From: a virus
Virus record (IMG/VR): IMGVR_UViG_3300025012_000027
Coordinates: 74,027-138,026 of that record
Reading direction: 5' to 3' (one strand)
Length of the DNA stretch: 64,000 nucleotides
How positions within the stretch are numbered: position 1 is the first letter of the stretch; each line of letters begins with the position of its first letter. The notes under the pieces were generated by a model that did no database searches, was not told the origin of the DNA, and worked only from the letters and a program-made list of their open reading frames with translations. This document shows positions 1-64,000 of the stretch, in pieces. The position numbers were made by a program, and so were the translations under genes.

Positions 1-116
1 GGTGTCATCGAGTCGATGTGCGAGAAACTCGGAGCAACATGGCATTTCGAGAAGGCCATCGCGAATGGAACGAAGATCTGTTCGCGTAAATATACATTCA
101 GACAATAAAGGAACAT

Positions 117-431
117 ATGAATACTAGACTATTAACCCCGCCAGAATACTGTCCGGATGCTCTAGCAACGGACGTTGGTTGGATCAACCCAAAGAATGGT
201 GAGATCTTAGTGATCGTAAAGGATTTGCGGAATCGTCTCACATTACAGGCAGCCGAACTCGCAAAGGCGTTGGCGACAATGGAAGCCGTTCCAGAACTTG
301 AGCCAACCACGGTTGATGATGTTGAAGTCGTCAATCAGCCCGAGACCTCATCTAGTGATGCAGTAGAAACCACCAACAAACCAGGGCGTCGCGGGCGTCC
401 TCGTAAAATGACTTCAAAGGAGACAATTTAA
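117..431 (+). CDS. hypothetical small protein with basic AT-hook-like C-terminus (GRRGRPRK)
   Basis: ORF track; ATGA overlap with next gene; C-terminal GRRGRPRK motif. Confidence 0.45.
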   Translation: MNTRLLTPPEYCPDALATDVGWINPKNGEILVIVKDLRNRLTLQAAELAKALATMEAVPELEPTTVDDVEVVNQPETSSSDAVETTNKPGRRGRPRKMTSKETI

Positions 432-1111
432 TGAATTATGGTAAGTGTGACCCAGAATTGGGTAAGCGAGTTCGAGCGTATTTGATGTTGCAGGGGGTCG
501 AGTCTCCAATCGACTATTCTGTGTATGACAGTACGACCGCTGCATCTAAAATTGAGGTGGTAGAACATCACATGAAAGCTGCTCTTGAAATCATGGGGTT
601 CGACCTCACAAACGACTCTGTTCAAAACACCCCCAAGCGAATCGCGAAGATGTGGGTATCCGAGATCATGAGTGGCCTCGACTACAACAACTTTCCAAAG
701 ATTATGACGTTTGAGAACAAGTTCAAAGCATCTGGGATGGTTGTTGAGCGTGATGTTAAGTCAATGAGCCTGTGCAGCCATCACCTAGTTACTATTGACG
801 GCGTTGCTACTGTTGCATACATTCCTAAAGAGCGGGTTATTGGTCTTAGTAAGATCAATCGTGTAGTTGACTATTTTTCCAGACGCCCTCAAGAAGCCGA
901 GCGTTTGACGTTGCAGATCTTCCATGCTCTTGAGTATTTGTTGGGAACTGAAGATATCGCCGTGTTCTTGACAGGCACGCACTTCTGCGTTCGTTCACGT
1001 GGCGTGCAGGATATCAATTCAAGCACATCAACCGTTAAGTTGGGTGGCGGATTCTTGAACGATCCAATGCTGCGCAAAGAATTCTACGACGTGGTGCATT
1101 CAAAGGCGTAA
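431..1111 (+). CDS. folE: GTP cyclohydrolase I (FolE), first step of the preQ0/7-deazaguanine pathway
   Basis: Strong family motifs: SLCSHHLV, VAYIP..VIGLSKINR..RRPQ..ERLT, THFCVRSRGV. Confidence 0.85.
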   Translation: MNYGKCDPELGKRVRAYLMLQGVESPIDYSVYDSTTAASKIEVVEHHMKAALEIMGFDLTNDSVQNTPKRIAKMWVSEIMSGLDYNNFPKIMTFENKFKASGMVVERDVKSMSLCSHHLVTIDGVATVAYIPKERVIGLSKINRVVDYFSRRPQEAERLTLQIFHALEYLLGTEDIAVFLTGTHFCVRSRGVQDINSSTSTVKLGGGFLNDPMLRKEFYDVVHSKA

Positions 1112-1160
1112 TTAAGCCACCTTGATCGGCAGAAATGCCGATCTTTTTTGACTATTCATA

Positions 1161-2489
1161 ATGAAAACTTTCAATAAGCGTATTGGCTTCATCATCTCGG
1201 CTCAGCATCTTATTCCTCACGGCGGCATCGGACAATTCGCCAAGGGGTTGATTGAGATGCTAGACGAGTATCAAATAGATATCATCCTTGATAAGGCTCC
1301 AGCATCATCTGAGTTCGTTGAATTATTGGCCGGTAAAGACAACGTTAAGCTAATATACCCCCCACAGCCGCTTTCGAGCCAAAAACATACTAAGGTACAT
1401 GCCTTCAGCGAAACGTTGAATCTAGAGCGGATCATTAACTTTCGCGATAGTTTGATGCTTGCTCTGCAGACGCAGATCTACGATACTATCATTATCAACA
1501 CGCCTGAAGCACTATTTTCTACATATGCTCTAGGCATTCAAAAGTTCGTTCAAATCGTATTCTATACGCATAATGAGAATCTAGTGTTCAAAGATGCTTC
1601 ATTCGCGGGGGTGTTCAATGACAGCTATGACGAGATCATAGGACAGAGTATGCGATCTGATGGGATCACCGTGGGAACTCAGACACCCAGAAACCTCGAT
1701 GAGTTGGTAGGCATCAAAAGTAAGGCATGGTTACCTATGCCCATCCCTGAAAGGGATCTACTCACTCCAAGCATTATCGAAAAATCTGGGGTGCTGTTCA
1801 TCGGTCGATGGGAAGAACGAAAGAACCCCAAAGAGTTCCTGCGGCTGATTGAAGAAACTGGATTGCCTGCAAAGGTTATGACGAACGAAAACGGTGCTAA
1901 GAGTTTTGAAGCAGCTCTTAGTAAGTTGGGCGTGCCGTATGAGATCAAAGCATCTATCATCGGTAAAGAAAAGGTAGATTTCATTAAGTCAGCGAAAGTG
2001 TTCTATATGCCATCAAAGAGCGAGAGCTATGGGTTTGCTCTGATGGAAGCAATTGGACACACGCATTCAATCGTTCTCGAAGAATATCCGTGGCATAAGA
2101 ACTTTGACCCGACGTTTATTAACGTATCGGCCAAGAAAGATGTTGCATCTTTGACAAAACGATTGTATAATACGCCGGTACATACGGCGAATATTGATTA
2201 TGTACGATCACTAGACGATCAGTGTAAGTCTATCTGGGTTGACTTCATTGAGTCGTTTAACCCAAAGCAATCAACCTCAAATTCGGCTAACATTACCAAA
2301 CATGATGAAGTGCTATATGCAGACTTCATATCATCGTTGGGTCGGTTTGCTAGTATCGAGGATGTAATTTCTGTGCTAAGCAATCGGCATAAATTCACAG
2401 TGTCACATTCCAAAGAAGGAACCTTTCTCTCAAAGAGTGGAAAGACGATTCAAAAGTCTGAAGGCATTTCATTCGACGACATATTCTAA
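1161..2489 (+). CDS. GT-B (GT4-like) glycosyltransferase
   Basis: N-terminal IGFIISAQHLIPHGGIGQFAKGL and C-terminal FYMPSKSESYGFALMEAIGHTHSIV resemble GT4 donor-binding motifs. Confidence 0.55.
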   Translation: MKTFNKRIGFIISAQHLIPHGGIGQFAKGLIEMLDEYQIDIILDKAPASSEFVELLAGKDNVKLIYPPQPLSSQKHTKVHAFSETLNLERIINFRDSLMLALQTQIYDTIIINTPEALFSTYALGIQKFVQIVFYTHNENLVFKDASFAGVFNDSYDEIIGQSMRSDGITVGTQTPRNLDELVGIKSKAWLPMPIPERDLLTPSIIEKSGVLFIGRWEERKNPKEFLRLIEETGLPAKVMTNENGAKSFEAALSKLGVPYEIKASIIGKEKVDFIKSAKVFYMPSKSESYGFALMEAIGHTHSIVLEEYPWHKNFDPTFINVSAKKDVASLTKRLYNTPVHTANIDYVRSLDDQCKSIWVDFIESFNPKQSTSNSANITKHDEVLYADFISSLGRFASIEDVISVLSNRHKFTVSHSKEGTFLSKSGKTIQKSEGISFDDIF

Positions 2490-3737
2490 ATGATAAAAGA
2501 TATACATTACATCGCGTCCGGAATGTCCTACACGAGAATCAATTCTCCGAGGAACTACGAGAACCCAGAAAATTTGCAGTTCATTAATGATACTTTCAGA
2601 AAGATCAGTGATAGTGCAACCAGACATGACTTCGGCATACTGTTCAACGCATTCACTGAATCTGCTTTTGGCGAACGGTTCTCGAAGTATAATGGGCACA
2701 AATTTACACACGCCGACTCAGGTGGCTTGCAAGTAATTACTCAAGGTAAGACGATCACGCCGGCATTGAAAGACGCCGTATATGCTGTTCAAGCTAAGTG
2801 GTCTGATCTGGGGATGTGCTTCGATGAGATTCCAATCGGAATGACTGGAACAACTTCGGGTAGAAATGACGTAACGAATCGTTGGTATAAGTCAGACGAT
2901 CTGGAACACTATGCTAGGCTGACTGGTCGAAACATTGCTAGACAGATTGAAGTTTACCATAAACTAGATTCAAAGTGTAAGCCAATTCTCATTGCTCAAG
3001 GAAACTGTTATGACAGTTACATGCGCTGGGTAGATTATATTATGGATGAGATTCCTGCATCCGACCGTCAATATGTCGGCGGTGTTGCTATGGGAGCTGC
3101 TGCTCTTGGCACAGGCACCCTCGAAGACATCGAGCGAGCATTTATCTTCTCACAATTGCAGATCGACGTCAAGCATCTACACGTGCTGGGAGTTGGTTCT
3201 GTAAAACGACTATATCCGTATTTGGTGTTCCAAGATTCGGGTCTGTATAAAGACATCACATTATCATATGACAGCACTAGCCATACTTCTGGAGGCGAAC
3301 TTGCAAACTATTACACCGAAGATTTCAAACGTCTTTCGTTTACTCGTCAGTATTCGAGACACTATGAAAAGATTTTTAATGAGATTGCTGGGTTCATTGA
3401 CGTTTCTGATTTGACGCCTCGAGACTTTCATGAGATCATGAACAGTGGATACACAAAGTATGTCGAGGAATTGAATAAAAAAGACTTTGACTTTTTGCGT
3501 TGTCGTTTAGGTATTATTTTCAGAATGATCCATAATTTTATCAACCACGTTGAACACGTTATGGCAAGTAAAGAGAACATGATTGAAGATGCGATGCAGC
3601 ATAACCTGCATGGTCAGATTAAGTTCTTGTATGGAGTGAAAGATAAGAATGACTTCGATGCTTGGAACTCGCATTTCAAACGTACCGTTAAGTCAAATCG
3701 TGTGCAATCTGGACAATCTTTAGAATTGGAGTTTTAA
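2490..3737 (+). CDS. dpdA: tRNA-guanine transglycosylase family protein, DpdA-like DNA 7-deazaguanine transglycosylase
   Basis: Catalytic HADSGGLQ (TGT DSGGFQ motif) and HVLGVGS block; sits between folE and queD-like genes. Confidence 0.65.
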   Translation: MIKDIHYIASGMSYTRINSPRNYENPENLQFINDTFRKISDSATRHDFGILFNAFTESAFGERFSKYNGHKFTHADSGGLQVITQGKTITPALKDAVYAVQAKWSDLGMCFDEIPIGMTGTTSGRNDVTNRWYKSDDLEHYARLTGRNIARQIEVYHKLDSKCKPILIAQGNCYDSYMRWVDYIMDEIPASDRQYVGGVAMGAAALGTGTLEDIERAFIFSQLQIDVKHLHVLGVGSVKRLYPYLVFQDSGLYKDITLSYDSTSHTSGGELANYYTEDFKRLSFTRQYSRHYEKIFNEIAGFIDVSDLTPRDFHEIMNSGYTKYVEELNKKDFDFLRCRLGIIFRMIHNFINHVEHVMASKENMIEDAMQHNLHGQIKFLYGVKDKNDFDAWNSHFKRTVKSNRVQSGQSLELEF

Positions 3738-3738
3738 T

Positions 3739-4098
3739 ATGGGAATCAAAACATACATCAAAGTTAGAACTGAGTTTGAAGGGTTTCATAGCTACCCAGG
3801 AGCCGGTAGCATAAGCCCAGCTATCAAATTCCTGGAAGATCGGCATCGCCACATGTTCAAAGTCGAGGTTAAGATCTCTGTGACACATGATGACCGAGAG
3901 TTAGAGTTTTTCTTGACCAAGTGGGCGCTCGAAGATTTCCTGAATAGAAGAGAACTCAATAACAAGAGTTGCGAGATGATTGGGCGTGATATCTTGAACG
4001 ATCATCTGCTGATAGCGTATGGCGGTGATCGATATTATGAAGTCATTGTGTCTGAAGACGGCGAGTCTGATGGTATTGTAGAATATACTCCGGAATAA
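3739..4098 (+). CDS. queD: QueD-like 6-carboxy-tetrahydropterin synthase (PTPS fold), tentative
   Basis: 119 aa; FEGFHSYPGA...RHRHMFKVEVKI parallels QueD FEAAHRLP...LHGHSFMVRLEI; pathway context. Confidence 0.45.
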   Translation: MGIKTYIKVRTEFEGFHSYPGAGSISPAIKFLEDRHRHMFKVEVKISVTHDDRELEFFLTKWALEDFLNRRELNNKSCEMIGRDILNDHLLIAYGGDRYYEVIVSEDGESDGIVEYTPE

Positions 4099-4102
4099 TA
4101 CT

Positions 4103-5194
4103 ATGTCAAAACTTATCATTGTCCCCATTGAACCGATCGAATCTCGGTATACCTCTCAGTGGTATAAGTTCCTGCCAGGTTTTATTAAAGAAAATACGTC
4201 GTTTGATTCAATCGTCCATCTAGAGATTGACAAAGAAGTTCCTGAAAACACTTCTGGTGGGTTCTTTAACTTCAATTTCACGTGCGAGTATAAGGCCGCG
4301 CAATTCATCTCATTATCTGAGATGGTTAAACGTGGTGAGATACAAGACGGTGATGTGATCTTCTATACAGATTACTGGAACCCAACGGTTCATATGACTC
4401 GATACATTCTCGATCTAAATGGAATTCGTGCAAAGATCGTTGGATTTGCTCACGCAGGAGACTGGGACCCAGCTGATATTCTACATCAAAAGCTAGTTAA
4501 TAAACACTGGTCTTGGACTACTGAGATGTCATTGCATCAGGCATATGATCAGATTTATTTCTCGACGTACTTTGCTCGACAGTTGTATGCTAATAATCTT
4601 GGGGCAGATCTAGTATATGCTGCAGGTGCAGACCTCATCGTAACAGGGTTCCCGATGGAATATTATGATGAAGTTCTCCCATCATACTGGGATCTTGAAT
4701 CACCTGTTAATAAAGAAGACTTGATAGTATTCCCTCATCGAATCTCAGATGAGAAAAACTATAAACTATTCAAGATACTTGAGCGTAGGTTGCCGCAATA
4801 CAAATTCGTTGTGGCGATGGAAGTGTGTAAAACGAAAGATGCGTATCACGATCTATTGTACCGAAGCAAAGTAGCATTCTCGGCTGCATTGCAAGAAACA
4901 GGCGGCATAAGTATGGGCATCGAGTCTCTACGAGCAGGCTGTATGACTATAGTTCCTGATCGACTATCATATGCTGAAATCTTTGACCAGTGGGATTTGA
5001 AGTTTGCCGGTGATGTTGCGGATTACGTCGTCACGGAAGATAATGATCCATGTGTCGATATCCTAGTCGATACTATAGTGAAGGCATTCGAAACCTGGAA
5101 CATCGAGGTTATCAAGAAACAACATGATTTGAATTACGCAAAGTATTTCACTGGCACAATTCTTTATGCTGCATTGGATACGTTCAATGAATAA
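4103..5194 (+). CDS. hypothetical protein, possible second GT-B glycosyltransferase
   Basis: ORF track; FPHRISDEKNYKLF and GGISMGIESLRAGCMTIV resemble GT-B C-terminal domain. Confidence 0.35.
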   Translation: MSKLIIVPIEPIESRYTSQWYKFLPGFIKENTSFDSIVHLEIDKEVPENTSGGFFNFNFTCEYKAAQFISLSEMVKRGEIQDGDVIFYTDYWNPTVHMTRYILDLNGIRAKIVGFAHAGDWDPADILHQKLVNKHWSWTTEMSLHQAYDQIYFSTYFARQLYANNLGADLVYAAGADLIVTGFPMEYYDEVLPSYWDLESPVNKEDLIVFPHRISDEKNYKLFKILERRLPQYKFVVAMEVCKTKDAYHDLLYRSKVAFSAALQETGGISMGIESLRAGCMTIVPDRLSYAEIFDQWDLKFAGDVADYVVTEDNDPCVDILVDTIVKAFETWNIEVIKKQHDLNYAKYFTGTILYAALDTFNE

Positions 5195-5702
5195 TATAAT
5201 GCTGGACATTGAAACTTTAGGCACGTCTTCTAATAGCATCATCGTATCTATAGCCGCAGTGGCGTTCAACTTCAAAGATGATATTACCGAAGATTTGTTG
5301 CTAAACTGTTCTCCAAAGAGTAGCAAAGCCCTTGGTATGGTGTCTGATGCTGATACAGTACAATGGTGGGCTGAGCAACCCGCAGAAGTTCGCAATGCAT
5401 GGATGGTAGATCAACGACCTATCACAGACGCGCTAACCACATTATCCGAGTTTGCCGGTACTCAATGGAAGAATGTTGTTTGGTGGTCTAATGGGATGAA
5501 CTTCGATTTCCCAGTATTGGAATGGAGTTATAAGGCTGCAACCATTCCAGTTCCATGGAAGTATTGGAATCTGCGAGATGTTAGAACGGTGTATTCTGTG
5601 TTTGATTTAAACTTTCGAGAATTCCCGAGGGTCGGTAAGTATCACAATGCTATTGATGACTGCAAAACTCAAATCGCTGCCCTGAAATCCGTACTAATCT
5701 AG
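5187..5702 (+). CDS. DEDDh 3'-5' exonuclease (DnaQ/RNase T-like)
   Basis: MLDIETLGT (Exo I), ...HNAIDDCKTQ (Exo III H-x4-D); start 5187 or 5199. Confidence 0.7.
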   Translation: MNNIMLDIETLGTSSNSIIVSIAAVAFNFKDDITEDLLLNCSPKSSKALGMVSDADTVQWWAEQPAEVRNAWMVDQRPITDALTTLSEFAGTQWKNVVWWSNGMNFDFPVLEWSYKAATIPVPWKYWNLRDVRTVYSVFDLNFREFPRVGKYHNAIDDCKTQIAALKSVLI

Positions 5703-5743
5703 TCGGTTAGTTCTCTTTCTTAAATAATAGAAAGAGAACTAAA

Positions 5744-6103
5744 ATGTCCAATAATGTATCTGAAGAATCTTGGTTTAAACACCAATGGAGACCCACGACT
5801 GCTTGGGTCTATCTTGCCATCTGTCTTTTCGACTTCCTGATAGCACCCATTCTAACCGCTGTATATTTTGCAAAATATGGTGGTGACTATGTTGCTTGGA
5901 AGCCGATATCATTGTCTGAAGGTGGATTGTTCCACATGGCAATGGGCGCAATCTTAGGTATCACTAGCTGGACTCGTGGTCAAGAGCGAATCTCATCAGC
6001 TAGATATCGATCAGAACATTCGTATAGGTCAGACGACCGTGCCCCATATCGTTCTACCACGGAGACTGATTTCAGGGATAACCTGATCAATGATGACAGA
6101 TGA
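5744..6103 (+). CDS. membrane protein, putative holin
   Basis: Two predicted TM helices; immediately upstream of and overlapping the endolysin. Confidence 0.5.
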   Translation: MSNNVSEESWFKHQWRPTTAWVYLAICLFDFLIAPILTAVYFAKYGGDYVAWKPISLSEGGLFHMAMGAILGITSWTRGQERISSARYRSEHSYRSDDRAPYRSTTETDFRDNLINDDR

Positions 6104-6714
6104 TCACAGTTGAACAACTACTAGAGATTTTTCCTAGAATAGAAGATGCTGACTTTTGGGTCGAGGCAATGGAGTATAATCTACCAGCTCATGATATCAT
6201 AGAAGGGCCGCGTCTTTGGATGTTTTTAGCACAGTGCGGGCATGAGTCTGCTGGGTTCACAGTTTTTCAAGAAAACTTGAACTACTCAAGCACCGGTCTG
6301 TTAAAAACTTTTCCGAAGTATTTTAACACAAAACTTGCAGCTCAATGCGCGAGACAGCCAGAACTTATAGCAAATATTGTGTATGCTAACCGAATGGGTA
6401 ATGGTCCATCAGAAAGTGGCGATGGTTATAGGTTTAGAGGTAGAGGACCAATCCAAATCACGGGTCGCAGAAACTACACTGCTATGTCACACGATCTATG
6501 GGGTGATGATCGAGCCGTTGAAGAACCTGAGATGATTCTTTCGCCCGACAATGCAATTGCTAGTGCTGGATGGTATTGGGACATCGCAAAACTAAATCAA
6601 TATTGTGATCGAGAAGACGTCGTTACTGTTACCCGACGCATCAATGGTGGTACTAATGGATTGGCCGATCGCAAACATCTTTACGCACAAATCAAAGAAA
6701 TGTTGAACCAGTAG
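6100..6714 (+). CDS. GH19 (chitinase-like) endolysin
   Basis: QCGHESAGF and RGRGPIQITGRRNY GH19 signature. Confidence 0.8.
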   Translation: MITVEQLLEIFPRIEDADFWVEAMEYNLPAHDIIEGPRLWMFLAQCGHESAGFTVFQENLNYSSTGLLKTFPKYFNTKLAAQCARQPELIANIVYANRMGNGPSESGDGYRFRGRGPIQITGRRNYTAMSHDLWGDDRAVEEPEMILSPDNAIASAGWYWDIAKLNQYCDREDVVTVTRRINGGTNGLADRKHLYAQIKEMLNQ

Positions 6715-6721
6715 GATCTGG

Positions 6722-6730
6722 TGTTATAAT
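6722..6730 (+). promoter_or_regulatory. extended -10 promoter TGTTATAAT (representative of about 25 copies)
   Basis: Recurring motif 20-40 nt upstream of gene starts. Confidence 0.6.
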
Positions 6731-6754
6731 ACACATACTTTATTGGAGTGTATT

Positions 6755-6961
6755 ATGAAAATGTTGACTAAGCAGGTGTTTGTTGAGTTTGATCCTAAAG
6801 ACCCATCACATCGCAAATCGTTCGAACGTTTCTTAGCCACATCGTCGTGGAAACACACTACGTCGAGGTTTGTTCTCGAAGATAAGTTTGCCGACGTACC
6901 TAGCATGGTATCTCGAAAGCTGCTAGATTTTTATATGACACGTGATTCTGATCTGAAATAA
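6755..6961 (+). CDS. hypothetical protein
   Basis: ORF track; promoter TGTTATAAT at 6722 and RBS GGAG upstream. Confidence 0.5.
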   Translation: MKMLTKQVFVEFDPKDPSHRKSFERFLATSSWKHTTSRFVLEDKFADVPSMVSRKLLDFYMTRDSDLK

Positions 6962-7035
6962 TATCCACTTGAAATACTTGGTCTCTCCTTGTAACTGCAA
7001 AATTGTGTTATAATAGCGGCACACAAGGAGTTCCA

Positions 7036-7758
7036 ATGTTTGACTTTGTATCTGATGATGCCAAAACAACCCATTTGTCAATGTTTGGATTGATGAAGAC
7101 CAACCAAGGTCTGTTCAAAACAGCAAAGCAGGCAAACTATTTGTTTCCTATGTATTGTAAAGCACGCAGTTTCGATACAATAGAGTCGGTGAAAACAAAC
7201 TTTGGTATTGATCTAACCCCCGGGCAATGTATCGTAAACGTCGATGCAACTACGTCATGGGCTAGTTATGGCACTAACAGCATTCGTCCAGTTTCATGGA
7301 TGTATGTTGTTGATAAATATGGGGTTGTCGCAGAATACAAACTCGGATATAAAGGCACTATGCGAGAAGGCACTTACGTCGATCCAACAAAAACGAAACT
7401 TGTTTGGAATCGAACATGCGCAGTTAAGGAACTTGAACCAGTTGCCGTTGCTGAAAAAGTTCCCAGCAAACACGTTAGCTACGTTGGGCGTCGCATCGAA
7501 ATGGAATGTACGGTTAAAAAGATTCGTACATATAACAAACCAAAGTTCCACTATTACGATTCTTCAGTCGGTTATATGACCGTCATGGAGAATGCCGGTA
7601 ACGTTGTTATCTACTGGGGCGCATTCGATGATGTATATGAAGGCGATACGATTAAGATTCGCGCAACAATCAAAGAACACTCTGTGCGAGATGGTGTTGC
7701 TCAAACGATCGTAAATCGACCAACACTAATTAAAGAAAAACAAGAAATCACAGCATAA
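7036..7758 (+). CDS. hypothetical protein
   Basis: ORF track; start chosen after promoter at 7006 and AAGGAG RBS. Confidence 0.55.
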   Translation: MFDFVSDDAKTTHLSMFGLMKTNQGLFKTAKQANYLFPMYCKARSFDTIESVKTNFGIDLTPGQCIVNVDATTSWASYGTNSIRPVSWMYVVDKYGVVAEYKLGYKGTMREGTYVDPTKTKLVWNRTCAVKELEPVAVAEKVPSKHVSYVGRRIEMECTVKKIRTYNKPKFHYYDSSVGYMTVMENAGNVVIYWGAFDDVYEGDTIKIRATIKEHSVRDGVAQTIVNRPTLIKEKQEITA

Positions 7759-7765
7759 CCAAGGA

Positions 7766-7800
7766 TGTAAATGGCAGATGAATTTAAAGTATTGAGTGAC
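7766..7800 (+). repeat. 35-bp direct repeat (left copy) duplicating the RBS and first 10 codons of the topoisomerase gene
   Basis: Identical to 8896-8930 (TGTAAATGGCAGATGAATTTAAAGTATTGAGTGAC). Confidence 0.9.
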
Positions 7801-8815
7801 CGCCATGCGCATTACTGTTGAGTGATTTGCAGTTGTCGTAGTGAAATCTTTTAAAATTCCATGTGGTGCCGATTCGATTACAGTGCGGACATTCAAACCT
7901 ATTAGGTACCCTCCCTAACACATATCCTGCAGGAACACTAGATGATTGTGGTAATCTTAAGTTGTCGACGCCGTTATTATACCATCTAGTGCTAGTAACC
8001 GCATGCTTATATAGGTGATTGTTCTTCCAGAATTCAGCGGTGGTTATAGTAATCCGTTTATCGGTGGTCAACTCGATGACTGGTATGCGACCGGAGCATC
8101 CCTTATTGCCTTTACCAGTATGGTCATATAAGTCTTTATTAGCCGCATACTCTTCGCTAGTCAGTCTTACTTTTTCAGTCGTCCCTTTAGTATGAACGGT
8201 TAGTTTTCCGGATGGAAGTTTTAGCCCAGAATTCCAAGATGGGGTCCCTTCCGCGAAATGTTTGTATAACCCTCGATTTGCACGATATTCGGCTACAGTT
8301 ACCCAGACAGTTTCATCAGTTGCTACTAATTTACACGACAGATGCGCTGGATGAGTAGCACAATGTCGGGTTCGACTGTCAGAAATCTTCTTGCGCGTTT
8401 CTGGGCTGACATATTTTCCGGTATGCCTTTTCGATACTTGTTTGGCATGTGCTATACACGCCTCGCCGTATAACAAAGCCGCGTTTATCATATTGTCGTC
8501 GTCAAACTTAGATATGTTTTGGGTCGAACACATCAACAGCAAAGGTGATGCGTTTTGCGCAACTCGCCATGATTTCCATAATAAGAAATGTGCGACGAGG
8601 TGATCTGAGTGTGTTAGAATAACCCGATTCCACGGAAATCTTGCAAAATTTGAATATTGGCCAAATGCCCATCTAGGAAGTATGTGGTGAGCTGCGGTTT
8701 TAAATTTTATGCGTTTTGGCAGACGCGCAGATTCTATGAATGTAAAATATTCAACTAGATCTATCGTAGGATATTCTTGACGAAACGCGTCAACATAAGT
8801 ATAATTACTGAACAT
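7784..8815 (-). CDS. HNH homing endonuclease with repeated DNA-binding modules and C-terminal zinc finger
   Basis: HHILPRW...N...H HNH core; three repeats (TVAEYRANRGLYKHF / TSEEYAANKDLYDH / TTAEFWKNNHLYKH); CPHC...C; one of only three complete minus-strand CDS in the window; flanked by a 35-bp duplication. Confidence 0.75.
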   Translation of the reverse strand: MFSNYTYVDAFRQEYPTIDLVEYFTFIESARLPKRIKFKTAAHHILPRWAFGQYSNFARFPWNRVILTHSDHLVAHFLLWKSWRVAQNASPLLLMCSTQNISKFDDDNMINAALLYGEACIAHAKQVSKRHTGKYVSPETRKKISDSRTRHCATHPAHLSCKLVATDETVWVTVAEYRANRGLYKHFAEGTPSWNSGLKLPSGKLTVHTKGTTEKVRLTSEEYAANKDLYDHTGKGNKGCSGRIPVIELTTDKRITITTAEFWKNNHLYKHAVTSTRWYNNGVDNLRLPQSSSVPAGYVLGRVPNRFECPHCNRIGTTWNFKRFHYDNCKSLNSNAHGGHSIL

Positions 8816-8895
8816 TGTTATTTCCTTAGTACCGTTTTAACGTGTTTAGAGTCCTTGGGTGCGTAATACCGCGAAGGACACTTTTATTTAAAGGG

Positions 8896-8930
8896 TGTAA
8901 ATGGCAGATGAATTTAAAGTATTGAGTGAC
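8896..8930 (+). repeat. 35-bp direct repeat (right copy) at the true topoisomerase start
   Basis: Identical to 7766-7800. Confidence 0.9.
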
Positions 8931-10706
8931 AGGGACCACATAATGTTGCGACCGGGCATGTATGCGGGATCGGTAGTTGAAGAGCCCATCTCAGGTATCA
9001 TTGATTACAAATATCAATCGAAGAAGATTGTCCCAGCACTTATCAAGTGCATCGAAGAGATTCTGCAGAATTCTATTGACGAGCATATTCGCACTGATGG
9101 AAAGTTTGCTACTGAAATATCGTTGACGATCGACCAAACGATCAATGGAACAGAAATTACAATCGCGGATAACGGCCGCGGAATTCCTGTTGAAAAGATC
9201 GGCGATTCTTATCGACCAGTATTAGCATGGACTGAGTTGAGAGCAGGGTCTAACTTCGATGACTCTGCTGGTCGAGTGACCGCTGGCACAAACGGAATGG
9301 GGGCAGCTATCACCAACGTTCTTTCAAAACAGTTCATCGGAACAAGTTGCGACGGGAAGAAACGTATCGTAGTATCGTCATATGACAATATGTCTACTGT
9401 CGACTTTGAGATATCAAAGACCAACGCTAAAGGTGTTACTGTACAGTTTATCCCCGATCTAGAACGATTTGGTTTGAGTGGGTTTACGTTAGACCACGAA
9501 GACGTCATCAATGACCGAATTCGTAATCTAGCTATCCAGTATCCTAAGATAACGTTCAGCGTCAACCGTGAGAAGATCAAGTTTAAAAACATCAAACAAG
9601 TCGCAAAACTGTTTCATGAAGATGCTATATCGGTCGAAGATGGGTTGGCTGCTATCGTTATTGCTCCTTCGGGTGACGACGAAGAGTTTCGTTGTTTGAG
9701 TTACGTTAACGGCATATACATCAAGAACGGCGGGGCGCACATCGATTTTGTGGTCGATCGTATCATTGTAATTCTTCGAGAGTATGTGAAGAAGAAGCAT
9801 AAGATCGACGTGCTACCGAATCAAATCCGCCAGCACTTGTTGATTGCTAGTTGGATCAATGGATTCCCGAATTTGAAGTTTGACTCACAGACAAAGGAAC
9901 GCATTACTAACTCGCAGTCAGAAGTGAATGTGGTATTGGGCAGTATCGACTTCGATCGAGTGGCAAAACAGATTCTAGGAACTCCGAGTATAATTGATCC
10001 AATGATCGCTGCTATTCTTTTCAAGAAAGAAATGGCTGAAAAATTAGCCCTGGCAAAGAAGCAGAAATCTGCGGCAAAACTTAGAGTCGTCAATCACATC
10101 GTAGCAACAGACCCCAATCCAGAAAACAAGATGTTGTTGCTGTGCGAGGGATTGTCTGCAATTGGATCATTGATCTCAGTACGAAATCCTAAGACTGTTG
10201 GCGGATATCCTCTGCGAGGTAAGCCACTCAACATTTGTGGGATGAAACCAGTAGACATCGTTAAGAACAAGGAGATGTTTGAGTTAATGAACATCATTGG
10301 TCTTGAGTTTGGTAAACCAAACCCAGAGTTGAACTATGGTAAGATTGCTGTGTTCAGCGACTTAGACATTGACGGTGCGCACATATTTGGCTTGTTGTTG
10401 AACTTTTTCAGTCTTTGGCCATCATTGTTTGCTGAGCGAAGAATATTTCGTATGCTGGCTCCTTTGTACCATTGTACTAAAGGAAAAGATGTTAAAATCT
10501 TTTACACAAAAGAAGAGTTTGATAAAGCAAATCTTAAGGGATATGCTGTAGACTACTTCAAGGGATTGGGTAGCATGCCCGAAGATGTGTATCGCGAGTG
10601 TGTAAACAATCCTAGATTGATTGAAGTATGTGCGGACGATCTGAATAAACTCGACATGGCATTTGGCGATAGTGCTGATGCTCGTAAACAATGGCTAATG
10701 GCTTGA
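8901..10706 (+). CDS. DNA topoisomerase II large subunit (GyrB-like ATPase + TOPRIM; T4 gp39/gp60-like)
   Basis: GHKL ATPase region, TOPRIM block EGLSAIGSL..GGYPLRGKPLN, DLDIDGAHI. Confidence 0.85.
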   Translation: MADEFKVLSDRDHIMLRPGMYAGSVVEEPISGIIDYKYQSKKIVPALIKCIEEILQNSIDEHIRTDGKFATEISLTIDQTINGTEITIADNGRGIPVEKIGDSYRPVLAWTELRAGSNFDDSAGRVTAGTNGMGAAITNVLSKQFIGTSCDGKKRIVVSSYDNMSTVDFEISKTNAKGVTVQFIPDLERFGLSGFTLDHEDVINDRIRNLAIQYPKITFSVNREKIKFKNIKQVAKLFHEDAISVEDGLAAIVIAPSGDDEEFRCLSYVNGIYIKNGGAHIDFVVDRIIVILREYVKKKHKIDVLPNQIRQHLLIASWINGFPNLKFDSQTKERITNSQSEVNVVLGSIDFDRVAKQILGTPSIIDPMIAAILFKKEMAEKLALAKKQKSAAKLRVVNHIVATDPNPENKMLLLCEGLSAIGSLISVRNPKTVGGYPLRGKPLNICGMKPVDIVKNKEMFELMNIIGLEFGKPNPELNYGKIAVFSDLDIDGAHIFGLLLNFFSLWPSLFAERRIFRMLAPLYHCTKGKDVKIFYTKEEFDKANLKGYAVDYFKGLGSMPEDVYRECVNNPRLIEVCADDLNKLDMAFGDSADARKQWLMA

Positions 10707-10709
10707 TAC

Positions 10710-12026
10710 ATGAAAATTGAACAACGAACACTAACTGATATCATTGACACCGAGTTTCGTGCATTCTCGATGTACACGATCGAGAATCGAGCAATTCCAT
10801 CTGCAATTGATGGATTGAAGCCTGTTATGCGCAAATTGCTGTATGCAATGATCGTGGAACATAAGGGAAAAAAGGTTAAGCTCTCTGATTTGGGCGGGAT
10901 CTCGAAGTACTCATACCATCACGGAGAAACATCTGCTATAGGTGCAGCTATTGGATTATCACAGGCGTGGAGCAACAATGCGACACTGTTTGATGGTCAC
11001 GGGAACTTTGGATCGAGACTTGTTCAAGAATCTGCGGCTCCTCGATACATATATGCTTCGTTGTCTGATAACTATAAGAAATACTTCAGGGATACCGAGG
11101 TATCACCTGTGGCGTTCGACAAAGAAAACCCAGAACCAGCATTCTATCTCCCAATCATTCCGTGGGTGTTGGTAAACGGAATCAGTGGTATTGCTGTTGG
11201 ATTCAAAACAGATATCTTACCTAGACAAATATCAGATCTAGTTGCCGCTACAAAAGCATGTGTAAAAAATCCCGATGAATTTTTGAAAGCGGATGCTCCT
11301 ATTAAGCCATCGTTCCCAGACTTCAAAGGAACGGTCACTCAATTGTCTAGTAATCAGTGGAAAACTTCTGGTATCATTAGTTACGTTGGTAAGAACTATT
11401 TTTCAATCACCGAAGTACCTATTGGTTATGATCGAGCATCTTATGTAGAGTTGTTGAACTCGATGATCGACAAAGATCTGATTCGAGATTATGAAGACTG
11501 CTGCTCCAAAGCAGGTTTTGGATTCAACGTAAAGGTCAGTTTGAATCAGAAGATGGATGCCGAGAAAGATCTTTTGAAGTATTTCAAACTTGAACGAACA
11601 CATACCGAGATTCTAACGACTCTTGGGCATGACGGCAAGTTGAAGATCTTCAATTCAGTTGCAGAGCTAATCTACTACTTCGTTAACTATCGATTGACTA
11701 AGTTCGGTGATAAGATTCTGTACGACAAAACCAAGTTGTCTGAAGAACTTGATATAATTGAGCACAAGATTAAGTTCGTGAAAGATGTGATCGACGATAA
11801 GATCGACTTTAGGCATACTACGAAAAGTGCATTGCTGTCATGGATTAACAGCAATATATCGACATGTGATTGGGCTAAGTCATTCATTAACATTCCATTG
11901 TATGAATGTACCAGCGATCAAGTAGCAGAATTACAACAATCGTTTGACGATAAAACCGAAAAGATGCAGCAGTTGAACCTACAAACTCCTAATGGCATGT
12001 ACCTAGCTGCTCTAAAAGGCGTATAG
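10710..12026 (+). CDS. DNA topoisomerase II medium subunit (GyrA-like; T4 gp52-like)
   Basis: N-terminal RAIPSAIDGLKPVMRKLLYAM and active-site region SKYSYHHGE. Confidence 0.85.
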   Translation: MKIEQRTLTDIIDTEFRAFSMYTIENRAIPSAIDGLKPVMRKLLYAMIVEHKGKKVKLSDLGGISKYSYHHGETSAIGAAIGLSQAWSNNATLFDGHGNFGSRLVQESAAPRYIYASLSDNYKKYFRDTEVSPVAFDKENPEPAFYLPIIPWVLVNGISGIAVGFKTDILPRQISDLVAATKACVKNPDEFLKADAPIKPSFPDFKGTVTQLSSNQWKTSGIISYVGKNYFSITEVPIGYDRASYVELLNSMIDKDLIRDYEDCCSKAGFGFNVKVSLNQKMDAEKDLLKYFKLERTHTEILTTLGHDGKLKIFNSVAELIYYFVNYRLTKFGDKILYDKTKLSEELDIIEHKIKFVKDVIDDKIDFRHTTKSALLSWINSNISTCDWAKSFINIPLYECTSDQVAELQQSFDDKTEKMQQLNLQTPNGMYLAALKGV

Positions 12027-12112
12027 GGCCTAATAGATCGTGCTGTATTCAATTACTTGAGATTGCATATGTGTAGCAGTTGGTTGACTGAAAAAAGACG
12101 CTCAAAGACTTG

Positions 12113-12141
12113 TTGACGTGATCGTAGTTTAGTCATATAAT
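12113..12141 (+). promoter_or_regulatory. consensus sigma70-type promoter TTGACG-17-TATAAT
   Basis: TTGACG at 12113-12118, 17-nt spacer, TATAAT at 12136-12141, 6 nt before the small ORF start. Confidence 0.6.
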
Positions 12142-12147
12142 ACACAT

Positions 12148-12291
12148 ATGAAACTAATAATCGCACTTCTCGAAATCATTGGTAGAGTACTCGGTGCTAT
12201 CATAGGCACTGTGTTTATTTGGTTGATTGTCGATCAGTTCAGACTCGGTAAAAAAGTTACAGACCTGTTTAACCCAAAGGATTATGAATGA
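12148..12291 (+). CDS. small hydrophobic protein (47 aa)
   Basis: MKLIIALLEIIGRVLGAIIGTVFIWLIV...; below ORF-track cutoff; preceded by consensus promoter; ATGA overlap with next gene. Confidence 0.45.
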   Translation: MKLIIALLEIIGRVLGAIIGTVFIWLIVDQFRLGKKVTDLFNPKDYE

Positions 12292-12704
12292 CATTCATTG
12301 TTACTGTGCAAGAGACTCCCGACGGCGAGCTGTTCATAGAACTCCCGCCAGAGATCGTAACATCTCTCAAACTCAAGGTCGGCGACACTATGTACTGGGC
12401 AGTCGGTGATCGAGAAGCGACGCTGTCTAAATCTCCCACAAGTCTTGTTAAGATTGAAACGGCATCGACGTTTAAGATGACCTATCTGGTTGAGGTCCCG
12501 TTGGGACATACGATCGAGTCTATTACAGAGTTACCTGAACCAACCGAACTTAACCAAGAACATTCGGGTGAATTCATTGTGTCTCAAGAACCAATTAGTC
12601 GAAAAGAATGTGATGCACTATTGCACGCCTATTGTCCTGGAGTTGGTGCGGGGGTGAGATTTAATGCATTCATCAACCGAATCGTTGATACGAAAGATGA
12701 ATAG
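12288..12704 (+). CDS. hypothetical protein
   Basis: ORF track. Confidence 0.55.
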   Translation: MTFIVTVQETPDGELFIELPPEIVTSLKLKVGDTMYWAVGDREATLSKSPTSLVKIETASTFKMTYLVEVPLGHTIESITELPEPTELNQEHSGEFIVSQEPISRKECDALLHAYCPGVGAGVRFNAFINRIVDTKDE

Positions 12705-12789
12705 AATATACGCTGATATTATCATGTATGTGGTTTGTGTGATACTAGGTATTGTGCTAGTAGCGATACAGGTTTTATAAAGGATTGAT

Positions 12790-13125
12790 ATGGAATTTAT
12801 GTCATGTGATACGTATTGGGTAAAAATTTACATCGCTGGGCCAATTGAAGTTGCAAAGCAAATTATCAGACTTCATACAGCGTCTGTCGGCCTGTGTGTG
12901 ACGATCGACCCAACTACCTACATCTATACCGGTGGTGAAGAAGCTGGGTATGTCGTTGGGTTGATCAACTATCCTCGCTTCCCAAGCACACCAGACGAAC
13001 TAGATGTGAAAGCTGCGGTTCTAGCAAGTGCGTTGCGCGCAGGGACCGGTCAGTCGTCTTATACGATAATGACACCGACGACAACAAAATTCTTTTCATA
13101 TCGAGCTGAGATGGGATCAGAATAG
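12790..13125 (+). CDS. hypothetical protein
   Basis: ORF track. Confidence 0.5.
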   Translation: MEFMSCDTYWVKIYIAGPIEVAKQIIRLHTASVGLCVTIDPTTYIYTGGEEAGYVVGLINYPRFPSTPDELDVKAAVLASALRAGTGQSSYTIMTPTTTKFFSYRAEMGSE

Positions 13126-13156
13126 TGTTATAATGTAGGCTTACTAGGAGTATATT

Positions 13157-13450
13157 ATGCGCGGAGATTATAGCCCAACAGTTACGGCAGCTTATGTAAA
13201 AGACCAAAACTGGTTTAGGAAATATGCTAATCTTGCTCCTCATGGTGATGTAGTGTATAGTCCATATGATCCAGATGGTTTCGATTCTTATGGATACGAC
13301 AAGGATGATATTGATCGGGCAGGATATACTGCGGATGCATATTACCATAATGATGCGGACTGGGACAGTGATGAAAACTACAATAATACGTATGACGCGA
13401 TTCTTGGATCTTGGACATTTGACGGGATCAAACCAGTCCAAATTAAATGA
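13157..13450 (+). CDS. hypothetical acidic Asp/Tyr-rich protein
   Basis: ORF track; promoter at 13126 and RBS AGGAG. Confidence 0.55.
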   Translation: MRGDYSPTVTAAYVKDQNWFRKYANLAPHGDVVYSPYDPDGFDSYGYDKDDIDRAGYTADAYYHNDADWDSDENYNNTYDAILGSWTFDGIKPVQIK

Positions 13451-13462
13451 GGGGATGCGAGT

Positions 13463-13705
13463 ATGATGGAATTTTTAATATTAGCCTGGTTATTCTGTGT
13501 AGCTGTCATCGGTTACTTCTTTATACGAAACAAAAATGTGTTCGCTGTTCGAATCGAATTTATAGAAATGGATAGCTCTTGTAGCATGTATGATAAGTTG
13601 CCGGGGTATGAATCCATGCTTTATGGTTGGAGATATCAATGTTTGTGGACTACTGACCAATGGATCGATTGGTGCAATCATAGATTCTCAGAAATCACTG
13701 ACTAA
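13463..13705 (+). CDS. small membrane protein
   Basis: N-terminal TM helix. Confidence 0.5.
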   Translation: MMEFLILAWLFCVAVIGYFFIRNKNVFAVRIEFIEMDSSCSMYDKLPGYESMLYGWRYQCLWTTDQWIDWCNHRFSEITD

Positions 13706-13786
13706 ATAATTTTGTAGTGGGTGCTACAACTAACCCTCTTTTAAAAGTTTATGGTCTTAGAGGGTGACCAGTAGAAAGGAAACATC

Positions 13787-14518
13787 ATGATGTTTAATAA
13801 CAAGCTAGTTGCAAGTCTAAAAGCTAACGGTAAAATTCTCCGCGAATTCAAAGATACCGTTTACATCCCATTTGGTTCGGAATACTCATTCCTCATTAAG
13901 AACCTCAATATCTCCCGTGCGGTTGTTAATATCTTCATCGACGGGGATGATGTCGTTGAAGGAGGACTCGTTCTCAATGCTGGGCAATCCGTAGACCTTG
14001 AACGATATGTTCGAGCAAACAATCTAACCTCGGGTAATAAGTTCAAGTTCATTGAGCGAACCTCTAAGATCGAGGATCATCGAGGTGTCAAGTTAGAAGA
14101 TGGTTTGATTAGGATCGAGTTCCAATTCGAGGCACCTCTGTATCAATATACTGCCTTGCGCGGTGGGTCGCTCCCATTTAGGAATGAGACATATTCGTTA
14201 TTGGGTAGCGCAGTCGCACAAAACTGTAGTCAGTCTCAAATATCAGCGTCGGCTTCTGCGGCCGTTCCGGTAAATGATATTGGCATCACTGTTCCGGGTA
14301 GCAAAAGCGATCAGGCGTTCACATCAACATATCTTGGCCAACTTGATCCAGAAAAGCATTCTATTGTGTTTCGTTTGCTGGGTGAAACCGAAGATAACAA
14401 AGTTGTTACGCGACCAGTGACGGTAAACACGAAACCTAGATGTGTTACGTGCGATACACGCAATAACTCGACGGCTAAATTTTGTTCCAACTGTGGAACG
14501 TCATTAGTGTTGTTTTAA
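13787..14518 (+). CDS. hypothetical protein with C-terminal double zinc ribbon
   Basis: CVTCDTRNNSTAKFCSNCGTS; strong RBS GAAAGGAAA. Confidence 0.55.
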   Translation: MMFNNKLVASLKANGKILREFKDTVYIPFGSEYSFLIKNLNISRAVVNIFIDGDDVVEGGLVLNAGQSVDLERYVRANNLTSGNKFKFIERTSKIEDHRGVKLEDGLIRIEFQFEAPLYQYTALRGGSLPFRNETYSLLGSAVAQNCSQSQISASASAAVPVNDIGITVPGSKSDQAFTSTYLGQLDPEKHSIVFRLLGETEDNKVVTRPVTVNTKPRCVTCDTRNNSTAKFCSNCGTSLVLF

Positions 14519-14527
14519 TGTAACAAT

Positions 14528-14545
14528 GCCCGTGGATCCACGGGC
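14528..14545. terminator. perfect 18-nt palindrome GCCCGTGGATCCACGGGC (hairpin)
   Basis: 7-bp GC-rich stem, GATC loop, 10 nt after stop of 13787..14518. Confidence 0.4.
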
Positions 14546-14591
14546 TCCGCTCAATATTATGTTATAATACCAGTATCAAAAAGGAATCTAT

Positions 14592-14972
14592 ATGATGAAA
14601 CGTTTAATGCTAGCTGCTATTGTGGCAGGATCGTTAGTTGGATGCTCTGATGCAGATGTAGCATCTGCTAACTTGTCTAAAGCAGCTGATCAGTTTGAAG
14701 TTACTCGCCGAGTAGTATTCTATAATGGAATTACTGGTGAATACATGCTTACGATTGAGGGACTATGCTCTTTAGGTAATGCGGACCCGGCTCGATCGCT
14801 GTCAATCACATGTAAAACTGGTCCGGACGCATACAAGAAACATTTTCTGGGATTGTCTGATAATGTGACATACTTTGTTGAGCAGCTTGATGCTAGCAAG
14901 GTTAATGTGTTCCATTATCGGGTTGTATTCAAACCAGCAGCTATCGTTCCAAATATTGATGTTGTGAACTGA
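14592..14972 (+). CDS. putative lipoprotein
   Basis: Signal peptide with lipobox LVGC. Confidence 0.6.
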   Translation: MMKRLMLAAIVAGSLVGCSDADVASANLSKAADQFEVTRRVVFYNGITGEYMLTIEGLCSLGNADPARSLSITCKTGPDAYKKHFLGLSDNVTYFVEQLDASKVNVFHYRVVFKPAAIVPNIDVVN

Positions 14973-14979
14973 TGTTACT

Positions 14980-15237
14980 ATGATTGCCGAAGCTCGAACC
15001 ACTCTGATAGCGAAATCCCCCGGTAGGTATGCGCAAATTTTTGAGATCGGCGAAGAGGACAACGAAAATCTAGTCACTGGATATAAGATTGAGGTCGATC
15101 TTATCAGACGCGAATATACATCGTTCATTCAAAAGGGTGATGATGTATGGATAGTTCATAGCGTAAATCGTCCTATTGCTAATATGCTATCATTCTGGTC
15201 TGAAATAGCGTATGGACAGCTAATACCTGTAGTATAA
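14980..15237 (+). CDS. hypothetical protein
   Basis: ORF track. Confidence 0.5.
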   Translation: MIAEARTTLIAKSPGRYAQIFEIGEEDNENLVTGYKIEVDLIRREYTSFIQKGDDVWIVHSVNRPIANMLSFWSEIAYGQLIPVV

Positions 15238-15257
15238 TATCACATTAAAGGAATAAT

Positions 15258-15680
15258 ATGAATGTTGAGTTTGAATTAGGTAAGCTCATTGCTGCTATGA
15301 CAACATCATATGCTACCAAGATCGAAGAACTGACGGCTGCTCACGCAGAAGCTGTGTATCGTTTGAAGATCTTGCTCAACGCATCATTGGTTATGCCTAC
15401 TGGTGATAGGGGTGAGTTGGTGGCGCGATTGCGAGTGGGTGTTACTCATGACACCCGAGATGATTTAGAAGCATCTAGTTGCTATAACTTAGAGACGGCG
15501 GCAGATGATGCAGCTGACATGCTGGAGGCTGACGGCAAACTCCTAGCAGTCGCAAAACTTGCTCTGGATGCACTAGAATCGATACCTGAAGATTTGGAAG
15601 GATACTTGCCCGAATCATGTACGGATGCTGTGATTGCACTCCATTCTGTCATTGATAAAGTCGGGGAGAATGTGAAATGA
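15258..15680 (+). CDS. hypothetical acidic protein
   Basis: ORF track; RBS AAGGAA. Confidence 0.55.
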   Translation: MNVEFELGKLIAAMTTSYATKIEELTAAHAEAVYRLKILLNASLVMPTGDRGELVARLRVGVTHDTRDDLEASSCYNLETAADDAADMLEADGKLLAVAKLALDALESIPEDLEGYLPESCTDAVIALHSVIDKVGENVK

Positions 15681-15877
15681 GTTATGCGTGCAAAGATCGA
15701 TCGCCGTTCAAGGAACACCTTCAAGTGCAGGATGGTTATTTCATGGATGGAGTGACTCGCATTCAGAAAATGATTTCTATTCCGTTTCGTATGGCGCTGG
15801 AATGTGTCTATCAAGCAGATGATCGATACAATGATCCGCAGTGTCGGGGATGCAAACACAAAGTGGATCATAAATGA
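15677..15877 (+). CDS. hypothetical Cys-containing small protein
   Basis: ORF track; ATGA coupling. Confidence 0.45.
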   Translation: MSYACKDRSPFKEHLQVQDGYFMDGVTRIQKMISIPFRMALECVYQADDRYNDPQCRGCKHKVDHK

Positions 15878-16137
15878 CTGAATTTTCAAAAGCACTGCGC
15901 AAAGCACGGCCATTGATTGAGTCTGGTGAAGCGCGATTTATGTGTCACGCATTAGGAATTACGGGAGGCGGCAATTTCGCCAGTCGGATTTCGAGGCATC
16001 TCAAAAAATGCTTAACTTACGAAATTTGGCTTGATAAACACCACCGCGAGGTGTTCCTCAAGATGACCAAAAACGACTTCCGTGATGGCCGCCTGCAATG
16101 GATCGACCACATGATCAAGATGGAGGAATCGAAATGA
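15874..16137 (+). CDS. small protein, paralog family (RLQWIDHMI C-terminus), copy 1
   Basis: Paralogous to 25684..25965 and 25972..26253 (ALRKARPLIESGEA...GRLQWIDHMI). Confidence 0.6.
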   Translation: MTEFSKALRKARPLIESGEARFMCHALGITGGGNFASRISRHLKKCLTYEIWLDKHHREVFLKMTKNDFRDGRLQWIDHMIKMEESK

Positions 16138-16379
16138 AAAAAGAAGAAGTGCTTGAGATTGCCAGGATGTCTGATGCGGGGTTTGGCAGCGACATCGAAA
16201 ATTGTGACCCTCTATCAGATTGTCTTATTGGGTATGAGGCAATAGCCGCGTTTGCTGGCGAAGTCGAACGTCGAACGCTTGAACGTGCTATCACACAGAC
16301 CATCGGTAAAGGGTTCGTCTCCGAGTATTACTCCTATGATTTTATCGATGCCATCAGAGCATTAAAGGAATCGAAATGA
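16134..16379 (+). CDS. hypothetical protein
   Basis: ORF track; start moved to ATG in the GGAATCGAAATGA coupling motif. Confidence 0.5.
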   Translation: MKKEEVLEIARMSDAGFGSDIENCDPLSDCLIGYEAIAAFAGEVERRTLERAITQTIGKGFVSEYYSYDFIDAIRALKESK

Positions 16380-16555
16380 AATTCAACTTACGGAAATTCA
16401 ACGATGTTGCTTTTTGTACATTGGAAGAATCCGGGACAATTATTGATTTCGGTGTGCTAGATGTGAATGATGCCAAGAAGCTACTGCGAGAAATCGAAGA
16501 TGCTGCTGATGAACTTAAATGGTATCTTGAAAAACAGAACAAGGAACCGAAATGA
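16376..16555 (+). CDS. hypothetical small protein (59 aa)
   Basis: Not in ORF track (<60 aa); starts and ends in GGAAxCGAAATGA coupling motifs. Confidence 0.4.
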   Translation: MKFNLRKFNDVAFCTLEESGTIIDFGVLDVNDAKKLLREIEDAADELKWYLEKQNKEPK

Positions 16556-17127
16556 ACACAACACTAAAACAAATCCGCGAGAAATCACCATGTATTAGTG
16601 GCTGGGGAAATCTACTCGCCCACCTCGGGAAAACGAAAGCAGATGATGAGCCGCTGAGCATCTTAACGATCCTGGACAGCAATGGATTGAATGATGCCCT
16701 TTGGTGCCTACGCGCGGTGAAAGGCCGCGATAAGGAAATCCGCCTATACGCCGTTTGGTGCGCTCGCCAAGTGCAACACCTGATGACAGACCAGCTTAGC
16801 TTGGATGCACTAGATGTAGCAGAGAGGTTCGCAAAGGGCGAAGCCACAGATGATGAATTGGCTGCTGCGTGGGCTGCTGCGCGGACTGCTGCGTGGACTG
16901 CTGCGGAGGCTGCTGCGCGGACTGCTGCGGAGGCTGCTGCATGGACTGCTGCTGCATGGACTGCTGCGGAGGCTGCTGCATGGACTGCTGCTGCATGGAC
17001 TGCTGCTGCGCGGACTGCTGCGGAGGCTGCTGCATGGACTGCTGCGGAGGCTGCTGCGAAGGTTGCGCAAGAAAAACGACTACGTGAAGTATGTATTGAA
17101 TGCGAAAACAAATGGGAATCAAAATGA
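16552..17127 (+). CDS. Ala-rich tandem-repeat protein ((A)AWTAAEAAA / ARTAAEAAA units)
   Basis: ORF track; contains the 24-bp-unit DNA repeat at 16861-17058. Confidence 0.5.
   Translation: MNTTLKQIREKSPCISGWGNLLAHLGKTKADDEPLSILTILDSNGLNDALWCLRAVKGRDKEIRLYAVWCARQVQHLMTDQLSLDALDVAERFAKGEATDDELAAAWAAARTAAWTAAEAAARTAAEAAAWTAAAWTAAEAAAWTAAAWTAAARTAAEAAAWTAAEAAAKVAQEKRLREVCIECENKWESK
16861..17058 (+). repeat. imperfect tandem repeat, 24-bp units (GCG[C/T]GGACTGCTGCGGAGGCTGCT) plus 15-bp half units
   Basis: Seen directly; about 200 bp; creates spurious ORFs in several frames. Confidence 0.85.
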
Positions 17128-17549
17128 CAGCATTCCCAACCCACTATCGCATTAAAGACGTACTTGACGAATCAGGTGTCCACATCATCATGGAAAAGTG
17201 GCACCCACTGAGCGAGACGCCCGAAGGCTACTGGGTGTTGCTTGACGGTGGACCTAGCTGGCACGGTATTGACAAAAAATACCAGCGTAAATGTGGCGCC
17301 CTGAAGTGGGTGAGCAAGACCTCCGTCAGGCGCTACTGCTACCCCACCATGACCGAGGCGATGGCGTCATTCAAGCGACGCAAGGAAGTGCAGGTGAGCA
17401 AGCTGGCCATCCAACTGGAGCAGGCGCAACTGGCGCTGGCCAAGTTTGATGACTACAAGGACGCAACACCAAACAGTTTCCCTTCGCGCTACGAGGGAAT
17501 TTGCCTTGGCGAGATTGAGGCGGCAGCAAATTTAATTTGGGATTATTGA
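17124..17549 (+). CDS. hypothetical protein
   Basis: ORF track; start at ATGA overlap; high-GC codon usage. Confidence 0.5.
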   Translation: MTAFPTHYRIKDVLDESGVHIIMEKWHPLSETPEGYWVLLDGGPSWHGIDKKYQRKCGALKWVSKTSVRRYCYPTMTEAMASFKRRKEVQVSKLAIQLEQAQLALAKFDDYKDATPNSFPSRYEGICLGEIEAAANLIWDY

Positions 17550-17550
17550 C

Positions 17551-18030
17551 ATGAACACAGAACAGATCATGGCACTGGCGACGGCTTGGCGAACAGCCAG
17601 CTACGCAGACCGAGACACCCACAAAGCAGCCCTACAAGCCGCCATCGAAGCACTGGTGCAGGAGCGGGATGCGCTACAAAAGGAGCAGCCCGCAGGAACC
17701 TCAACAGCACTTGAGTTAGCGAACGATCTTTTAAACAACGTGACCCATATTCGTCAAGCCGATGCAGCAGCAGCGCTGCGCAGACTAGATGCCGAAAATG
17801 GCGCGATGAAATCCAGCATCGAGGCTCTTGAGCAAGCGCGGGACGAATATCGGGAAAAAATGTTTAGTTGGGTACATGCAAATTCCGCAGGAGGGTGGAT
17901 TGATGGTCTGCGCTTGGAGTGCGACAAGCTGGCAGCAGAGAACAAGGTGCTTCGGGATGCGCTCGCTAGGATTAAAGCGAGAGAAAGCAACGACTGGAAT
18001 TCCAGCCCAGACAACCCCGAAAACTACTAA
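17551..18030 (+). CDS. coiled-coil protein with LRRLDAEN / NKVLRDALA motifs
   Basis: ORF track; motif shared with the next gene. Confidence 0.5.
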   Translation: MNTEQIMALATAWRTASYADRDTHKAALQAAIEALVQERDALQKEQPAGTSTALELANDLLNNVTHIRQADAAAALRRLDAENGAMKSSIEALEQARDEYREKMFSWVHANSAGGWIDGLRLECDKLAAENKVLRDALARIKARESNDWNSSPDNPENY

Positions 18031-18044
18031 ACAAGGAAACAATC

Positions 18045-18398
18045 GTGAGTAAAGCACTTGAATTGGCTAGCTGGTTAGAGTCCAACTACAGCCGCAACTC
18101 CACCCCGCTAAGAGCCGCAGACGAGCTTCGCCGCTTGGACGCAGAAAACAAGGCGCTGCGGGATGCGCTACCCGATATGTTCTGGAATCATGACGATGCC
18201 GAAACTTTGTATCACAGCATAGGCGAATTCTTGAATGATGAAATTTGCAATGGATCACTTGAAGTTGGTGATGTTCGCACCATCCAACAAGCAAAACGAC
18301 TGCCAAACGTCACCATACAAATCACTTCCATTGACGAAAATGAGAGTGATGCGGATTGGGTAATTGTTTTGGACACAGACACACGGAAACAATCATGA
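18045..18398 (+). CDS. hypothetical protein (GTG start) sharing the LRRLDAENKALRDAL motif
   Basis: ORF track. Confidence 0.45.
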   Translation: MSKALELASWLESNYSRNSTPLRAADELRRLDAENKALRDALPDMFWNHDDAETLYHSIGEFLNDEICNGSLEVGDVRTIQQAKRLPNVTIQITSIDENESDADWVIVLDTDTRKQS

Positions 18399-18940
18399 AC
18401 CGAATTGACGCGATGAAACAGGCGCTTAGTCTGCTTGAGAATGGTGTGTATGAGTTCGCCTCGTCGTGGGACGATAAAGCACCAACGATTATCAGCAACC
18501 TGCGCCAAGCCATCGAGCGGGTTGAACAGCAGCGCATAGGATGGTTGAAACCTTGCAGGGAAGGCTGGGTCGCTGACATTGACAACGCACCAATGCAAAC
18601 TGGCGAAAGCCTGCCACTCTACCTGCACCCAGCACCACCACCATCTGCCTGGAACCGGAGCATCCGTGACTCCGTGGACAGCTTGCTACGGCAAGCAGGC
18701 TACGCCGAAGACAGCAGCGTGAGGCACCAACTTGCTTGTATGGACTTCGATGTACCAACAGCACCAGCGCAGCAGCCACTAACTGAAGAGCAGATATTTG
18801 ATACCATCCCTGGTGGTATAATCGATTGTCTTTTAGATCCTTATGATGAAGGTGTCGGGGATAGAGACGAATCTCGTAGCGTACGATCCGACATCGTACG
18901 CATTGTTAGATCAATTGAAGCAAAACATGGCATTGAATGA
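18395..18940 (+). CDS. hypothetical protein
   Basis: ORF track; start moved to ATG at ATGA overlap after GGAAACAATC RBS. Confidence 0.5.
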   Translation: MNRIDAMKQALSLLENGVYEFASSWDDKAPTIISNLRQAIERVEQQRIGWLKPCREGWVADIDNAPMQTGESLPLYLHPAPPPSAWNRSIRDSVDSLLRQAGYAEDSSVRHQLACMDFDVPTAPAQQPLTEEQIFDTIPGGIIDCLLDPYDEGVGDRDESRSVRSDIVRIVRSIEAKHGIE

Positions 18941-19161
18941 AATTTATGGCGAATAACACTATTGGATACGGAACTACTTATTCTAGTGATAATGGAATCA
19001 CCATTTCACTCACCCCGCAACGCATTGTTGACCTAGAGCCTAAGACATATAGACTGCTCAAGAAACCATCAGGTGAACTCGTTCTCCAAGGTGCTTATCG
19101 TTGGTATGAAGGAGTGGAAGGAGGATTTGTGTGGAAAGATATCCCAACTGTGATCGAATAA
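18937..19161 (+). CDS. hypothetical protein
   Basis: ORF track. Confidence 0.45.
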   Translation: MKFMANNTIGYGTTYSSDNGITISLTPQRIVDLEPKTYRLLKKPSGELVLQGAYRWYEGVEGGFVWKDIPTVIE

Positions 19162-19195
19162 TGTGTTATAATGTGATATGCACCGAAGGCTAATT

Positions 19196-19468
19196 ATGAC
19201 AAACGCTTATATTATTTTACCGGCAACGACGGTATATCAGGCATGCTCTGAGTATCTCGACGATCGGAACACTCTAATTGATGCGCATCGAGAAGAGATG
19301 ATCCAGAGACTTATGGACAATAAACCTTGGTTTGGACACCCGCATACTCGAAAATCTGCTATCAAGAAGTTGCAACGAGAGAATGGAGCGTGGTATCGGG
19401 CTGCGGGACGATCGAGGCGTTGGGCCATGGCACCAAAACTACGGCATTCAGGTGGAGTGGTAAGATGA
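19196..19468 (+). CDS. hypothetical protein
   Basis: ORF track; promoter at 19164 and RBS GAAGG. Confidence 0.5.
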   Translation: MTNAYIILPATTVYQACSEYLDDRNTLIDAHREEMIQRLMDNKPWFGHPHTRKSAIKKLQRENGAWYRAAGRSRRWAMAPKLRHSGGVVR

Positions 19469-19656
19469 ACGAACGGATCAAAGAACTTATGCTAGAAGCC
19501 GGGTATGCTGCCCCTGAGATTGCTGGTAGAGCTCAGAAACTTGCCGAATTGCTTATCTTGGATAGTGCATCTTTCATAGAAGATAAATTCGATTTTTGCG
19601 GCGATGAATTGGAAGTGTCGAATGCGCTGCGAGAACGCTATGGAGTAAATGAATGA
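19465..19656 (+). CDS. hypothetical protein
   Basis: Start chosen at ATGA overlap (MNERIKELML) rather than the longer overlapping ORF 19327. Confidence 0.45.
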   Translation: MNERIKELMLEAGYAAPEIAGRAQKLAELLILDSASFIEDKFDFCGDELEVSNALRERYGVNE

Positions 19657-19877
19657 TTTGGACTAACATGAAAGTTCCTGTAGGCACCGTGCGGGTGATT
19701 AAACGGTTTGCATGGTTTGTGACGCCGTTGGATTTCCCAAAAAACCATCGCGTTTGGTTTAGCTACTACTATGAGAAGCAATACTATGGGCAATACTATA
19801 CCGAGTTCAAGTGGTATGTGTTATCTCGGCATGCCGAGTGCCCTATCATTTCAGGTGATGAGGTAGATATAGTATGA
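19653..19877 (+). CDS. hypothetical protein
   Basis: ORF track. Confidence 0.45.
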   Translation: MIWTNMKVPVGTVRVIKRFAWFVTPLDFPKNHRVWFSYYYEKQYYGQYYTEFKWYVLSRHAECPIISGDEVDIV

Positions 19878-20059
19878 ATCAGTTAAATGTGAAGTTTTTA
19901 AAAGATCTTGCGGCTAAGCAGTGCTACTACGATAGCGACCCCAACGATTGTGTTGAAGATTGGGTGGGTGGTAATGTAGATGACGCCTTTACATTGGGCG
20001 AGCGAGCAGGTGAGGTTATGTTGGCCAGACAACTTCTAGAAGTATTGGGGATCGAGTAG
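19874..20059 (+). CDS. hypothetical protein
   Basis: ORF track. Confidence 0.45.
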   Translation: MNQLNVKFLKDLAAKQCYYDSDPNDCVEDWVGGNVDDAFTLGERAGEVMLARQLLEVLGIE

Positions 20060-20061
20060 AC

Positions 20062-20421
20062 ATGACACCAAAAATTTTACACTATTATGAGTGGGACGAT
20101 ATCCAAGTAGAACTGTGCAAGAACTTGAATATCCCAGAAACACAGTTTAGATCTATGAGCCGCGACGACTGTTTTCGGGGAGATTGCTGGCACGTTTGGC
20201 TATCACTGTGGGGTGATCGAGTTCGCAATGACTTATTCGATTCGGTTTGGTTCTTTCCATCGGACGAAAAGGGCGACAAAGACGGCGAATGGGGATACTT
20301 GGAAGAACAAGCGGTGAAAGAATATGGCGAATGGGCCCGAGCATTTGTGAAAGCTGTTGAGAAGTTGGTGATTGATCATCTTCTAGCCAACAAAGAAACT
20401 ATAATTCACTATAGTTGGTAA
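20062..20421 (+). CDS. hypothetical protein
   Basis: ORF track. Confidence 0.5.
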   Translation: MTPKILHYYEWDDIQVELCKNLNIPETQFRSMSRDDCFRGDCWHVWLSLWGDRVRNDLFDSVWFFPSDEKGDKDGEWGYLEEQAVKEYGEWARAFVKAVEKLVIDHLLANKETIIHYSW

Positions 20422-20422
20422 T

Positions 20423-20788
20423 ATGAATGAAACACTGATGTTATTGACGTGGTTGATCATCAAGCACTTCATTATAGATTTTCCGCTACAGACTAGATAC
20501 CAGTACAGCAACAAAGGCACGTATGGCCATTTAGGAGGCTTACTACACGCCGGTCTGCACTCCCTGGGGACATATGCAGTGTTTGTTATGTGGTATCCTG
20601 GTATTGCGGTTATATTAGCCCTCATAGACGGGGCGGTTCACTATCACATCGACTGGGCTAAAGTGAATATCAACAAGCGTCTAGGTTGGGGGCCTACTAC
20701 TCACGAAGAGTTTTGGTGGTTGTTAGGGTTAGATCAATTTATACATTCTCTGACATATATTTTACTTGTTTGGATAGTTACACAATGA
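20423..20788 (+). CDS. integral membrane protein (DUF3307-like)
   Basis: Multiple TM helices; GTYGHLGGLLHAGLHSLGTY. Confidence 0.5.
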   Translation: MNETLMLLTWLIIKHFIIDFPLQTRYQYSNKGTYGHLGGLLHAGLHSLGTYAVFVMWYPGIAVILALIDGAVHYHIDWAKVNINKRLGWGPTTHEEFWWLLGLDQFIHSLTYILLVWIVTQ

Positions 20789-21264
20789 TACACCACGTTA
20801 CTGGCGATCTAGTTGCTCTCGCCGATGCTGGGGAATTCGATATCGTCGTTCATGGATGCAATTGCTTCAACACAATGGGGGCTGGTATAGCTAAACAGTT
20901 GAGAACTAGGTGGCCAGATATTGCCAAAGCAGATGCCGCTACTATAAAAGGCAACTATAATAAACTGGGAACATTCAGCTTTGCATACATACCCGACGCC
21001 GACAAAGATTTCTTGGCCATAAACGCATATACGCAGTATAAGATTCGCCGAGAGTTTCAGGAAGATGTGTTTGAATACACATCGTTTAAGATGATTCTGC
21101 AGAAACTATACTATCTGCATGGCTGTGAAAATTTTGGATTCCCTAAGATTGGTATGGGGCTCGCTGGCGGAGATGAAAATCGTATCATGAGCATGTTAAA
21201 TTATTTTTCAGAAGCAGTTGACAAACGCGGTGGATCTGTTACACTAGTGACACTAGGAGAGTAA
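20785..21264 (+). CDS. macro-domain protein (ADP-ribose binding/hydrolase-like)
   Basis: FDIVVHGCNCFNTMGAGIAKQL and IGMGLAGGD match macro-domain signatures; start at ATGA overlap. Confidence 0.65.
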   Translation: MIHHVTGDLVALADAGEFDIVVHGCNCFNTMGAGIAKQLRTRWPDIAKADAATIKGNYNKLGTFSFAYIPDADKDFLAINAYTQYKIRREFQEDVFEYTSFKMILQKLYYLHGCENFGFPKIGMGLAGGDENRIMSMLNYFSEAVDKRGGSVTLVTLGE

Positions 21265-21413
21265 GATGAAAATTAAACAAGCCTTGATTTTTGTGTTTGA
21301 ACAGGTCGCGTGTAGGTTGATTCTCGTAGCGTTGGGTATTGGTATATCAGTGTTTGGTCTGATAGCACCAACAAAGACACTTGATGCGCTAGCAAGGACT
21401 AAATGGTAATGTT

Positions 21414-21608
21414 ATGACTATATCAAAGAATCTTGTGGTTAGGGCTGCGGTGTGGGCAGCGTCGGTTATCGGGTTTGTTACAGCGTCGATCATCAATTAT
21501 GACGCATATGTTTACGTGCTTCATTTTATAGGACTGTGCACGTGTTTCTACCAAATACTGCAATGGTCTAAGCGATTGTGGCCTTTAGCAGGAAATCAAA
21601 ATGACTGA
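21414..21608 (+). CDS. small membrane protein
   Basis: ORF track; two TM helices. Confidence 0.45.
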   Translation: MTISKNLVVRAAVWAASVIGFVTASIINYDAYVYVLHFIGLCTCFYQILQWSKRLWPLAGNQND

Positions 21609-21888
21609 CTGGTACGACGATTGGAAAAAGAAATCTGAAGCGTATAAGCCGAATGAACCCGACCAAGGAGTCTTGTGGATGAAACAGATGGCGTTAATGT
21701 CGCCTCACTTTAAAGAGCTACGAGATCGAGAAAACAAGATTTCAGTTAACGAACATTGGATGAACGCATTTGGTCAGATGTGCTATGATATGGGTACTCA
21801 ACGGATCGACGATCGGTCTTATGAAATGGGGTATGCAAAGGCCAGAAAAGATATCGCAGATTTGTTAGGATTTTCTGAAGAAGATTGA
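21601..21888 (+). CDS. hypothetical protein
   Basis: ORF track. Confidence 0.5.
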   Translation: MTDWYDDWKKKSEAYKPNEPDQGVLWMKQMALMSPHFKELRDRENKISVNEHWMNAFGQMCYDMGTQRIDDRSYEMGYAKARKDIADLLGFSEED

Positions 21889-21920
21889 TATGCGTTCTTA
21901 AAACGTGTTATAATCTTAAC

Positions 21921-22394
21921 ATGAACACTTTTACATCATACATCAAATCACTGTTTGCTACAAAGAAGATTCGGCGCATCGCGTTTCTTGATGGCGACCA
22001 ACCTCTCCCAGGAGTGTTATCGGCATATCACAAATATGTCGTCGGGACCGGTACAGACACACATCTAATTCGATATAAACGAGATGATCATAAAGAGCCT
22101 AAGATCCTCAAGAACCTCGACGAGGTAAACAAAGTTTATCTGACTGGGTATCGAACTGGAAAAGAGATTGTTGACAAGTTTATCGCGGGGTCTATCCAAC
22201 AAGCGGTCAGTGATGGGTATCAACATATCACGGTCATCTCATCGGATTATGATTTCATCGATATTTTCAAGATGGCTGTGCAAATCAACCCATCAGCGAG
22301 TAACGTTTCATTTCACATTATTGTGCCGCACGCGCAAGGTATGATGGTTGATACGCCGGCGCAGATCGCAAACATTGAAATTATCAAGATGTGA
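21921..22394 (+). CDS. hypothetical protein
   Basis: ORF track; start after promoter at 21906. Confidence 0.5.
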   Translation: MNTFTSYIKSLFATKKIRRIAFLDGDQPLPGVLSAYHKYVVGTGTDTHLIRYKRDDHKEPKILKNLDEVNKVYLTGYRTGKEIVDKFIAGSIQQAVSDGYQHITVISSDYDFIDIFKMAVQINPSASNVSFHIIVPHAQGMMVDTPAQIANIEIIKM

Positions 22395-22409
22395 GAATAC
22401 GGAACTAAT

Positions 22410-22685
22410 ATGAATATAATCGCAGCTCATAAACAATGTGTGTTTGACGTATACGTTGAAGATTATTACGTCGATGTGTTTGAATCAGCGGTGGGCAGGC
22501 TCAACCAGCGGCTGGGTACAAGTTTCACCACCGATACTATTTCGGACCTAGTTAATGCAGAAGATATTGTAACGCTGTGGAACAATTTTTGGATCATATT
22601 GCCCGATTCGCCGTCCATACATCGGCCACCGTTCGATTTGGTGTGTGAGATTTGCGAATACGATTACAGAGAGGATGACGAATGA
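22410..22685 (+). CDS. hypothetical protein
   Basis: ORF track. Confidence 0.45.
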   Translation: MNIIAAHKQCVFDVYVEDYYVDVFESAVGRLNQRLGTSFTTDTISDLVNAEDIVTLWNNFWIILPDSPSIHRPPFDLVCEICEYDYREDDE

Positions 22686-22891
22686 CCGACCATGAAAAAT
22701 CCATTGTATCAAGTGCGGTGCAAGCAGAACGAGATCGTATCACTAAAATCTTGCGGGGAATTGATGCATGTGAGCTAGACGACCCATTCGGTTGGTGGGA
22801 AACAAGCACAGGCGCAGACTTCGGTAACAATATATTGTATCAAATAAACAACTCGTTCATTGATGTATGTGACACTTTTGGATTGAGTTGA
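22682..22891 (+). CDS. hypothetical protein
   Basis: ORF track. Confidence 0.45.
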   Translation: MTDHEKSIVSSAVQAERDRITKILRGIDACELDDPFGWWETSTGADFGNNILYQINNSFIDVCDTFGLS

Positions 22892-23256
22892 TGCGAGTTG
22901 TTTTATACGCACATGACTTTGAGCCAATCACAGTCATTGAACTGTCAACTTTCGTGACAGACTATCTCGAACGATATGGGCGATGTTCTATTGCGGTTCC
23001 TATGCCGCTGTTGTTAGACGCTATGCCATCGACGACTATACGTCAAACATATCCGCGAGTAGATATAATTGCAGAACGATTGAGGTTTCATCGTGGAGAC
23101 CACTTGATGCTATTCACAGCCGATGAAGAATCTGCATTGCTGTTGAAGTCTGTGTTTTTGCCTGGACAGTATAGGCAGTTGCACTCCGAGACTCGTGACG
23201 CATATGCCAGAGGGTTCCTTGCAGCAATCACCGCATTGGGTCATAATGGCAGTTAA
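22888..23256 (+). CDS. hypothetical protein
   Basis: ORF track. Confidence 0.5.
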   Translation: MMRVVLYAHDFEPITVIELSTFVTDYLERYGRCSIAVPMPLLLDAMPSTTIRQTYPRVDIIAERLRFHRGDHLMLFTADEESALLLKSVFLPGQYRQLHSETRDAYARGFLAAITALGHNGS

Positions 23257-23488
23257 GTTTAGACTGGGTAATAGATTCTACTCAAAGCAACGTGATATGA
23301 TCGAATGGTGCGTCGATCACGCGGGTGATGGTGGCTGGATAGCAGATGATATATCACTTTCGCTGGATAAATCGTGGGGAGTGGTATCAATGTTCGGCAT
23401 ATCATTCTTCATGTTTGCCGATATGGCAACAGCATTACAGTTTGCTGAGAAGTTTGAATGTAGGGATTGTTTAACGAAAGATTATTGA
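23246..23488 (+). CDS. hypothetical protein
   Basis: ORF track; start moved to internal ATG near stop of previous gene. Confidence 0.4.
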   Translation: MAVKFRLGNRFYSKQRDMIEWCVDHAGDGGWIADDISLSLDKSWGVVSMFGISFFMFADMATALQFAEKFECRDCLTKDY

Positions 23489-23490
23489 CT

Positions 23491-23742
23491 ATGAACAAAC
23501 ACATTGCGGGTATTATCAAATCATCCGGCATACATGATGACATGCTTGAACAATGTATGTTCGGCGATGCGCATACATATGAAATGATCGATGATGATCT
23601 ATCAAAATTTGCCGAGACTATCGTGCAAGAATGTATTAGGCAGATACAAATGGGTATTGCTAGAGACGGATATGATACACCAGAATACCGACGATCTATC
23701 AAACACATAACCGACATCAAACGGTATTTTAGTTTGATCTAA
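23491..23742 (+). CDS. hypothetical protein
   Basis: ORF track; start moved to ATG after previous stop. Confidence 0.45.
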   Translation: MNKHIAGIIKSSGIHDDMLEQCMFGDAHTYEMIDDDLSKFAETIVQECIRQIQMGIARDGYDTPEYRRSIKHITDIKRYFSLI

Positions 23743-23804
23743 TCTTAAATAACGAGTATCTATCAATTTCAACCGCTGGTTGATTAGGTGCAAGGGAGAA
23801 CTTT

Positions 23805-23960
23805 ATGTTGGTAATCATACCGATATTTTTGTGTTGCGTTTTTGCTATTCTAGGGATCGTAGAGTCCAGATTCTCCACGCGCCTTGCTTGGCTGTGTGCG
23901 TCGTTAGTTGCTCTTAATTGGGAAATCGCTCAATTAAGGTTGTCTGGATGGCTTTGGTAG
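23805..23960 (+). CDS. small membrane protein (51 aa)
   Basis: Below ORF cutoff; RBS AAGGGAGAA; hydrophobic. Confidence 0.35.
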   Translation: MLVIIPIFLCCVFAILGIVESRFSTRLAWLCASLVALNWEIAQLRLSGWLW

Positions 23961-23998
23961 TCGTTTCTGTGTTATAATACGTGTAGCAGGAGTACATT

Positions 23999-24217
23999 AT
24001 GAGCGAACCGTTAGTTGGTCAAAATGATCTCGCGACTCTCGAGACTATGTTGGCGAATCATAACTGGCAGTATGGTCAGTCTGACGATCCAGCTGATTGG
24101 ATACGATCCAGGGATGAACTCGCGGCCATCATTAATTTGATGGAGATTCTAGCAAAGGCTGGTGCTGGCGTAGAAGCTAGGGCGCTATATACCAAATACT
24201 GTGAATATGCTGTATGA
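23999..24217 (+). CDS. hypothetical protein
   Basis: ORF track; promoter at 23970, RBS AGGAG. Confidence 0.55.
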   Translation: MSEPLVGQNDLATLETMLANHNWQYGQSDDPADWIRSRDELAAIINLMEILAKAGAGVEARALYTKYCEYAV

Positions 24218-24408
24218 AACGAATAATTAACGATACGTCGATCATTTTAGATAAATACTGGCTGGCAGGTATCGGCGGGGTATCTGTGGTATTCTGTTTG
24301 ATTACGGGGGATTACCTCACTTCTATATGGGCGTTAGCATTCACGATCAGTCGTTTGCATGTCATTAGCTTGCAAGACTTGGTAGAACAACTCGAAGAAA
24401 CACAATAA
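24214..24408 (+). CDS. small membrane protein
   Basis: ORF track. Confidence 0.45.
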   Translation: MKRIINDTSIILDKYWLAGIGGVSVVFCLITGDYLTSIWALAFTISRLHVISLQDLVEQLEETQ

Positions 24409-24417
24409 GGAACTATC

Positions 24418-24594
24418 ATGACAATCAGTAATGTCATAGCACTCGCAAGTTTCATCGTCATAATGGGACTCATCATGTTCGAGGTGATCGGAAGCAGAAA
24501 GCGTCGAGCATTGCGGCTACAGATGATCGATGTATGTGCAGATTGTGAAAAAGCTAGACTTTTGCGCGAAAAATTTGATAGTGAATGTGGTTAA
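24418..24594 (+). CDS. small membrane protein (58 aa)
   Basis: Below ORF cutoff; RBS AAGGAACTATC. Confidence 0.35.
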   Translation: MTISNVIALASFIVIMGLIMFEVIGSRKRRALRLQMIDVCADCEKARLLREKFDSECG

Positions 24595-24641
24595 ACTAGA
24601 AAATCTGTGTTATAATACCTCTACAAACAGTAAAGGTGTAT

Positions 24642-25175
24642 ATGCAAACAAAGATCGATCAAGTTAAGGCAAAAGTCGCGCACTGCATTCAACTAGCCCA
24701 GCAAAAGTTAGGCATCAATCTTCCCACTATTGACGTTCGATTCGATCTTCGTGGTCGGGCTGCCGGCCAAGCCGGTCGTATTACTCACATCAACGGATTT
24801 CGAGAGTTTTACGTTCGATTCAATGTACATCATATTTCTAGTGACGCAGACTTCGAGCATCTCTTGAACTCAACTGTCCCGCATGAAATTGCGCATAGCG
24901 TATGTCAAGCTTTCCCACATCTAGGTGATAACCATGATGCTGGGTGGAAGCGTATTTGTATTATGCTGGGTGGCAATGGCTCTCGTTGTTATTCAGCTGA
25001 AGACGCGCCAGATGCAACTGCTCGGCTTAAGCCAATCATCTATACTGCAACGAACGGCAAACAAGTACGTGTTACTAAAGTAATCCACGGCAAGATTCAA
25101 CGCGGTAAAAACTATATTGAACCTACAGGCGGTCGGCTTACACGCGATTGCCAATACAGTTTGGCAGTAAAATGA
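24642..25175 (+). CDS. SprT-like zinc metallopeptidase domain protein
   Basis: HEIAH (HExxH) followed by ...HDAGWKRI resembling the SprT HExxH...H..W arrangement. Confidence 0.45.
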   Translation: MQTKIDQVKAKVAHCIQLAQQKLGINLPTIDVRFDLRGRAAGQAGRITHINGFREFYVRFNVHHISSDADFEHLLNSTVPHEIAHSVCQAFPHLGDNHDAGWKRICIMLGGNGSRCYSAEDAPDATARLKPIIYTATNGKQVRVTKVIHGKIQRGKNYIEPTGGRLTRDCQYSLAVK

Positions 25176-25681
25176 AACTGGTGTATAACGACACTGGGGC
25201 GACCCCATTTTGGTATTGGGTAAATCCAAAGTTTCCACGTGATATGATGAGCCAAAAGTTCTATTCAGAACCACTTGCATTGCAATGGCGAGGTAGAGTT
25301 GGACATGAGAACTTTGGCGATATTGAAGAATTGACTGCTGAAATTACAGAACTACGCGCCAAGCTCGCTGCGCTAGAGGGGGCAGAGTTGGTACTGACGT
25401 TTAACTTTGGGACGCTTGTTAAAGTTGTTTTTCAAGACCACGCGTTATTCGAGGTTGACTTGTCACCACAACCGTATTTCCAGGTTTGCTGGGCGAGTGG
25501 TTGGGGCGGAGCATACGAAAGCGAAGAAGATGCTATCGATGAATCCCGCAGTCTATGTGGGTACGGCCGCAGCATTCGCGAAGTCAAACCCGGCGATGAT
25601 GAATACAAAAATCCACGCTATTTGAGCCTCACGGAACAACGCATTCCACTACAAGCAGCACTCAACTTTTTGAAAGATTAA
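25172..25681 (+). CDS. hypothetical protein
   Basis: ORF track; start at ATGA overlap. Confidence 0.5.
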   Translation: MKLVYNDTGATPFWYWVNPKFPRDMMSQKFYSEPLALQWRGRVGHENFGDIEELTAEITELRAKLAALEGAELVLTFNFGTLVKVVFQDHALFEVDLSPQPYFQVCWASGWGGAYESEEDAIDESRSLCGYGRSIREVKPGDDEYKNPRYLSLTEQRIPLQAALNFLKD

Positions 25682-25683
25682 TC

Positions 25684-25965
25684 ATGTTAAAAACCTTTAA
25701 AGCTGCGTTGAAAAGAATCCGCCCCCTCATCGAGAGTGGTAGAGAGTGCTTTATTTGCACGGCGCTGTTCAAGACAGGCAATGGTAGATTCATCCATCGT
25801 ATCACAGAACAGTTGACTGGTCTAAATGGGAGTCGATGTCCAACATACGATAGTTGGTTATATCAGTATCATCGCGAGACATATATTAAAATGACAGATG
25901 CTGATGTTGTAGAAGGTCGACTTCAATGGATCGACCATATGATTGCTCAAGAAACTGTGTTATAA
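25684..25965 (+). CDS. small protein, paralog family copy 2
   Basis: Paralog of 15874 and 25972; C-terminus EGRLQWIDHMIAQETVL. Confidence 0.6.
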   Translation: MLKTFKAALKRIRPLIESGRECFICTALFKTGNGRFIHRITEQLTGLNGSRCPTYDSWLYQYHRETYIKMTDADVVEGRLQWIDHMIAQETVL

Positions 25966-25971
25966 TATACT

Positions 25972-26253
25972 ATGAGTACAACATTCAAACAAGCATTGAT
26001 CAAGATTCGCCCACTTATAAAGAGTGGCGAAGCAAGTTACATCTGTGTTGCATTATACATGACCGATAACTTCAAGTTCGATGGCCGCATCCACCGTCAG
26101 CTGGTTGATGCTATGGGTAACTCATGTAGTTCATATGAACAATGGATGTATATGACACATCGAGCAGTGAGTCGTAAAATGACTGCTCGCGATTACAGAG
26201 AAGGTCGACTTCAATGGATCGACCATATGATTGCTCAAGAAACTGTGTTATAA
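25972..26253 (+). CDS. small protein, paralog family copy 3 (tandem to copy 2)
   Basis: Last 58 bp identical to the end of copy 2. Confidence 0.6.
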   Translation: MSTTFKQALIKIRPLIKSGEASYICVALYMTDNFKFDGRIHRQLVDAMGNSCSSYEQWMYMTHRAVSRKMTARDYREGRLQWIDHMIAQETVL

Positions 26254-26273
26254 TATTTTAAAAGGAGTTTGAC

Positions 26274-26540
26274 ATGACAATGACCGCAGAAGAATTTTCC
26301 AGTCAATTTGTTGACGAATATGGCGACGTAAACGATCCGAGTATACCGCTAGTGTATGTGGGTGATGAACAGATTGAAATGAAGATGGTTTACACTTCAA
26401 ACGTATACCAGTGCGGGGAGCAGTTCTTTGAGGTGATGCTTGCAAGGTCTAACTCCGGGTATTGGGGTGATGCAGAATACGAGGATCCACAGGTCTCGGA
26501 AGTATTCCCATATACCTTTACCGAGACTCGATACAAATAG
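26274..26540 (+). CDS. hypothetical protein
   Basis: ORF track; RBS AAGGAG. Confidence 0.55.
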   Translation: MTMTAEEFSSQFVDEYGDVNDPSIPLVYVGDEQIEMKMVYTSNVYQCGEQFFEVMLARSNSGYWGDAEYEDPQVSEVFPYTFTETRYK

Positions 26541-26662
26541 GAACTATCATGAAAAAGAAATTTTATCGCATTGGATATGAGATTGGCAAAACTGTTTCTC
26601 ATATTGCGTTGTTTGTAAACTACATGATGTTCCCCTTCAAGTAATTTGTGTTATAATTCGGT

Positions 26663-26914
26663 ATGATCACAAAATTTAACTCCTTTGTAGCAGGTATCCC
26701 ATGTATCATCCAAGTCGATGATTATGAGCCTACTATCCCAGGACATCGTAGAGGACATCCCGATAATTGGGAAGATGACATCGTTGGATACTTCGACTAT
26801 ACGATTTGTGATCGAACCGGCCGCCCAGCACCTTGGTTGGATAAAAAAGAAACTGAAGCTGATCAGGCCCAAATTTTGGAAGACTTTCTCGAGGCCTTGA
26901 AAAATGATCAATAA
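26663..26914 (+). CDS. hypothetical protein
   Basis: ORF track; promoter at 26649. Confidence 0.5.
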   Translation: MITKFNSFVAGIPCIIQVDDYEPTIPGHRRGHPDNWEDDIVGYFDYTICDRTGRPAPWLDKKETEADQAQILEDFLEALKNDQ

Positions 26915-27134
26915 ACATTACGAATGGCGAAAGATCAACGACGACGGATCCTTAGCATATACTGACGAACTCGGACCATACTTCGATCGAGATCGAACGC
27001 TGCGAGATGGAGCGTGGAATACCGAGGCCGAGGCCGTTGCAGCGCTTGAAGCGTGCGCGACCAAATATACTATATACGGATCGAATCGACTATTAGTATT
27101 GCTAACTGTATATGAGGCTCCCTGTGAAATTTAA
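26904..27134 (+). CDS. hypothetical protein
   Basis: ORF track. Confidence 0.45.
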   Translation: MINKHYEWRKINDDGSLAYTDELGPYFDRDRTLRDGAWNTEAEAVAALEACATKYTIYGSNRLLVLLTVYEAPCEI

Positions 27135-27378
27135 CGGATATAACGTTGTCGTAACGAGAGACATTCCTAAAATGACGTTGTCTCCTGGGGATTATGTTAC
27201 GCTCGAATTTCGTAAAGAAATGGACGCCTGGTTGCTACAATTCTTTGGATCAACCAATCTTCTAAAAGATGGTGAATCGATGGTGACTGAATTAGATAAG
27301 AAGATCTTTATGAATCCTCGCACATACCATATTCTTAAAAAACAAGCATATAACTATGGCGTTAACGATTATGTTTGA
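27112..27378 (+). CDS. hypothetical protein
   Basis: ORF track. Confidence 0.45.
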   Translation: MRLPVKFNGYNVVVTRDIPKMTLSPGDYVTLEFRKEMDAWLLQFFGSTNLLKDGESMVTELDKKIFMNPRTYHILKKQAYNYGVNDYV

Positions 27379-27784
27379 TAAATATACACAATTTCATAAT
27401 ACGCCTGTCAACACGACTGTCACCATCACCGAGAAACGAGCGCCTACAGACGAAAGCGTAAAATTGCTTCGTGAAATGGAAGCATCTGCCGCAGCATCGG
27501 TGTTGAACAGTGTACGCCTCGAAAACTGCGAACTTGACATTGTGTTGCATCACATGCGAGACCAATTTGCATTAGATTTGCTCATTGCTATTAACTATCG
27601 ATTGGGTGGTACTCGAGTGACCCTCTACCATACTGTCCGAGATTTAGGTGAACCGAGAACTGTGCTCAATGAGCGAATATCGCGAGAACTGGTCGCAATT
27701 CTCTCTAACAGCATTGCCGTTAACATGCTAAAGTCTGTATCGCCGACCACTATGAAGCAACTTTTTCAATCAAATACACTATGA
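27356..27784 (+). CDS. hypothetical protein
   Basis: ORF track. Confidence 0.5.
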   Translation: MALTIMFDKYTQFHNTPVNTTVTITEKRAPTDESVKLLREMEASAAASVLNSVRLENCELDIVLHHMRDQFALDLLIAINYRLGGTRVTLYHTVRDLGEPRTVLNERISRELVAILSNSIAVNMLKSVSPTTMKQLFQSNTL

Positions 27785-28131
27785 CTACCCGAACACTCGA
27801 TGAGCTATATGCAGAACAAACCGCCCTGAAAGAGCGTCTGCGCGAAAATAATGAATCAATCTCAGCTGCATTGAAAAAGACGCTGGTAAAGTGTACTACC
27901 AGCGTCTTGGGCAAGGGGTGTGGACAAGCTCTAGAAATTGGAGATCTCGAATACATGCAAACACACTATTATGTTCGGCCAACCGGCTGTACCGGTGGTG
28001 ATTATTGGAATGAGTCTGAAGGTCTATTCGTGTGTCCAGAATGTGGGACAACCAACCGATTGTATGATCGACCTGACATCACTCGGCTGAAACACTTGTT
28101 CAAAACAGTGATTAATGTTCACAATGATTGA
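27781..28131 (+). CDS. hypothetical protein with Cys-rich zinc-ribbon-like C-terminus
   Basis: ORF track; CTGGDYWNESEGLFVCPECG. Confidence 0.5.
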   Translation: MTTRTLDELYAEQTALKERLRENNESISAALKKTLVKCTTSVLGKGCGQALEIGDLEYMQTHYYVRPTGCTGGDYWNESEGLFVCPECGTTNRLYDRPDITRLKHLFKTVINVHND

Positions 28132-28140
28132 AAGACTGCT

Positions 28141-28347
28141 ATGAAACACCTTATTTGGAAATATCGCTTTGCAATGTATCTCGTACAATATGGGGCATTG
28201 TTCGACGATGGTTGGGACGCTGCTGAGAATTGGGTTAATGCCGATCTACCACTTGGCGTTCCGGAAACTGCGGCACTCGTCGAACGGGTGTTTATGCTAG
28301 GTCCAGACTTGGCAGACTCACTAATTATTAATTTTGAAAGACCTTGA
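28141..28347 (+). CDS. hypothetical protein
   Basis: ORF track. Confidence 0.45.
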   Translation: MKHLIWKYRFAMYLVQYGALFDDGWDAAENWVNADLPLGVPETAALVERVFMLGPDLADSLIINFERP

Positions 28348-28742
28348 ACATGCACATGCCAATTGTCAAACTAGAAGTTGAGGGGATGAAGTATGCTATG
28401 TATACTGCACTTTCCGAACATGCGGCTCAAATTGACGAGAATATCAAGCAATCCGTCGATGCATATTGTACTTCGGGTAACATCGCAAGCGTAATTGACC
28501 AAGAAGTTCGAATCGTATTAGACGCGGCAATCAAGGAAGAGATTCGAAATTTCTTCAGGTATTCGACGCCTGGAAGACTAGCAATTCGAGAGGCGATCGA
28601 GCATCATCTTAACGAAGTGTATCCAGTTTCGAGTGAGTCTGAGTTGGTGAAATGTGTATACTGCGGGTGTTCGGATGGAGAGTTGGCCCCGTATGGTCCA
28701 AAAGGCGAAATGGTTTGTTTAGCATGTTTGGAGATATCATGA
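28344..28742 (+). CDS. hypothetical protein ending in a CxxC...CxxC zinc-ribbon module
   Basis: C-terminus KCVYCGCSDGELAPYGPKGEMVCLAC. Confidence 0.5.
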   Translation: MNMHMPIVKLEVEGMKYAMYTALSEHAAQIDENIKQSVDAYCTSGNIASVIDQEVRIVLDAAIKEEIRNFFRYSTPGRLAIREAIEHHLNEVYPVSSESELVKCVYCGCSDGELAPYGPKGEMVCLACLEIS

Positions 28743-29008
28743 AATGTGTATATTGCGGCTGCTCGGACGACGAATTGCGGCCATATGGTCCGAATGGCAG
28801 TATGGTGTGTTTTGCCTGTGCGATGTTGACTCCTGATCGAGAAGAAGAAACAAAGAAAAACTTCATATCGCAATTGGAAACCATTTCAGGAGTAGCTGTA
28901 ATTGGGTCAGACGCTGGGCCATACCCGCTTGAACACAATCCCGTTATGGCTAGTATTGTCAAAGACCTTCTAGAATTCGATTCTAGTGCCAAGCACAGTG
29001 TCCAATGA
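28739..29008 (+). CDS. hypothetical protein beginning with a paralogous zinc-ribbon module
   Basis: N-terminus MKCVYCGCSDDELRPYGPNGSMVCFAC; start at ATGA overlap. Confidence 0.5.
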   Translation: MKCVYCGCSDDELRPYGPNGSMVCFACAMLTPDREEETKKNFISQLETISGVAVIGSDAGPYPLEHNPVMASIVKDLLEFDSSAKHSVQ

Positions 29009-29046
29009 AACAGACGCTCATAGACGGTTATATTGGAGAATAGAGT

Positions 29047-29262
29047 ATGTGGTACAGTATAAAGAAGTTATTTAATACTAGTGGTGTCAAAGCTGATCGC
29101 AAACGTATCAAAGATGTGATCCTTAGTTTGCGCACTAGGGCTAGCATCCGTAGGCAGATCGCCACTCGCAAAAGCGTACAGGAAGGTAAGCCGGACAGAA
29201 TCTGCGACTTGCTTGAAGAAGCAGCAAACGAACTTGATCGGTTACTTAAAATTCATTATTGA
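29047..29262 (+). CDS. hypothetical basic protein
   Basis: ORF track. Confidence 0.45.
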   Translation: MWYSIKKLFNTSGVKADRKRIKDVILSLRTRASIRRQIATRKSVQEGKPDRICDLLEEAANELDRLLKIHY

Positions 29263-29333
29263 TAGTGCTTGACTGGTTGTCAAGATGGTTGTATAATACG
29301 ATTTTAGCGAACATTTACAAAGAAGGATATATC

Positions 29334-29969
29334 ATGGAACAGATGTCGGTTACTCGTGGATTAGTTGAATTGAAACGTTTGGATGCCCGGATCAAGTCCG
29401 CGGTGTTGTCCGGCCAATTCGTTGGTCGAACTGTTGGTAAAAATAACTTTCGCAAGGTTGTTGGGGTGGCCGATTCAGTTGAGGCAGTTTCTGCAAAGAT
29501 TCAATCATCGTTCGATTCCGTCGATTCGTTGATCGCAAATCGTGAGCGGATCAAGTCAGCTATTGTGTTGTCTAATGCAACCACACAGGTCACGGTTCTC
29601 GGTCGTGGTATGACTGTCGCTGAAGCGATTGAGTTGAAATCATCGGTTGATTATCGTCAAGCATACTTGAATCAGTTGCGCCAACAGCTAACTCGTGAAT
29701 CAGTCGAGGTCGAGAAGGCAAATGCCGCATTGGATGCGACGATCGAGGTGTCGTTAAATAACATTTATGGGGCTGAGAAATCCAAGATTGCTGAAGATAC
29801 ATATGCTTCCGTAGCTAATCCTCAGAAAAATCAAAAGGAGGCTGCGTTGCTGGACCCGATGGGTATCTCGGCTCGTATCCAAAAGCTGACAGAGGACATC
29901 TCGAACATTGAATCTGAATTGGACTTCACTCTGTCTGAGTCAAACGCTCGGACAATGATCTCCGTTTAA
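29334..29969 (+). CDS. hypothetical coiled-coil protein
   Basis: ORF track; start after TTGTATAAT promoter-like element and RBS AAGGA. Confidence 0.5.
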   Translation: MEQMSVTRGLVELKRLDARIKSAVLSGQFVGRTVGKNNFRKVVGVADSVEAVSAKIQSSFDSVDSLIANRERIKSAIVLSNATTQVTVLGRGMTVAEAIELKSSVDYRQAYLNQLRQQLTRESVEVEKANAALDATIEVSLNNIYGAEKSKIAEDTYASVANPQKNQKEAALLDPMGISARIQKLTEDISNIESELDFTLSESNARTMISV

Positions 29970-30071
29970 ATTTTGTTGCTTGTCATAGTCGAACGAACGA
30001 AATATGACTGTTCTTTGGGGGCGAGAACTAAAAGCACCCCCGCCATAACTTTATATGTTAAGAACGGAAAC

Positions 30072-30120
30072 TTAACGGTCAACGTTTAACGGTCAAGAGT
30101 TATCGGTCAGAGGTCAACGA
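30072..30120. repeat. iteron-like direct repeats, 14-bp period (TTAACGGTCAA x2, TTATCGGTCAG, GGTCAACG)
   Basis: Seen directly in a 450-bp non-coding gap, adjacent to an AT-rich stretch. Confidence 0.7.
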
Positions 30121-30245
30121 TTTTTATATCAACCTTGAAAGTTTAAACTCCAAAGGTCTTTTAAATCCTGAATCTGGTTCTTGGTTAGTCAGCCACCGTG
30201 AGTACCCCAGGCTGACTATGATGAGCAACTTTTTCTTTTTATAAT

Positions 30246-30407
30246 ATGTTTTTAGCTTACGTGACACTGCTAGTTAAAGGTGAACAAACTGTGTTCGCCA
30301 TCATCGGTAAAGATGAATCACAAATCTTGGAACGATCATTGAAGTATGGAACAGATCCAACGATCGTTTCTGAATTGTATTGTTTGGGGGATGACTGGCG
30401 ATACTAA
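30246..30407 (+). CDS. possible small ORF (53 aa)
   Basis: Below ORF cutoff; preceded by TATAAT at 30240-30245; no clear RBS. Confidence 0.25.
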   Translation: MFLAYVTLLVKGEQTVFAIIGKDESQILERSLKYGTDPTIVSELYCLGDDWRY

Positions 30408-30425
30408 ATATAGTAAAGGATCTAT

Positions 30426-30689
30426 ATGACATATCAAAACCACTCTATCACCGATGCATACAAGCGTATGCGAACACCAATCTTTGAATCGGCGGTTATG
30501 CCATATAACGGTGATCGCGTTGCTCGAAATCTGCGCAATCCACGATATTTAGCTGCTATCCATGGATTTCATGATGTGGATGTTAGTTCACTCCCAGACG
30601 ACCACCAGCATAAACAGATTTATGATCAGTTCACTGACGCCGACAAAGCCGAATACGCTGAGTGGAAACCAAAGTTCGACCAGCGGTAA
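30426..30689 (+). CDS. hypothetical protein
   Basis: ORF track; RBS AAGGA. Confidence 0.5.
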   Translation: MTYQNHSITDAYKRMRTPIFESAVMPYNGDRVARNLRNPRYLAAIHGFHDVDVSSLPDDHQHKQIYDQFTDADKAEYAEWKPKFDQR

Positions 30690-30780
30690 CATTTTACGCA
30701 ATCAACAATCCCGGTTTCCCGGGATTCGTCATCTGTGAAAGATATTGTTGCATTCTCGTCCAAGCATGTTATAATACGGC

Positions 30781-31032
30781 ATGTCTTACAAAATGCACGT
30801 TACTGGAAATCGAGTCACATTCGCCTTGGCAAAGCAATTCGCAAAGGATCATGGCTTCATATTGATGCCAGCGTATGTTCATGGAACTTGGTTTTGTTTT
30901 GACATTGGTCGCAAGCCACACTATCCAGATGCCGCAAAAGCAGCAAAGGCATTCTTCGTAGATGTCATTGTCGAGACTACCAAAGAACGTGGGTTGCGGG
31001 TTGAAAGATTTGTTATGGACTTTCATTCTTAG
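30781..31032 (+). CDS. hypothetical protein
   Basis: ORF track; promoter at 30767. Confidence 0.5.
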   Translation: MSYKMHVTGNRVTFALAKQFAKDHGFILMPAYVHGTWFCFDIGRKPHYPDAAKAAKAFFVDVIVETTKERGLRVERFVMDFHS

Positions 31033-31072
31033 AACTTTTATGTTATAATACTGTTAACAAGGAAACTATATT

Positions 31073-31369
31073 ATGTCAAAGATTACGCGAGCAACAGTCA
31101 AATCTTTTGTTAAGAAAAATGCCGATAAGCTGTTGATCAGCACGGTATCAGATTTTGACGGTCAGGTGGATGGATTAGTTCGATGCGCAGACCAATCATT
31201 TGGGTCGGCCGTAAAAGCAGATTACTTTCACGATAACAATCTCGGAATACATGGTATTTGGTTGGTCAGTGGTAGTCGAAATTATTTCACCGAATACTCA
31301 AAGCAAGGATTGATCGGGATTGAGGTTAGTAATTGCTGTGGTAGCTTTATTGTCGCTATCAAGGAGTGA
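31073..31369 (+). CDS. hypothetical protein
   Basis: ORF track; promoter at 31041, RBS AAGGAAA. Confidence 0.55.
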   Translation: MSKITRATVKSFVKKNADKLLISTVSDFDGQVDGLVRCADQSFGSAVKADYFHDNNLGIHGIWLVSGSRNYFTEYSKQGLIGIEVSNCCGSFIVAIKE

Positions 31370-31563
31370 CCATGCAGCAGATTGTATTGACTCGGGAGCA
31401 GATTTTTAAGTTAACTGTGTTCGCATCACAGCTTCCAGAGGTTAACGAGTTCACGATCGAGTCGGATTGCGCGTCTGGGATAGGTGAGCGAATTCTTGCT
31501 AAATGCGATCTATTCGCAAAAAACGACGCGACACTCGATATCAGCGAATATGATAAATTTTAA
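31366..31563 (+). CDS. hypothetical protein
   Basis: ORF track. Confidence 0.45.
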   Translation: MTMQQIVLTREQIFKLTVFASQLPEVNEFTIESDCASGIGERILAKCDLFAKNDATLDISEYDKF

Positions 31564-31582
31564 GTTTTTATAAGGGGTTATT

Positions 31583-32431
31583 ATGTTTTTAGTTATTGTT
31601 AGTTTGTTGGGGTCGTTGGTCCTGGCGGTTGGATTATACGCAGTTCTTGACTTTCGAGCGTTGTATTCTGGAATTGCGGGGATTGCTGTGTTCGTGATTG
31701 CTTTGTTGGTGGGCAGCTTTACCGTTATCAGCGCTGGTCACACTGGAGTACAGGTTACTCTGGGAGAAGTTAATATCGTTCCGTTGACTGAGGGGGTTCA
31801 TTTAGTTAACCCGATTAGCTCGGTGAAAGATGTCGATGTAAGGCTGCAGAAAGCAGAGCTGAAAGGAGCCAATGCTGGGACCAAAGATTTGCAGGTGGTG
31901 CATACTGATATCGTGGTGAATTACCGATTGAATGCACCAAAAGTTCCTCATATCTACAAAGAATTTGGACTCAACGTTGATGAGAAAGTTCTTGGCCCGG
32001 GCATCAATGAAGCGTTCAAGAGCGTCACTGGACACTTTACCAGTGAAGAATTGATCACGAAACGAGATATCGTGAGTCAAGAAATTCTCGAGCATTTGAA
32101 GACTAAGATGGCTCCGTTTAATATCGATGTTAGTGGGATCAGTTTGGTAAACTTTGGATTCAGTCCGGAGTATCAGAAAGCCATCGAAGCCAAGGTTATT
32201 GCTACACAATCAAAGTTGAAAGCTGAACAGGATCTTGCACGTATTGAAGTTGAGGCGCGTAGTCGAATTGCTCAAGCTAAGGGCGAAGCTGAAGCGATCA
32301 GTATCCAAGCTCAGGCGATTCAATCAAATGGCGGGGCTCAGTACGTGCAACTTCAAGCCATCGAAAAGTGGAATGGGCAGCTTCCAACGACTGTCTTGAG
32401 CGGTAGTGTCCCGTTTGTAAATATCAAATAA
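31583..32431 (+). CDS. SPFH/band-7 (prohibitin/HflKC-like) membrane protein
   Basis: N-terminal TM helix, SPFH-like core, C-terminal Ala/Gln-rich coiled coil. Confidence 0.65.
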   Translation: MFLVIVSLLGSLVLAVGLYAVLDFRALYSGIAGIAVFVIALLVGSFTVISAGHTGVQVTLGEVNIVPLTEGVHLVNPISSVKDVDVRLQKAELKGANAGTKDLQVVHTDIVVNYRLNAPKVPHIYKEFGLNVDEKVLGPGINEAFKSVTGHFTSEELITKRDIVSQEILEHLKTKMAPFNIDVSGISLVNFGFSPEYQKAIEAKVIATQSKLKAEQDLARIEVEARSRIAQAKGEAEAISIQAQAIQSNGGAQYVQLQAIEKWNGQLPTTVLSGSVPFVNIK

Positions 32432-32450
32432 CACATAACCTAGGTCTATC

Positions 32451-32843
32451 ATGAAGCTCTTCTACGCTTGTATTTTAACTCTGGTAAGCATGACATCATA
32501 TGCTCAGGAGTGGGTACCGTTATCGCAATCAGGTGATATCTCCTACGAGATCCTCGCTGGGTCTATTAGAGTTATCAAGGCGGAAAAAGACTCCGTGGTG
32601 GTTGGTACTGGACGCGTCGTAACCCTAACTGATAATACTATTACCGCCGAACTGTGGGCAGTGCCAATCGCCCATTGTAGGGTTAAGCGGGGCGTACTAG
32701 TAGTGCTTGATGTCTTGGGCGAGGTCAAAAGTCGACATAGCTTTGTATATGGCCTAGGAACTGTTGCTGCAGATGTAGCAGAAATCATGTGTCGCGTCGC
32801 GTTGGACGCTCAAACTAGCAAACCCCCGAAAGTGAATGTATGA
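32451..32843 (+). CDS. secreted/periplasmic hypothetical protein
   Basis: Signal peptide MKLFYACILTLVSMTSYA. Confidence 0.5.
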   Translation: MKLFYACILTLVSMTSYAQEWVPLSQSGDISYEILAGSIRVIKAEKDSVVVGTGRVVTLTDNTITAELWAVPIAHCRVKRGVLVVLDVLGEVKSRHSFVYGLGTVAADVAEIMCRVALDAQTSKPPKVNV

Positions 32844-33394
32844 CCACTGTATATGATTATTTTAGTTCTATTGGCCGGGCGATGACCGCATCTGAATACT
32901 ACGGTTGGGATTGTTATGGTCCGACTGCAAGGGTTGTAGACCACTGGCGACAAGGTGATAATGAGTTAACGGCATGCTGTGTTTTTGATTCTGTTACATC
33001 GGTAGTGTATGAACTTGATCTATGTATGGTTGCAGAAAGGACTGCTCTTCGCTGGATAAATCCAGAGTATGAAAATACATATCTAGCAGAGGCTGAGAAT
33101 CGACAAATCTCTGATGTTGCTTGGGACGACGTCGAGTTTCAACGAGTTTCGTCTGCGGATACCATGCTGTCTCTTATACGCAAAGTAGTCGATGATCCAT
33201 CAGTCACGTTGTCAGATGCGGCATCTGCATTGGATAACCCAGTCGACACATCTGAGATTCGGCTTGAACTTACAGAAGATGAGATGTTCAAATTGATGAA
33301 GATGGCCCATGAACATGACGTCAGTTTAAATCTGTTTGTTAGTTTGATCTTGCAGAAATATGTTGATGAATATCAGGAGAACAATAATGGCTAG
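32840..33394 (+). CDS. hypothetical protein
   Basis: ORF track. Confidence 0.5.
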   Translation: MTTVYDYFSSIGRAMTASEYYGWDCYGPTARVVDHWRQGDNELTACCVFDSVTSVVYELDLCMVAERTALRWINPEYENTYLAEAENRQISDVAWDDVEFQRVSSADTMLSLIRKVVDDPSVTLSDAASALDNPVDTSEIRLELTEDEMFKLMKMAHEHDVSLNLFVSLILQKYVDEYQENNNG

Positions 33395-33704
33395 GTCGGT
33401 GATTATGATGACGGATGGTGTTGAAGTTAAGAAAGTCCCGATCGGATATTCTTGGACGGTGCTTTTCTTCAGCGGATTTCCGTGCTTGTTTAGGCAAGAT
33501 TGGGTGTGGGGAGCAGTTCTAATCCTGTGCAATCTCTTTAGTTATGGTATTGTGGGCATCGTATGCTCGTTCTTCTATAACAAAGTTTATGCTAAGACCC
33601 TAGTGGATCGAGGATTCTATATCCACCATTTGCCGCCAACTGAATCAAACGAGTCAATCCTCGCATACTTAGGTTACTTGAAATTTCCGCATTCGAAAGT
33701 TTGA
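33387..33704 (+). CDS. membrane protein
   Basis: ORF track; start after AGGAGAACAATA RBS; two TM helices. Confidence 0.45.
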   Translation: MARSVIMMTDGVEVKKVPIGYSWTVLFFSGFPCLFRQDWVWGAVLILCNLFSYGIVGIVCSFFYNKVYAKTLVDRGFYIHHLPPTESNESILAYLGYLKFPHSKV

Positions 33705-33806
33705 TGGTTGGTTGGGCTCTTAAATAGGCTCTACGGAATAACGTGTTGAATTCATGATTTAGGTTTATACTCATAAAACGGATTAACGTGTAGAAAAGGA
33801 TTCGAT

Positions 33807-34454
33807 ATGACAAAAGAACGCTTCGGGGTGGCTGAACTCATCCTTCGGGAGGTTTGCGAGATGGACCCCGATGACCCGGAGAAGAGCGACACCATTTGTA
33901 TTGATGTGTCCACCTTGAAGCGGGTTATTGACGCCCACATTAGTGAGACGGACGAGCGCCACGGGCTGGACAGCGACACTCGCGTCTGCTTCTATGAGCA
34001 GGATTTTTACGTCCTGTCGAACTTCAGCTCGTTCAATCTTGTTGGCGGGTTCTATGGAAGCCCCCAGTCTGATGGCATCACATTCGCTACCAGTGAGCAC
34101 GCCTATCACTGGCATAAGTTCCAGCCGACCGACAGCGATTTGGCCGATGCCATTCTGTTCGCGCCGTCTGCTCACGACGCCTTTAAGCTTGCCGAGCGCA
34201 ACAAGGTAAATCGTTGGGACCGATGGGACGAATTCAAGGTGGAAATCATGCGCGACATCCTGCGAGCCAAAGTGACCCAGCACGAATACGTGCGCCGAAA
34301 GCTCCTGGCGACAGGCGACCGCGAACTGGTTGAGAACTCGTGGCGCGATGACTTTTGGGGGTGGGGACCAACCCAGGATGGCGCAAACATGCTGGGCAAG
34401 CTTTGGATGGAAATCAGAGCCGAAATCCGCGCAAAGGATACCCCTGACAATTGA
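33807..34454 (+). CDS. NADAR (YbiA-like, DUF1768) domain protein, IS passenger
   Basis: FYEQDFYVLSNFSSF, FATSEHAYHWHKF, WRDDFWGWGPTQDGANMLGKLWMEIR match NADAR conserved blocks. Confidence 0.7.
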   Translation: MTKERFGVAELILREVCEMDPDDPEKSDTICIDVSTLKRVIDAHISETDERHGLDSDTRVCFYEQDFYVLSNFSSFNLVGGFYGSPQSDGITFATSEHAYHWHKFQPTDSDLADAILFAPSAHDAFKLAERNKVNRWDRWDEFKVEIMRDILRAKVTQHEYVRRKLLATGDRELVENSWRDDFWGWGPTQDGANMLGKLWMEIRAEIRAKDTPDN

Positions 34455-34457
34455 TGG

Positions 34458-35924
34458 ATGACTGACATCCTCGACCTTAAAGGCTGGACGGTGCTCTCCA
34501 AGTCTCAATCCGATGGTGAATACGTGATTGAGGCCGAGTACACCATTCAGCCCGCCAACTGCCCAAAATGCGGGGTTGTTGACACTCCATACAAGCATGG
34601 CGTAAAGCCCATCAGGTATCGCGACAGCCCCATCAGGGGTTCCGCTGTGGTCATCCTGGCCAACGTCCAGAGGTACAGGTGCAAGCACTGCAAGGAGACG
34701 TTCCTTCAGCCATTGGAAGGCATTTACCCTGATATGAGGATGACACAGCGCTGTGTTGAGTACATTGAAACCCAGTGCCTTCGGGACACCTTTGTTCGGA
34801 TTGCCGAGCATATTGGCTGTGATGACAAGACTGTAAGGACCGTTGCTGGCACTTACATTGACTCCATGAATGCCAAGTTCAAACCCTGGCTTCCTGAGTG
34901 GCTGGGCATTGATGAAACACAGATTGACGGCGAACTCCGATGCATCATCACTGATGTGGTCAACCGTAAGCCGGTGGATATGCTGCCCAATCGTGACAAG
35001 GTGTCGGTCACGGCATGGCTGTACCAGTTCAAAGACCGGCGCACCGTCAAGGGATTGGCCATTGACATGTGGCGTCCATATAAGGATGCAGCCCAAGCAG
35101 TGTTCCCCGGCCTGCCTGTAGTCATTGACAAGTTCCATGTAGTCAAGATGGCCAACAAGGCTTTGGAGGACATTCGCATTGCCCTTGCCAAAGACCAGCC
35201 CAAGGCAGTCGGCAAGGACTGGATGAGGCGCAAGGCACTGCTGCGGATGCGGTACAAGAATCTGGATGAAAAGGGCCGGTTTGCCCTCAGCATGTGGCTG
35301 GACAACGAACTGGCTCTCAAAGTCGCTTACGACCTCAAAGAAGCCTTCTATGACATCTACGATGCCCCTACCAAGGCAGAAGCTGGAACCCGGCTGGATG
35401 CTTGGCGCAACTCCATTCCCGCAACCATGAAGAAGGGGAAAAAGAGCTTTGCGCCCCTCATTACCGCCACGAAGAACTGGCGAGAAGAGATTCTTGCCTT
35501 CTTTGACCACCCCATCAGCAACGGGTACACAGAGGCTCTGAACGGCGTTGCCAAGGTAACCAATAGGCAAGGCAGGGGCTACAGCTTTGAAGTCCTCAGA
35601 GCCCGCGTTTTGTTCTCCAAGATTTCCAGAGTCCCTGTTACTGAAGAGGATGAGGTAACGGAAGTAGAGATGCCAGAACCCGAACAGGTTGAGGTAGTCA
35701 TCCATAACCCAGCCCGTACCGTGCGCCACATGCTGCTTTACAAGTACAAGAACAGGTGTCAGTCCTGTCTTGGAGTGTTTCCCCCATCCGAGCTTTATGT
35801 CGCTCGAATGGGTGTCTTCCTTGAGGATGAACCAATGAAAAACAGGACGTTGATGTGTGCCCCTTGCAAAGAGCGTTTCCACACAGATGGAATTAAGCAT
35901 GTTCATTCAACTTCCACACCTTAA
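34458..35924 (+). CDS. ISL3-family transposase (zf-ISL3 + DDE_Tnp_ISL3) with about 100-aa Cys-containing C-terminal extension
   Basis: N-terminal CPKC...CKHC zinc finger; DHPISNGYTEALNGVAKVTNRQGRGYSFEVLRARVLF matches the ISL3 C-terminal signature; stop lies inside IRR. Confidence 0.8.
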   Translation: MTDILDLKGWTVLSKSQSDGEYVIEAEYTIQPANCPKCGVVDTPYKHGVKPIRYRDSPIRGSAVVILANVQRYRCKHCKETFLQPLEGIYPDMRMTQRCVEYIETQCLRDTFVRIAEHIGCDDKTVRTVAGTYIDSMNAKFKPWLPEWLGIDETQIDGELRCIITDVVNRKPVDMLPNRDKVSVTAWLYQFKDRRTVKGLAIDMWRPYKDAAQAVFPGLPVVIDKFHVVKMANKALEDIRIALAKDQPKAVGKDWMRRKALLRMRYKNLDEKGRFALSMWLDNELALKVAYDLKEAFYDIYDAPTKAEAGTRLDAWRNSIPATMKKGKKSFAPLITATKNWREEILAFFDHPISNGYTEALNGVAKVTNRQGRGYSFEVLRARVLFSKISRVPVTEEDEVTEVEMPEPEQVEVVIHNPARTVRHMLLYKYKNRCQSCLGVFPPSELYVARMGVFLEDEPMKNRTLMCAPCKERFHTDGIKHVHSTSTP

Positions 35925-35969
35925 TCCGCAGAGCCCTTAAATAAAAGAGAATACTTCAGGGACCATACT

Positions 35970-36746
35970 ATGTCACAAGATACACTCGTAACCGAATCCG
36001 CCATTGCATATATTATGATGCAAGAATCAATTTTGCTTGAATCTCGATTAGATTACCTAAAGGCAAATACTCCTCCATTGTCTACGGATCATGATACTAC
36101 GGCTATTCATAAAGATACACCAAGCATCATCCAGCACTTTGCGGATAATGCTGATCCAACCCCAAACAAGCAACGCACGCAATACATCGTTGGATTGTAT
36201 CGCGCTAAGAAGATTCGACAAGAAGATGCGCCTAGAATTAAAGAAGCTTTGTCGTCATTTGAAAAATACAAACACAAATTAGATCCATCAGAGAAACAAC
36301 TCACCGTGTCTGCATATCCAACGGTTGCTAGTATTGAAGATAAAATGGTCCCGCATGTGGGCACCATGGCAACAAAACGTGAAGCTGAGCGCAATCTAAA
36401 TCAACCCGGCCACGAGTTGAAGTACGATGATGAGAACATCTCGATATATCATTTGAAAGACAAAGAGACTTCCCAGAATTTGTATGGTGGCGGTCATCAA
36501 CGTGGCGGTACCGGTACATCATGGTGCACTGCTGCTAGATCCAAAGATTGTATGTTTGATCAATATGCAAAAGATGGACGATTACACGTATTGCATGATA
36601 AAAAGACTGGTAGTGTGTATCAATACCACACTAAATCTGCGTCGTTTATGGATGCTAAAGACAACGAGATTTCACCGGAAGATTTCAAAGCAATTGCTCC
36701 AAGTTTTCATAAGGCCATTCTTTCTAATCCCGATCTGTTAAAATAA
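35970..36746 (+). CDS. hypothetical protein
   Basis: ORF track; first gene after the IS. Confidence 0.55.
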   Translation: MSQDTLVTESAIAYIMMQESILLESRLDYLKANTPPLSTDHDTTAIHKDTPSIIQHFADNADPTPNKQRTQYIVGLYRAKKIRQEDAPRIKEALSSFEKYKHKLDPSEKQLTVSAYPTVASIEDKMVPHVGTMATKREAERNLNQPGHELKYDDENISIYHLKDKETSQNLYGGGHQRGGTGTSWCTAARSKDCMFDQYAKDGRLHVLHDKKTGSVYQYHTKSASFMDAKDNEISPEDFKAIAPSFHKAILSNPDLLK

Positions 36747-37339
36747 TGAATGTACGCAAACTTTTTCTAGCCAAGTACGGGGCTAAAGACCATCTCGATG
36801 AATTGGTTAATGATACTGATTTGGTTGTTAGGGATGCTGTAGCTAAAAATCCATCCGCAACGAAAGAACATCTAGATACGCTCGTTAATGATAAATCCGA
36901 GTATGTTAGAGAATCTGTAGCCAGTAACCCAAATGCCTCGAAAGAGCATCTAGATAAACTAGCGGCGGATAATCACTTCTATGTTAGAGCGGCAGTAGCT
37001 CAGAATCCAAACGCCTCGAAAGAGCATCTAGATAAACTTGTTAACGATATAGACTGGCATGTTAGACGCGATGTAGCTCGGCATCTAAACGCCTCGACCG
37101 AACATCTAGATAAGCTGGTTAGTGATGCAGCCGAGTATGTTAGACACGCTGTAGCTAAGAATCCAACTGCCTCGAAAGAGCATCTAGATAAACTTGTTAA
37201 CGATGATGATTGGCATGTTAGAGTCGCTGTAGGTCGGCATCCTAATGCTACTAAAGATCATCTAGATAAGCTGGTTAGTGATGATAACAGTGATGTTAGA
37301 CGTGACGCGAAAGAAAATCTAACGAAAAGAAAACTATGA
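36746..37339 (+). CDS. repeat protein, eight 23-aa LRV-like repeats, copy 1
   Basis: Repeating EHLDKLVND..x.VR..VA.NPNASK unit; 69-bp DNA periodicity. Confidence 0.6.
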   Translation: MNVRKLFLAKYGAKDHLDELVNDTDLVVRDAVAKNPSATKEHLDTLVNDKSEYVRESVASNPNASKEHLDKLAADNHFYVRAAVAQNPNASKEHLDKLVNDIDWHVRRDVARHLNASTEHLDKLVSDAAEYVRHAVAKNPTASKEHLDKLVNDDDWHVRVAVGRHPNATKDHLDKLVSDDNSDVRRDAKENLTKRKL

Positions 37340-37932
37340 CCGATCAACGACACGAATTTCTGGCTAAGTATGGTGCTAAAGAGCATCTAGATAAGTTGGT
37401 TACTGATAAAAGCGAGTATGTTAGAGAATCTCTGGTATCAAATCCCAGCATAACTAACGATCATCTAGATAAGTTGGTTACTGATGAACACCCGGGTGTT
37501 AGACACGCTGTAGCTAGAAACCGAACTGCTTCGAAAGAACATCTAGATAAACTGGTTACTGATAAAAACGAGTATATTAGACGTAGTGTAGCTCGGAATC
37601 CAAATGCAACTAAAGATCATCTAGATAAACTGGTTACTGATAAAAGCGAGTATGTTAGAGAAGCTGTAACCAAGAGTCCAAATGCTTCGAAAGAACATCT
37701 AGATAAACTAGTTAACGATAGAGATTGGCATGTTAGAGAATCTGTAGCTAGTCATCCAAATGCAACTAAAGATCATCTAGATAAGTTGGTTACTGATGAA
37801 CACTGGGGTGTTAGACGTGCGGTAGCTAGTAGTCCAAATGCTTCAAAAGAACATCTGGATAAGTTGGTTACTGATGAACACGTATATGTTAGCCGTGTCG
37901 CGAAAGAGAATCTAGCGAGTAGAAAACTTTAA
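37336..37932 (+). CDS. repeat protein, LRV-like repeats, copy 2 (tandem paralog)
   Basis: Same repeat architecture; ATGA overlap with copy 1. Confidence 0.6.
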   Translation: MTDQRHEFLAKYGAKEHLDKLVTDKSEYVRESLVSNPSITNDHLDKLVTDEHPGVRHAVARNRTASKEHLDKLVTDKNEYIRRSVARNPNATKDHLDKLVTDKSEYVREAVTKSPNASKEHLDKLVNDRDWHVRESVASHPNATKDHLDKLVTDEHWGVRRAVASSPNASKEHLDKLVTDEHVYVSRVAKENLASRKL

Positions 37933-38010
37933 AAAAATGTTGTAATTCTACAACAGTCATAATTCAGGTAAATTATCGTGTTATAATATACTCACACCAG
38001 GAGTTATATT

Positions 38011-38232
38011 ATGCGAATCGAAACATTTAATGGCCGACAGCTAGTTCGCGATCACATCTTTCCAGCTGAATATATCAAAGTGGGGTCGAAATGGGCTGCC
38101 GCTGATGGTAGCGATCACGTTGTCACAATCGACCACTTTGAAGACGGTGAAGTATACTACTCATGGGATGGCGGCTCACACTCCAAAGATAGGTTTAGCT
38201 TTCAAACCCGCTATTGCTTGATTGTTGGGTGA
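38011..38232 (+). CDS. hypothetical protein
   Basis: ORF track; promoter at 37979, RBS AGGAG. Confidence 0.55.
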   Translation: MRIETFNGRQLVRDHIFPAEYIKVGSKWAAADGSDHVVTIDHFEDGEVYYSWDGGSHSKDRFSFQTRYCLIVG

Positions 38233-38339
38233 ACTATGTTGCTCGACGTCTGGATCTTAATAGTTTGGGTGGCTGTGCTGTACATCTTGATTTCCGATGC
38301 CATTACGCCTCCCAAACCACCTACTAGAAAGTTTCGACC

Positions 38340-38558
38340 ATGACAACAGTTGCTCAGCTGATCGCTAAACTCAAAGAATATCCAGCAGATGCCGAGGTAG
38401 AGTGTCTCCAAGAGGTGACTTGCAGCTATGATAAATGGGTAGAGTTCTTTCCAGTGGACTTGGACGACTTCGATGTGCTCGATTATTCGTCTATTGTAGA
38501 TCGAACAAAATATCCGCAAATGGCTGGAAAAATTATTATCCGATTGAACGCAGAGTGA
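38340..38558 (+). CDS. hypothetical protein
   Basis: ORF track. Confidence 0.45.
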   Translation: MTTVAQLIAKLKEYPADAEVECLQEVTCSYDKWVEFFPVDLDDFDVLDYSSIVDRTKYPQMAGKIIIRLNAE

Positions 38559-38568
38559 CACAAAACGG

Positions 38569-38609
38569 TGTTATAATTAACTTCTACACTTAAAGGACTA
38601 TATTATGGC
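38569..38609 (+). promoter_or_regulatory. promoter plus conserved leader block (TGTTATAATTAACT..TACACTTAAAGGACTATATTATGGC)
   Basis: Near-identical copy at 40651-40691. Confidence 0.6.
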
Positions 38610-38778
38610 TGGCAAAGCAAAATCGGTTTACTTGACGATCAACCCACGTGGAACGTTGAAGACAGTGTTTCACAAAGTGTTCTTTGATGCAAAGTCGTAT
38701 GCTGAATATGTGAAGACTGACGAGTTCAAGGCAAAATGGCCAGTTGAAGAATACTTGTTGGTCAAGGAGATCTACTAA
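38605..38778 (+). CDS. hypothetical small protein (57 aa)
   Basis: Below ORF cutoff; preceded by promoter at 38569 and conserved leader TAAAGGACTATATTATGGC. Confidence 0.45.
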   Translation: MAGKAKSVYLTINPRGTLKTVFHKVFFDAKSYAEYVKTDEFKAKWPVEEYLLVKEIY

Positions 38779-38932
38779 TCATGGAACAACTATCGTTTTG
38801 GGTCCAAATCGCAGCGGCTGTGTATTTGGGATTTATGGCTACCGTGCTTGACACAAAAGGTTTGAGTAGCGGGTTTGTGTTTAGGTTTATCCCGCTCGTA
38901 CTGTGCGTTCTAATTGCTCTGGATGTTATTCG

Positions 38933-39166
38933 ATGAATGATACATACAAACGATTAGCTAACGAAGCCGCAGACTATTGTTCTGAACAAGCAGACGGATC
39001 TGCGTGGACATGGGAGCGGAAGTTTGCTGAACTGCTTATCGAAGACTGCTTGAAAGTCTTGGAAAGTCACAACCCACCCCCAACCATCGATTTCACAGTT
39101 GGTTGGAACGCGGCTGTAGAAATGAAATTGATCGCTATGAGGGCGCACTTTGGGATGCTTGAATGA
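38933..39166 (+). CDS. hypothetical protein
   Basis: ORF track; start moved to MNDTYKRL. Confidence 0.4.
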   Translation: MNDTYKRLANEAADYCSEQADGSAWTWERKFAELLIEDCLKVLESHNPPPTIDFTVGWNAAVEMKLIAMRAHFGMLE

Positions 39167-39522
39167 ACTTTACAACATATGCTCGTGAATGCCGTAAGAT
39201 GGGCAGCCTGGTCGCTCACGCTCAGGAGAACGGTCGGATGGATACCGTTGAAGAGATTACTACTGCTAATGTAGAACTTCAAGAAAGGTATCTTAAAGCT
39301 CGCAGAGATGCGACCGTTGCTGAAAATGCAACTGCATTGCTCGACAAGATGAAGCGCAAAGCTGAAGGTCGTATAACTGCAAAATGGCAAACTCTAGCAG
39401 ATGTTGATTGGGATGATCTCGAACATCACATTGATGTATGCAAAACTCGACCATCGGAGGCGACATTCGATACGGTTATCAGAATCGTCGAAGCTTTGAA
39501 GAATCAGGTCATGACACGGTGA
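39163..39522 (+). CDS. hypothetical protein
   Basis: ORF track. Confidence 0.5.
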   Translation: MNFTTYARECRKMGSLVAHAQENGRMDTVEEITTANVELQERYLKARRDATVAENATALLDKMKRKAEGRITAKWQTLADVDWDDLEHHIDVCKTRPSEATFDTVIRIVEALKNQVMTR

Positions 39523-39558
39523 AAATTGTGTTAAATTAACTTTTATGGAAGATATATT

Positions 39559-40119
39559 ATGAAAAAATTGATTGTGAGTTGTATGTTAGCAGTGGCGATG
39601 TGTTCTGTGTATGCACAGACCATTGATGTTAGTAAGTTAACGCAAGAACAAGTGACTGCACTGTCGAAGCAGGTTCAAGAACTGGCTGGAAATCCAGTGA
39701 CAGTCTCGGCTCAGGTTCGATCTGAGGCATCCGCCTGGGGTGAGCTTGGTGCGAATATGGGAAAGGCGATGGTTGGTGCTGCTAAGGAAATTGGGGTGGC
39801 AGCAAATGAATTCAGCCAAACGTCCTTAGGTAAAGTTGTTGTCTTTATGACCGTCTACAAAATAATGGGGCGAGAACTTCTAGGAGTTATCGTCGGTAGT
39901 GGTATTATGCTATTCACATATAGCCTAGCGTTATGGTTATTGGCAACCAAGCGATGGAGCACCGTGACGTATACATATGTTCCCGTATTGTTTGGAGCAT
40001 TTACGTTGAAGAAAATTTTAGACTCTAAAATCAGCGACGATGTTTTGTTTGCTAAAGTCATGACATCGGCGTTGCTCTTAGTGTTTAGTACGCTTATTGG
40101 ATTGAACGTTATATTCTAA
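39559..40119 (+). CDS. membrane protein with signal peptide
   Basis: Signal peptide plus two TM helices. Confidence 0.5.
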   Translation: MKKLIVSCMLAVAMCSVYAQTIDVSKLTQEQVTALSKQVQELAGNPVTVSAQVRSEASAWGELGANMGKAMVGAAKEIGVAANEFSQTSLGKVVVFMTVYKIMGRELLGVIVGSGIMLFTYSLALWLLATKRWSTVTYTYVPVLFGAFTLKKILDSKISDDVLFAKVMTSALLLVFSTLIGLNVIF

Positions 40120-40129
40120 AGGTGTGAGC

Positions 40130-40363
40130 ATGAGTCCATCTAGTAATATGAAATTTTGTAAAGACTGTAGGCACAGCGCCGCTAATCGGTATTCCGAGAT
40201 CTCAGACTGGGATGCTATCCGATGCGAGAAGTTTGTCGAAACTCACCCAGTGTCTGGCCACGAAGTATGGCAACATACTTGCATACATGCCAGAACTCAG
40301 ATCAGTTTGTGTGGCACTGACGCAAAGTATTTTGTAGAACGTGATGAGAACAAAATGACATGA
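40130..40363 (+). CDS. hypothetical Cys/His-containing small protein
   Basis: ORF track; ATG start after RBS AGGTG. Confidence 0.45.
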   Translation: MSPSSNMKFCKDCRHSAANRYSEISDWDAIRCEKFVETHPVSGHEVWQHTCIHARTQISLCGTDAKYFVERDENKMT

Positions 40364-40620
40364 AAATTACTCTAGAAACTAAAGTATGGCAGGACGTCGA
40401 ATTGTCTGAGAGAAGCGTAGATGATATCGTGAGACGCAAGCTAGATGATCTCATTTACCCAGGAGAATTCATCAAACAGCGGGACACCGGTCAATTGGTA
40501 TTGATGAGAGCAGACCCGAATTGGCGACATGGTAATCCAGATGATGAGTTTGTGCGACTCGCAACTGAGTTAGATGTGGCTGTGATCGCAGTGAAAGATG
40601 CTCTTAAACTTAAGAAATAA
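40360..40620 (+). CDS. hypothetical protein
   Basis: ORF track. Confidence 0.45.
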   Translation: MKITLETKVWQDVELSERSVDDIVRRKLDDLIYPGEFIKQRDTGQLVLMRADPNWRHGNPDDEFVRLATELDVAVIAVKDALKLKK

Positions 40621-40650
40621 TCACGACGCGTTGATTCACGACTAACCCAG

Positions 40651-40691
40651 TGGTATAATTAACTCATACACTTAAAGGACTATATTATGGC
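40651..40691 (+). promoter_or_regulatory. second copy of the promoter/leader block upstream of the RNA ligase-like gene
   Basis: 25 bp identical to 38585-38609. Confidence 0.6.
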
Positions 40692-41745
40692 AGAACGTAA
40701 GATGGCAACTATTCGGATGATCGATTCCATTGACCCAATCGAGGGGGCCGATGCAATCGAGGTAGCAACCGTCGGTGGATGGAAAGTGGTTGTGAAGAAG
40801 GGAGAATTCTCGCCCAATGATGTAGCAATCTTCTTGGAAATCGATAGCTGGGTGCCCCATGAACTCGCCCCATTCCTATCCAAAGGCAAAGAACCGCGTG
40901 AATATAACGGGGTTAAGGGTGAAAAGCTTCGCACTATTCGCTTGAAGAAGCAGCTGTCTCAGGGTCTGTTGCTGCCGATGTCTATTTTTGGCTGTGGCTC
41001 TGGATATGACGAGCCGGTGGATTTGAGGCCCGATTATAAAGTTGGAGATGATGTATCTGAAGTGCTCGGCATCCAAAAGTGGGAAGCTCCGATCAACGCT
41101 CAACTAGCCGGGGTTGCTCGGGGGAATTTTCCATCAGTAGTCCCCAAGACCGACCAAGAAAGATGTCAAAATTTGAAGAAAGAACTTCAAACATGGATTG
41201 AGAAAGGATACACTTGGGAAGTGACTGAAAAACTAGATGGATCATCCTGTACAATATATCTCGATCTGGATGGCGAGTTCCATGTATGTTCTCGCAATCT
41301 CGATTTGGTCCGTGATGAAAATAACAGTTTCTGGAAAGCTGCTATCAACTACAATGTTGAAGCGGTTATGCGAGATAATCAATTGACCGGATTGGCAATT
41401 CAAGGCGAATTGATCGGCGAAGGTATCCAAGGCAATCCTTATGGTATCAAAGGGCATCGGTTCTGTGTGTTTGACATCTACGATACCCAAATCGGGGCGT
41501 ATCTTAGCCGATCGGCACGACACAATGTTGCCAATCTGTGCTATCTGGATAGTGTTCCTGTATTGAATCGATCGGTTAAATTGACTGAGACAGAGTCGAT
41601 TGACTCACTGCTTAAAATGGCTGAAGGAATCTCAGTTATGGGAACAACAAACACTGAGCGAGAAGGCCTAGTATTTGCATGTAATGAACACCCAGGTCTG
41701 TCATTCAAAGCGATTTCAAATAATTTCCTTCTTGGTCAGAAATGA
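40687..41745 (+). CDS. ATP-dependent RNA ligase-like nucleotidyltransferase (KxDG; Rnl5/DraRnl-like N-terminal domain), tentative
   Basis: Motif I VTEKLDGSS; OB-like N-terminus IRMIDSIDPIEGADAIEVATVGGWKVVVKKGEF; promoter at 40651. Confidence 0.5.
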   Translation: MAERKMATIRMIDSIDPIEGADAIEVATVGGWKVVVKKGEFSPNDVAIFLEIDSWVPHELAPFLSKGKEPREYNGVKGEKLRTIRLKKQLSQGLLLPMSIFGCGSGYDEPVDLRPDYKVGDDVSEVLGIQKWEAPINAQLAGVARGNFPSVVPKTDQERCQNLKKELQTWIEKGYTWEVTEKLDGSSCTIYLDLDGEFHVCSRNLDLVRDENNSFWKAAINYNVEAVMRDNQLTGLAIQGELIGEGIQGNPYGIKGHRFCVFDIYDTQIGAYLSRSARHNVANLCYLDSVPVLNRSVKLTETESIDSLLKMAEGISVMGTTNTEREGLVFACNEHPGLSFKAISNNFLLGQK

Positions 41746-41880
41746 TCTCGTTCCGTGTTATAATACACTATCAGGAGAAGTTAAATGGTTCACCCATATA
41801 CTAGCGATGTTCAAATGTTGATGAAATTCGCAGCCGATTACAGCATTCCAGATGATGAATCGCCGGCAGAGTAATTCAAT

Positions 41881-42132
41881 ATGAATACGCGAATAGAAGA
41901 ACTAGTAACTAGAGCAGGTGGATACGTATCATGTTCATATGAACATGATGGGAATCTTATATTGAGTGGAAAAGACGACATTGATCGGTTTGCAACTCTT
42001 ATCATCGACGAGTGCGTTAACATTGTGTTGAAAGGTGAGCTGGTGGAAAAGACAACGGAAGATACTGCTTACAATCTCGCACTCTTGGTTAGTGTAAGAA
42101 ACATATGCAAAGAACTCGAGGCGGTGCTATGA
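41881..42132 (+). CDS. hypothetical protein
   Basis: ORF track. Confidence 0.45.
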   Translation: MNTRIEELVTRAGGYVSCSYEHDGNLILSGKDDIDRFATLIIDECVNIVLKGELVEKTTEDTAYNLALLVSVRNICKELEAVL

Positions 42133-42371
42133 CTACCGAACTAGCAATTTTTCTATTCGGCCTTCCTCCTATACTGTATTGTGCGTCACTTTGGGTGCTG
42201 TGGTTTGGTGGTGAAGACTTGACCGTCGGTTTGTTCATGAGTATGTTCATCGCCTCGATCATTCCAATTCTAAACATAATAATCTTTATTTGTATTGGCA
42301 CTGTTACCTTAGCGATGAATGGTTCTACGATTATCATTCCTGGACGGAACATCAACAAAAAAGGCAAATAG
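42129..42371 (+). CDS. small membrane protein
   Basis: Start at ATGA overlap; two TM helices. Confidence 0.45.
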   Translation: MTTELAIFLFGLPPILYCASLWVLWFGGEDLTVGLFMSMFIASIIPILNIIIFICIGTVTLAMNGSTIIIPGRNINKKGK

Positions 42372-42372
42372 A

Positions 42373-42603
42373 ATGCTCAATACATATTATCTATACGGTT
42401 CTCCCGTATTATTTCTAGCACTGTTTTTGTATACGCTATGGAGAGAAAACGATGAGCTGCTCGTCTGTGACGTGTTCTGGGGGTTAGTTGTGGCATGCAT
42501 CCCAGTACTCAATTTATTTTTCGCTGTGATGTGTCTAAGTCAACTGAGTAACGGTGTATGGTTGCAGGTTATTATTAAAAGGAGCAACTCTAATGAAAAC
42601 TAG
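42373..42603 (+). CDS. small membrane protein
   Basis: In-frame ATG after previous stop; TM helices. Confidence 0.4.
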   Translation: MLNTYYLYGSPVLFLALFLYTLWRENDELLVCDVFWGLVVACIPVLNLFFAVMCLSQLSNGVWLQVIIKRSNSNEN

Positions 42604-42823
42604 AATCACAGATTTATTGCAACAGTCTGGGTTTGTTCTATGGGAAAACGAAGCATGGGGACCAGGCCCACATATGGTTGATTGGTCGAGTGACTATGCC
42701 GTCGAAATGGAACGATTCATTGCAGCACTGGTATCCGAATGTGCTTTGATCGCAGACAGCGATACATGTAAGCCATATGCGACATATGGAGAACGGATCA
42801 AAGCACATTTTGGCATCAAGTAG
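42593..42823 (+). CDS. hypothetical protein
   Basis: ATG preceded by strong RBS AAAAGGAG. Confidence 0.5.
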   Translation: MKTRITDLLQQSGFVLWENEAWGPGPHMVDWSSDYAVEMERFIAALVSECALIADSDTCKPYATYGERIKAHFGIK

Positions 42824-42887
42824 TTTTTAAACGTAAATATACATAGTTGGGAATAGATCCCGACCAAACACTATAAGAGGATTTCTT

Positions 42888-43913
42888 ATGCCAAAGCAAT
42901 ACAATACCCTAGTCTATATCGGTCGGTTTCAACCAGTGCACCTGGCACATTTGGAAATTATTCGTCGCGCCACTGAAATGGCAAACCAAGTGATTATTAT
43001 CATTGGTAGCGCAGACCAACCGCGAACATACAAAAACCCATTTACTCGTCAAGAACGAGCGGCTATGCTGCATCCCGTGTATAATATGGGGGATATGGAA
43101 TCTGCTATTCGGATTGAAGACGTAACCGATTCAACGTACAATAATCTTGCATGGGCTACCAAAGTACAAGCAATCGTTGCAAAACATAGCTATGCAGGTG
43201 ATTCTATTGGCATCATAGGACACGAAAAAGATGAATCAACATTCTATTTGAGAATGTTCCCTCAATGGAAGTTTGAAGATGTTGATCTGATCGAACCACT
43301 AAATGCAACGGACATTCGAAATTTGTACTTCAAACGATCTGGGAACATGAACTTCATTAAGAGCGTGGTCCATCATTCAACGTTTGACTTCTTATCGCAG
43401 TTTGCCCATACCCCTGCATTTGAACAGATCATTCGTGAGCGTGAGTTCATTGACTCATATAAAATGCAATATGCATCGCTGGCTTACCCGCCTATATTCG
43501 TAACCACCGATGCCGTCGTGCTGTGTTCCGGCCACGTACTGATGGTTAAGCGTAAAGCAGAACCTGGCAGGGGATTGTGGGCGCTCCCAGGGGGCTTCTT
43601 GAATGCCTATACCGATGCAAGCATTCAAGCTGCTGCGATTAGAGAGCTTAGAGAAGAAACTGGCATCAAAGTTCCTGCCCCTGTATTGGTGGGTAGTATC
43701 GTAGACTGTAAAGTGTTTGATGCTGTTGACCGAAGTGCTAGAGGTAGAACAATAACCCATGCTTTCAAGATAGTGTTGCTTGATGGCATGCTACCAAAGG
43801 TGCGTGGGGCGGATGATGCCGAGAAGGCAAAGTGGGTCCCATTGGCAGACGTGAAACGATCTGAATGCTTCGACGATCATTATGAAATTATTGCGACAAT
43901 GATTGGCGCGTAA
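42888..43913 (+). CDS. bifunctional NMN adenylyltransferase / Nudix ADP-ribose pyrophosphatase (NadM-Nudix, NatV-like)
   Basis: GRFQPVHLAH NMNAT motif; Nudix box GGF...AAIRELREETGI. Confidence 0.8.
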   Translation: MPKQYNTLVYIGRFQPVHLAHLEIIRRATEMANQVIIIIGSADQPRTYKNPFTRQERAAMLHPVYNMGDMESAIRIEDVTDSTYNNLAWATKVQAIVAKHSYAGDSIGIIGHEKDESTFYLRMFPQWKFEDVDLIEPLNATDIRNLYFKRSGNMNFIKSVVHHSTFDFLSQFAHTPAFEQIIREREFIDSYKMQYASLAYPPIFVTTDAVVLCSGHVLMVKRKAEPGRGLWALPGGFLNAYTDASIQAAAIRELREETGIKVPAPVLVGSIVDCKVFDAVDRSARGRTITHAFKIVLLDGMLPKVRGADDAEKAKWVPLADVKRSECFDDHYEIIATMIGA

Positions 43914-43965
43914 CAAGTCTAGGGGATAGACTCCTAGCAATTTTAACTTTAAAGGAACTTTAAAA

Positions 43966-45399
43966 ATGAAAAACTCAATTCTATTGAACACAGACAGCTA
44001 CAAAGTGAGCATGTGGCAGCAGTACCCACAAGGCACCGAATATGTGTATTCATACATCGAATCTCGAGGCGGCGAATACGCTGAAACTGAATTCTTGGGC
44101 GTCCAAGCACTTGCGAAATATCTATCAATCCCCATCACGCTAGATGACATTGACCTCGCCGACAGATTATGGACTGCTCACGGCGAACCATTCAACCGAG
44201 CTGGATGGGAATACATACTCAACACATATCAAGGTCGACTGCCAATTCGTATTCGGGCGGCAAAAGAGGGGCTCATTATCCCAACTAAAAACGTTCTGTG
44301 TACCATTGAGAACACAGATCCGAAATGCTATTGGCTCACTACGTGGGTTGAGACTGCCGCCCTTCGAGCGATCTGGTATCCAACTACCGTTGGCACTATT
44401 TCGTGGAACATCAAACAGTTCATTCTAAAATACTTGGATAAATCTGGCGACCCGTCTACTATTGCTTTTAAACTGCATGACTTTGGTGCTCGCGGTGTTT
44501 CTTCTGAAGAATCTGCTGGTATTGGCGGTGCAGCACACCTGGTCAATTTCATGGGTACGGACACTATGTCTGGCATTCTTCATGCTATGTCTGTTTATGG
44601 TGGAGACGTATGTGGCTATTCTATCCCAGCAGCAGAACACTCTACCATAACGAGCTGGGGGCGAGACAACGAAGTGAACGCATATCGTAATATGCTTACG
44701 CAATTCGCAAAGCCTGGATCGGTCGTCGCAGTTGTTTCTGACTCTTACGACATCTACAACGCATGTAATCTGTGGGGAACAGAACTCAAGCAACAAGTGA
44801 TCGACAGTGGAGCGACGGTTGTTATTCGCCCGGATTCAGGTGATCCGATCGAAGTGTTATCAAAGATGCTGCGTATTCTTGAAGAACGATTTGGTGCACC
44901 GAAGAACGCCAAGGGGTACAAAGTTCTTAACAATGTACGAGTGATTTGGGGCGACGGGATCAACATCCAAAGTCTCGAAGCAATTCTTACGCATATGGTC
45001 GACTTCCTCGGGTACAGCGCAGACAACTTCGCATTCGGCATGGGTGGCGGACTATTGCAACAATGCAATCGAGACACCTTGAAGTTCGCTATGAAGGCGT
45101 CCGCAATTGGGGTTCGCGAGACTAGACTCGATGAGTTCTGCGGGGATGAAGATTACACGAGCTCGGTGGTGTGGCGTGATGTGTTCAAAGATCCAATCAC
45201 TGATCCCGGCAAATCGTCCAAGAAAGGTCGAGTAACACTTTGGGAATCTGGCGGACACTATGAGTCCAGCGTAACTCAGCCGACTAAATGGACCGATCGT
45301 GGATTTGAATGGAAAGAAGCTATGGAAACATACTTTGAAGACGGCGAAGTAACGTTCACGCAAACGTTTGAGCAAGTGCGATCAAACCAACATATCTAA
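43966..45399 (+). CDS. nadV: nicotinamide phosphoribosyltransferase (Nampt/NadV)
   Basis: N-terminal ILLNTDSYKVSMWQQYP and overall Nampt-family length/architecture. Confidence 0.8.
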   Translation: MKNSILLNTDSYKVSMWQQYPQGTEYVYSYIESRGGEYAETEFLGVQALAKYLSIPITLDDIDLADRLWTAHGEPFNRAGWEYILNTYQGRLPIRIRAAKEGLIIPTKNVLCTIENTDPKCYWLTTWVETAALRAIWYPTTVGTISWNIKQFILKYLDKSGDPSTIAFKLHDFGARGVSSEESAGIGGAAHLVNFMGTDTMSGILHAMSVYGGDVCGYSIPAAEHSTITSWGRDNEVNAYRNMLTQFAKPGSVVAVVSDSYDIYNACNLWGTELKQQVIDSGATVVIRPDSGDPIEVLSKMLRILEERFGAPKNAKGYKVLNNVRVIWGDGINIQSLEAILTHMVDFLGYSADNFAFGMGGGLLQQCNRDTLKFAMKASAIGVRETRLDEFCGDEDYTSSVVWRDVFKDPITDPGKSSKKGRVTLWESGGHYESSVTQPTKWTDRGFEWKEAMETYFEDGEVTFTQTFEQVRSNQHI

Positions 45400-45407
45400 G
45401 GAATTAT

Positions 45408-45623
45408 ATGTCCGACCATCATCTCCCTAAACTACCTACCCCAACAATCATCGATGGTCGGATGGTGTTCACATCTGGTCAAATGAGAGAGTATGGCGAA
45501 CTGTGCTTTGAGCAAGGTAAACTGTTTGACGCTGAAAATATTCCAGTTGAAGATACTACCAAGGTAGGGACTGACTCAACATTCGTCGACGAACTAATGT
45601 CTATTTTTAACATGAAGAAGTGA
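45408..45623 (+). CDS. hypothetical protein
   Basis: ORF track. Confidence 0.45.
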   Translation: MSDHHLPKLPTPTIIDGRMVFTSGQMREYGELCFEQGKLFDAENIPVEDTTKVGTDSTFVDELMSIFNMKK

Positions 45624-45629
45624 GGTTAT

Positions 45630-45914
45630 ATGGGTATTTATTATGCTGCACGTTTGGTTGTTGGGTTGCCTGCCAGCCAGGTCGACATTGAAGTTGATTC
45701 AGCTGATGGATTGGGGCTAGATATCATTTCTCCGTATTACGATGATCCATACGATCAATCATTGATTGGAATTGTTGTTGCAACCTCGGACGATTACTCA
45801 TTCCAAGAGATCGACATGACAGCGGTACTTGAGAAGATTTCGTTGGCTAGGATCAAATTCGCTCGAATGACCGGCCTCGAAGGCAAAGTTTTTATTTCCA
45901 CTTATGGAATGTGA
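45630..45914 (+). CDS. hypothetical protein
   Basis: ORF track. Confidence 0.45.
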   Translation: MGIYYAARLVVGLPASQVDIEVDSADGLGLDIISPYYDDPYDQSLIGIVVATSDDYSFQEIDMTAVLEKISLARIKFARMTGLEGKVFISTYGM

Positions 45915-45960
45915 CGGTATAACCATGTTATAATTTAGGTTTACAGCAAAGGAATATATT

Positions 45961-46116
45961 ATGAGAATTTTGAACTTCATTGCAATCTGCGTGGCGTATG
46001 CTATTATTGGATATGTGTACTTGCCAGCAGCTCTTGTATTATTAGTTATCGATTTGGGGCTGCTGTCGTATTTTCATCGGAAGCAACCGCGTACATCAAA
46101 TGGCGAGACCGATTGA
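45961..46116 (+). CDS. small membrane protein (51 aa)
   Basis: Below ORF cutoff; promoter at 45926, RBS AAGGAA. Confidence 0.4.
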   Translation: MRILNFIAICVAYAIIGYVYLPAALVLLVIDLGLLSYFHRKQPRTSNGETD

Positions 46117-46122
46117 GAACAT

Positions 46123-46318
46123 GACCATGACACAAACATCTGTAGTTAATCACTCTCAGACATATACCCCGGACAATGAACCGTTGAGTTGTGCTAAGTA
46201 TGCCCGCATGGAGTCGGTAGTGGAAGCGATGTTCTTACCAACACCGTCACGTGAGCAACACATGGCGCTCCTGAATCACATCATTGACTCTTGGATCTTT
46301 CCAGCAACTATCAACTAA
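46123..46318 (+). CDS. hypothetical protein
   Basis: ORF track (longer ORF 46100 overlaps previous); start uncertain. Confidence 0.35.
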
Positions 46319-46326
46319 CTTATATT

Positions 46327-47430
46327 ATGTCATATTTCATTCGAAACGGAATCAATTTCAACGTATCTCCCGATGGGGCGATCGATATGTATACCAAGCT
46401 GCCTGCTGGTAACTACATCATCAAACAAGACCCATACGAAAATCTTTTTCTGCAGAAGGTTGACGACTTCGTGCCAGTGAAGAAAGTTTATGGTAACATC
46501 AACCGGTATGCTGATCGCATCCTCGAGACATATAGCAAACGCAACACGTCTACAGGCGTTTTACTGACCGGCGAAAAGGGCAGTGGCAAAACTCTGCTAG
46601 CAAAACAGTTGAGCATCGACCTCGCTAAACGAGATGTTCCTACGATCATCATCAACTCTCCGTGGACGGGTGATAAGTTCAACAAGTTCTTGCAGGACAT
46701 CGACCAAGAGTGCGTGGTTATGTTCGATGAGTTTGAAAAGGTGTACAATACAGAGGCCCAGGAAGTTATTTTAACTCTGTTGGATGGTGTATTTCCATCA
46801 TCGAAACTGTTCCTATTGACGTGTAATGATAAGTGGCGTGTAGATTCACATATGCGAAACCGCCCAGGTCGCATCTTTTATATGATCGACTTTGCTGGGC
46901 TCGACTCGGAATTCATCCGAGAATACTGCAATGATGCTTTGGACGACAAGCATCACATTGACAAGATCTGCGAGATTGCTTTGTTGTTCAAGGAGTTCAA
47001 CTTCGACATGCTGAAGTCTTTAGTCGAAGAGATGAATCGGTACAACGAATCGCCACAAGATTCAATGCTCATGTTGAACGCCAAACCAGAGTTCGGTGGA
47101 GATAACAGATACACCATCAATATCGTTAAAAACGGCGTATCCTTCGGTAAAAATGTGTCTCCATCAGTATACGAAGGAAATCCATTGAACGATGATTCGA
47201 TCAATGTCCACTATAAGGCTATTGCCAAGAAACCTTCTAATGATACGGATTGCGTTCCAGTGTCTAGTGGCGATGATGATGACGACGGCGGTTGGGGGTC
47301 AATTGTTGTGACGCAAGCAAACCTCATCAAAATACTGCCACAAGAAGGTCGATTCGTCTTTGTTAAAGATGACTTTGAAATTACGCTCACAAAGGTCGTT
47401 GAATATCGTTGCGATTGGCGAGCATTCTAA
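46327..47430 (+). CDS. AAA+ ATPase
   Basis: Walker A GEKGSGKT, Walker B VVMFDEF. Confidence 0.65.
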   Translation: MSYFIRNGINFNVSPDGAIDMYTKLPAGNYIIKQDPYENLFLQKVDDFVPVKKVYGNINRYADRILETYSKRNTSTGVLLTGEKGSGKTLLAKQLSIDLAKRDVPTIIINSPWTGDKFNKFLQDIDQECVVMFDEFEKVYNTEAQEVILTLLDGVFPSSKLFLLTCNDKWRVDSHMRNRPGRIFYMIDFAGLDSEFIREYCNDALDDKHHIDKICEIALLFKEFNFDMLKSLVEEMNRYNESPQDSMLMLNAKPEFGGDNRYTINIVKNGVSFGKNVSPSVYEGNPLNDDSINVHYKAIAKKPSNDTDCVPVSSGDDDDDGGWGSIVVTQANLIKILPQEGRFVFVKDDFEITLTKVVEYRCDWRAF

Positions 47431-47492
47431 CAAGCTGGTGCCAAGTGTGTTATAATTGCACACTTGGTTAAATAATGTTGACTAAGAGGTGA

Positions 47493-47675
47493 TTGGTGCT
47501 TTTAGAGTTTAAAGACGATATAGATCGCAGGATTGCCGAGTATGCTAGATCAAAATGTTCAACTGATGAACAAATAGAATTAGCACAATGGGTCACTTCT
47601 CTAATAAACCATAACTGGCGAGATCGTTTTGAGATCTTAACGTATATTGAGATGCGTATGCCAACTTTGCAATAG
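47493..47675 (+). CDS. hypothetical small protein (non-ATG start)
   Basis: ORF track only. Confidence 0.25.
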   Translation: MVLLEFKDDIDRRIAEYARSKCSTDEQIELAQWVTSLINHNWRDRFEILTYIEMRMPTLQ

Positions 47676-47684
47676 GAATTTATT

Positions 47685-48254
47685 ATGCCTTCAGTTTTCT
47701 TGTATTCAGATCCACACTTTGGACACTTTGGCGTCTGTCGCTTCACGCAAGGTGATGGTATAACACCGCTGCGCCCATGGGATCATCCGGATGAGATGGA
47801 TGAAGCAATGGTAAAGCTGTACAATGAAACTGTCAAGCCAAATGATAAAGTCTACTTTCTCGGCGATGTTGTTATCAATCGGCGAGCATTGCCTACATTG
47901 GGTAGGTTGAACGGCGAGAAGATTTTGCTGAAAGGCAATCACGACGTGTTCAGACTCGAAGAATATACACCATACTTCCGAGATATCAGATCATACCATG
48001 TAATGAACGGCGCAATCTTGAGCCACATCCCAGTGCATGAGTCTCAAATGGGGCGATTCGGCACTAACATTCACGGACATCTACATTCTGGTAGAGTGAT
48101 GACCACTAATCAGTATCATCAATCTGTCGTTGATACTAGATATCACTGCGTATGCGTTGAGCAAACTGACTTCAAACCTATTCTCGTAGAAGATGTATTC
48201 AAACGAATCCTAGCAGAAGGTGGATCGGTCGGTAAGACTCAAGGCAATCGCTGA
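47685..48254 (+). CDS. calcineurin-like metallophosphoesterase
   Basis: SDPHFGH, FLGDVV, GNHD phosphoesterase motifs. Confidence 0.7.
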   Translation: MPSVFLYSDPHFGHFGVCRFTQGDGITPLRPWDHPDEMDEAMVKLYNETVKPNDKVYFLGDVVINRRALPTLGRLNGEKILLKGNHDVFRLEEYTPYFRDIRSYHVMNGAILSHIPVHESQMGRFGTNIHGHLHSGRVMTTNQYHQSVVDTRYHCVCVEQTDFKPILVEDVFKRILAEGGSVGKTQGNR

Positions 48255-48301
48255 ATTGATACTGTCTTAAATAATACTAGTATTATTACAAGGATTATGA
48301 C

Positions 48302-50137
48302 ATGGCTTCAATCACCGAGATGGACCGTAACATCACAGCGGCATATCAGAAAATTAACTTTCGCAAAATGGTCTTCGAGAGTGTCGTGAATTCGGTGTTC
48401 TTGGAAACCGCCGATGAAGAAGAAACCACAAAGTTTCTAAGCTGGAAACAAGAAGTTCAAAAGGCAAATCCCGGAAAACGCCTGTTGTTCAAAGGCCGTA
48501 TCGAGAAGGGCGCTAAAGGCGACCTAAACACAGTATCAGCCGAAGAAAGCGGTAAAGATCGTTCGTATGGTGTTTGGGATCACGATGAGAAAAAAGGCCA
48601 TTTGTTTACGGAATCTGACGAATCTGGGTATTCTTCATTCCTACAAACAAAGCAGGGTGATGCACCGGTACCCATCGAGCCAGAAAATGTGGCCTCTGAT
48701 CCAGTTGATACAATCTCCATGGAAGTTCCATTCCTCATTCGAGCTATGGAGTATGCCAGAGAAGATGCAAAAACTGATGAGTCGTTGCATGTAGCAACTG
48801 AGAAGATGATTAAGTTTAGCAAAGCAGGTCCTTTAACGATGGCAGCGTACGATGAAATCTTTGGGGTTGATCATGCAGGGCCAGATGGGGATGGCGATGC
48901 TGACGATAAAACAGAAATGTCAGAAGCTACAAGAGAGCACCAAAATTGGGAAGTTAAAAGTGCTGTATGGAAAGACGAGGGTGGGTATAGAAAACCTACC
49001 GACGTAAAAACGCACAGCGTCCGATCAGACCGTGCATATAGAGCAGTGCAAAAAGCCGAAAAACAATATGAGCCTGGCCGTGAAACTTGGTCTGTCCATG
49101 CGTTAGGAAATGTCGCGGAAGGCGTTGGCGATAAAGAAGAGGTGGCTGAAGGCTTTAGCGATACCGATACTGTATTTTTAACCCCGCCGACCGGTAAGTT
49201 GGCGCATCTTCGGTATAATCTTTTCAGCGAAGGTTCGCCAGAAGATCATGCAGCCGCTATCAAATACCATTCCAAAGATGCAGATAGAGCTACCTCGCAA
49301 AAGTCAGCATTCCATGATATGCGCGCAAAGATGCATTCCGACTGGTTAGATGGGCGTCAAGTGACATCTGAAGGCTATGGCGAAGACGATGGAATTTTTA
49401 TGGGTGCTAAGGTGTATCACCGAGACCATCAGTCAGGCGAACCGTTCAAAGTTGTAAAAATCGTCGATGATCAACGAGTTGGAGTAGTTGACGACCACGG
49501 CAATACTACAGATTTGTTTATTAATCAATTAGTTCCAGCGAAAACAGCCGGCGATAAAGAACTTGAAGAAGCATATTCATATCCGGATGCTAAAGTTAGT
49601 CTGATCGCAGACCCAGAAGAACGAGCCAGAATCAATGATCTGAAATCGTTGTATTCGACGTTCGGCGGTGTAAAGGGTATTAAACGTGCTCGACACTTCG
49701 ACAAAACTGGACTGTTAAAGGCAACGGCTAAACAAAAGGATCTATTGTTTCGGATGACAGATGAGACGGGCAACGTTAAACCCAAACAAGATACGGTTAC
49801 TGAATCTAAGGGGTCCACCGAGCCGTTGTCGGTCGGGGATAATGTGACACTACGAAATCCAAATTCTTCATTGTATGGAGCATCCGGAAAGGTTGATCGG
49901 ATAGATGGTGATCAGGTGTACGTTTCGGGAAAAAACATGATGACATTACCCCACGATCGGAAGCATGTCCAACTTGTTTCCAAGCCATTGGCAGTAGTTG
50001 AATCACTAACTGCTAACGATAGTATCGACAAATGGATCGGTGATTTCATTGCGTCCAAAGATCCAAAGTTCGAAGGTAAGTCTAAAGAAGACCGTCGCAA
50101 AATGGCAGTTGGTGCGTTCTATGGAGCAAAGAAATAA
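48302..50137 (+). CDS. large acidic hypothetical protein
   Basis: ORF track; 611 aa. Confidence 0.55.
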   Translation: MASITEMDRNITAAYQKINFRKMVFESVVNSVFLETADEEETTKFLSWKQEVQKANPGKRLLFKGRIEKGAKGDLNTVSAEESGKDRSYGVWDHDEKKGHLFTESDESGYSSFLQTKQGDAPVPIEPENVASDPVDTISMEVPFLIRAMEYAREDAKTDESLHVATEKMIKFSKAGPLTMAAYDEIFGVDHAGPDGDGDADDKTEMSEATREHQNWEVKSAVWKDEGGYRKPTDVKTHSVRSDRAYRAVQKAEKQYEPGRETWSVHALGNVAEGVGDKEEVAEGFSDTDTVFLTPPTGKLAHLRYNLFSEGSPEDHAAAIKYHSKDADRATSQKSAFHDMRAKMHSDWLDGRQVTSEGYGEDDGIFMGAKVYHRDHQSGEPFKVVKIVDDQRVGVVDDHGNTTDLFINQLVPAKTAGDKELEEAYSYPDAKVSLIADPEERARINDLKSLYSTFGGVKGIKRARHFDKTGLLKATAKQKDLLFRMTDETGNVKPKQDTVTESKGSTEPLSVGDNVTLRNPNSSLYGASGKVDRIDGDQVYVSGKNMMTLPHDRKHVQLVSKPLAVVESLTANDSIDKWIGDFIASKDPKFEGKSKEDRRKMAVGAFYGAKK

Positions 50138-50451
50138 TGTCCGAATACCAAGACATGTTCGATGCCAATCGGGCGATCATAGCAGCATATGGGCATGTCG
50201 TAGAGGCGGCTGCTCTTAGGCTAACCCCTATGGGGAAACAACACGACATTGGTATGTATTCGATTGACTTGTTCAAGCATCCACTACCAAACGGAGAAAC
50301 TAACTTCGTTGGGCATATCTTTCACGGAAATAAACGATTGAAAGAAGTGCAAATCTTTAAGGGGGCTGATGATCAAGCATCCGCGGATCATCTCAAACAA
50401 GAATCTGCAGACGCATTAGCAGAATTTGTTAAAACTGAAAAGAGGGTTTGA
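50137..50451 (+). CDS. hypothetical protein
   Basis: ORF track; ATGA-type coupling. Confidence 0.5.
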   Translation: MSEYQDMFDANRAIIAAYGHVVEAAALRLTPMGKQHDIGMYSIDLFKHPLPNGETNFVGHIFHGNKRLKEVQIFKGADDQASADHLKQESADALAEFVKTEKRV

Positions 50452-50491
50452 CATCTCTTGGCAGTGATGTTAAAATACAGTTTTAGGAGTG

Positions 50492-50797
50492 ATGATGGAA
50501 GATATCATGTTGGCGATTGTTATTGGGCTCACCGCCGGTTTCATACTCAGGACATTGTATGACCGCTTTTCAAATAATGACGAAGCCGAAGATGACGGCC
50601 CCATGCCGCGTATCTTTGATGTAGATAAGATTGATGCATCATATTTCGCATATGATGAGTCCGAGACATTTGTAGCACAAGAACCTACACTGCAAGCTCT
50701 TGTTGATCGTCTAGTAGAACTCCATACATTCATCGCGCTCGCCACTGCTAACGAAGAAGTTAAAACAGAACTACTTTCAATGGCTAAGCAGGCGTAG
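50492..50797 (+). CDS. hypothetical protein with N-terminal TM helix
   Basis: ORF track; promoter variant TGTTAAAAT at 50468; RBS GGAGTG. Confidence 0.5.
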   Translation: MMEDIMLAIVIGLTAGFILRTLYDRFSNNDEAEDDGPMPRIFDVDKIDASYFAYDESETFVAQEPTLQALVDRLVELHTFIALATANEEVKTELLSMAKQA

Positions 50798-51269
50798 TAG
50801 TTTTCCCTGAAATTTTGTTATACTGTTCTTCTGTCCAGCCCATTGCATCGAGCAATACGTTGAACGTGATCGTCGGAAGAACGGTATGTAACGTTTGATC
50901 TTTGATATGAATCATCCATATAGCATCCTCGGCGGACATATCTTCCATCCACTGAACTAGGATTTGTTCCTTTTGGAACTGTTTTAGATCTTTACTGAAC
51001 ATAATGTAGTATTTGTTAGATAGATTCAAAATCTCTAGCGGAGCCACCCCCACTGGATGCAGACTGGGAATGTATGGTGGGATTCCAGCTGGTAACGGAG
51101 ATTTAAACTTTGGGTTTAGCGCATAGCCGAACATCACGTTCAATCTCGAATCTTTTTTCATGATGTTGCGCAAATACTGTGCTGGATCTTCGGACTTGCC
51201 AGCAAGTGTCATGATTTCGTGGAAAGTGATGTTTTTATCATTCAGTTTTTCGTTCATTGTATTCTCCAT
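50784..51269 (-). CDS. hypothetical protein (minus-strand gene; start uncertain)
   Basis: 188-aa minus ORF; start placed at MENTMNEKL because the 5' extension overlaps a + strand ORF and looks non-coding. Confidence 0.4.
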   Translation of the reverse strand: MENTMNEKLNDKNITFHEIMTLAGKSEDPAQYLRNIMKKDSRLNVMFGYALNPKFKSPLPAGIPPYIPSLHPVGVAPLEILNLSNKYYIMFSKDLKQFQKEQILVQWMEDMSAEDAIWMIHIKDQTLHTVLPTITFNVLLDAMGWTEEQYNKISGKTTTPA

Positions 51270-51332
51270 ATTAACTACCATATATTTATGCATCAATATA
51301 AACTCAAGATTGTAGATTGTCACGACTCGCTG

Positions 51333-51509
51333 ATGTGGTATGCCAAGCATATCGGCGAATGCTTTCCGTTTGTTCGTATGGTTGAAGAGGGGTTCATGAG
51401 CCGAGAACCAGCTGGCTATCTGAACATCGTTCGATATTATGATGCTATTCTGTTGGATGAAAACGACAACGAAGTTATTTTTGATAATCGCCCTGCTGAT
51501 ATGCGCTAA
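51333..51509 (+). CDS. possible small protein (58 aa)
   Basis: 3' part of ORF 51219..51509; divergent to the minus gene. Confidence 0.3.
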   Translation: MWYAKHIGECFPFVRMVEEGFMSREPAGYLNIVRYYDAILLDENDNEVIFDNRPADMR

Positions 51510-51547
51510 ATGGTGTTATAATAGTGACACTAACAAGGAACTTTATT

Positions 51548-51763
51548 ATGTACGCTACTCTGTTTAATCGCTCTTCTGGCAGCACTGTAGTGCAAACTAC
51601 GGTTGCAGAACTGTTGCAGTTCATCAAAGCATTTGCTCATACCGTTACGGATGTTGATGATCGCACCGAGCTCGAAGACTTGCTCGAATACGATGTTGAA
51701 TTTTACGAACGAGTTGGTAAAGTTGAAGGGTCTACCTTCGTAGTTCAAGTTTGGAAGCCGTGA
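51548..51763 (+). CDS. hypothetical protein
   Basis: Promoter at 51514, leader AAGGAACTTTATTATG. Confidence 0.5.
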   Translation: MYATLFNRSSGSTVVQTTVAELLQFIKAFAHTVTDVDDRTELEDLLEYDVEFYERVGKVEGSTFVVQVWKP

Positions 51764-51764
51764 T

Positions 51765-52763
51765 ATGGGTGGGAATGCACTTAAGAATATCGAAACTCGT
51801 CGATACGTTCGAGACGAGTATGAACGAATTGCGAAGGCGGTTCTCGAAAAACTGAACCCAGTTCGTTGTATAGATAGAGCAATTGATATCCCGGCATATC
51901 GCACAAAGGAAACTTTCGGCGATTTGGATATCCTATACTCTACCAATACAGATACCCCGCTGTCAGTCGAACAGATCGAAGCTGTCTTTTCGCCCGACGA
52001 GATTGTTAGGAATACTAATGTGATCTCGTTTAACTATGAAGAGTTGCAGGTTGATCTTATCCACTCACCTCGAAATTGCTTCGATTATGCTTTATCGTAT
52101 TTCAGTTGGAATGATACTGGTAACTTGATTGGTAGGATCGCACATAAGTTTGGGGTCAAGCATGGGCATGCTGGGCTCATTTTCCCAGTAAGGGAGTCTG
52201 ATCAAGTAATAGCAGAGATCGTATTGACTACAGATCACGATCTAGCACTTACGTGGCTTGGGTTCGATGCCGGAGTGTTTAATGCCGGGTTCGATTCATT
52301 GGATCAGATTTTCAACTTCGTGACATCGAATCCGTTCTACAATCCAGAATTCTATAAATTGGAAAACTTAAACAATATTGCTCGGACACGAGACACCAAG
52401 CGTTCTACGTATTCATCATTTTTGGAACATGGTCGGACGATGACTGGAACATTCTGGACTCCTGTGAGTGACAAGACTTGGTATGCTGAAAGCATGTTCA
52501 GGCGCTTCCCTGAAGCAACCAAACAGTTTAAAGAAGCTATGCAACAACTAGCATTTATGCGCCAAGCAAGGACAAAGTTCAATGGAGACATTGTATCAGA
52601 TCTTACTGGTCTGACAGGTAAGCCACTCGGTGAATTTATGCGGCATCTTAAAACATCATTCTGGCTAACTCCGGAGATGGTTGTATTCCAATCAACTGCA
52701 AGAATCGTATCCATTATTAACATGGAATTTGACACTTTTAAACTACTAACAAAGGATAAATAA
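51765..52763 (+). CDS. putative Pol-beta-fold nucleotidyltransferase
   Basis: TFGDLDILYS (hG-DhDh) and a later QVDLIH acidic motif; weak. Confidence 0.35.
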   Translation: MGGNALKNIETRRYVRDEYERIAKAVLEKLNPVRCIDRAIDIPAYRTKETFGDLDILYSTNTDTPLSVEQIEAVFSPDEIVRNTNVISFNYEELQVDLIHSPRNCFDYALSYFSWNDTGNLIGRIAHKFGVKHGHAGLIFPVRESDQVIAEIVLTTDHDLALTWLGFDAGVFNAGFDSLDQIFNFVTSNPFYNPEFYKLENLNNIARTRDTKRSTYSSFLEHGRTMTGTFWTPVSDKTWYAESMFRRFPEATKQFKEAMQQLAFMRQARTKFNGDIVSDLTGLTGKPLGEFMRHLKTSFWLTPEMVVFQSTARIVSIINMEFDTFKLLTKDK

Positions 52764-52909
52764 TGGATGAAAATGCTTTGGCACCACTCGGTCTGAATCT
52801 CAAAATGATTCAGGATAGTCCTAAAACATGGAGCATCAACAAATCTTTGGCTTTCAAATTGTCTTTCAATTCAATGCAAAGCGTCGGTGATTTCTTCATG
52901 ACAATGTAA
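52763..52909 (+). CDS. possible small protein (48 aa)
   Basis: TAATG overlap with previous gene; below ORF cutoff. Confidence 0.3.
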   Translation: MDENALAPLGLNLKMIQDSPKTWSINKSLAFKLSFNSMQSVGDFFMTM

Positions 52910-52927
52910 GATGGTGATCTGCTCTTT

Positions 52928-53251
52928 TTGTCTAGAGCGACTGAGATCATGTTTCATGGAAGTGACTCATCTCAAGAACTTGAAACCGAGACAGAGATGT
53001 TGTTGCTGGCATGTTTGCTCGCGATGGGTGAAGGTCTGGATATCACAGATAATCCAGACGAGCTTGTTGCTAGGTGCCAATCACTCGTATCGTTCATCGC
53101 AGTTGAATCATTGCACCGCCGCGGATTTGCTGACGTCATCCATAAAAATATGTCTTTAGGTGCGGATGCAGCGACTCTGGATATCGCAAAAATTACTCCT
53201 GCCGGCGAGACATATATCAAGGGAACGTTCGGTGGAGATACTCACAACTAA
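52928..53251 (+). CDS. hypothetical acidic protein
   Basis: ORF track. Confidence 0.5.
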   Translation: MSRATEIMFHGSDSSQELETETEMLLLACLLAMGEGLDITDNPDELVARCQSLVSFIAVESLHRRGFADVIHKNMSLGADAATLDIAKITPAGETYIKGTFGGDTHN

Positions 53252-53278
53252 ATACCTTATTAGTCACATAAGGTTCAT

Positions 53279-54034
53279 ATGCTAGGCTCACTTCCTTTTT
53301 ATCACGGTATCACCAGAAAAGTTATCGTTGCATTTGGTCAGATTTTCTCGGACATCAAGATCCAACGATTCAATTCGTCAAACGTCGTCGAACAGCTAAT
53401 ATCGGTTCCTGTGTCATATGGTAACCGTGAAAAATGGTATCAGCGTCTAAAGGAAGAGCCTGGGCTGGATCAGCGTGTTTTAATAACATTGCCTAGAATT
53501 GGGTTTGAGATTGCTGGACTTCGATACGACCCATCGAGAAACATCAATAAACTTACTCGGTACCGAGCTTGTCTTCCATCAGCTAACGGAAATACGCCGA
53601 GTGCATTTGTCCCAGTACCGTACAATATTGAGTTCAATCTGTACATCATGACGAAGACTCAAGATGACATGCTGCAAATCGTCGAACAGATCCTACCATT
53701 CTTTGCACCACAATATAATCTTAGCATTGTGTTGTCACCGGAACTTGGTATGACTCAAGATGTACCCATCACGCTGACTGGCGTCAATATTGACGATAGT
53801 TATACAGGTAGTATGGAAGATCGACGGGAGATCATTGGCACTTTAACATTCTCGTCGAAGGTCGAATATCTAGGACCAGTCAATAACAATACGGCTCTTA
53901 TCACTAGTGTCAAGACAAAAATTGATCCAGAATCTGGTCAGGTCGCTCGTGAAGTCGACGTCATTGCCGATGGCACGATTGATAACTATACATTGATCGA
54001 GGAATTCTTCGATATCCCTAGACCAATAGCATAA
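53279..54034 (+). CDS. hypothetical protein
   Basis: ORF track; RBS AAGG. Confidence 0.55.
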   Translation: MLGSLPFYHGITRKVIVAFGQIFSDIKIQRFNSSNVVEQLISVPVSYGNREKWYQRLKEEPGLDQRVLITLPRIGFEIAGLRYDPSRNINKLTRYRACLPSANGNTPSAFVPVPYNIEFNLYIMTKTQDDMLQIVEQILPFFAPQYNLSIVLSPELGMTQDVPITLTGVNIDDSYTGSMEDRREIIGTLTFSSKVEYLGPVNNNTALITSVKTKIDPESGQVAREVDVIADGTIDNYTLIEEFFDIPRPIA

Positions 54035-54051
54035 ACGTGTTATAATATATT

Positions 54052-54470
54052 ATGAAAAACGTAAACAGAAACTAATTCTCATTCGTGGACTTCCCGGTAG
54101 TGGCAAAAGCACTCTCGCGAAATCGTTTGATGGGTTTCACTTCGAAGCCGATCAATATTTTGTAGATGCATTGACGGGCGAGTATGAATTTGATGCATCT
54201 AGATTGCATCTCGCGCATGCAATTTGTCAACAAAGTGCCAGGGATGCACTGACTACTGGGGCCGATGCAATCGTTAGCAACACGTTCACTACCTTGAAAG
54301 AACTCAAACCATATTTCAAGTTGGCAAAAGAGTTTAAGATTGTTCCCACAGTAATCTTGTGTCAAAACATGTTTGGTAACGTACATAACGTTCCGGTTGA
54401 AGCATTGGATCGTATGCGAGACAGATTCGCATATGACATTTCAAGTTTGTTTAATGAAGGTGGCGAATGA
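54052..54470 (+). CDS. P-loop kinase (AAA_33 / polynucleotide-kinase-like); annotated ATG is one base out of frame with the Walker A reading frame
   Basis: Frame-0 translation KRKQKLILIRGLPGSGKSTLAKSF...; no in-frame ATG/GTG/TTG upstream; ATG at 54052 is in frame +1 and sits in the run GAAAAAC. Confidence 0.5.
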
Positions 54471-55375
54471 TTACAGTAACGGGCCAGGCCGGGATTAGTG
54501 CGAAGATTATCAAACATAGCGTATCCAATGGAACCCCGATCTTTACGCTTGAGCTAGAATATCCCAGATTTATCCACAGTGAAGTAATGACACACCGCAT
54601 GCTGAGCAAGAACTCAGCATCGTCTCGAGCCATCCCTGTTAAAAAGATGTTGGAAATGATTCGTAACGACCCGGCAATGCCAGTGTATTGGGGTAAGAAT
54701 CAACCCGGCATGCAAGCGGCAGAAGAACTATCAGAGTTCGACAAATTGCGAGCAAAAGATGCTTGGAAGTATGCTGCCATGTGGGCGGCCATTTACTCAG
54801 AACGACTCGTTGATCTAGATGTTCATAAGCAAATTTCCAACCGAATCTGCGAACCGTTTCAACGCATGAAAACGGTAGTGACCGGTACGGAGTGGAACAA
54901 CTTCTTCAAACTTCGAGATCATCCAGCCGCACAGCCCGAGTTCAGAGAATTGGCGCAGTGTATGCTACAAGCTATGAAACAATCTCGCCCAGATATGTTA
55001 TTGCCAGGTGAATGGCATCTTCCATATGTCAATATTGTGCGAACACCGACTGAGCTTCAATATTGGGTCGGTAATGAGCAACTACGTCTCGAGACGGCGC
55101 TGATGGTAAGCACATCATGCTGCGCCCAAGTCAGCTATCGCAATCTAGATGATAGCATCGAAAAGGCAAAGGCTATTTTCGATCGTTTGAACTTGCGTGG
55201 AGAGAACGGCGAACCTGCACATTCATCTCCAGCTGAACACCAAGCAACTCCGATGAAATTTGATGACATCCGCAATAACCATGTTTGGGACACTGGAGTG
55301 ACCCACACAGATCGATATGGTGATATGTGGAGTGGAAATTTTAAAAGCTGGATTCAGCACCGACAAATATTATAG
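54467..55375 (+). CDS. thyX: ThyX-like flavin-dependent thymidylate synthase family protein (Thy1 fold) with variant THR-x7-S motif
   Basis: MTHRMLSKNSASSRA aligns with ThyX FRHRIASYNELSGRY (first Arg replaced by Thr); ATGA coupling. Confidence 0.55.
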   Translation: MITVTGQAGISAKIIKHSVSNGTPIFTLELEYPRFIHSEVMTHRMLSKNSASSRAIPVKKMLEMIRNDPAMPVYWGKNQPGMQAAEELSEFDKLRAKDAWKYAAMWAAIYSERLVDLDVHKQISNRICEPFQRMKTVVTGTEWNNFFKLRDHPAAQPEFRELAQCMLQAMKQSRPDMLLPGEWHLPYVNIVRTPTELQYWVGNEQLRLETALMVSTSCCAQVSYRNLDDSIEKAKAIFDRLNLRGENGEPAHSSPAEHQATPMKFDDIRNNHVWDTGVTHTDRYGDMWSGNFKSWIQHRQIL

Positions 55376-55433
55376 ATCGATGACGTAAATTCTGCAAAAT
55401 GGTGTTATAATATAGGCTAAGAAGGAATACACT

Positions 55434-57419
55434 ATGACGCAGAATGTTTATGACGATCTCTTTAAGATGTCTTTGTATAGCGCAAAGATTTCGAGTATGC
55501 TTGCACAGGAAAACATCGCTGTAGAGTTTTCATCATACGCGAATACTGCTAGCTATCAACCAATGTCTCGCACAATCACTTTTCCATATTCCACGGCGTT
55601 TATGGATAAAGACATTCATGAACTGTTCATGTTTCATGAAGTTAGTCATGCTCTGCATATCCCACCAGCAGATATGCAGCTAGTAAAAGACTCGAAGGTA
55701 GATCATGATCTGTGGAACGTCATAGTTGATATCCGGGATGAACGTCTCATCAAAGCGCGGTATCCTGGATCAATTCCCATGTTTATCCGCGGATACGAAA
55801 AACTGCTCAATCAAGGATTCTTCGGATCCACCTCAAATTTGAAGTATAAAGACTTCGCAGATCGATTGAACGTCTATGCTAAATGTGGTATCAAAAGCGC
55901 TAGTATTGTGCCGTTGACTGCCAAAGAACAAGAATTCTACAATCGTTGCATGCGAGTGGAAACTATGCAAGAAGTTATCGACATGACGCGTGAATTGTTG
56001 GGTATCAATACCAACAATACCATACCTCGCGCAGATATGCTCGACGATATTATCGAACGACTCAAAGAGTCGGGCGATGGTACGGACGATGATGGAGATC
56101 CGTTATCGGAAAAAGAACTGCTTAAAAAAGCAGAAGAAGCGTTGGATAAAATTCGAGAAGAAAGGGTACAGGCCGCATTTGATGCAAACTTCGCTAACAG
56201 CATTATGCACAATACGAAAGTCATTAGCTTCGAACCCATCCCACTCGGACAGAGCCAATATTCGCCGGTAAAGTTATACACAGAGTTCGTGAAAACCACA
56301 TACTTGAATGATTGTTTCGGTGAAGATTTGGCGGCCGGCACTTCAGCCGTTCGCACAGTACGGAAAGATATTCGGACAAGCGTAGACAGCATGATTCGGA
56401 TCTTTGAATCTAAAAAGGCCGCTGAACGAGCTCGGAACGCGAAGATTGCCGATACTGGGATGATCGATGTGAACAAAGTTCATCGACATCTGTTCGACAA
56501 TAAGATTTTTCGTCGGTCGGTTAAATTACCAAACAGCAAGAATCATGCCTATTGCATCCTTGTAGATTTCTCGGGTAGTATGACCAGATCATATGATCAT
56601 GTCATTCAACAACTCATTGTTGTCACAGAATTCTTTAGGCGCATTCAAGTACCGTATAAAGTATTTGCATTTGGGTTTGATTTGGATCGACGGATATTCA
56701 GCAGTAAACCAACTGCATTCTATCAATCGAGCATCTACACATCATACTATTCGGCAGAACGCCCAAACTTCCTGTTCGAACTCTTGAACAGTGAACAGAC
56801 TACCAACGAGCATAACATTGCTCTTACAGGGCTCATGCACAAGATTGGATTCTGTCTTAGCAACACACCAACGTTGCATGCTATTAGCGCGGCCGAAAAT
56901 ATTGCGACTGAGTTCTTTGCTAGGACTGGCGCTAGTAGCAAGCATATGTTAGTTATCACAGATGGCGAGCCAACAGATGGTGGTTACAGCAACTCTGGGA
57001 AAACGGTTATCATCACAGACCCAGTTGCTCACTCAAAAGTCGTTTACCGTGGAAACTCTCCATATGGAATGTGCAATGCGATTGGGAAGATCATTGAGAA
57101 TCGGCGAGGGATTAAGTTTTCAACGATCTCGATCACCTCATCGTTGACAGACAGAATCGTTAGTTCGTTTGTAACGTCGGCAATTGATAAGAGCAACACC
57201 GAGCAGTTTCGCAAAGCTGGATACACGAACATCCCAGATCCGTTCACCAACAATCCGATCTTTTTTGCGAAACCAATGGCAGTCGATACAGGGATCGACG
57301 AATATGACATTTCTGAGAAACGAACATCTACACAGATTTCGAGGGCATTGCTTGCTAATATGAAACATATCAACAAGTCCAGAAACTTTCTTAATGCATT
57401 GGCAGAAAGTTTGAGCTAA
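55434..57419 (+). CDS. von Willebrand factor A domain protein (CobT-like)
   Basis: MIDAS motif CILVDFSGSM within a predicted vWA fold; precedes two AAA ATPases. Confidence 0.6.
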   Translation: MTQNVYDDLFKMSLYSAKISSMLAQENIAVEFSSYANTASYQPMSRTITFPYSTAFMDKDIHELFMFHEVSHALHIPPADMQLVKDSKVDHDLWNVIVDIRDERLIKARYPGSIPMFIRGYEKLLNQGFFGSTSNLKYKDFADRLNVYAKCGIKSASIVPLTAKEQEFYNRCMRVETMQEVIDMTRELLGINTNNTIPRADMLDDIIERLKESGDGTDDDGDPLSEKELLKKAEEALDKIREERVQAAFDANFANSIMHNTKVISFEPIPLGQSQYSPVKLYTEFVKTTYLNDCFGEDLAAGTSAVRTVRKDIRTSVDSMIRIFESKKAAERARNAKIADTGMIDVNKVHRHLFDNKIFRRSVKLPNSKNHAYCILVDFSGSMTRSYDHVIQQLIVVTEFFRRIQVPYKVFAFGFDLDRRIFSSKPTAFYQSSIYTSYYSAERPNFLFELLNSEQTTNEHNIALTGLMHKIGFCLSNTPTLHAISAAENIATEFFARTGASSKHMLVITDGEPTDGGYSNSGKTVIITDPVAHSKVVYRGNSPYGMCNAIGKIIENRRGIKFSTISITSSLTDRIVSSFVTSAIDKSNTEQFRKAGYTNIPDPFTNNPIFFAKPMAVDTGIDEYDISEKRTSTQISRALLANMKHINKSRNFLNALAESLS

Positions 57420-57487
57420 TTTCAAGATAATTGGAAATTCTTTGGAAAACCGTGTTATAATATGTATACTTTACAGGAACACACATT

Positions 57488-58429
57488 ATGACACTCACCG
57501 ACATCGAACAATCCATGATCGCCCAATTTGGGACTTCCGAAGTAAACACTCGGGACGTGATCAAAGCGTTGAACGATCTGGGATCTAATGCAGCAACACA
57601 CTATCCAGCACTTCGGTTGAAATATTCCGCAGGTCACGGGGTGTTGCAGTTTAAACAAGCTACGCGCGCCGTAGAAGAATCTGACAGTGACATTTCCGCA
57701 AGAATTAATTCTCGGTTCGCGGCAATGGACACCATTGTCCGGGCAACGGCCAAGGGACTTAACCGGGCATTGATCATTTCTGGCCCTGCAGGTGTGGGTA
57801 AGAGCTTTGGGGTTGAAAAGGCTGTCAAAGAAACGATCGGCGACTTTACTCACATTAAGGGATATGTACGGGCAACTGGCCTGTTTAAGCAACTGTATGC
57901 AAACAGGCATAGCAAGAACACCATTGTGTTCGATGATACTGATTGCTTGTTCTCAGACGAAAATTCTCTGAACTTGCTGAAATGTGTGTGCGACAGCAGC
58001 GATACTCGCCGCGTTAGTTGGTTGAGCGAAGCTGTTATGGAATCGGAAGATGGTGAAACACTCCCCAAATCGTTCGATTTCTGTGGCAACATTATCTTTA
58101 TCACAAACAAAGACTTTCAGCAGATGGCGACCAAGGATACTAAACTGTCACCTCATATTGAAGCGATGATGAGCCGTAGCATGTATGTTGACATTGGTGT
58201 GAAATCTGTACGTGACTACTTGATCCGCATCAAACAAGTGATCGACGAAGGTATGTTGGATAACGATATTCGATACGAAGACCAGCAAGATCTGATGCAT
58301 TACTTGAAGGTCAATGCAAACAATATGCAGGAACTCAGCTTGCGGATGGTAAAGAAGCTCGCTAGCCTGATCAACATTGATGCAACGAATTGGAAAGAAT
58401 TGGCGAAAATTGTTTGCCAAAAGTCCTAA
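57488..58429 (+). CDS. AAA ATPase (MoxR-like)
   Basis: Walker A SGPAGVGKS, Walker B IVFDDTD. Confidence 0.6.
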   Translation: MTLTDIEQSMIAQFGTSEVNTRDVIKALNDLGSNAATHYPALRLKYSAGHGVLQFKQATRAVEESDSDISARINSRFAAMDTIVRATAKGLNRALIISGPAGVGKSFGVEKAVKETIGDFTHIKGYVRATGLFKQLYANRHSKNTIVFDDTDCLFSDENSLNLLKCVCDSSDTRRVSWLSEAVMESEDGETLPKSFDFCGNIIFITNKDFQQMATKDTKLSPHIEAMMSRSMYVDIGVKSVRDYLIRIKQVIDEGMLDNDIRYEDQQDLMHYLKVNANNMQELSLRMVKKLASLINIDATNWKELAKIVCQKS

Positions 58430-58482
58430 GATATTCCAAATTGATGTTATAATACACATACCAACTTAAAGGATCTTTTGTA

Positions 58483-59619
58483 ATGATTACCGAAACCAAA
58501 TACAATGACAGCATGGCCAAAGTTCGCGAATACTTCGGCGATAAAGTGATCGTGTCGCGGCAGGACATTTTGGCGTATTTGAAAGAAACTGATGACACCT
58601 TGCCGGCAGTTTTCTGGGCAAATGCTCGTGTTGCACGCGGAACGTTTGACCTTTCAACCGCTCTTGATGGGTCGCGAGTTGCAGTGACAGCACCGGTGCA
58701 TACAACGAATAACGTCGTTGTTATGCCTACGTCGAAGCACAACCAGCACACGAGTGATATGCATAATCGGTTTGACCGCGATCTTCTTATCCCTACGTTG
58801 AAAGATACATATGTTGAATGGGGTAATTATTCAACTGTTGTAAAATTGCTGAACACTAGCAATTTCTTTACGTTGTATGTATCTGGCGATAGCGGTAGTG
58901 GTAAGAATGAGATGGTTGCTCAGGCGTGTGCCAAACTGAACCGACCACTTGTTCGAGTGTCAGTTACTCGTGAGACAAAAGAAGAGCATTTGATCGGTAG
59001 CAAAACGTTGATCGACGGCAGCATCGTGTACGAAGAAGGCCCCGTTGTTTGGGCAGCGAAGACTGGCGCCGTTTTGTTGATTGATGAGATTAGCGCAGGT
59101 GACCCAAATGAGCTTATGTGTTTGCAAAGTGTTCTTGAAGGCGAAGCGTTTTTCGTTAAATCAGCAAACGTCATGATTACTCCAGTGGAAGGATTCTGCA
59201 TCATTGCAACAGATAATACCAAAGGCCGAGGAAGTGATAGCGCTCGATATATTGGCACTAACATTCTCAATGACGCATTCTTGGAACGTTTTGAGATGAC
59301 TATGGAGCAAGGATATCCAACGGAAAAGATTGAAACTGCTATTATCAATAAGCTGATGCACAAACTTGGTCTCGATGATCAGAAGTTTGCTACTCAGTTG
59401 GTGTCTTGGGTACAGGCTATTCGTAAGACATACGTTGAAGAAGGCCTCGACGAACACATCACTACTCGTCGAGCATGCCACATTGTGAAAACATTCTACA
59501 AGATCAAAGATGTCGAGAAATCTATCGAATTGTGCGTGAACCGATTCGATGAAACGACTAAAATGGCGATGCTCAGTTTGTGGGAAAAGATGACCCCTAC
59601 CGAAGAAAAGACAGAATGA
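58483..59619 (+). CDS. AAA ATPase, CobS/MoxR-like
   Basis: Walker A GDSGSGKN, Walker B LLIDEISAGDPNELMCLQSVLE. Confidence 0.65.
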   Translation: MITETKYNDSMAKVREYFGDKVIVSRQDILAYLKETDDTLPAVFWANARVARGTFDLSTALDGSRVAVTAPVHTTNNVVVMPTSKHNQHTSDMHNRFDRDLLIPTLKDTYVEWGNYSTVVKLLNTSNFFTLYVSGDSGSGKNEMVAQACAKLNRPLVRVSVTRETKEEHLIGSKTLIDGSIVYEEGPVVWAAKTGAVLLIDEISAGDPNELMCLQSVLEGEAFFVKSANVMITPVEGFCIIATDNTKGRGSDSARYIGTNILNDAFLERFEMTMEQGYPTEKIETAIINKLMHKLGLDDQKFATQLVSWVQAIRKTYVEEGLDEHITTRRACHIVKTFYKIKDVEKSIELCVNRFDETTKMAMLSLWEKMTPTEEKTE

Positions 59620-59894
59620 CGCAGTTTGGAATAAGCGACCGAGCACCAAAAGGAACATATTCGTTTGTAGATTTGGTCGATCTACAAACTCCAAAGAACG
59701 GATATGTTTGCATGCTTGATATGTATTGGCTGACTACAGATGGGAAGGCTCTGTTTTATGGGACTTCCCCTCAGTGCAACTCCGATGAGCGAGTTATATC
59801 ACATGTACTGACGACCAATGCATACTTGTTGGGACAATTTACGGATCTACAATGCACAAAGATTCCAATTGCTTACATCAGACAGACTAAATAA
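59616..59894 (+). CDS. hypothetical protein
   Basis: Start at ATGA overlap. Confidence 0.45.
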   Translation: MTQFGISDRAPKGTYSFVDLVDLQTPKNGYVCMLDMYWLTTDGKALFYGTSPQCNSDERVISHVLTTNAYLLGQFTDLQCTKIPIAYIRQTK

Positions 59895-59919
59895 TAGTAT
59901 CTAATGTAAGGCGCCAACA

Positions 59920-62028
59920 ATGAAATCGTTCAAAGATTATGTCTCTCTTCAAGAGACCACAGTACCAGAAGACCTGCTGCACATTCCTGAAAAATGGGAA
60001 CATCATTCAAAAGTATCAGATGATACCAAGAAAAAGATGGAAGCTGCTCTGGGAACTAAGGGACACACCCTGTTCCCGCTAGGCGCTGTTGGAGAAGTCG
60101 AGCCAGACGTTGATGTGGAGGAACATCTCCAAGATCATGGATATAAAATCCACGATTACAAACGAGGTATTGCTACAACTAAGAAACGCATTGGTAATGA
60201 TGCGGTTGGATATAGAGACAAATTAGTTGAAGAACGCATAGGAGCAGTTCTCAACAAAACCAATGCCCCAGATCATGTAAAATCAGCGTATATGGCCGAT
60301 CCAGCAAGACAGGCTGCTAGCAAGACAGGAGCACATGTATGTATCACTACCACTAGGTTGGGTGTTGCTGGTATGACTGTTGGTACATCTTGGAAGGATG
60401 AGTCTTGCATGAATCTCCGAGACGGAGCGTTCAAGCATAAACTGTCGGATGATTCTGAGAATGGTACTCACGTAGCATACCTAGTATCACATGATGACAA
60501 AGGTGCTGCTAACGGTGCTCCCGATCACCCACTTGCTAGAATATCGTTAAAACCGTACCATGAAACCACTGAAGAGTGGCATGACAGGCATGAACCTGAA
60601 ACCGATACGATCTATAGAGCAGAACGAAAGATATATGGAGCCAATTCATCTCACTTCGAGCATGCTGTAAACAGATGGGCCGAGAAAAATTATCCAGCAA
60701 AAGATGGTGTACCATATAGAAAGAATGCGAAAGTGTATGATGACACTAGCAATACTATCTTAAAGACGATGGATGATAATGGTATCCACAATGCTATAAA
60801 GAGTGATACACGCTTGCCAGATTTCACTACGATTCCAAGTGATCAAATGCATAGAGCATTAGATTTTGCTAAATCTGAGTTCAGCGACCGTAGTGAAGCA
60901 CTGGGAACTTTTATATCCAACACGGCGTATGGTAATAGCAGTTTGTCTCAAAGTCATGTCAAGAAATTATATGATATGTCGAAAACTCTTCCAGAATATG
61001 ATCGACAAAACGTGCAACGCCACATAGCCACAAATCATGGCGACAAATTATCAACAAACACTCTGCGCGATTATTTGACATCTAATGTGGGAAATCATAT
61101 TCCGTCAACCGTTCTACAGTCGAAGAAATTATCAAGTGACTTGATAGACGGTCTGCCAGTTAGTCATTATGCAGACATACCGCCAGATAAATTGCTACCA
61201 AGACACATAGACAAACTAGTTTCAAGTATTATATCTCCACCAGCCGAATGGAGCTCATTGACTCATACGATCTCCCCGTTGAGGCATAAGTTGAGCAAGA
61301 GCAATGTCCATGACCTAGTGCATAAAGGCTCTCTGGGGTCAGCTAATACTAGGATCATGATCGTGCACGAACACTTCGACGAGGGTATGCATGATCATAT
61401 AATGCGCAATTCGCCGATTTCAATAAACACGTTGATGCATCATTCAAAGTTCGTTAAAGCGTCTGATGTTACAACCAGCGATATTGTACCTGTATCCGAA
61501 AACGATCACGTGGGGGACGTTGAGGGACCTAAGATTAAGGATTTTATTGTCAATCACGCCAACAATCGAATGTTCACGATGTCAAATGCTATCAGCAAGC
61601 ACATGACTGATTCTGATTATTCAAAACTTGCATCGTCAGACAACGTGGTCGAATTTAAGAATCCGGCACATTCTAACAAAATGCTCGATGCACTAAAGAA
61701 CAATCTATTATCTGCACATGATGCAGTTGGAAATAGCGAACATCCATCAGACGCATCTATCAGCAAATTTCGGGCTGCGCATGCCGCATACACAGGGTCT
61801 ATGGATGACCATATGGTTGGACACATTCGGCTCAACGGTGAAAATGGTCCTCGATTTAACGTGGACGAACATAATAAAATGTTAGACAGAATCTCGGAAG
61901 TAGAAGCTTTACCACACACACACCACATACCAAATTATGAAAGAATTACGGAAAGACTTCACCGAGTCCTTAAACGGATCGCTAAGACTAAAGACTTTGT
62001 ACGAGCGCGTTTTTGCCACTCGGCATAA
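59920..62028 (+). CDS. large hypothetical protein (702 aa)
   Basis: ORF track. Confidence 0.55.
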   Translation: MKSFKDYVSLQETTVPEDLLHIPEKWEHHSKVSDDTKKKMEAALGTKGHTLFPLGAVGEVEPDVDVEEHLQDHGYKIHDYKRGIATTKKRIGNDAVGYRDKLVEERIGAVLNKTNAPDHVKSAYMADPARQAASKTGAHVCITTTRLGVAGMTVGTSWKDESCMNLRDGAFKHKLSDDSENGTHVAYLVSHDDKGAANGAPDHPLARISLKPYHETTEEWHDRHEPETDTIYRAERKIYGANSSHFEHAVNRWAEKNYPAKDGVPYRKNAKVYDDTSNTILKTMDDNGIHNAIKSDTRLPDFTTIPSDQMHRALDFAKSEFSDRSEALGTFISNTAYGNSSLSQSHVKKLYDMSKTLPEYDRQNVQRHIATNHGDKLSTNTLRDYLTSNVGNHIPSTVLQSKKLSSDLIDGLPVSHYADIPPDKLLPRHIDKLVSSIISPPAEWSSLTHTISPLRHKLSKSNVHDLVHKGSLGSANTRIMIVHEHFDEGMHDHIMRNSPISINTLMHHSKFVKASDVTTSDIVPVSENDHVGDVEGPKIKDFIVNHANNRMFTMSNAISKHMTDSDYSKLASSDNVVEFKNPAHSNKMLDALKNNLLSAHDAVGNSEHPSDASISKFRAAHAAYTGSMDDHMVGHIRLNGENGPRFNVDEHNKMLDRISEVEALPHTHHIPNYERITERLHRVLKRIAKTKDFVRARFCHSA

Positions 62029-62483
62029 TGTCTAATACTTGAGTCTGAATGCTCCAACGCAGAATCTAAGATCTCCGGAGTTACCATTGGATGATTCAAG
62101 ATCTTCTGTTGAGCATACGTATTATCGCCACCAAACACTAACGATGGAGTTTGATACTTCTTCCATAAAGCGGACAAGTGTTCTGAGTTGACGCCCTTGT
62201 TGTTCATCAAAACGGTTAGGCTTGTTGGTCTAACTGTCGGATTCTTGATGAGTTCATGAATAACATCAGCGGGTAATGCTTTATGTGTTATCGCCAAAGC
62301 TCTTGATAGATCAGGATTCCAGCTCTTACTCGCATGCAATGCAATCTCTGGGGTGATATTAGAATCTGGATGCTGGACATATGCGACAGGTGCTTCTTCA
62401 TACGAGAAATGAACCGATGGCTTAGCATAAGTGGCTAAGAATTTTTGGTGAGATTTGCCTAGTTCAGACATTGTGTTTCCCAT
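61959..62483 (-). CDS. hypothetical protein (minus strand; start 62483 or 62471)
   Basis: 189-aa minus ORF; 70-bp convergent overlap with 59920..62028. Confidence 0.4.
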   Translation of the reverse strand: MGNTMSELGKSHQKFLATYAKPSVHFSYEEAPVAYVQHPDSNITPEIALHASKSWNPDLSRALAITHKALPADVIHELIKNPTVRPTSLTVLMNNKGVNSEHLSALWKKYQTPSLVFGGDNTYAQQKILNHPMVTPEILDSALEHSDSSIRHYAEWQKRARTKSLVLAIRLRTR

Positions 62484-62514
62484 GAATCGTGTTACAATAT
62501 AGTTATTTACCTTT

Positions 62515-63747
62515 ATGCAATTAAACAAAGATCAATCCAGCCTAATAGACACACTATTGAAGTTTTACAACAATGGCGGCGATCAGTATTTCCTAGTGTC
62601 TGGACAAGCCGGTGTTGGTAAAACGACTTGCATGAAGTTTTTCGCCGAGCAAGTATTAGATACCAATCCAAGAACTAAAATATGTATGAGCGCGCCCACA
62701 AATAAGGCAGTTGCTGTACTTGATAGTTCGTTGAAGATGCCCGATCTAACATACAAGACAATCTACAGTCTTCTGGGGCTTAGAATGATGGCTAACGGCG
62801 AAGTAAAAGAATTGGCCGATTCTGGGAAAGACAGCGTAGGGAATTATGATCTGGTCGTGATTGATGAAGGTTCGATGGTATCGTCTATTCTGATCGACTA
62901 CCTGTTCAAGAAGACTCGTTTAGCAGATACCAAGATTGTTATCATTGGCGATAAAGAACAGCTACCTCCTGTAGGTGAACTGATTTCTCCTATATGGAAA
63001 ACCTTTGATGTCAAGTATGAATTGACTGAAGTGATGCGACATCAGAATGCTATTCTCGAATTCGTTCAAAGCATTCGAGGCGATCAACATCCGGTGTTAG
63101 AATCTCCAGGCAAACCCGTCTATATTGACAAAACCGAAGATTCATTCGTTGGTAAGATAACGTATATGGCCGAGCGCGGGCAGTTTCACACGGGATCGGC
63201 AAAAGCCGTTGCTTGGAGGAATGTAACCGTCGATACATTAAACAATATTATCAGAGATTCATATCCGCCAACCCAATCACCGGATAAATTCATTGTAGGT
63301 GATCGAGTGGTTATAAAAGAACCGATCATCGAAGCTGACACGACTGTCGCGGCAACAGATGAAGAGGGGCAAGTATCGTTTGTTAGAATCACTACGCACA
63401 CCTTATATCCTATGCTCAAAGCGTGGAAGATCGACATTAAGTTAGATATTGACAAAACGACAGTCACTGCTCACGTCATCCACGAAGACTCAAAGAAGAT
63501 GATGGACGACTTGCTAGAAGGATTCAAAGCCGAGAAGAAGTGGAATCTCTTTTGGAAATTGAAAGAAGCATTCCATAATGTGAGCTATGCATATGCGCTT
63601 ACAGCACATCGAAGTCAAGGATCGACATTTGAGCACGTATTCGTTGATGCCGGCGATGTTTTACTGAATCGGTCACCCGATGAACGCGCGAAGTGTTTGT
63701 ATGTTGCTTGCTCTAGAGCTAGTAAGAGCTTACATTTATTTGTCTAG
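62515..63747 (+). CDS. SF1B DNA helicase, Dda/RecD-like
   Basis: Walker A GQAGVGKTT, Walker B VVIDEGSMV, IIGDKEQLPPVG, YALTAHRSQGSTF; promoter variant TGTTACAAT at 62490. Confidence 0.8.
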   Translation: MQLNKDQSSLIDTLLKFYNNGGDQYFLVSGQAGVGKTTCMKFFAEQVLDTNPRTKICMSAPTNKAVAVLDSSLKMPDLTYKTIYSLLGLRMMANGEVKELADSGKDSVGNYDLVVIDEGSMVSSILIDYLFKKTRLADTKIVIIGDKEQLPPVGELISPIWKTFDVKYELTEVMRHQNAILEFVQSIRGDQHPVLESPGKPVYIDKTEDSFVGKITYMAERGQFHTGSAKAVAWRNVTVDTLNNIIRDSYPPTQSPDKFIVGDRVVIKEPIIEADTTVAATDEEGQVSFVRITTHTLYPMLKAWKIDIKLDIDKTTVTAHVIHEDSKKMMDDLLEGFKAEKKWNLFWKLKEAFHNVSYAYALTAHRSQGSTFEHVFVDAGDVLLNRSPDERAKCLYVACSRASKSLHLFV

Positions 63748-63773
63748 TACCCACGTACACATATCTCGAAATT

Positions 63774-63799
63774 CCTTGGTATAGACGGTCCTACCAAGG
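63774..63799. terminator. 8-bp perfect inverted repeat hairpin (CCTTGGTA-10 nt-TACCAAGG), bidirectional terminator between convergent genes
   Basis: Seen directly; lies between the helicase stop and the minus-strand partial ORF stop. Confidence 0.55.
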
Positions 63800-63812
63800 A
63801 ATTGAACTATTA

Positions 63813-64000
63813 TCCTAAGTAATGCTTGATCAGCATATCGCGGCGAGCTTTAATAGTATCGCCCAAATGCTCTAGCCCATGAGGCTTAAGGGTAGCGTCT
63901 ATCTTATCGTCCGTTAATTTATTCAGATCGTGCGCCGCATCTTTTAAATGCGACTGGGCTATCTTACTGAATACTTCGCCAGCAGAGTATGTTGGATTCT
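63813..64000 (-). CDS. hypothetical protein, 5'-truncated by window edge
   Basis: Open minus-strand frame to the window end (...KIAQSHLKDAAHDLNKLTDDKIDATLKPHGLEHLGDTIKARRDMLIKHYLG*). Confidence 0.4.

Follow-up and report, generated by a model that had tools for sequence, protein, structure and literature searches.

The window analysed here is a 64-kb (64,000-nucleotide) stretch of the genome of a T4-like phage from groundwater. As shown in Table 1, a folE gene near its start is followed by a terminator-like hairpin, four tightly packed genes and an exonuclease gene. The five open reading frames from folE to GTb had been described before, and all were confirmed on the plus strand at the same coordinates.

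Table 1. Features of the 7-deazaguanine module and its borders (positions within the window).
Feature	Position	Strand	Description
folE, GTP cyclohydrolase I	431..1111	+	GTP to H2NTP, predicted step one of 7-deazaguanine synthesis
Terminator-like hairpin	1124..1149	+	Stem 1124-1143, GATCGGCAGAAATGCCGATC then TTTTTT; between folE and the four packed genes
GTa, probable GT4-type glycosyltransferase, 442 aa	1161..2489	+	Motifs, family homologs
dpdA, TGT-fold transglycosylase, 415 aa	2490..3737	+	Fold model, motifs
dpdL, QueD/PTPS paralog, 119 aa	3739..4098	+	LxxxHRHxF signature, homology to phiST DpdL
GTb, GT-B fold GT4-type glycosyltransferase, 363 aa	4103..5194	+	Conserved DpdL partner
Rv2179c-like 3'-5' exonuclease	5166..5702	+	Pfam PF16473, 6.6e-38

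Successive genes in the run from GTa through dpdA and dpdL to GTb lie 0, 1 and 4 nt apart, and this packing supports the reading proposed below. The hairpin with its six T residues was the top-ranked terminator-like site within positions 1 to 7000 and parts folE from the four genes. On the source contig, QueE and a canonical PTPS/QueD are encoded 0.1-1.5 kb upstream of window position 1.

The product of folE matched Pfam PF01227 (GTP_cyclohydroI; 6.7e-53, 179 bits, cut-off 27) and the NCBIfam FolE equivalog NF006824 (3.2e-82, 275 bits, cut-off 202) and was assigned to PHROG 2197, in agreement with its first description as FolE. The DpdA protein gave no match in Pfam and NCBIfam searches, and neither it nor six homologs from cultured phages matched the Pfam TGT model (PF01702); the family profile found no match among PDB sequences. 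Its AlphaFold (AF2) model (pLDDT 94.5), however, returned only TGT or DpdA structures among the top 50 Foldseek hits (E 5e-9 to 1e-7, probability 1.00, TM about 0.5) and also matched the solved DNA preQ0 insertase DpdA (7ui4). The protein thus has the TGT similarity on which its description as a TGT-family, DpdA-like enzyme depended, and its homology is visible at the fold level only.

The DSGGLQ motif that had been pointed out lies at residues 76-81 and, like FDEIP (111-115), LGVGS (233-237) and YDS (260-262), is invariant or nearly so among 52 DpdA homologs. D76 of DSGGLQ and D261 of SYDS are invariant both in these homologs and in seven from cultured phages. The TGT zinc site (CxCxxC...H) is not conserved among the 52 homologs; the protein has four cysteines (110, 163, 173 and 338), none invariant and not in a CxCxxC arrangement. 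Identity was 32-35% to phage proteins annotated as queuine tRNA-ribosyltransferase and 31-33% to the DpdAs of Vibrio Schizotequatroviruses, Menderavirus and pf16. Membership in the DpdA3 subfamily of phiST and Campylobacter phages was rejected, as the family profile aligned to PhiST_gp042 with an hhalign probability of only 5.6%. By sequence, DpdA is closer to the Vibrio/Menderavirus/pf16 type than to phiST DpdA3, and it is predicted to exchange DNA guanine for a deazaguanine base.

The 119-aa protein had been called QueD-like, which is literally correct because it is a T-fold paralog of QueD (hhalign with phage QueD 89.7%, E 1.8e-6). As the QueD of the pathway, however, it was rejected: canonical QueD is encoded upstream of the window, and LEDRHRHMF at residues 32-40 fits LxxxHRHxF, the DpdL signature reported in place of the CxxxHGH of QueD (PMC10516641). 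L32, H36, H38 and F40 were invariant across nine family members, and tblastn against DpdL of Cellulophaga phage phiST gave 7e-11. The window protein had no match in a Pfam search, although members of the family (1782 representatives) score above the Pfam PTPS cut-off. DpdL is a predicted CDG (7-carboxy-7-deazaguanine) decarboxylase yielding 7-deazaguanine and has been reported solely from phages that lack QueC (PMC10516641). The gene context here agrees, with FolE, QueD, QueE and DpdA present and QueC absent.

The preliminary description placed both QueE and QueC outside the window. QueE was indeed found just upstream, whereas QueC was found neither in the 64-kb window, nor in about 9.5 kb upstream on the source contig, nor in the complete genome of BUCT-ZZ01, the closest cultured relative; in the source phage the search covered about 74 of roughly 213 kb, which counts against the reading proposed below. 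Since DpdL is present and QueC absent, with QueD and QueE upstream, the module is, judging from sequence, of the dDG (2'-deoxy-7-deazaguanine) type without QueC described by Cui et al. 2023 (PMC10516641) and not a preQ0/G+ one. The earlier interpretation is therefore partly supported. A 7-deazaguanine DNA-modification cassette around a DpdA-type transglycosylase is present, with FolE, the TGT fold, DpdL and the upstream QueD and QueE; its assignment to the preQ0/G+ type did not hold, the published scheme predicting conversion of CDG to 7-deazaguanine (dDG) and neither preQ0 nor dG+ nor dADG.

Of the remaining genes, GTb encodes a glycosyltransferase and GTa a probable one. GTa, previously described as GT4-like, carries GRWEERKN and an EX7E motif (E288-E296), and many of its 1752 homologs are annotated PF00534/PF13692; its own Pfam Glycos_transf_1 score (3.5e-5, 23.9 bits) was below the cut-off of 26.4. 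About 100 extra residues at its C terminus are conserved, and its profile had no match among PDB sequences. GTb has the two Rossmann domains of the GT-B fold that had been suggested for it. Its Glycos_transf_1 score (14.7 bits) was likewise below the gathering score of 26.4, and some homologs are annotated PF00534. The donor-site residues R213, K218, E265 and E274 are invariant and align with GRWEERKN and EX7E of GTa, the spacing in GTb being EX8E, one residue off. Retention of the donor-site R/K and E...E residues in both enzymes counts in favour of the reading proposed below. Most GTb-family proteins are acidic (median pI 5.5, compared with 9.05 for the T4 beta-GT), and the nearest structural neighbours of GTb are enzymes acting on small molecules. 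A soluble molecule is as likely an acceptor for GTb as DNA, which counts against the reading proposed below.

Comparison of IMG/VR loci showed that both enzymes are consistent members of the cassette, and we propose that they are integral to it and not bystanders. DpdL adjoins GTb in 79 of 80 GTb loci, and QueC was found in 0/80; these samples, like the 80 DpdA loci, were drawn from the relatives nearest to the queries and lack phylogenetic independence, which tells against the proposed reading. Among the informative GTb loci (n = 48), DpdL was present in all 48 and DpdA in 46 (45 of the long PA5oct type and one of the window type). Among the informative DpdA loci (n = 38), GTb was present in 37 and DpdL in 35. 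QueC occurred in one of the 80 DpdA loci, which had neither DpdL nor GTb, and the QueC-type cultured relatives Moby, pf16 and Vibrio 1.081.O had no DpdL or GTb at the examined loci. The GTb-DpdL-DpdA linkage is kept despite changes in gene order in the T4-like phages ACP17, ZZ01 and X1, the jumbo phage PA5oct, and the 469-kb Phosso and BCSR5; in ACP17, GTb is sited between dpdA and dpdL. Neighbours of GTa in 47 informative loci were QueD (45), QueE (45), an NAD sugar epimerase (43), FolE (39), a nucleotidyltransferase-cupin (37) and GTb (32). GTa is more loosely attached than GTb, lying about 40 kb away in X1/BUDD and without Que neighbours in one 389-kb contig, and both cases count against the proposed reading. 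Altogether, the glycosyltransferases co-occur with the cassette in hundreds of loci, on several phage backbones and with two DpdA subtypes. This tight, widespread genomic coupling was shown by the analysis, as were enzyme identities, enzyme folds and the absence of QueC from the sequence covered.

Other sugar-related genes belong to these clusters. Que genes are interleaved with the nucleotidyltransferase-cupin and with a gene for an NAD sugar epimerase/dehydratase (Pfam 1.9e-41), and a UDP-glucose 4-epimerase gene is present in BUCT-ZZ01. A PIG-L/LmbE-like de-N-acetylase domain is part of the same protein as DpdL in at least 12 representatives, a 'Rosetta stone' arrangement; these fusions lie next to a GTb-family glycosyltransferase (E about 1e-54) and a TGT with DSGGFQ; in phage X1 a separate PIG-L-like gene is one gene away from GTb. 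PF02585 was matched by 5/10 fusion members, with a best match (4.8e-6, 27.5 bits) below the threshold of 28.2. APHxDDE and HPHHK, comparable to the AHPDDE and HxxH zinc motifs, are conserved in the domain, and its profile had no match among PDB sequences. GT4 GlcNAc-transferases are paired with PIG-L/LmbE deacetylases in MshA/MshB, BshA/BshB and PIG-A/PIG-L. Unlike in those pairs, the phage domain is sub-threshold in Pfam, and no PIG-L-like gene or domain was found in the window or the visible part of the source phage.

We consider the best reading, with a little more than even confidence, to be that the glycosyltransferases of this QueC-less module make a sugar-decorated 7-deazaguanine, still undescribed. 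FolE and the upstream QueD and QueE would convert GTP to CDG, from which DpdL would form 7-deazaguanine, as published predictions have it, and the TGT-fold DpdA would exchange guanine in phage DNA for the deazaguanine base. GTb may take the DpdL-branch product as its acceptor and, with a nucleotide sugar as donor, give a deazaguanine glycoside, either on the free base ahead of insertion by DpdA or in DNA afterwards, and GTa may add or extend a second sugar. The acceptor, the sugar, the attachment atom and the persistence of the sugar in DNA are parts that we infer. 7-Deazaguanine has no hydroxyl, and the usual product of a GT4 enzyme is an O-glycoside. Such a product would need another acceptor atom (N2, C7) or a DpdL product other than the predicted one, which counts against this reading. 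If it is correct, 7-deazaguanine in the virion DNA would bear a sugar and block attack by restriction enzymes and other nucleases; DNA of PA5oct, a carrier of GTb, resists restriction enzymes with G-containing sites.

The closest known system is that of phiST, which makes dDG with FolE, QueD, QueE, DpdL and DpdA3 (Cui et al. 2023, NAR, PMC10516641). Both systems have FolE, QueD, QueE, a TGT-family DpdA and a DpdL with the same signature, and neither has QueC. However, phiST lacks GTa and GTb, whereas the window has two GT4 enzymes among the module genes; DpdA3 has 259 aa, compared with 415 aa for the barely related DpdA of the window; and MazG and an AAA_18 ATPase adjoin DpdL in phiST. The preQ0, preQ1, dG+ and dADG systems with DpdA1/DpdA2 (Hutinet et al. 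2019; Schizotequatrovirus nt-1 and 6E35-1a, PMC12028318) share a TGT-fold DpdA with DSGG(L/F)Q, FolE, QueD and QueE, but possess QueC (and QueF, Gat-QueC or ArcS) and have neither DpdL nor GTb. We found no paper connecting any glycosyltransferase with DpdL, in line with the earlier statement that no role in the pathway had been described for either glycosyltransferase. QTMAN is a GT4-family enzyme, and in manQ and galQ the sugar is attached to the cyclopentenediol hydroxyl of tRNA queuosine. This glycosylation of eukaryotic tRNA queuosine, with manQ made by QTMAN/GTDC1 and galQ by QTGAL, was reportedly described by Zhao et al. in 2023. By that account a glycosyltransferase sugars a TGT-installed 7-deazaguanine derivative in nucleic acid, as proposed here; in contrast, the phage module has no queuosine side chain, and its presumed target is DNA or the free base.

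A rather unlikely alternative is that the glycosyltransferases work within the pathway without leaving a sugar as a final mark in DNA. GTb, and in other lineages PIG-L, a PRTase, MazG and dUTPase, would then act on a soluble intermediate, and the final DNA would contain plain dDG or a non-sugar derivative. The sugar might serve as a transient carrier or activating group in the synthesis or delivery of the deazapurine, or a PRTase might turn the base into a nucleotide that the polymerase incorporates. In the tubercidin and toyocamycin pathways a PRTase acts on CDG or preQ0, and a PRTase gene is present in 37/48 GTb loci and 35/38 DpdA loci; DpdL also occurs as a fusion with MazG and with dUTPase. 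Furthermore, dpdA and dpdL of ACP17 alone failed to reconstitute dDG, and further enzymes were suggested by Cui et al. (PMC10516641); with GTb lying between these two genes in ACP17, this failure counts for the sugar-decorated reading as well. However, phiST has DpdL but no GTb-type glycosyltransferase and reaches 100% replacement by plain dDG in its DNA, so GTb is dispensable for dDG itself, a point that also bears against the sugar-decorated reading. The visible 74 kb of the source phage contains no PRTase, and the dedicated genes for a sugar epimerase, a nucleotidyltransferase, PIG-L and GNAT look like tailoring of a retained sugar and not of a transient one.

It is improbable that the glycosyltransferases are unrelated to deazaguanine, share only a syntenic early region with the cassette, and target a host envelope polysaccharide, a phage protein or an hmC/hmU-type base. 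Phage glycosyltransferases are often credited with surface-polysaccharide remodelling (PMC7824862), GTa is at times unlinked, the locus samples are clustered phylogenetically, and the T4 hmC glucosyltransferase shares the pol/uvsX/41 neighbourhood. Against this stand the adjacency of GTb and DpdL, which persists on unrelated backbones, with two DpdA subtypes and in rearranged orders, the mutual exclusion of GTb-DpdL and QueC, and the fusion of DpdL to a sugar-deacetylase-like domain beside GTb and DpdA. A T4-type DNA glucosyltransferase was rejected: there is no sequence homology to the beta-GT and no partner hydroxymethylase, with no tblastn match to T4 beta-GT or gp42 in the window, about 9.7 kb upstream or the complete BUCT-ZZ01 genome, and no ThyA/gp42-type hydroxymethylase in the window or BUCT-ZZ01. 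T4 hmC glucosylation (gp42, alpha- and beta-glucosyltransferase) also modifies a pyrimidine, compared with a purine analogue here, and the beta-GT is basic whereas GTb is acidic. Very improbable is the version first put forward, a preQ0/dG+/dADG-type cassette with queC and queE elsewhere in the genome and sugars on top: QueE does lie outside the window and about 74 of roughly 213 kb were covered, but DpdL is present, and QueC is missing from the complete BUCT-ZZ01 genome, from all 80 GTb loci and from all but one of the 80 DpdA loci.

The exonuclease gene overlaps GTb by 29 nt, and its product is 41% identical to that of the syntenic BUCT-ZZ01 gene. The exonuclease is encoded in 35/38 informative DpdA-family loci, mostly between FolE and DpdA.

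The five ORFs named in the preliminary description were all recovered in place on the plus strand when the ORFs of the window were checked: folE, two glycosyltransferase genes (GTa and GTb), a gene for a protein of the tRNA-guanine transglycosylase (TGT) fold (DpdA) and one for a QueD paralog (DpdL). The intergenic gaps in the series GTa, DpdA, DpdL and GTb were 0, 1 and 4 nt, respectively. No match to the block was obtained by megablast among 50,697 phage records, and the window phage is known from metagenomes only.

Coordinates of features in the window and in retrieved comparison loci (L-numbers, each with its own coordinates)
Feature	Location	Strand	Remarks
104-aa ORF	window 117-431		next after QueD on the ENA ERZ909590 contig
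folE, GTP cyclohydrolase I	window 431-1111	+	Pfam 6.7e-53; NCBIfam equivalog 3.2e-82, above cut-off
Terminator-like hairpin	between folE and GTa		
GTa	window 1161-2489	+	
DpdA	window 2490-3737	+	
DpdL	window 3739-4098	+	119 aa
GTb	window 4103-5194	+	
Rv2179c-like 3'-5' exonuclease (Exo)	window 5166-5702		downstream of GTb, 29-nt overlap with it
343-aa gene	window 7784-8815	-	
GC-rich patch	window 16000-18000		overlapping ORFs 16515-17144 (-) and 16552-17127 (+)
GC-rich patch	window 33783-35924		
NADAR-domain gene	window 33807-34454		
ISL3-family transposase	window 34458-35924		DDE_Tnp_ISL3 5.4e-55
Two tandem LRV/HEAT-type repeat genes	window 36746-37932		Pfam LRV 1.8e-28 and 2.8e-25
NMNAT-Nudix gene	window 42888-43913		
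Nicotinamide phosphoribosyltransferase gene	window 43966-45399		
ThyX-like gene	window 54467-55375		partial Pfam match 3.2e-11
Long DpdA type, PA5oct EST35_0316	L024 5382-7004		540 aa, annotated 'hypothetical'; ADSGGFQ, HFLGLG, SFDAAS
Long DpdA type	L026 6533-8224		
u182 family	L012 3446-3955; L010 5471-6001; L006 7492-8001		L006, ACP17
PAPS-reductase/PP-loop-family gene	L002 5206-5739; L265 4433-4936; L266 7348-7998; L267 7493-8008		L002, X1
Inositol-3-phosphate synthase (Ino1)	L003 5502-6752		Stenotrophomonas phage Moby
T4 hmC module (gene 42 and beta-gt)	L018 10401-12220		

By the definition of Cui et al. 2023 (PMC10516641), DpdL is a QueD paralog with LxxxHRHxF in place of CxxxHGH, and the window protein carries LEDRHRHMF. 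It directly matched phiST DpdL (7e-11) and gave nothing in Pfam or NCBIfam; its family aligned with phage QueD at an hhalign probability of 89.7%, and some family members were above the Pfam PTPS cut-off. The exact FolE protein of the window is present on a 213,375-bp groundwater-metagenome contig (ENA ERZ909590), which encodes UvsX, the gp41 helicase, a radical-SAM QueE (285 aa) and a canonical PTPS/QueD (166 aa) in the stretch immediately preceding window position 1. The DpdL signature and this upstream PTPS ruled out the ORF as the QueD of the pathway. Its earlier label of QueD-like holds for the family relationship, its specific identity being DpdL. QueC was not found in the 64-kb window plus 9.5 kb upstream (~74 kb of the ~213-kb genome), nor in the complete 156-kb genome of 'Synechococcus' phage BUCT-ZZ01, the closest cultured relative, which has QueE, a PRTase, QueD, FolE, GTa, DpdA, DpdL, GTb and Exo in the same order. 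QueE and QueC had been described as outside the window; QueE lies upstream, and a search of the window for QueC, PRTase, epimerase, nucleotidyltransferase-cupin, PIG-L and u182 (a conserved family of ~130-180 aa) found none of them. With DpdL present and QueC absent, the predicted base is a 7-deazaguanine derived from 7-carboxy-7-deazaguanine (CDG), not preQ0, dG+ or dADG. The DpdA/DpdL/FolE/QueD/QueE core belongs to the known, partly predicted system of the 2'-deoxy-7-deazaguanine (dDG) type.

The DpdA of the window had no match in Pfam, NCBIfam or PDB sequences (phmmer and profile hmmsearch for the PDB). TGTs occupied the top of the Foldseek list of its AlphaFold model (pLDDT 94.5) throughout (E ~5e-9, probability 1.00), and the model also matched the solved DNA preQ0 insertase DpdA, 7ui4, which bears out the proposed DpdA-like, TGT-family identity. 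In its family of 794 clusters the DSGGLQ, FDxxP, LGxG and YDSTxH motifs are invariant and the zinc site of TGT is not conserved. The protein is related to the Vibrio, Menderavirus and pf16 type; identity with DpdA3 was rejected by comparison with phiST DpdA3.

The predicted structure of GTb (pLDDT 95.1) has a GT-B fold of the GT4 type, in agreement with the fold proposed for it before. Its donor-site residues R213, K218, E265 and E274 are invariant in the family, BshA was its second-best structural neighbour, and the structures closest to it are of enzymes acting on small acceptors. Most GTb-family proteins are acidic, with a median pI of 5.5 versus 9.05 for T4 beta-GT. GTa is a distant paralog of GTb with canonical GRWEERKN and EX7E motifs and an additional C-terminal region of ~100 aa. 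Against PDB sequences, GTb gave only a weak glycosyltransferase match (8xsg, 1.7e-4), and phmmer and profile hmmsearch gave nothing useful for GTa, DpdL or fusions of PIG-L with DpdL; these nearly empty searches made fold-level and profile-profile methods necessary.

Among cultured phages, GTb homologs were found in 23 records, in 18 of which a DpdL homolog adjoined GTb or lay within ~3 kb: eleven PA5oct-like jumbo phages, ACP17 (two records), the 469-kb Sinorhizobium phage Phosso, X1, BUDD, BCSR5 and BUCT-ZZ01. GTb lies between DpdA and DpdL in ACP17, and the order in PA5oct is long DpdA (540 aa), GTb, DpdL and, further on, QueE. DpdL and GTb were both missing in the loci examined of Menderavirus Moby, pf16 and Vibrio Schizotequatrovirus, the QueC-type relatives of the window DpdA.

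IMG/VR viral contigs were then scanned with family profiles of GTb, DpdA and GTa, six-frame ORFs being scored by local HMMs (E<1e-5). Loci with at least 4 kb on either side of the anchor gene were taken as informative; for each query the 80 nearest relatives made up the set, which renders the loci counted here phylogenetically non-independent. GTb had at least 576 relatives, and its 48 informative loci contained DpdL (48), DpdA (46, of which 45 of a long PA5oct type and 1 of the window type), FolE (45), QueE (42), PRTase (37), u182 (34), NAD sugar epimerase (26), nucleotidyltransferase-cupin (20) and QueC (0); DpdL was present in 79 of all 80 GTb loci, informative or not. The long DpdA-like transglycosylase (~510-560 aa; GDSGGFQ, YLGNG and LDAASPF motifs; without a Pfam match) was revealed by clustering unidentified neighbours of GTb, and it overturned an initial reading of the main GTb clade as lacking DpdA. 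It pairs with DpdL-GTb-PRTase in most IMG/VR loci. For DpdA (418 relatives, 38 informative loci), the neighbours were FolE, QueD and QueE (38 each), GTb (37), DpdL, PRTase and Exo (35 each) and QueC (1), the single locus with QueC being without DpdL and GTb. For GTa (429 relatives, 47 informative loci), they were QueD and QueE (45 each), sugar epimerase/dehydratase (43), FolE (39), nucleotidyltransferase-cupin (37), GTb (32) and DpdL (25); the epimerase/dehydratase (Pfam 1.9e-41) was usually directly downstream of GTa. GTa is more loosely linked than GTb, lying ~40 kb from the cluster in X1/BUDD and unlinked in one 389-kb contig.

Typical orders were NTcupin-Epim-DpdA(long)-u182-DpdL-GTb-PRT-FolE-QueE, QueE-PRT-FolE-Exo-DpdA-DpdL-GTb-QueD and DpdA(long)-DpdL-GTb-FolE-NTcupin-QueD-QueE-GTa-Epim-UvdE (NTcupin, nucleotidyltransferase-cupin; Epim, epimerase/dehydratase; PRT, PRTase). 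Since gene orders vary between the sets, the linkage survives rearrangement. The comparative evidence for both glycosyltransferases as parts of the module is strong. A full-text literature search found no paper tying a glycosyltransferase to DpdL, dDG or any deazaguanine in DNA, and none of the papers searched describes the regular presence of one or two GT4 glycosyltransferases, along with sugar-nucleotide enzymes, in DpdL-type clusters.

Exhaustive phmmer with the window DpdL gave 1782 family representatives, and the top 150 of these included at least 12 fusions (~257-294 aa) whose N-terminal domain has conserved APHxDDExIGC and HPHHK motifs. Five of ten of these domains matched Pfam PIG-L (GlcNAc-PI de-N-acetylase), the best at 4.8e-6 and 27.5 bits versus a cut-off of 28.2. 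Other fusion partners among the top 150 were u182, MazG (9e-10), dUTPase (3.4e-24) and DUF6378. The contigs of three PIG-L-DpdL fusion genes were inspected. One, of 293 kb, had the order PAPS-reductase-like gene, PIG-L-DpdL, 444-aa gene, 140-aa gene, GTb-family glycosyltransferase (4e-54), DSGGFQ TGT-family protein and RecA; in another, PIG-L-DpdL was followed by a GNAT acetyltransferase and a GTb-family glycosyltransferase (9e-56). Phage X1 has a stand-alone PIG-L-like gene (4e-37) one gene from GTb. The presence of a putative PIG-L-like domain in DpdL-type clusters of some lineages, a sub-threshold assignment, is likewise not described in the papers searched. PIG-L/LmbE enzymes act directly after GT4 GlcNAc-transferases, as in MshA/MshB, BshA/BshB and PIG-A/PIG-L. 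By fusions and gene neighbourhoods, sugar-activating or -tailoring genes, the glycosyltransferase and DpdL are thus repeatedly joined to a TGT-type transglycosylase, both physically and genomically. The u182 family, without a Pfam match, lies beside DpdL in 63 of the 80 GTb loci and is fused to the DpdL C-terminus in the protein P0358 (u182 HMM 6.5e-11); it is probably another unrecognised component of the pathway.

A small PAPS-reductase/PP-loop-family gene (~170-215 aa) was located directly upstream of PIG-L or PIG-L-DpdL in four independent contexts. Carboxylates are activated by PP-loop ATPases, QueC among them, and this protein might join the carboxylate of CDG to an amino sugar, giving DpdL a role other than decarboxylation.

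From the observed enzyme families, absence of QueC and gene coupling, we infer the following pathway. FolE would convert GTP to H2NTP, QueD would convert H2NTP to CPH4 and QueE would convert CPH4 to CDG, from which DpdL, by published prediction, would form 7-deazaguanine. DpdA would exchange the base into DNA. GTb, acting on the free base or nucleotide or else on DNA, would use a nucleotide sugar to glycosylate the deazaguanine, and GTa would add or extend a second sugar. TGT-family enzymes accept bulky 7-substituents, and eukaryotic TGT inserts queuine; together with the acidic GTb family and its small-acceptor structural neighbours, this makes glycosylation of the free base or nucleotide before insertion by DpdA plausible. 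Chemically, the chief obstacle is the lack of a hydroxyl in 7-deazaguanine, so that either an N- or C-glycosidic linkage or another DpdL product in glycosyltransferase-bearing lineages would be involved.

Our tentative reading, about as likely to be correct as not, is that a glycosylated 7-deazaguanine takes the place of guanine in a large, mostly uncultivated group of phages, including the T4-like window phage from groundwater, ACP17, BUCT-ZZ01, X1/BUDD and the PA5oct jumbo phages. FolE, QueD, QueE, DpdL and one or two GT4 glycosyltransferases would build the base, with amino-sugar tailoring by PIG-L/GNAT in some lineages, DpdA would install it, and the role of DpdL could go beyond, or differ from, simple decarboxylation of CDG. 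dDG was not reconstituted with dpdA and dpdL of ACP17, and missing enzymes were suspected (Cui et al., PMC10516641); this fits a sugar-bearing base, as GTb sits between these two genes. The resistance of PA5oct DNA to restriction enzymes with G-containing sites, the modification being not yet identified (PMC12191111), fits it as well. In phiST, DpdL yields plain dDG without a glycosyltransferase (PMC10516641), which indicates that the glycosyltransferase is an addition downstream of or beside DpdL and no requirement for dDG.

That the glycosyltransferase acts on a soluble intermediate or in a nucleotide-level route, the DNA keeping no sugar, is rather unlikely, though the associations with PRTase, MazG and dUTPase speak for it. 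Merely syntenic glycosyltransferases serving surface polysaccharide or another target would accord with the generic view of phage glycosyltransferases (PMC7824862), but we consider them improbable given the DpdL fusions, the mutual exclusivity with QueC, the persistence of the linkage across phage backbones and the lack of both a ThyA-type hydroxymethylase and a beta-GT homolog in BUCT-ZZ01. A preQ0/G+-type system, as the preliminary description had it, does not agree with the presence of DpdL and the lack of QueC in the visible ~74 kb and the complete BUCT-ZZ01 genome, and QueC elsewhere in the genome is unlikely. An hmC/hmU acceptor pathway was rejected, as the window and the complete BUCT-ZZ01 genome contain no ThyA/gp42 homolog, only ThyX. 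The ThyX-like flavin-dependent thymidylate synthase of the window is 49% identical to that of BUCT-ZZ01.

To our knowledge, every DNA glycosylation known so far decorates a pyrimidine derivative (glucosyl- and arabinosyl-hmC, base J and glycosylated 5-hydroxycytosine), and the eight described 7-deazaguanine DNA marks are all small. A sugar on deazaguanine would be a new chemical class of DNA hypermodification and the first sugar-bearing purine analogue in any DNA. It would account for the failed reconstitution of dDG from dpdA and dpdL alone, reveal what the G modification is in PA5oct-type phages, which are therapeutically interesting and targets of END nucleases, and offer a new handle for DNA that resists restriction, CRISPR and sequencing. 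Even without a retained sugar, the GT-DpdL(-PIG-L) coupling shows that, for most phages encoding DpdL, the dDG pathway as published is incomplete. Several carriers have been cultured, which puts the sugar hypothesis within reach of a direct test.

The pol/uvsX/41 neighbourhood is where the module is located in T4-like genomes. T4 keeps its hmC module between DNA polymerase and uvsX/41, whereas Moby, ACP17, X1 and the window phage (L003, L004 and L006 compared) have a deazaguanine module in that neighbourhood, which suggests a swappable 'DNA-modification slot'. In Moby, Ino1 was located inside a QueC-type cluster (FolE - Ino1 - hyp - QueC - TGT - QueE). A GTa homolog on the contig of protein P0106 (ENA ERZ22067504) adjoins IMPDH, UvdE and an adenylosuccinate-synthetase-family gene of 344 aa, which has the length of PurZ, an enzyme found with 2-aminoadenine genomes; this phage may have two modified purines.

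Window position 1 corresponds to position 9571 of L004, the ENA ERZ909590 contig, and only ~17 kb is left downstream on this 213-kb contig, so the 64-kb window comes from a differently permuted assembly of the same phage; contigs of 216,329 bp carry proteins identical to those of the window phage. The patch containing the ISL3-family transposase, preceded by the NADAR-domain gene, has a GC content of 0.53 versus ~0.43 and a 707-aa antisense ORF across it, and is either an IS element inserted in the phage genome or an assembly chimera. The other GC-rich patch (0.51) has a strong AT skew, and its ORFs had no Pfam match. The 343-aa gene, the sole sizeable minus-strand gene in the first 12 kb, encodes repeated '...LYKH/LYDH...' segments and an HHILPRW motif, had no Pfam match and may be an insertion resembling a homing endonuclease between the lysis genes and topoisomerase II. 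The tandem LRV/HEAT-type repeat genes are paralogous and unusual in a phage, and the NMNAT-Nudix and nicotinamide phosphoribosyltransferase genes form an NAD+ salvage pair that is also present in BUCT-ZZ01.

What the first reader, a model, noticed from the sequence alone, without database searches (positions are those of the whole stretch)
33719..35943. Intact ISL3-family insertion sequence in a lytic-phage-like genome, with a NADAR cargo gene
**IS structure.** A 2209-bp element (33727-35935) has 19-bp imperfect terminal inverted repeats, GGCTCTACGGAATAACGTG versus revcomp GGCTCTGCGGATTAAGGTG (16/19). It is flanked by a perfect 8-bp direct repeat CTTAAATA. Both the GGCTCT-type IRs and the 8-bp TSD fit the ISL3 family. 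GC is about 57% against about 42% in the flanks.

**Cargo and transposase.** The element is about 700-1000 bp longer than typical ISL3 members. Upstream of the transposase it carries a 215-aa NADAR-domain ORF. The transposase has a zf-ISL3 N-terminal finger and the ISL3 signature ...HPISNGYTEALNG...FEVLRARVLF. It also has about 100 extra C-terminal residues containing a CxxC...CxxC ribbon.

**Why it matters.** NADAR proteins are reported to remove ADP-ribose from guanine in DNA, acting as antitoxins or counter-enzymes to DarT-like toxins. An IS delivering NADAR into a phage genome is a plausible route for acquiring anti-defence cargo. IS elements with passenger genes inside virulent phages are rarely described.
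Basis: partly seen in the sequence, partly recalled or inferred. Interest (0 to 1): 0.85.

Follow-up and report, generated by a model that had tools for sequence, protein, structure and literature searches.

The report
Jumping gene delivers NADAR to phage
An intact 2.2-kb ISL3-family insertion sequence carrying a NADAR (DNA de-ADP-ribosylase-type) gene has jumped into a T4-like phage, and it belongs to a group of such elements with a swappable cargo slot that often holds counter-defence or DNA-modification genes, suggesting one route by which phages acquire them.

Summary
Window 33727-35935 is a 2209-bp ISL3-family insertion sequence. It has 24-nt imperfect inverted repeats, a perfect 8-bp target duplication (CTTAAATA), a 215-aa NADAR gene and a 488-aa transposase. 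It lies in a 48-nt intergenic gap of a distant T4-like phage from groundwater, and both junctions recur in independent assemblies.

New evidence:
- The same left end plus NADAR (98.7% identical) occurs in unrelated temperate phages. Homology begins at base 1 of the left repeat, the copy has its own 8-bp duplication, and its transposase is truncated. So NADAR is true cargo and outlives the transposase.
- Related elements share only a 70-bp left end and the transposase; the segment between is a replaceable slot. 53 delimited elements hold 43 unrelated cargo families, including DNA methylases, DpdA and Tad2-like.
- A clade member in phage Bcep22 has an empty site in BcepIL02.
- The duplicated target resembles a promoter-like motif of this phage group.

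NADAR keeps its catalytic E97/K104/D181 and is YbiA-like. Published work shows phage NADARs defeat DarTG1, but that activity is inferred here, not tested. No empty site was found for this phage.

Verdict: a real feature, a new variant of a known kind, of high interest.

The parts
33719..33726 (.). Left copy of the 8-bp target-site duplication CTTAAATA. It coincides with a promoter-like motif of this phage group.
   Evidence: 8/8 match with 35936-35943. Related phages have AGATTAAATA(A) 23-28 nt upstream of the homologous downstream gene.
33727..35935 (+). Complete ISL3-family insertion sequence, 2209 bp
   Evidence: GC is 53.0% against 43.4% for the rest of the window.
33727..33750 (+). Left terminal inverted repeat (IRL), GGCTCTACGGAATAACGTGTTGAA
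   Evidence: 24 nt, 83% complementary to 35912-35935. Homology to the temperate-phage copy begins exactly at 33727.
33727..33796 (+). Conserved 70-bp left end shared with related elements that carry other cargo: IRL, the conserved hexamer TATACT (33766-33771) and a subterminal IR-like repeat. Inferred to hold transposase-binding sites and the element's own promoter.
   Evidence: 88-97% identity over nt 1-70 with L018, L031, L110 and L111, then no homology until the transposase ATG. The scan found no consensus sigma-70 promoter here.
33778..33795 (+). Subterminal direct copy of the inner part of IRL (ACGGATTAACGTGTAGAA); also complementary to the inner part of IRR
   Evidence: D9: 89% to 33733-33750; I5: 88% complementary to 35912-35928.
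33807..34454 (+). Cargo gene: 215-aa NADAR protein. Core from about residue 50, catalytic E97, K104 and D181. The roughly 50-aa acidic N-terminal extension is shared only with the temperate-phage copy. Shine-Dalgarno AAGGA at 33796-33800.
34458..35924 (+). ISL3 transposase, 488 aa, starting 3 nt after the NADAR stop codon. Zn ribbon aa 32-78, DDE domain aa 149-384 (D152, D224, E359), C-terminal Cys4 finger.
   Evidence: The N-terminus MTDILDL is conserved in 15 relatives, which supports the ATG at 34458 over the shorter 477-aa gene call.
35754..35882 (+). C-terminal HNH-derived zinc finger of the transposase (RCQSC...CAPCKERFH). The position of the catalytic His reads YVARM.
   Evidence: Conserved across the clade. 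The same region passes the Pfam HNH threshold in P0111, matches weakly in P0010, and is undetectable here.
35912..35935 (-). Right terminal inverted repeat (IRR); overlaps the last codons of the transposase gene
   Evidence: The same 17-mer occurs at the end of the P0008 elements.
35936..35943 (.). Right copy of the target-site duplication CTTAAATA, 26 nt upstream of the ATG at 35970
33360..33704 (+). Upstream phage gene (114 aa, no family match). Its stop codon lies 14 nt before the TSD and it is not disrupted.
35970..36746 (+). Downstream phage gene (258 aa, no family match). It is intact, and 64-71% homologues on 140-190-kb phage contigs have no IS or NADAR beside them.

Best explanation
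SHOWN. Window 33727-35935 is an intact ISL3-family insertion sequence. It transposed into a 48-nt intergenic gap of a T4-like phage, in the same orientation as the phage genes, and duplicated the 8-bp target CTTAAATA. It is organised as a two-gene operon: a conserved 70-bp left end, then a cargo gene (NADAR) with its own ribosome-binding site, then the transposase gene 3 nt later. The cargo position is a replaceable slot. Related elements keep the left end and the transposase but carry unrelated genes there. The same IS with the same NADAR also entered an unrelated temperate phage, where the transposase was later truncated and NADAR kept.

INFERRED. NADAR is transcribed from the element's left end and/or from the duplicated phage promoter-like motif that now abuts IRL. 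It removes ADP-ribose from bases in phage DNA, most likely guanine modified by a DarT1-type toxin. This would protect replication in hosts that carry such a defence. Because the transposase is translated downstream of the cargo, the two are co-expressed. The element moved into the phage during infection of a Burkholderiales-type host that carried it on its chromosome, a plasmid or a prophage.
For: IS anatomy and family membership. Not an assembly artefact.

Cargo is part of the mobile unit. A 995-bp copy (98.7% identical) in temperate-phage contigs L008-L017 starts exactly at IRL base 1, has unrelated flanks, and has its own 8-bp repeat TAAAAAAG.

Slot. Homology to L018, L031, L110 and L111 covers only nt 1-70 and from the transposase ATG onward. 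The same pattern appears in the L097-L109 group. There are 60 delimited elements with 8/8 TSDs, 53 with a same-strand ORF ending at the transposase ATG, and 43 cargo families.

Cargo types. N6/N4, C5 and D12 DNA methylases, DpdA, PAPS-reductase-like, Tad2-like, weak Lar-like, and nucleoside deoxyribosyltransferase-like, plus annotated methyltransferases in Ralstonia.

Mobility of the clade in phages. Bcep22 is occupied while BcepIL02, BcepMigl and CSP3 are empty. The P0003 element has two different TSDs.

NADAR. 107 bits to PF08719. E97, K104 and D181 align with the catalytic residues of YbiA and of the Phytophthora NADAR. The model core has pLDDT above 90 and matches 2b3w and 8bau. Every phage NADAR tested so far counters DarTG1 (PMC11257639), and YbiA-type NADARs also de-ADP-ribosylate guanine (PMC11125620).

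Promoter-like target..

Host hint. The closest genomic transposases are in Polaromonas and other Burkholderiales.
Against: No biochemical or genetic test of this NADAR exists. It passes the NCBIfam domain model named for the riboflavin-intermediate N-glycosidase (TIGR02464: 90.5 against a cut-off of 73.7). It fails the anti-phage NADAR model (64 against 240). It is at most 40% identical to any NADAR in 50,697 phage records. Its N-terminal extension is acidic and poorly modelled, unlike the basic putative DNA-binding extension described for DarT1-associated NADARs (PMC11543638). No DarT was seen. No empty site was found for this phage, and the flanks are not syntenic in relatives. No consensus sigma-70 promoter was detected in the left end. 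About three quarters of the cargo families have no recognisable function. Members of the clade also sit in chromosomes and plasmids, so the counter-defence theme rests on the recognisable minority.
Confidence: 0.62

Rival explanations
1. The insertion is a neutral or mildly harmful accident. NADAR serves the IS or its bacterial host (for example as a YbiA-like N-glycosidase that clears reactive riboflavin intermediates, or as an orphan antitoxin against a chromosomal toxin) and gives the phage no advantage.
For: The NCBIfam riboflavin-type domain model is passed, and YbiA is the closest solved structure. Clade members also occur in chromosomes and plasmids. Most cargo has no known function.
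Against: The same NADAR is kept intact in at least 24 temperate-phage contigs after loss of the transposase, with an identical protein across variant phage backgrounds. Every contig that holds the exact downstream phage gene with upstream context carries the IS. The recognisable cargo across the clade is dominated by DNA-modification and anti-defence genes, not metabolism. A riboflavin-repair enzyme has no obvious benefit for an IS.
Confidence: 0.18
2. NADAR is counter-defence cargo, but its target is not DarT1-type guanine ADP-ribosylation. It could instead reverse another nucleic-acid ADP-ribosylation, such as the cytidine or RNA modifications made by other ART toxins like YarT.
For: It belongs to the YbiA-like branch, whose members pair with non-DarT toxins (PMC11125620). 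NADARs also reverse cytidine ADP-ribosylation (PMC12945103). The N-terminal extension is unlike that of DarT1-associated NADARs.
Against: All phage NADARs tested so far, including ones from distant branches, act on DarT1-modified DNA (PMC11257639). The catalytic residues are the same.
Confidence: 0.15
3. Assembly artefact: a bacterial IS was wrongly joined into a phage contig.
For: The data are metagenomic, and the GC of the element differs from the flanks by 10 points.
Against: The left junction was reassembled in SRR944699, the right junction in SRR1658467, and both in two different assemblies of SRR1658465. There is a perfect 8-bp duplication of a phage sequence at both ends. The insertion is intergenic and co-oriented with the phage genes.
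Confidence: 0.02
4. NADAR is a native phage gene, and a plain ISL3 element merely landed next to it.
For: T4-like phages commonly encode their own NADAR (AdfN; PMC11257639).
Against: NADAR lies between IRL and the transposase, inside the duplicated target. It has the GC of the IS, not of the phage. IRL plus NADAR travel together in an unrelated phage. Related large phages lack a NADAR at this position.
Confidence: 0.01

Closest known systems
ISRso21-type ISL3 elements of Ralstonia (NCBI name 'ISL3-like element ISRso21 family transposase') and the pB1903 elements of R. insidiosa
   Same: Transposase 63-65% identical and full length, including the C-terminal Cys4 finger. Same GGCTCT...CGGAATAACGTGT IRs and 8-bp TSDs (GGAATAGT; CTATCTTC). 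2.0-2.4 kb long, with one passenger gene directly upstream of and coupled to the transposase.
   Different: The cargo is a SAM-dependent or site-specific DNA methyltransferase, not NADAR. The location is a megaplasmid or plasmid, not a phage.
The insertion sequence annotated in Burkholderia phage Bcep22 (gp32 transposase, gp33, gp34)
   Same: Same clade (63% identity). 2158 bp with TSD GTTCTTCT. It sits in a phage genome, carries passenger ORFs upstream of the transposase, and has an empty site in the sister phages BcepIL02, BcepMigl and CSP3.
   Different: Its two passengers have no recognisable function. The host phage is a 64-kb podovirus-type Lessievirus, not a T4-like phage.
Phage NADAR counter-defence proteins: T4 AdfN (gp30.3), NADAR-Bas32 and NADAR-Bas60 (PMC11257639)
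   Same: NADAR superfamily with the same catalytic Glu, Lys (+7) and Asp. Encoded by phages, including T4-like ones, without a partner toxin.
   Different: Those genes are not reported to be transposon-borne. This protein is at most 40% identical to any NADAR in sequenced phages, falls on the YbiA-like side, and has a unique acidic N-terminal extension. Its activity is untested.
E. coli YbiA (PDB 2B3W) and Phytophthora NADAR with ADP-ribose (PDB 8BAU)
   Same: Closest solved structures by sequence (61 and 37 bits) and by fold (TM 0.74 and 0.61). The active-site residues align.
   Different: These are chromosomal single-domain enzymes. YbiA was first characterised as a riboflavin-intermediate N-glycosidase. 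They share only about 28-31% identity with this protein.
ISL3 members with passenger genes such as ISPpu12, and the general notion of 'transporter IS' (own knowledge, not checked here)
   Same: An ISL3 transposase plus non-transposition genes between the IRs.
   Different: As far as I recall, those carry fixed sets of passengers. Here a single defined slot between a 70-bp left end and the transposase ATG holds 43 unrelated families across 53 elements.

Membership tests
ISL3 family of insertion sequences | Transposase matches the curated ISL3 family model above threshold | tested here: met
   NCBIfam NF033550: 294.8 bits against a cut-off of 180. Pfam DDE_Tnp_ISL3: 187 bits against 23.
ISL3 family of insertion sequences | N-terminal zinc ribbon and HTH of ISL3 transposases | tested here: met
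   Zn_ribbon_ISL3 scores 45 bits against a cut-off of 25.5. HTH_Tnp_ISL3 scores only 21.2 against 27.4, below threshold.
ISL3 family of insertion sequences | DDE catalytic residues present | tested here: met
   D152 (GIDET), D224 (IDKFH) and E359 (GYTEALNG) are invariant in 15 relatives.
ISL3 family of insertion sequences | Imperfect terminal inverted repeats beginning GGCTCT | tested here: met
   24 nt at 83%, unique in the window, and conserved in relatives.
ISL3 family of insertion sequences | 8-bp AT-rich target-site duplication | tested here: met
   CTTAAATA on both sides. 60 relatives have 8/8 TSDs that are 74% A+T.
ISL3 family of insertion sequences | Transposition activity | not testable with these tools
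   Indirect evidence only: the same element in two phage contexts, and an occupied versus empty site for the Bcep22 member.
NADAR superfamily (PF08719 / DUF1768) | Domain match above the curated threshold, and the fold | tested here: met
   107.1 bits against a cut-off of 35.1. The AF2 core has pLDDT above 90 and matches 2b3w and 8bau.
NADAR superfamily (PF08719 / DUF1768) | Catalytic Glu, Lys seven residues later, and Asp of the D-x-x-W-G motif | tested here: met
   E97, K104 and D181 align with YbiA and PnNADAR. The residues are defined in PMC11543638 and PMC11257639.
DarG1-type antitoxin NADAR (DarTG1 system) | Encoded next to a DarT1 toxin gene | tested here: not met
   The neighbours are the IS left end and the ISL3 transposase, and no ART gene lies within the element or its flanks. 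It is an orphan, like the phage NADARs.
DarG1-type antitoxin NADAR (DarTG1 system) | Basic N-terminal beta-beta-alpha extension forming a putative DNA groove | tested here: not met
   The extension is acidic and predicted to be helical at low confidence (pLDDT 49-72).
Phage anti-DarT NADAR (AdfN-like function) | Removes guanine ADP-ribose from DNA and rescues phage from DarTG1 | not testable with these tools
   Inferred from catalytic-residue conservation and from the activity of every phage NADAR tested so far (PMC11257639).
NCBIfam DS32_2 'NADAR family anti-phage protein' | Score above the curated cut-off | tested here: not met
   64.2 bits against a cut-off of 240.
TIGR02464 riboflavin-intermediate N-glycosidase domain (YbiA type) | Score above the curated cut-off | tested here: met
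   90.5 bits against a cut-off of 73.7. This is a domain-level match that does not distinguish the substrate.
HNH endonuclease domain (C-terminus of the transposase) | Pfam HNH match and the catalytic His | tested here: not met
   There is no HNH match for this protein, and the His position reads YVARM. The homologous region of P0111 passes (33.7 against 21.4), so the domain is HNH-derived but degenerate here.

The most novel reading that the evidence does not exclude
A widespread clade of ISL3 elements acts as a cargo shuttle for phages and other mobile DNA. Between a 70-bp promoter-bearing left end and the transposase start codon there is a single slot. Unrelated genes are swapped into it, and many of them are counter-defence or DNA-modification functions such as NADAR, DNA methylases, DpdA and Tad2-like. 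The element targets AT-rich intergenic signals, so it inserts harmlessly. The cargo is co-expressed with the transposase, and recipient phages later fix the cargo by losing the transposase. The many slot genes with no known function would then be a rich source of new anti-defence proteins.
Probability: 0.4. Interest if true: 0.85.

Novelty: new variant of a known kind. Interest (0 to 1): 0.74.

Why it matters
Phage counter-defence genes are being found rapidly, but how phages acquire them is mostly unknown. The study that showed phage NADARs defeat DarTG1 concluded that phages acquired NADARs several times from different sources, and it proposed no vehicle (PMC11257639).

This locus shows a candidate vehicle at two stages. 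In a T4-like phage, the IS carrying NADAR is intact and still looks mobile. In a temperate phage, the same IS has lost its transposase and kept NADAR.

The cargo slot is sharply bounded and holds 43 unrelated gene families. That gives a simple rule for finding candidate anti-defence genes: the ORF between the conserved left end and the ISL3 transposase ATG in viral contigs. It also offers a natural chassis for inserting genes into phages.

Finally, it qualifies the common view that IS elements are rare in phage genomes. A single scan of viral contigs returned 112 relatives of this one clade.

Tried and rejected
**Empty site of this phage.** The exact 28-mer of the reconstructed site is absent from metagenome contigs. 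No relatives of the downstream gene are in viral contigs. The 64-71% relatives found through the protein database are not syntenic upstream, so they give only a motif-level comparison.

**Empty site of the temperate-phage copy.** The 24-mer is absent from metagenome contigs and viral contigs.

**L007 as a possible second context.** Its flank is identical to the window, so it is the same phage. It is useful only as an independent assembly.

**Megablast of the phage flank against 50,697 phage records.** No match. The phage is only about 44% identical at protein level to known T4-likes.

**Sigma-70 promoter in the IS left end.** None meets the scan's criteria. TTGAAT and TATACT are only 14 nt apart.

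**Overall enrichment of TTAAATA in the window.** Not enriched (9 found, 11.7 expected). Only its positions and its behaviour in related phages are informative.

**A cryptic right end explaining the truncated copy.** The last 24 nt match IRL at only 4 of 24 positions by hand comparison, so this is not convincing.

**The 707-aa antisense ORF 33783-35906.** Rejected as an artefact of the GC-rich coding strand, because both sense ORFs have strong family matches.

**Rfam scan of 33000-36600.** Nothing found.

**Small slot ORFs.** Ten were scanned and none has a Pfam match.

**NADAR structure prediction.** It did not resolve the N-terminal extension.

**Literature.** Eight searches found no description of ISL3 elements carrying counter-defence cargo in phages. 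ISfinder could not be consulted.
Full report
**1. What is there**

GGCTCTACGGAATAACGTG at 33727-33745 pairs with the reverse complement of 35917-35935, with three mismatches. A search allowing three mismatches finds only these two sites in 64 kb, against 0.03 expected. The repeat finder extends the arms to 24 nt at 83% (33727-33750 and 35912-35935). CTTAAATA lies immediately outside both arms, at 33719-33726 and 35936-35943.

Inside the element are two co-directional ORFs. The first is a 215-aa protein (33807-34454) that matches Pfam NADAR at 107 bits. The second is a 488-aa protein (34458-35924) that passes the NCBIfam ISL3 transposase model (294.8 bits, cut-off 180) and the Pfam DDE_Tnp_ISL3 and Zn_ribbon_ISL3 models. 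The DDE residues D152, D224 and E359 are present.

GC is 53.0% for the element and 43.4% for the rest of the window. No Rfam family matches the region. The long antisense ORF 33783-35906 is a by-product of the GC-rich coding strand.

**2. What genome it sits in, and whether the junctions are real**

The window encodes both subunits of a T4-type topoisomerase II, a Dda-like helicase, NAMPT, an RNA ligase and many small same-strand ORFs. The best protein identity to any sequenced phage is about 44%, to T4-like phages of Pseudomonas and Aeromonas, and there is no DNA-level match. The source is a 213-kb contig from a groundwater metagenome.

The left junction was assembled independently from a sediment sample (L007). 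The right junction was assembled from another groundwater run (L029). Both junctions also appear in a second assembly of the source run. An assembly chimera is effectively excluded.

The element lies in what would be a 48-nt gap between two intact genes, 33360-33704 and 35970-36746. It has the same orientation as all neighbouring phage genes.

**3. NADAR is cargo of the mobile unit**

A NADAR 98% identical to this one lies on at least 24 contigs of temperate phages, between an integrase and a Cox/HTH_17-type excisionase. It is followed there by an 88-aa stub of an ISL3 zinc ribbon.

At the DNA level the match to the window runs from 33727 to 34721 (995 bp, 98.7% identity). It begins at the first base of IRL and the flanks are unrelated. 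That copy is bracketed by its own perfect 8-bp repeat, TAAAAAAG.

So the same IS with the same passenger entered two unrelated phages. In one it is intact. In the other the transposase is gone and NADAR is preserved, with an identical protein across variant phage backgrounds.

How the deletion came to end flush with the IS terminus is unexplained. Abortive cleavage at the right end followed by resection and rejoining is one possibility.

**4. The cargo sits in a defined, replaceable slot**

The closest transposases (82-88% identity) are in phage contexts and have other genes upstream. P0003 sits in Mu-like phage contigs with portal and Mor genes, and P0008 sits in a contig with P22-like genes. 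At 63-65% identity are the IS annotated in Burkholderia phage Bcep22 and the methyltransferase-bearing elements of Ralstonia, including ISRso21.

Using a 15-sequence transposase alignment I retrieved 80 viral and 42 genomic loci and delimited the elements by IRs plus TSD. Sixty distinct elements have a perfect 8-bp duplication. They are 1.8-3.5 kb long, with 380-2100 bp between IRL and the transposase start. Their TSDs are 74% A+T, with an AT-rich core at positions 2-7.

Pairwise comparison shows where homology lies. The window's element matches L018, L031, L110 and L111 over nt 1-70 at 88-97% identity. This segment holds IRL, a conserved TATACT and a subterminal IR-like repeat. Homology is then absent across the passenger and resumes within 0-12 nt of the transposase ATG.

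A distant subgroup from a single metagenome (L097-L109) shows the same pattern. Its transposase genes are 92-93% identical in DNA, its left ends are conserved and contain TGGTATAAT, it carries five different passenger sets, and its TSDs differ.

Of the 60 elements, 53 have a same-strand ORF ending next to the transposase ATG. These ORFs fall into 43 unrelated families. In the window the NADAR stop codon and the transposase ATG are 3 nt apart. In relatives the gap is commonly 0, -4 or 3 nt.

**5. What the slot carries**

A Pfam census of 91 slot ORFs found the following:
- N6/N4 DNA methylase (3 members), D12 methylase (1) and C5 methylase (1)
- PAPS-reductase-like (3)
- DpdA (1)
- Tad2-like (1)
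- a weak Lar-like match (1)
- nucleoside deoxyribosyltransferase-like (1)
- an HTH protein (1)
- SacI endonuclease (1)
- NADAR (1, the window's)

I mapped several of these to specific elements:

| Element | Transposase identity to the window | Passenger |
|---|---|---|
| L018/L023 | 88% | PAPS-reductase-like |
| L043 | 63% | DpdA |
| L082 | 51% | N6/N4 methylase |
| L079 | 44% | C5 methylase |
| L109 | 34% | nucleoside deoxyribosyltransferase-like |
| L099 | 34% | Tad2-like (91 bits) |
| L098 | 34% | HTH |
| L090 | 38% | Lar-like, below threshold |
| L002, L003 | 65%, 63% | annotated methyltransferases |

Most other passengers have no family match. NADAR occurs only in the window's element and in its truncated sister copy.

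**6. Evidence that clade members move in phages**

I joined the flanks on either side of the Bcep22 IS and searched the phage collection. BcepIL02, BcepMigl and CSP3 each match in one continuous piece across the junction. BcepIL02 has a single GTTTTTGT just after a terminator hairpin, where Bcep22 has GTTCTTCT-IS-GTTCTTCT. The P0003 element occurs with two different TSDs.

For the window itself I found no empty site. The reconstructed 28-mer is absent from the metagenome collection. The 64-71% relatives of the downstream gene, which lie on 140-190-kb phage contigs, lack any IS or NADAR there but are not syntenic upstream.

**7. The target looks like a phage promoter element**

In all three relatives, AGATTAAATA(A) lies 23-28 nt upstream of the homologous gene. 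The window's reconstructed site reads CTCTTAAATAA, ending 26 nt before the ATG at 35970.

In L154 all nine + strand copies of TTAAATA in 8.7 kb are intergenic, and most lie 8-31 nt before a start codon. In the window, CTTAAATAA precedes the ORFs at 5744, 23805 and 48302. The canonical T4 late promoter TATAAATA is absent from the window.

I infer that the 8-bp duplication copied a promoter-like element. The right copy still serves gene 35970. The left copy now points into IRL, 80 nt upstream of NADAR.

This is an inference. The motif is not enriched overall in the window, and it contains stop codons in two frames, which biases it towards non-coding DNA.

**8. What NADAR probably does**

The catalytic Glu, the Lys seven residues later, and the Asp are defined by mutagenesis in the E. 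coli C7 NADAR and in T4 AdfN (PMC11543638, PMC11257639). They correspond here to E97, K104 and D181.

The nearest solved structures are YbiA (2b3w) and the ADP-ribose-bound Phytophthora NADAR (8bau), both by sequence and by fold (model core pLDDT above 90; TM 0.74 and 0.61).

The protein belongs to a tightly conserved bacterial and metagenomic subgroup (65-77% identity over the core) with very variable N-terminal extensions. Some subgroup members are fused to a Lar-type domain. It is at most 40% identical to NADARs in sequenced phages.

Published work shows that T4 AdfN and two unrelated phage NADARs remove guanine ADP-ribose and defeat DarTG1 (PMC11257639). YbiA-type NADARs are also active and can serve as antitoxins to other ART toxins (PMC11125620).

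I therefore favour a DNA de-ADP-ribosylase that protects phage DNA. This is inferred. The acidic, poorly modelled N-terminal extension and the YbiA-like affinity leave the substrate open.

**9. The transposase C-terminus**

The 104 residues beyond the DDE domain are conserved throughout the clade, with the pattern RCxSCxG ... CxxCxxRFHT ... STP. In P0111 this region passes the Pfam HNH threshold. In P0010 it matches weakly. In the window's protein it is not detected, and the His position reads YVARM. It is thus an HNH-derived Cys4 finger that has probably lost nuclease activity. Its role is unknown.

**10. Comparison with what is known, and novelty**

Membership of the ISL3 family and of the NADAR superfamily is met on every feature I could test. 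Membership of the DarG1 antitoxin group is not met: there is no DarT neighbour and the N-terminal extension is different.

Several components are already known:
- ISL3 elements with passenger genes
- an IS in phage Bcep22 (listed in PMC3091744)
- NADARs as phage counter-defence proteins

Several points are new as far as eight literature searches could tell:
- a NADAR carried by an IS
- the same cargo-bearing IS caught in two unrelated phages at different stages of fixation
- a sharply bounded, highly variable cargo slot in this ISL3 clade, enriched for counter-defence and DNA-modification genes

ISfinder could not be consulted. I rate the finding a new variant of a known kind.

**11. Limits**

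- NADAR function, promoter use and transposition activity are all inferred.
- The apparent enrichment of the clade in viral DNA (112 confirmed hits in 2.9 million viral contigs, 42 in 32 million genome contigs) used different search patterns and is not a controlled comparison.
- Some slot ORFs in GC-rich elements may not be real genes.
- Only 64 kb of the 213-kb phage was examined, so a native NADAR elsewhere in the genome cannot be excluded. There is none in the window.

Noticed in passing
L008 4913-5923 (same in L009, L010, L014, L016): The truncated IS copy in temperate phages ends inside transposase codon 88, yet it is flanked on both sides by a perfect 8-bp repeat, TAAAAAAG. The deletion therefore runs exactly to the IS right terminus. 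The mechanism is unexplained; abortive end cleavage followed by rejoining, or use of a cryptic end, are possibilities.
   Followed up: partly
window 35754-35882 (transposase aa 433-475); alignment A2: The C-terminal extension of this ISL3 clade is an HNH-derived Cys4 finger. It passes the Pfam HNH threshold in some members but has lost the catalytic His here. A conserved C-terminal 'STP' follows. I am not aware of any description of this in ISL3 transposases.
   Followed up: partly
window 42888-45399: An NMN-adenylyltransferase-like plus NUDIX fusion protein (42888-43913) lies directly upstream of nicotinamide phosphoribosyltransferase (43966-45399). This is an NAD+ salvage pair of the kind phages use against NAD-depleting defences (own knowledge).
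   Followed up: partly
window 5720, 23745, 47468, 48267; L154 664, 1286, 3809, 3971, 6195, 7763: (C/A)TTAAATA(A) recurs in intergenic DNA 8-53 nt upstream of start codons in this phage and its relatives. In L154 it sits within an extended TTATAACATTAAATA motif. The T4 late-promoter consensus TATAAATA is absent from the 64-kb window. This is probably the group's own promoter element.
   Followed up: partly
window 36746-37932: Two tandem paralogous genes (197 and 198 aa) are built from LRV/HEAT-like repeats with a recurring 'KEHLDKLV.D' unit. Related phages carry several copies around the same locus.
   Followed up: no
L097-L109 (IMG/VR metagenome 3300045988): One ISL3 element (transposase DNA 92-93% identical, identical IRs) occurs in many viral contigs of a single metagenome. 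The copies have different TSDs and at least five different passenger sets, including Tad2-like, an HTH protein and a nucleoside deoxyribosyltransferase-like protein. The left end has three IR-like repeats around a TGGTATAAT promoter.
   Followed up: partly
L021 411-2839: One copy of the P0003 element has the left flank of one insertion site (ATGTTTTC) and the right flank of another (AAAACAAA). This indicates either recombination between two copies or an assembly chimera.
   Followed up: no
P0128, P0209, P0212: Close relatives of this NADAR core (about 59-69% identity) are fused to an N-terminal Lar-type restriction-alleviation domain, which again links this NADAR subgroup to phage counter-defence.
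   Followed up: no
L118, L124, L126 (Xenophilus sp. Marseille-Q4582): Three copies of one clade member (2406 bp, two passenger ORFs of 146 and 139 aa) lie in a single bacterial genome with three different TSDs, a sign of recent transposition in a Burkholderiales host.
   Followed up: no
window 31583-32431: A Band_7/SPFH-domain protein is encoded by the phage three genes upstream of the insertion.
   Followed up: no
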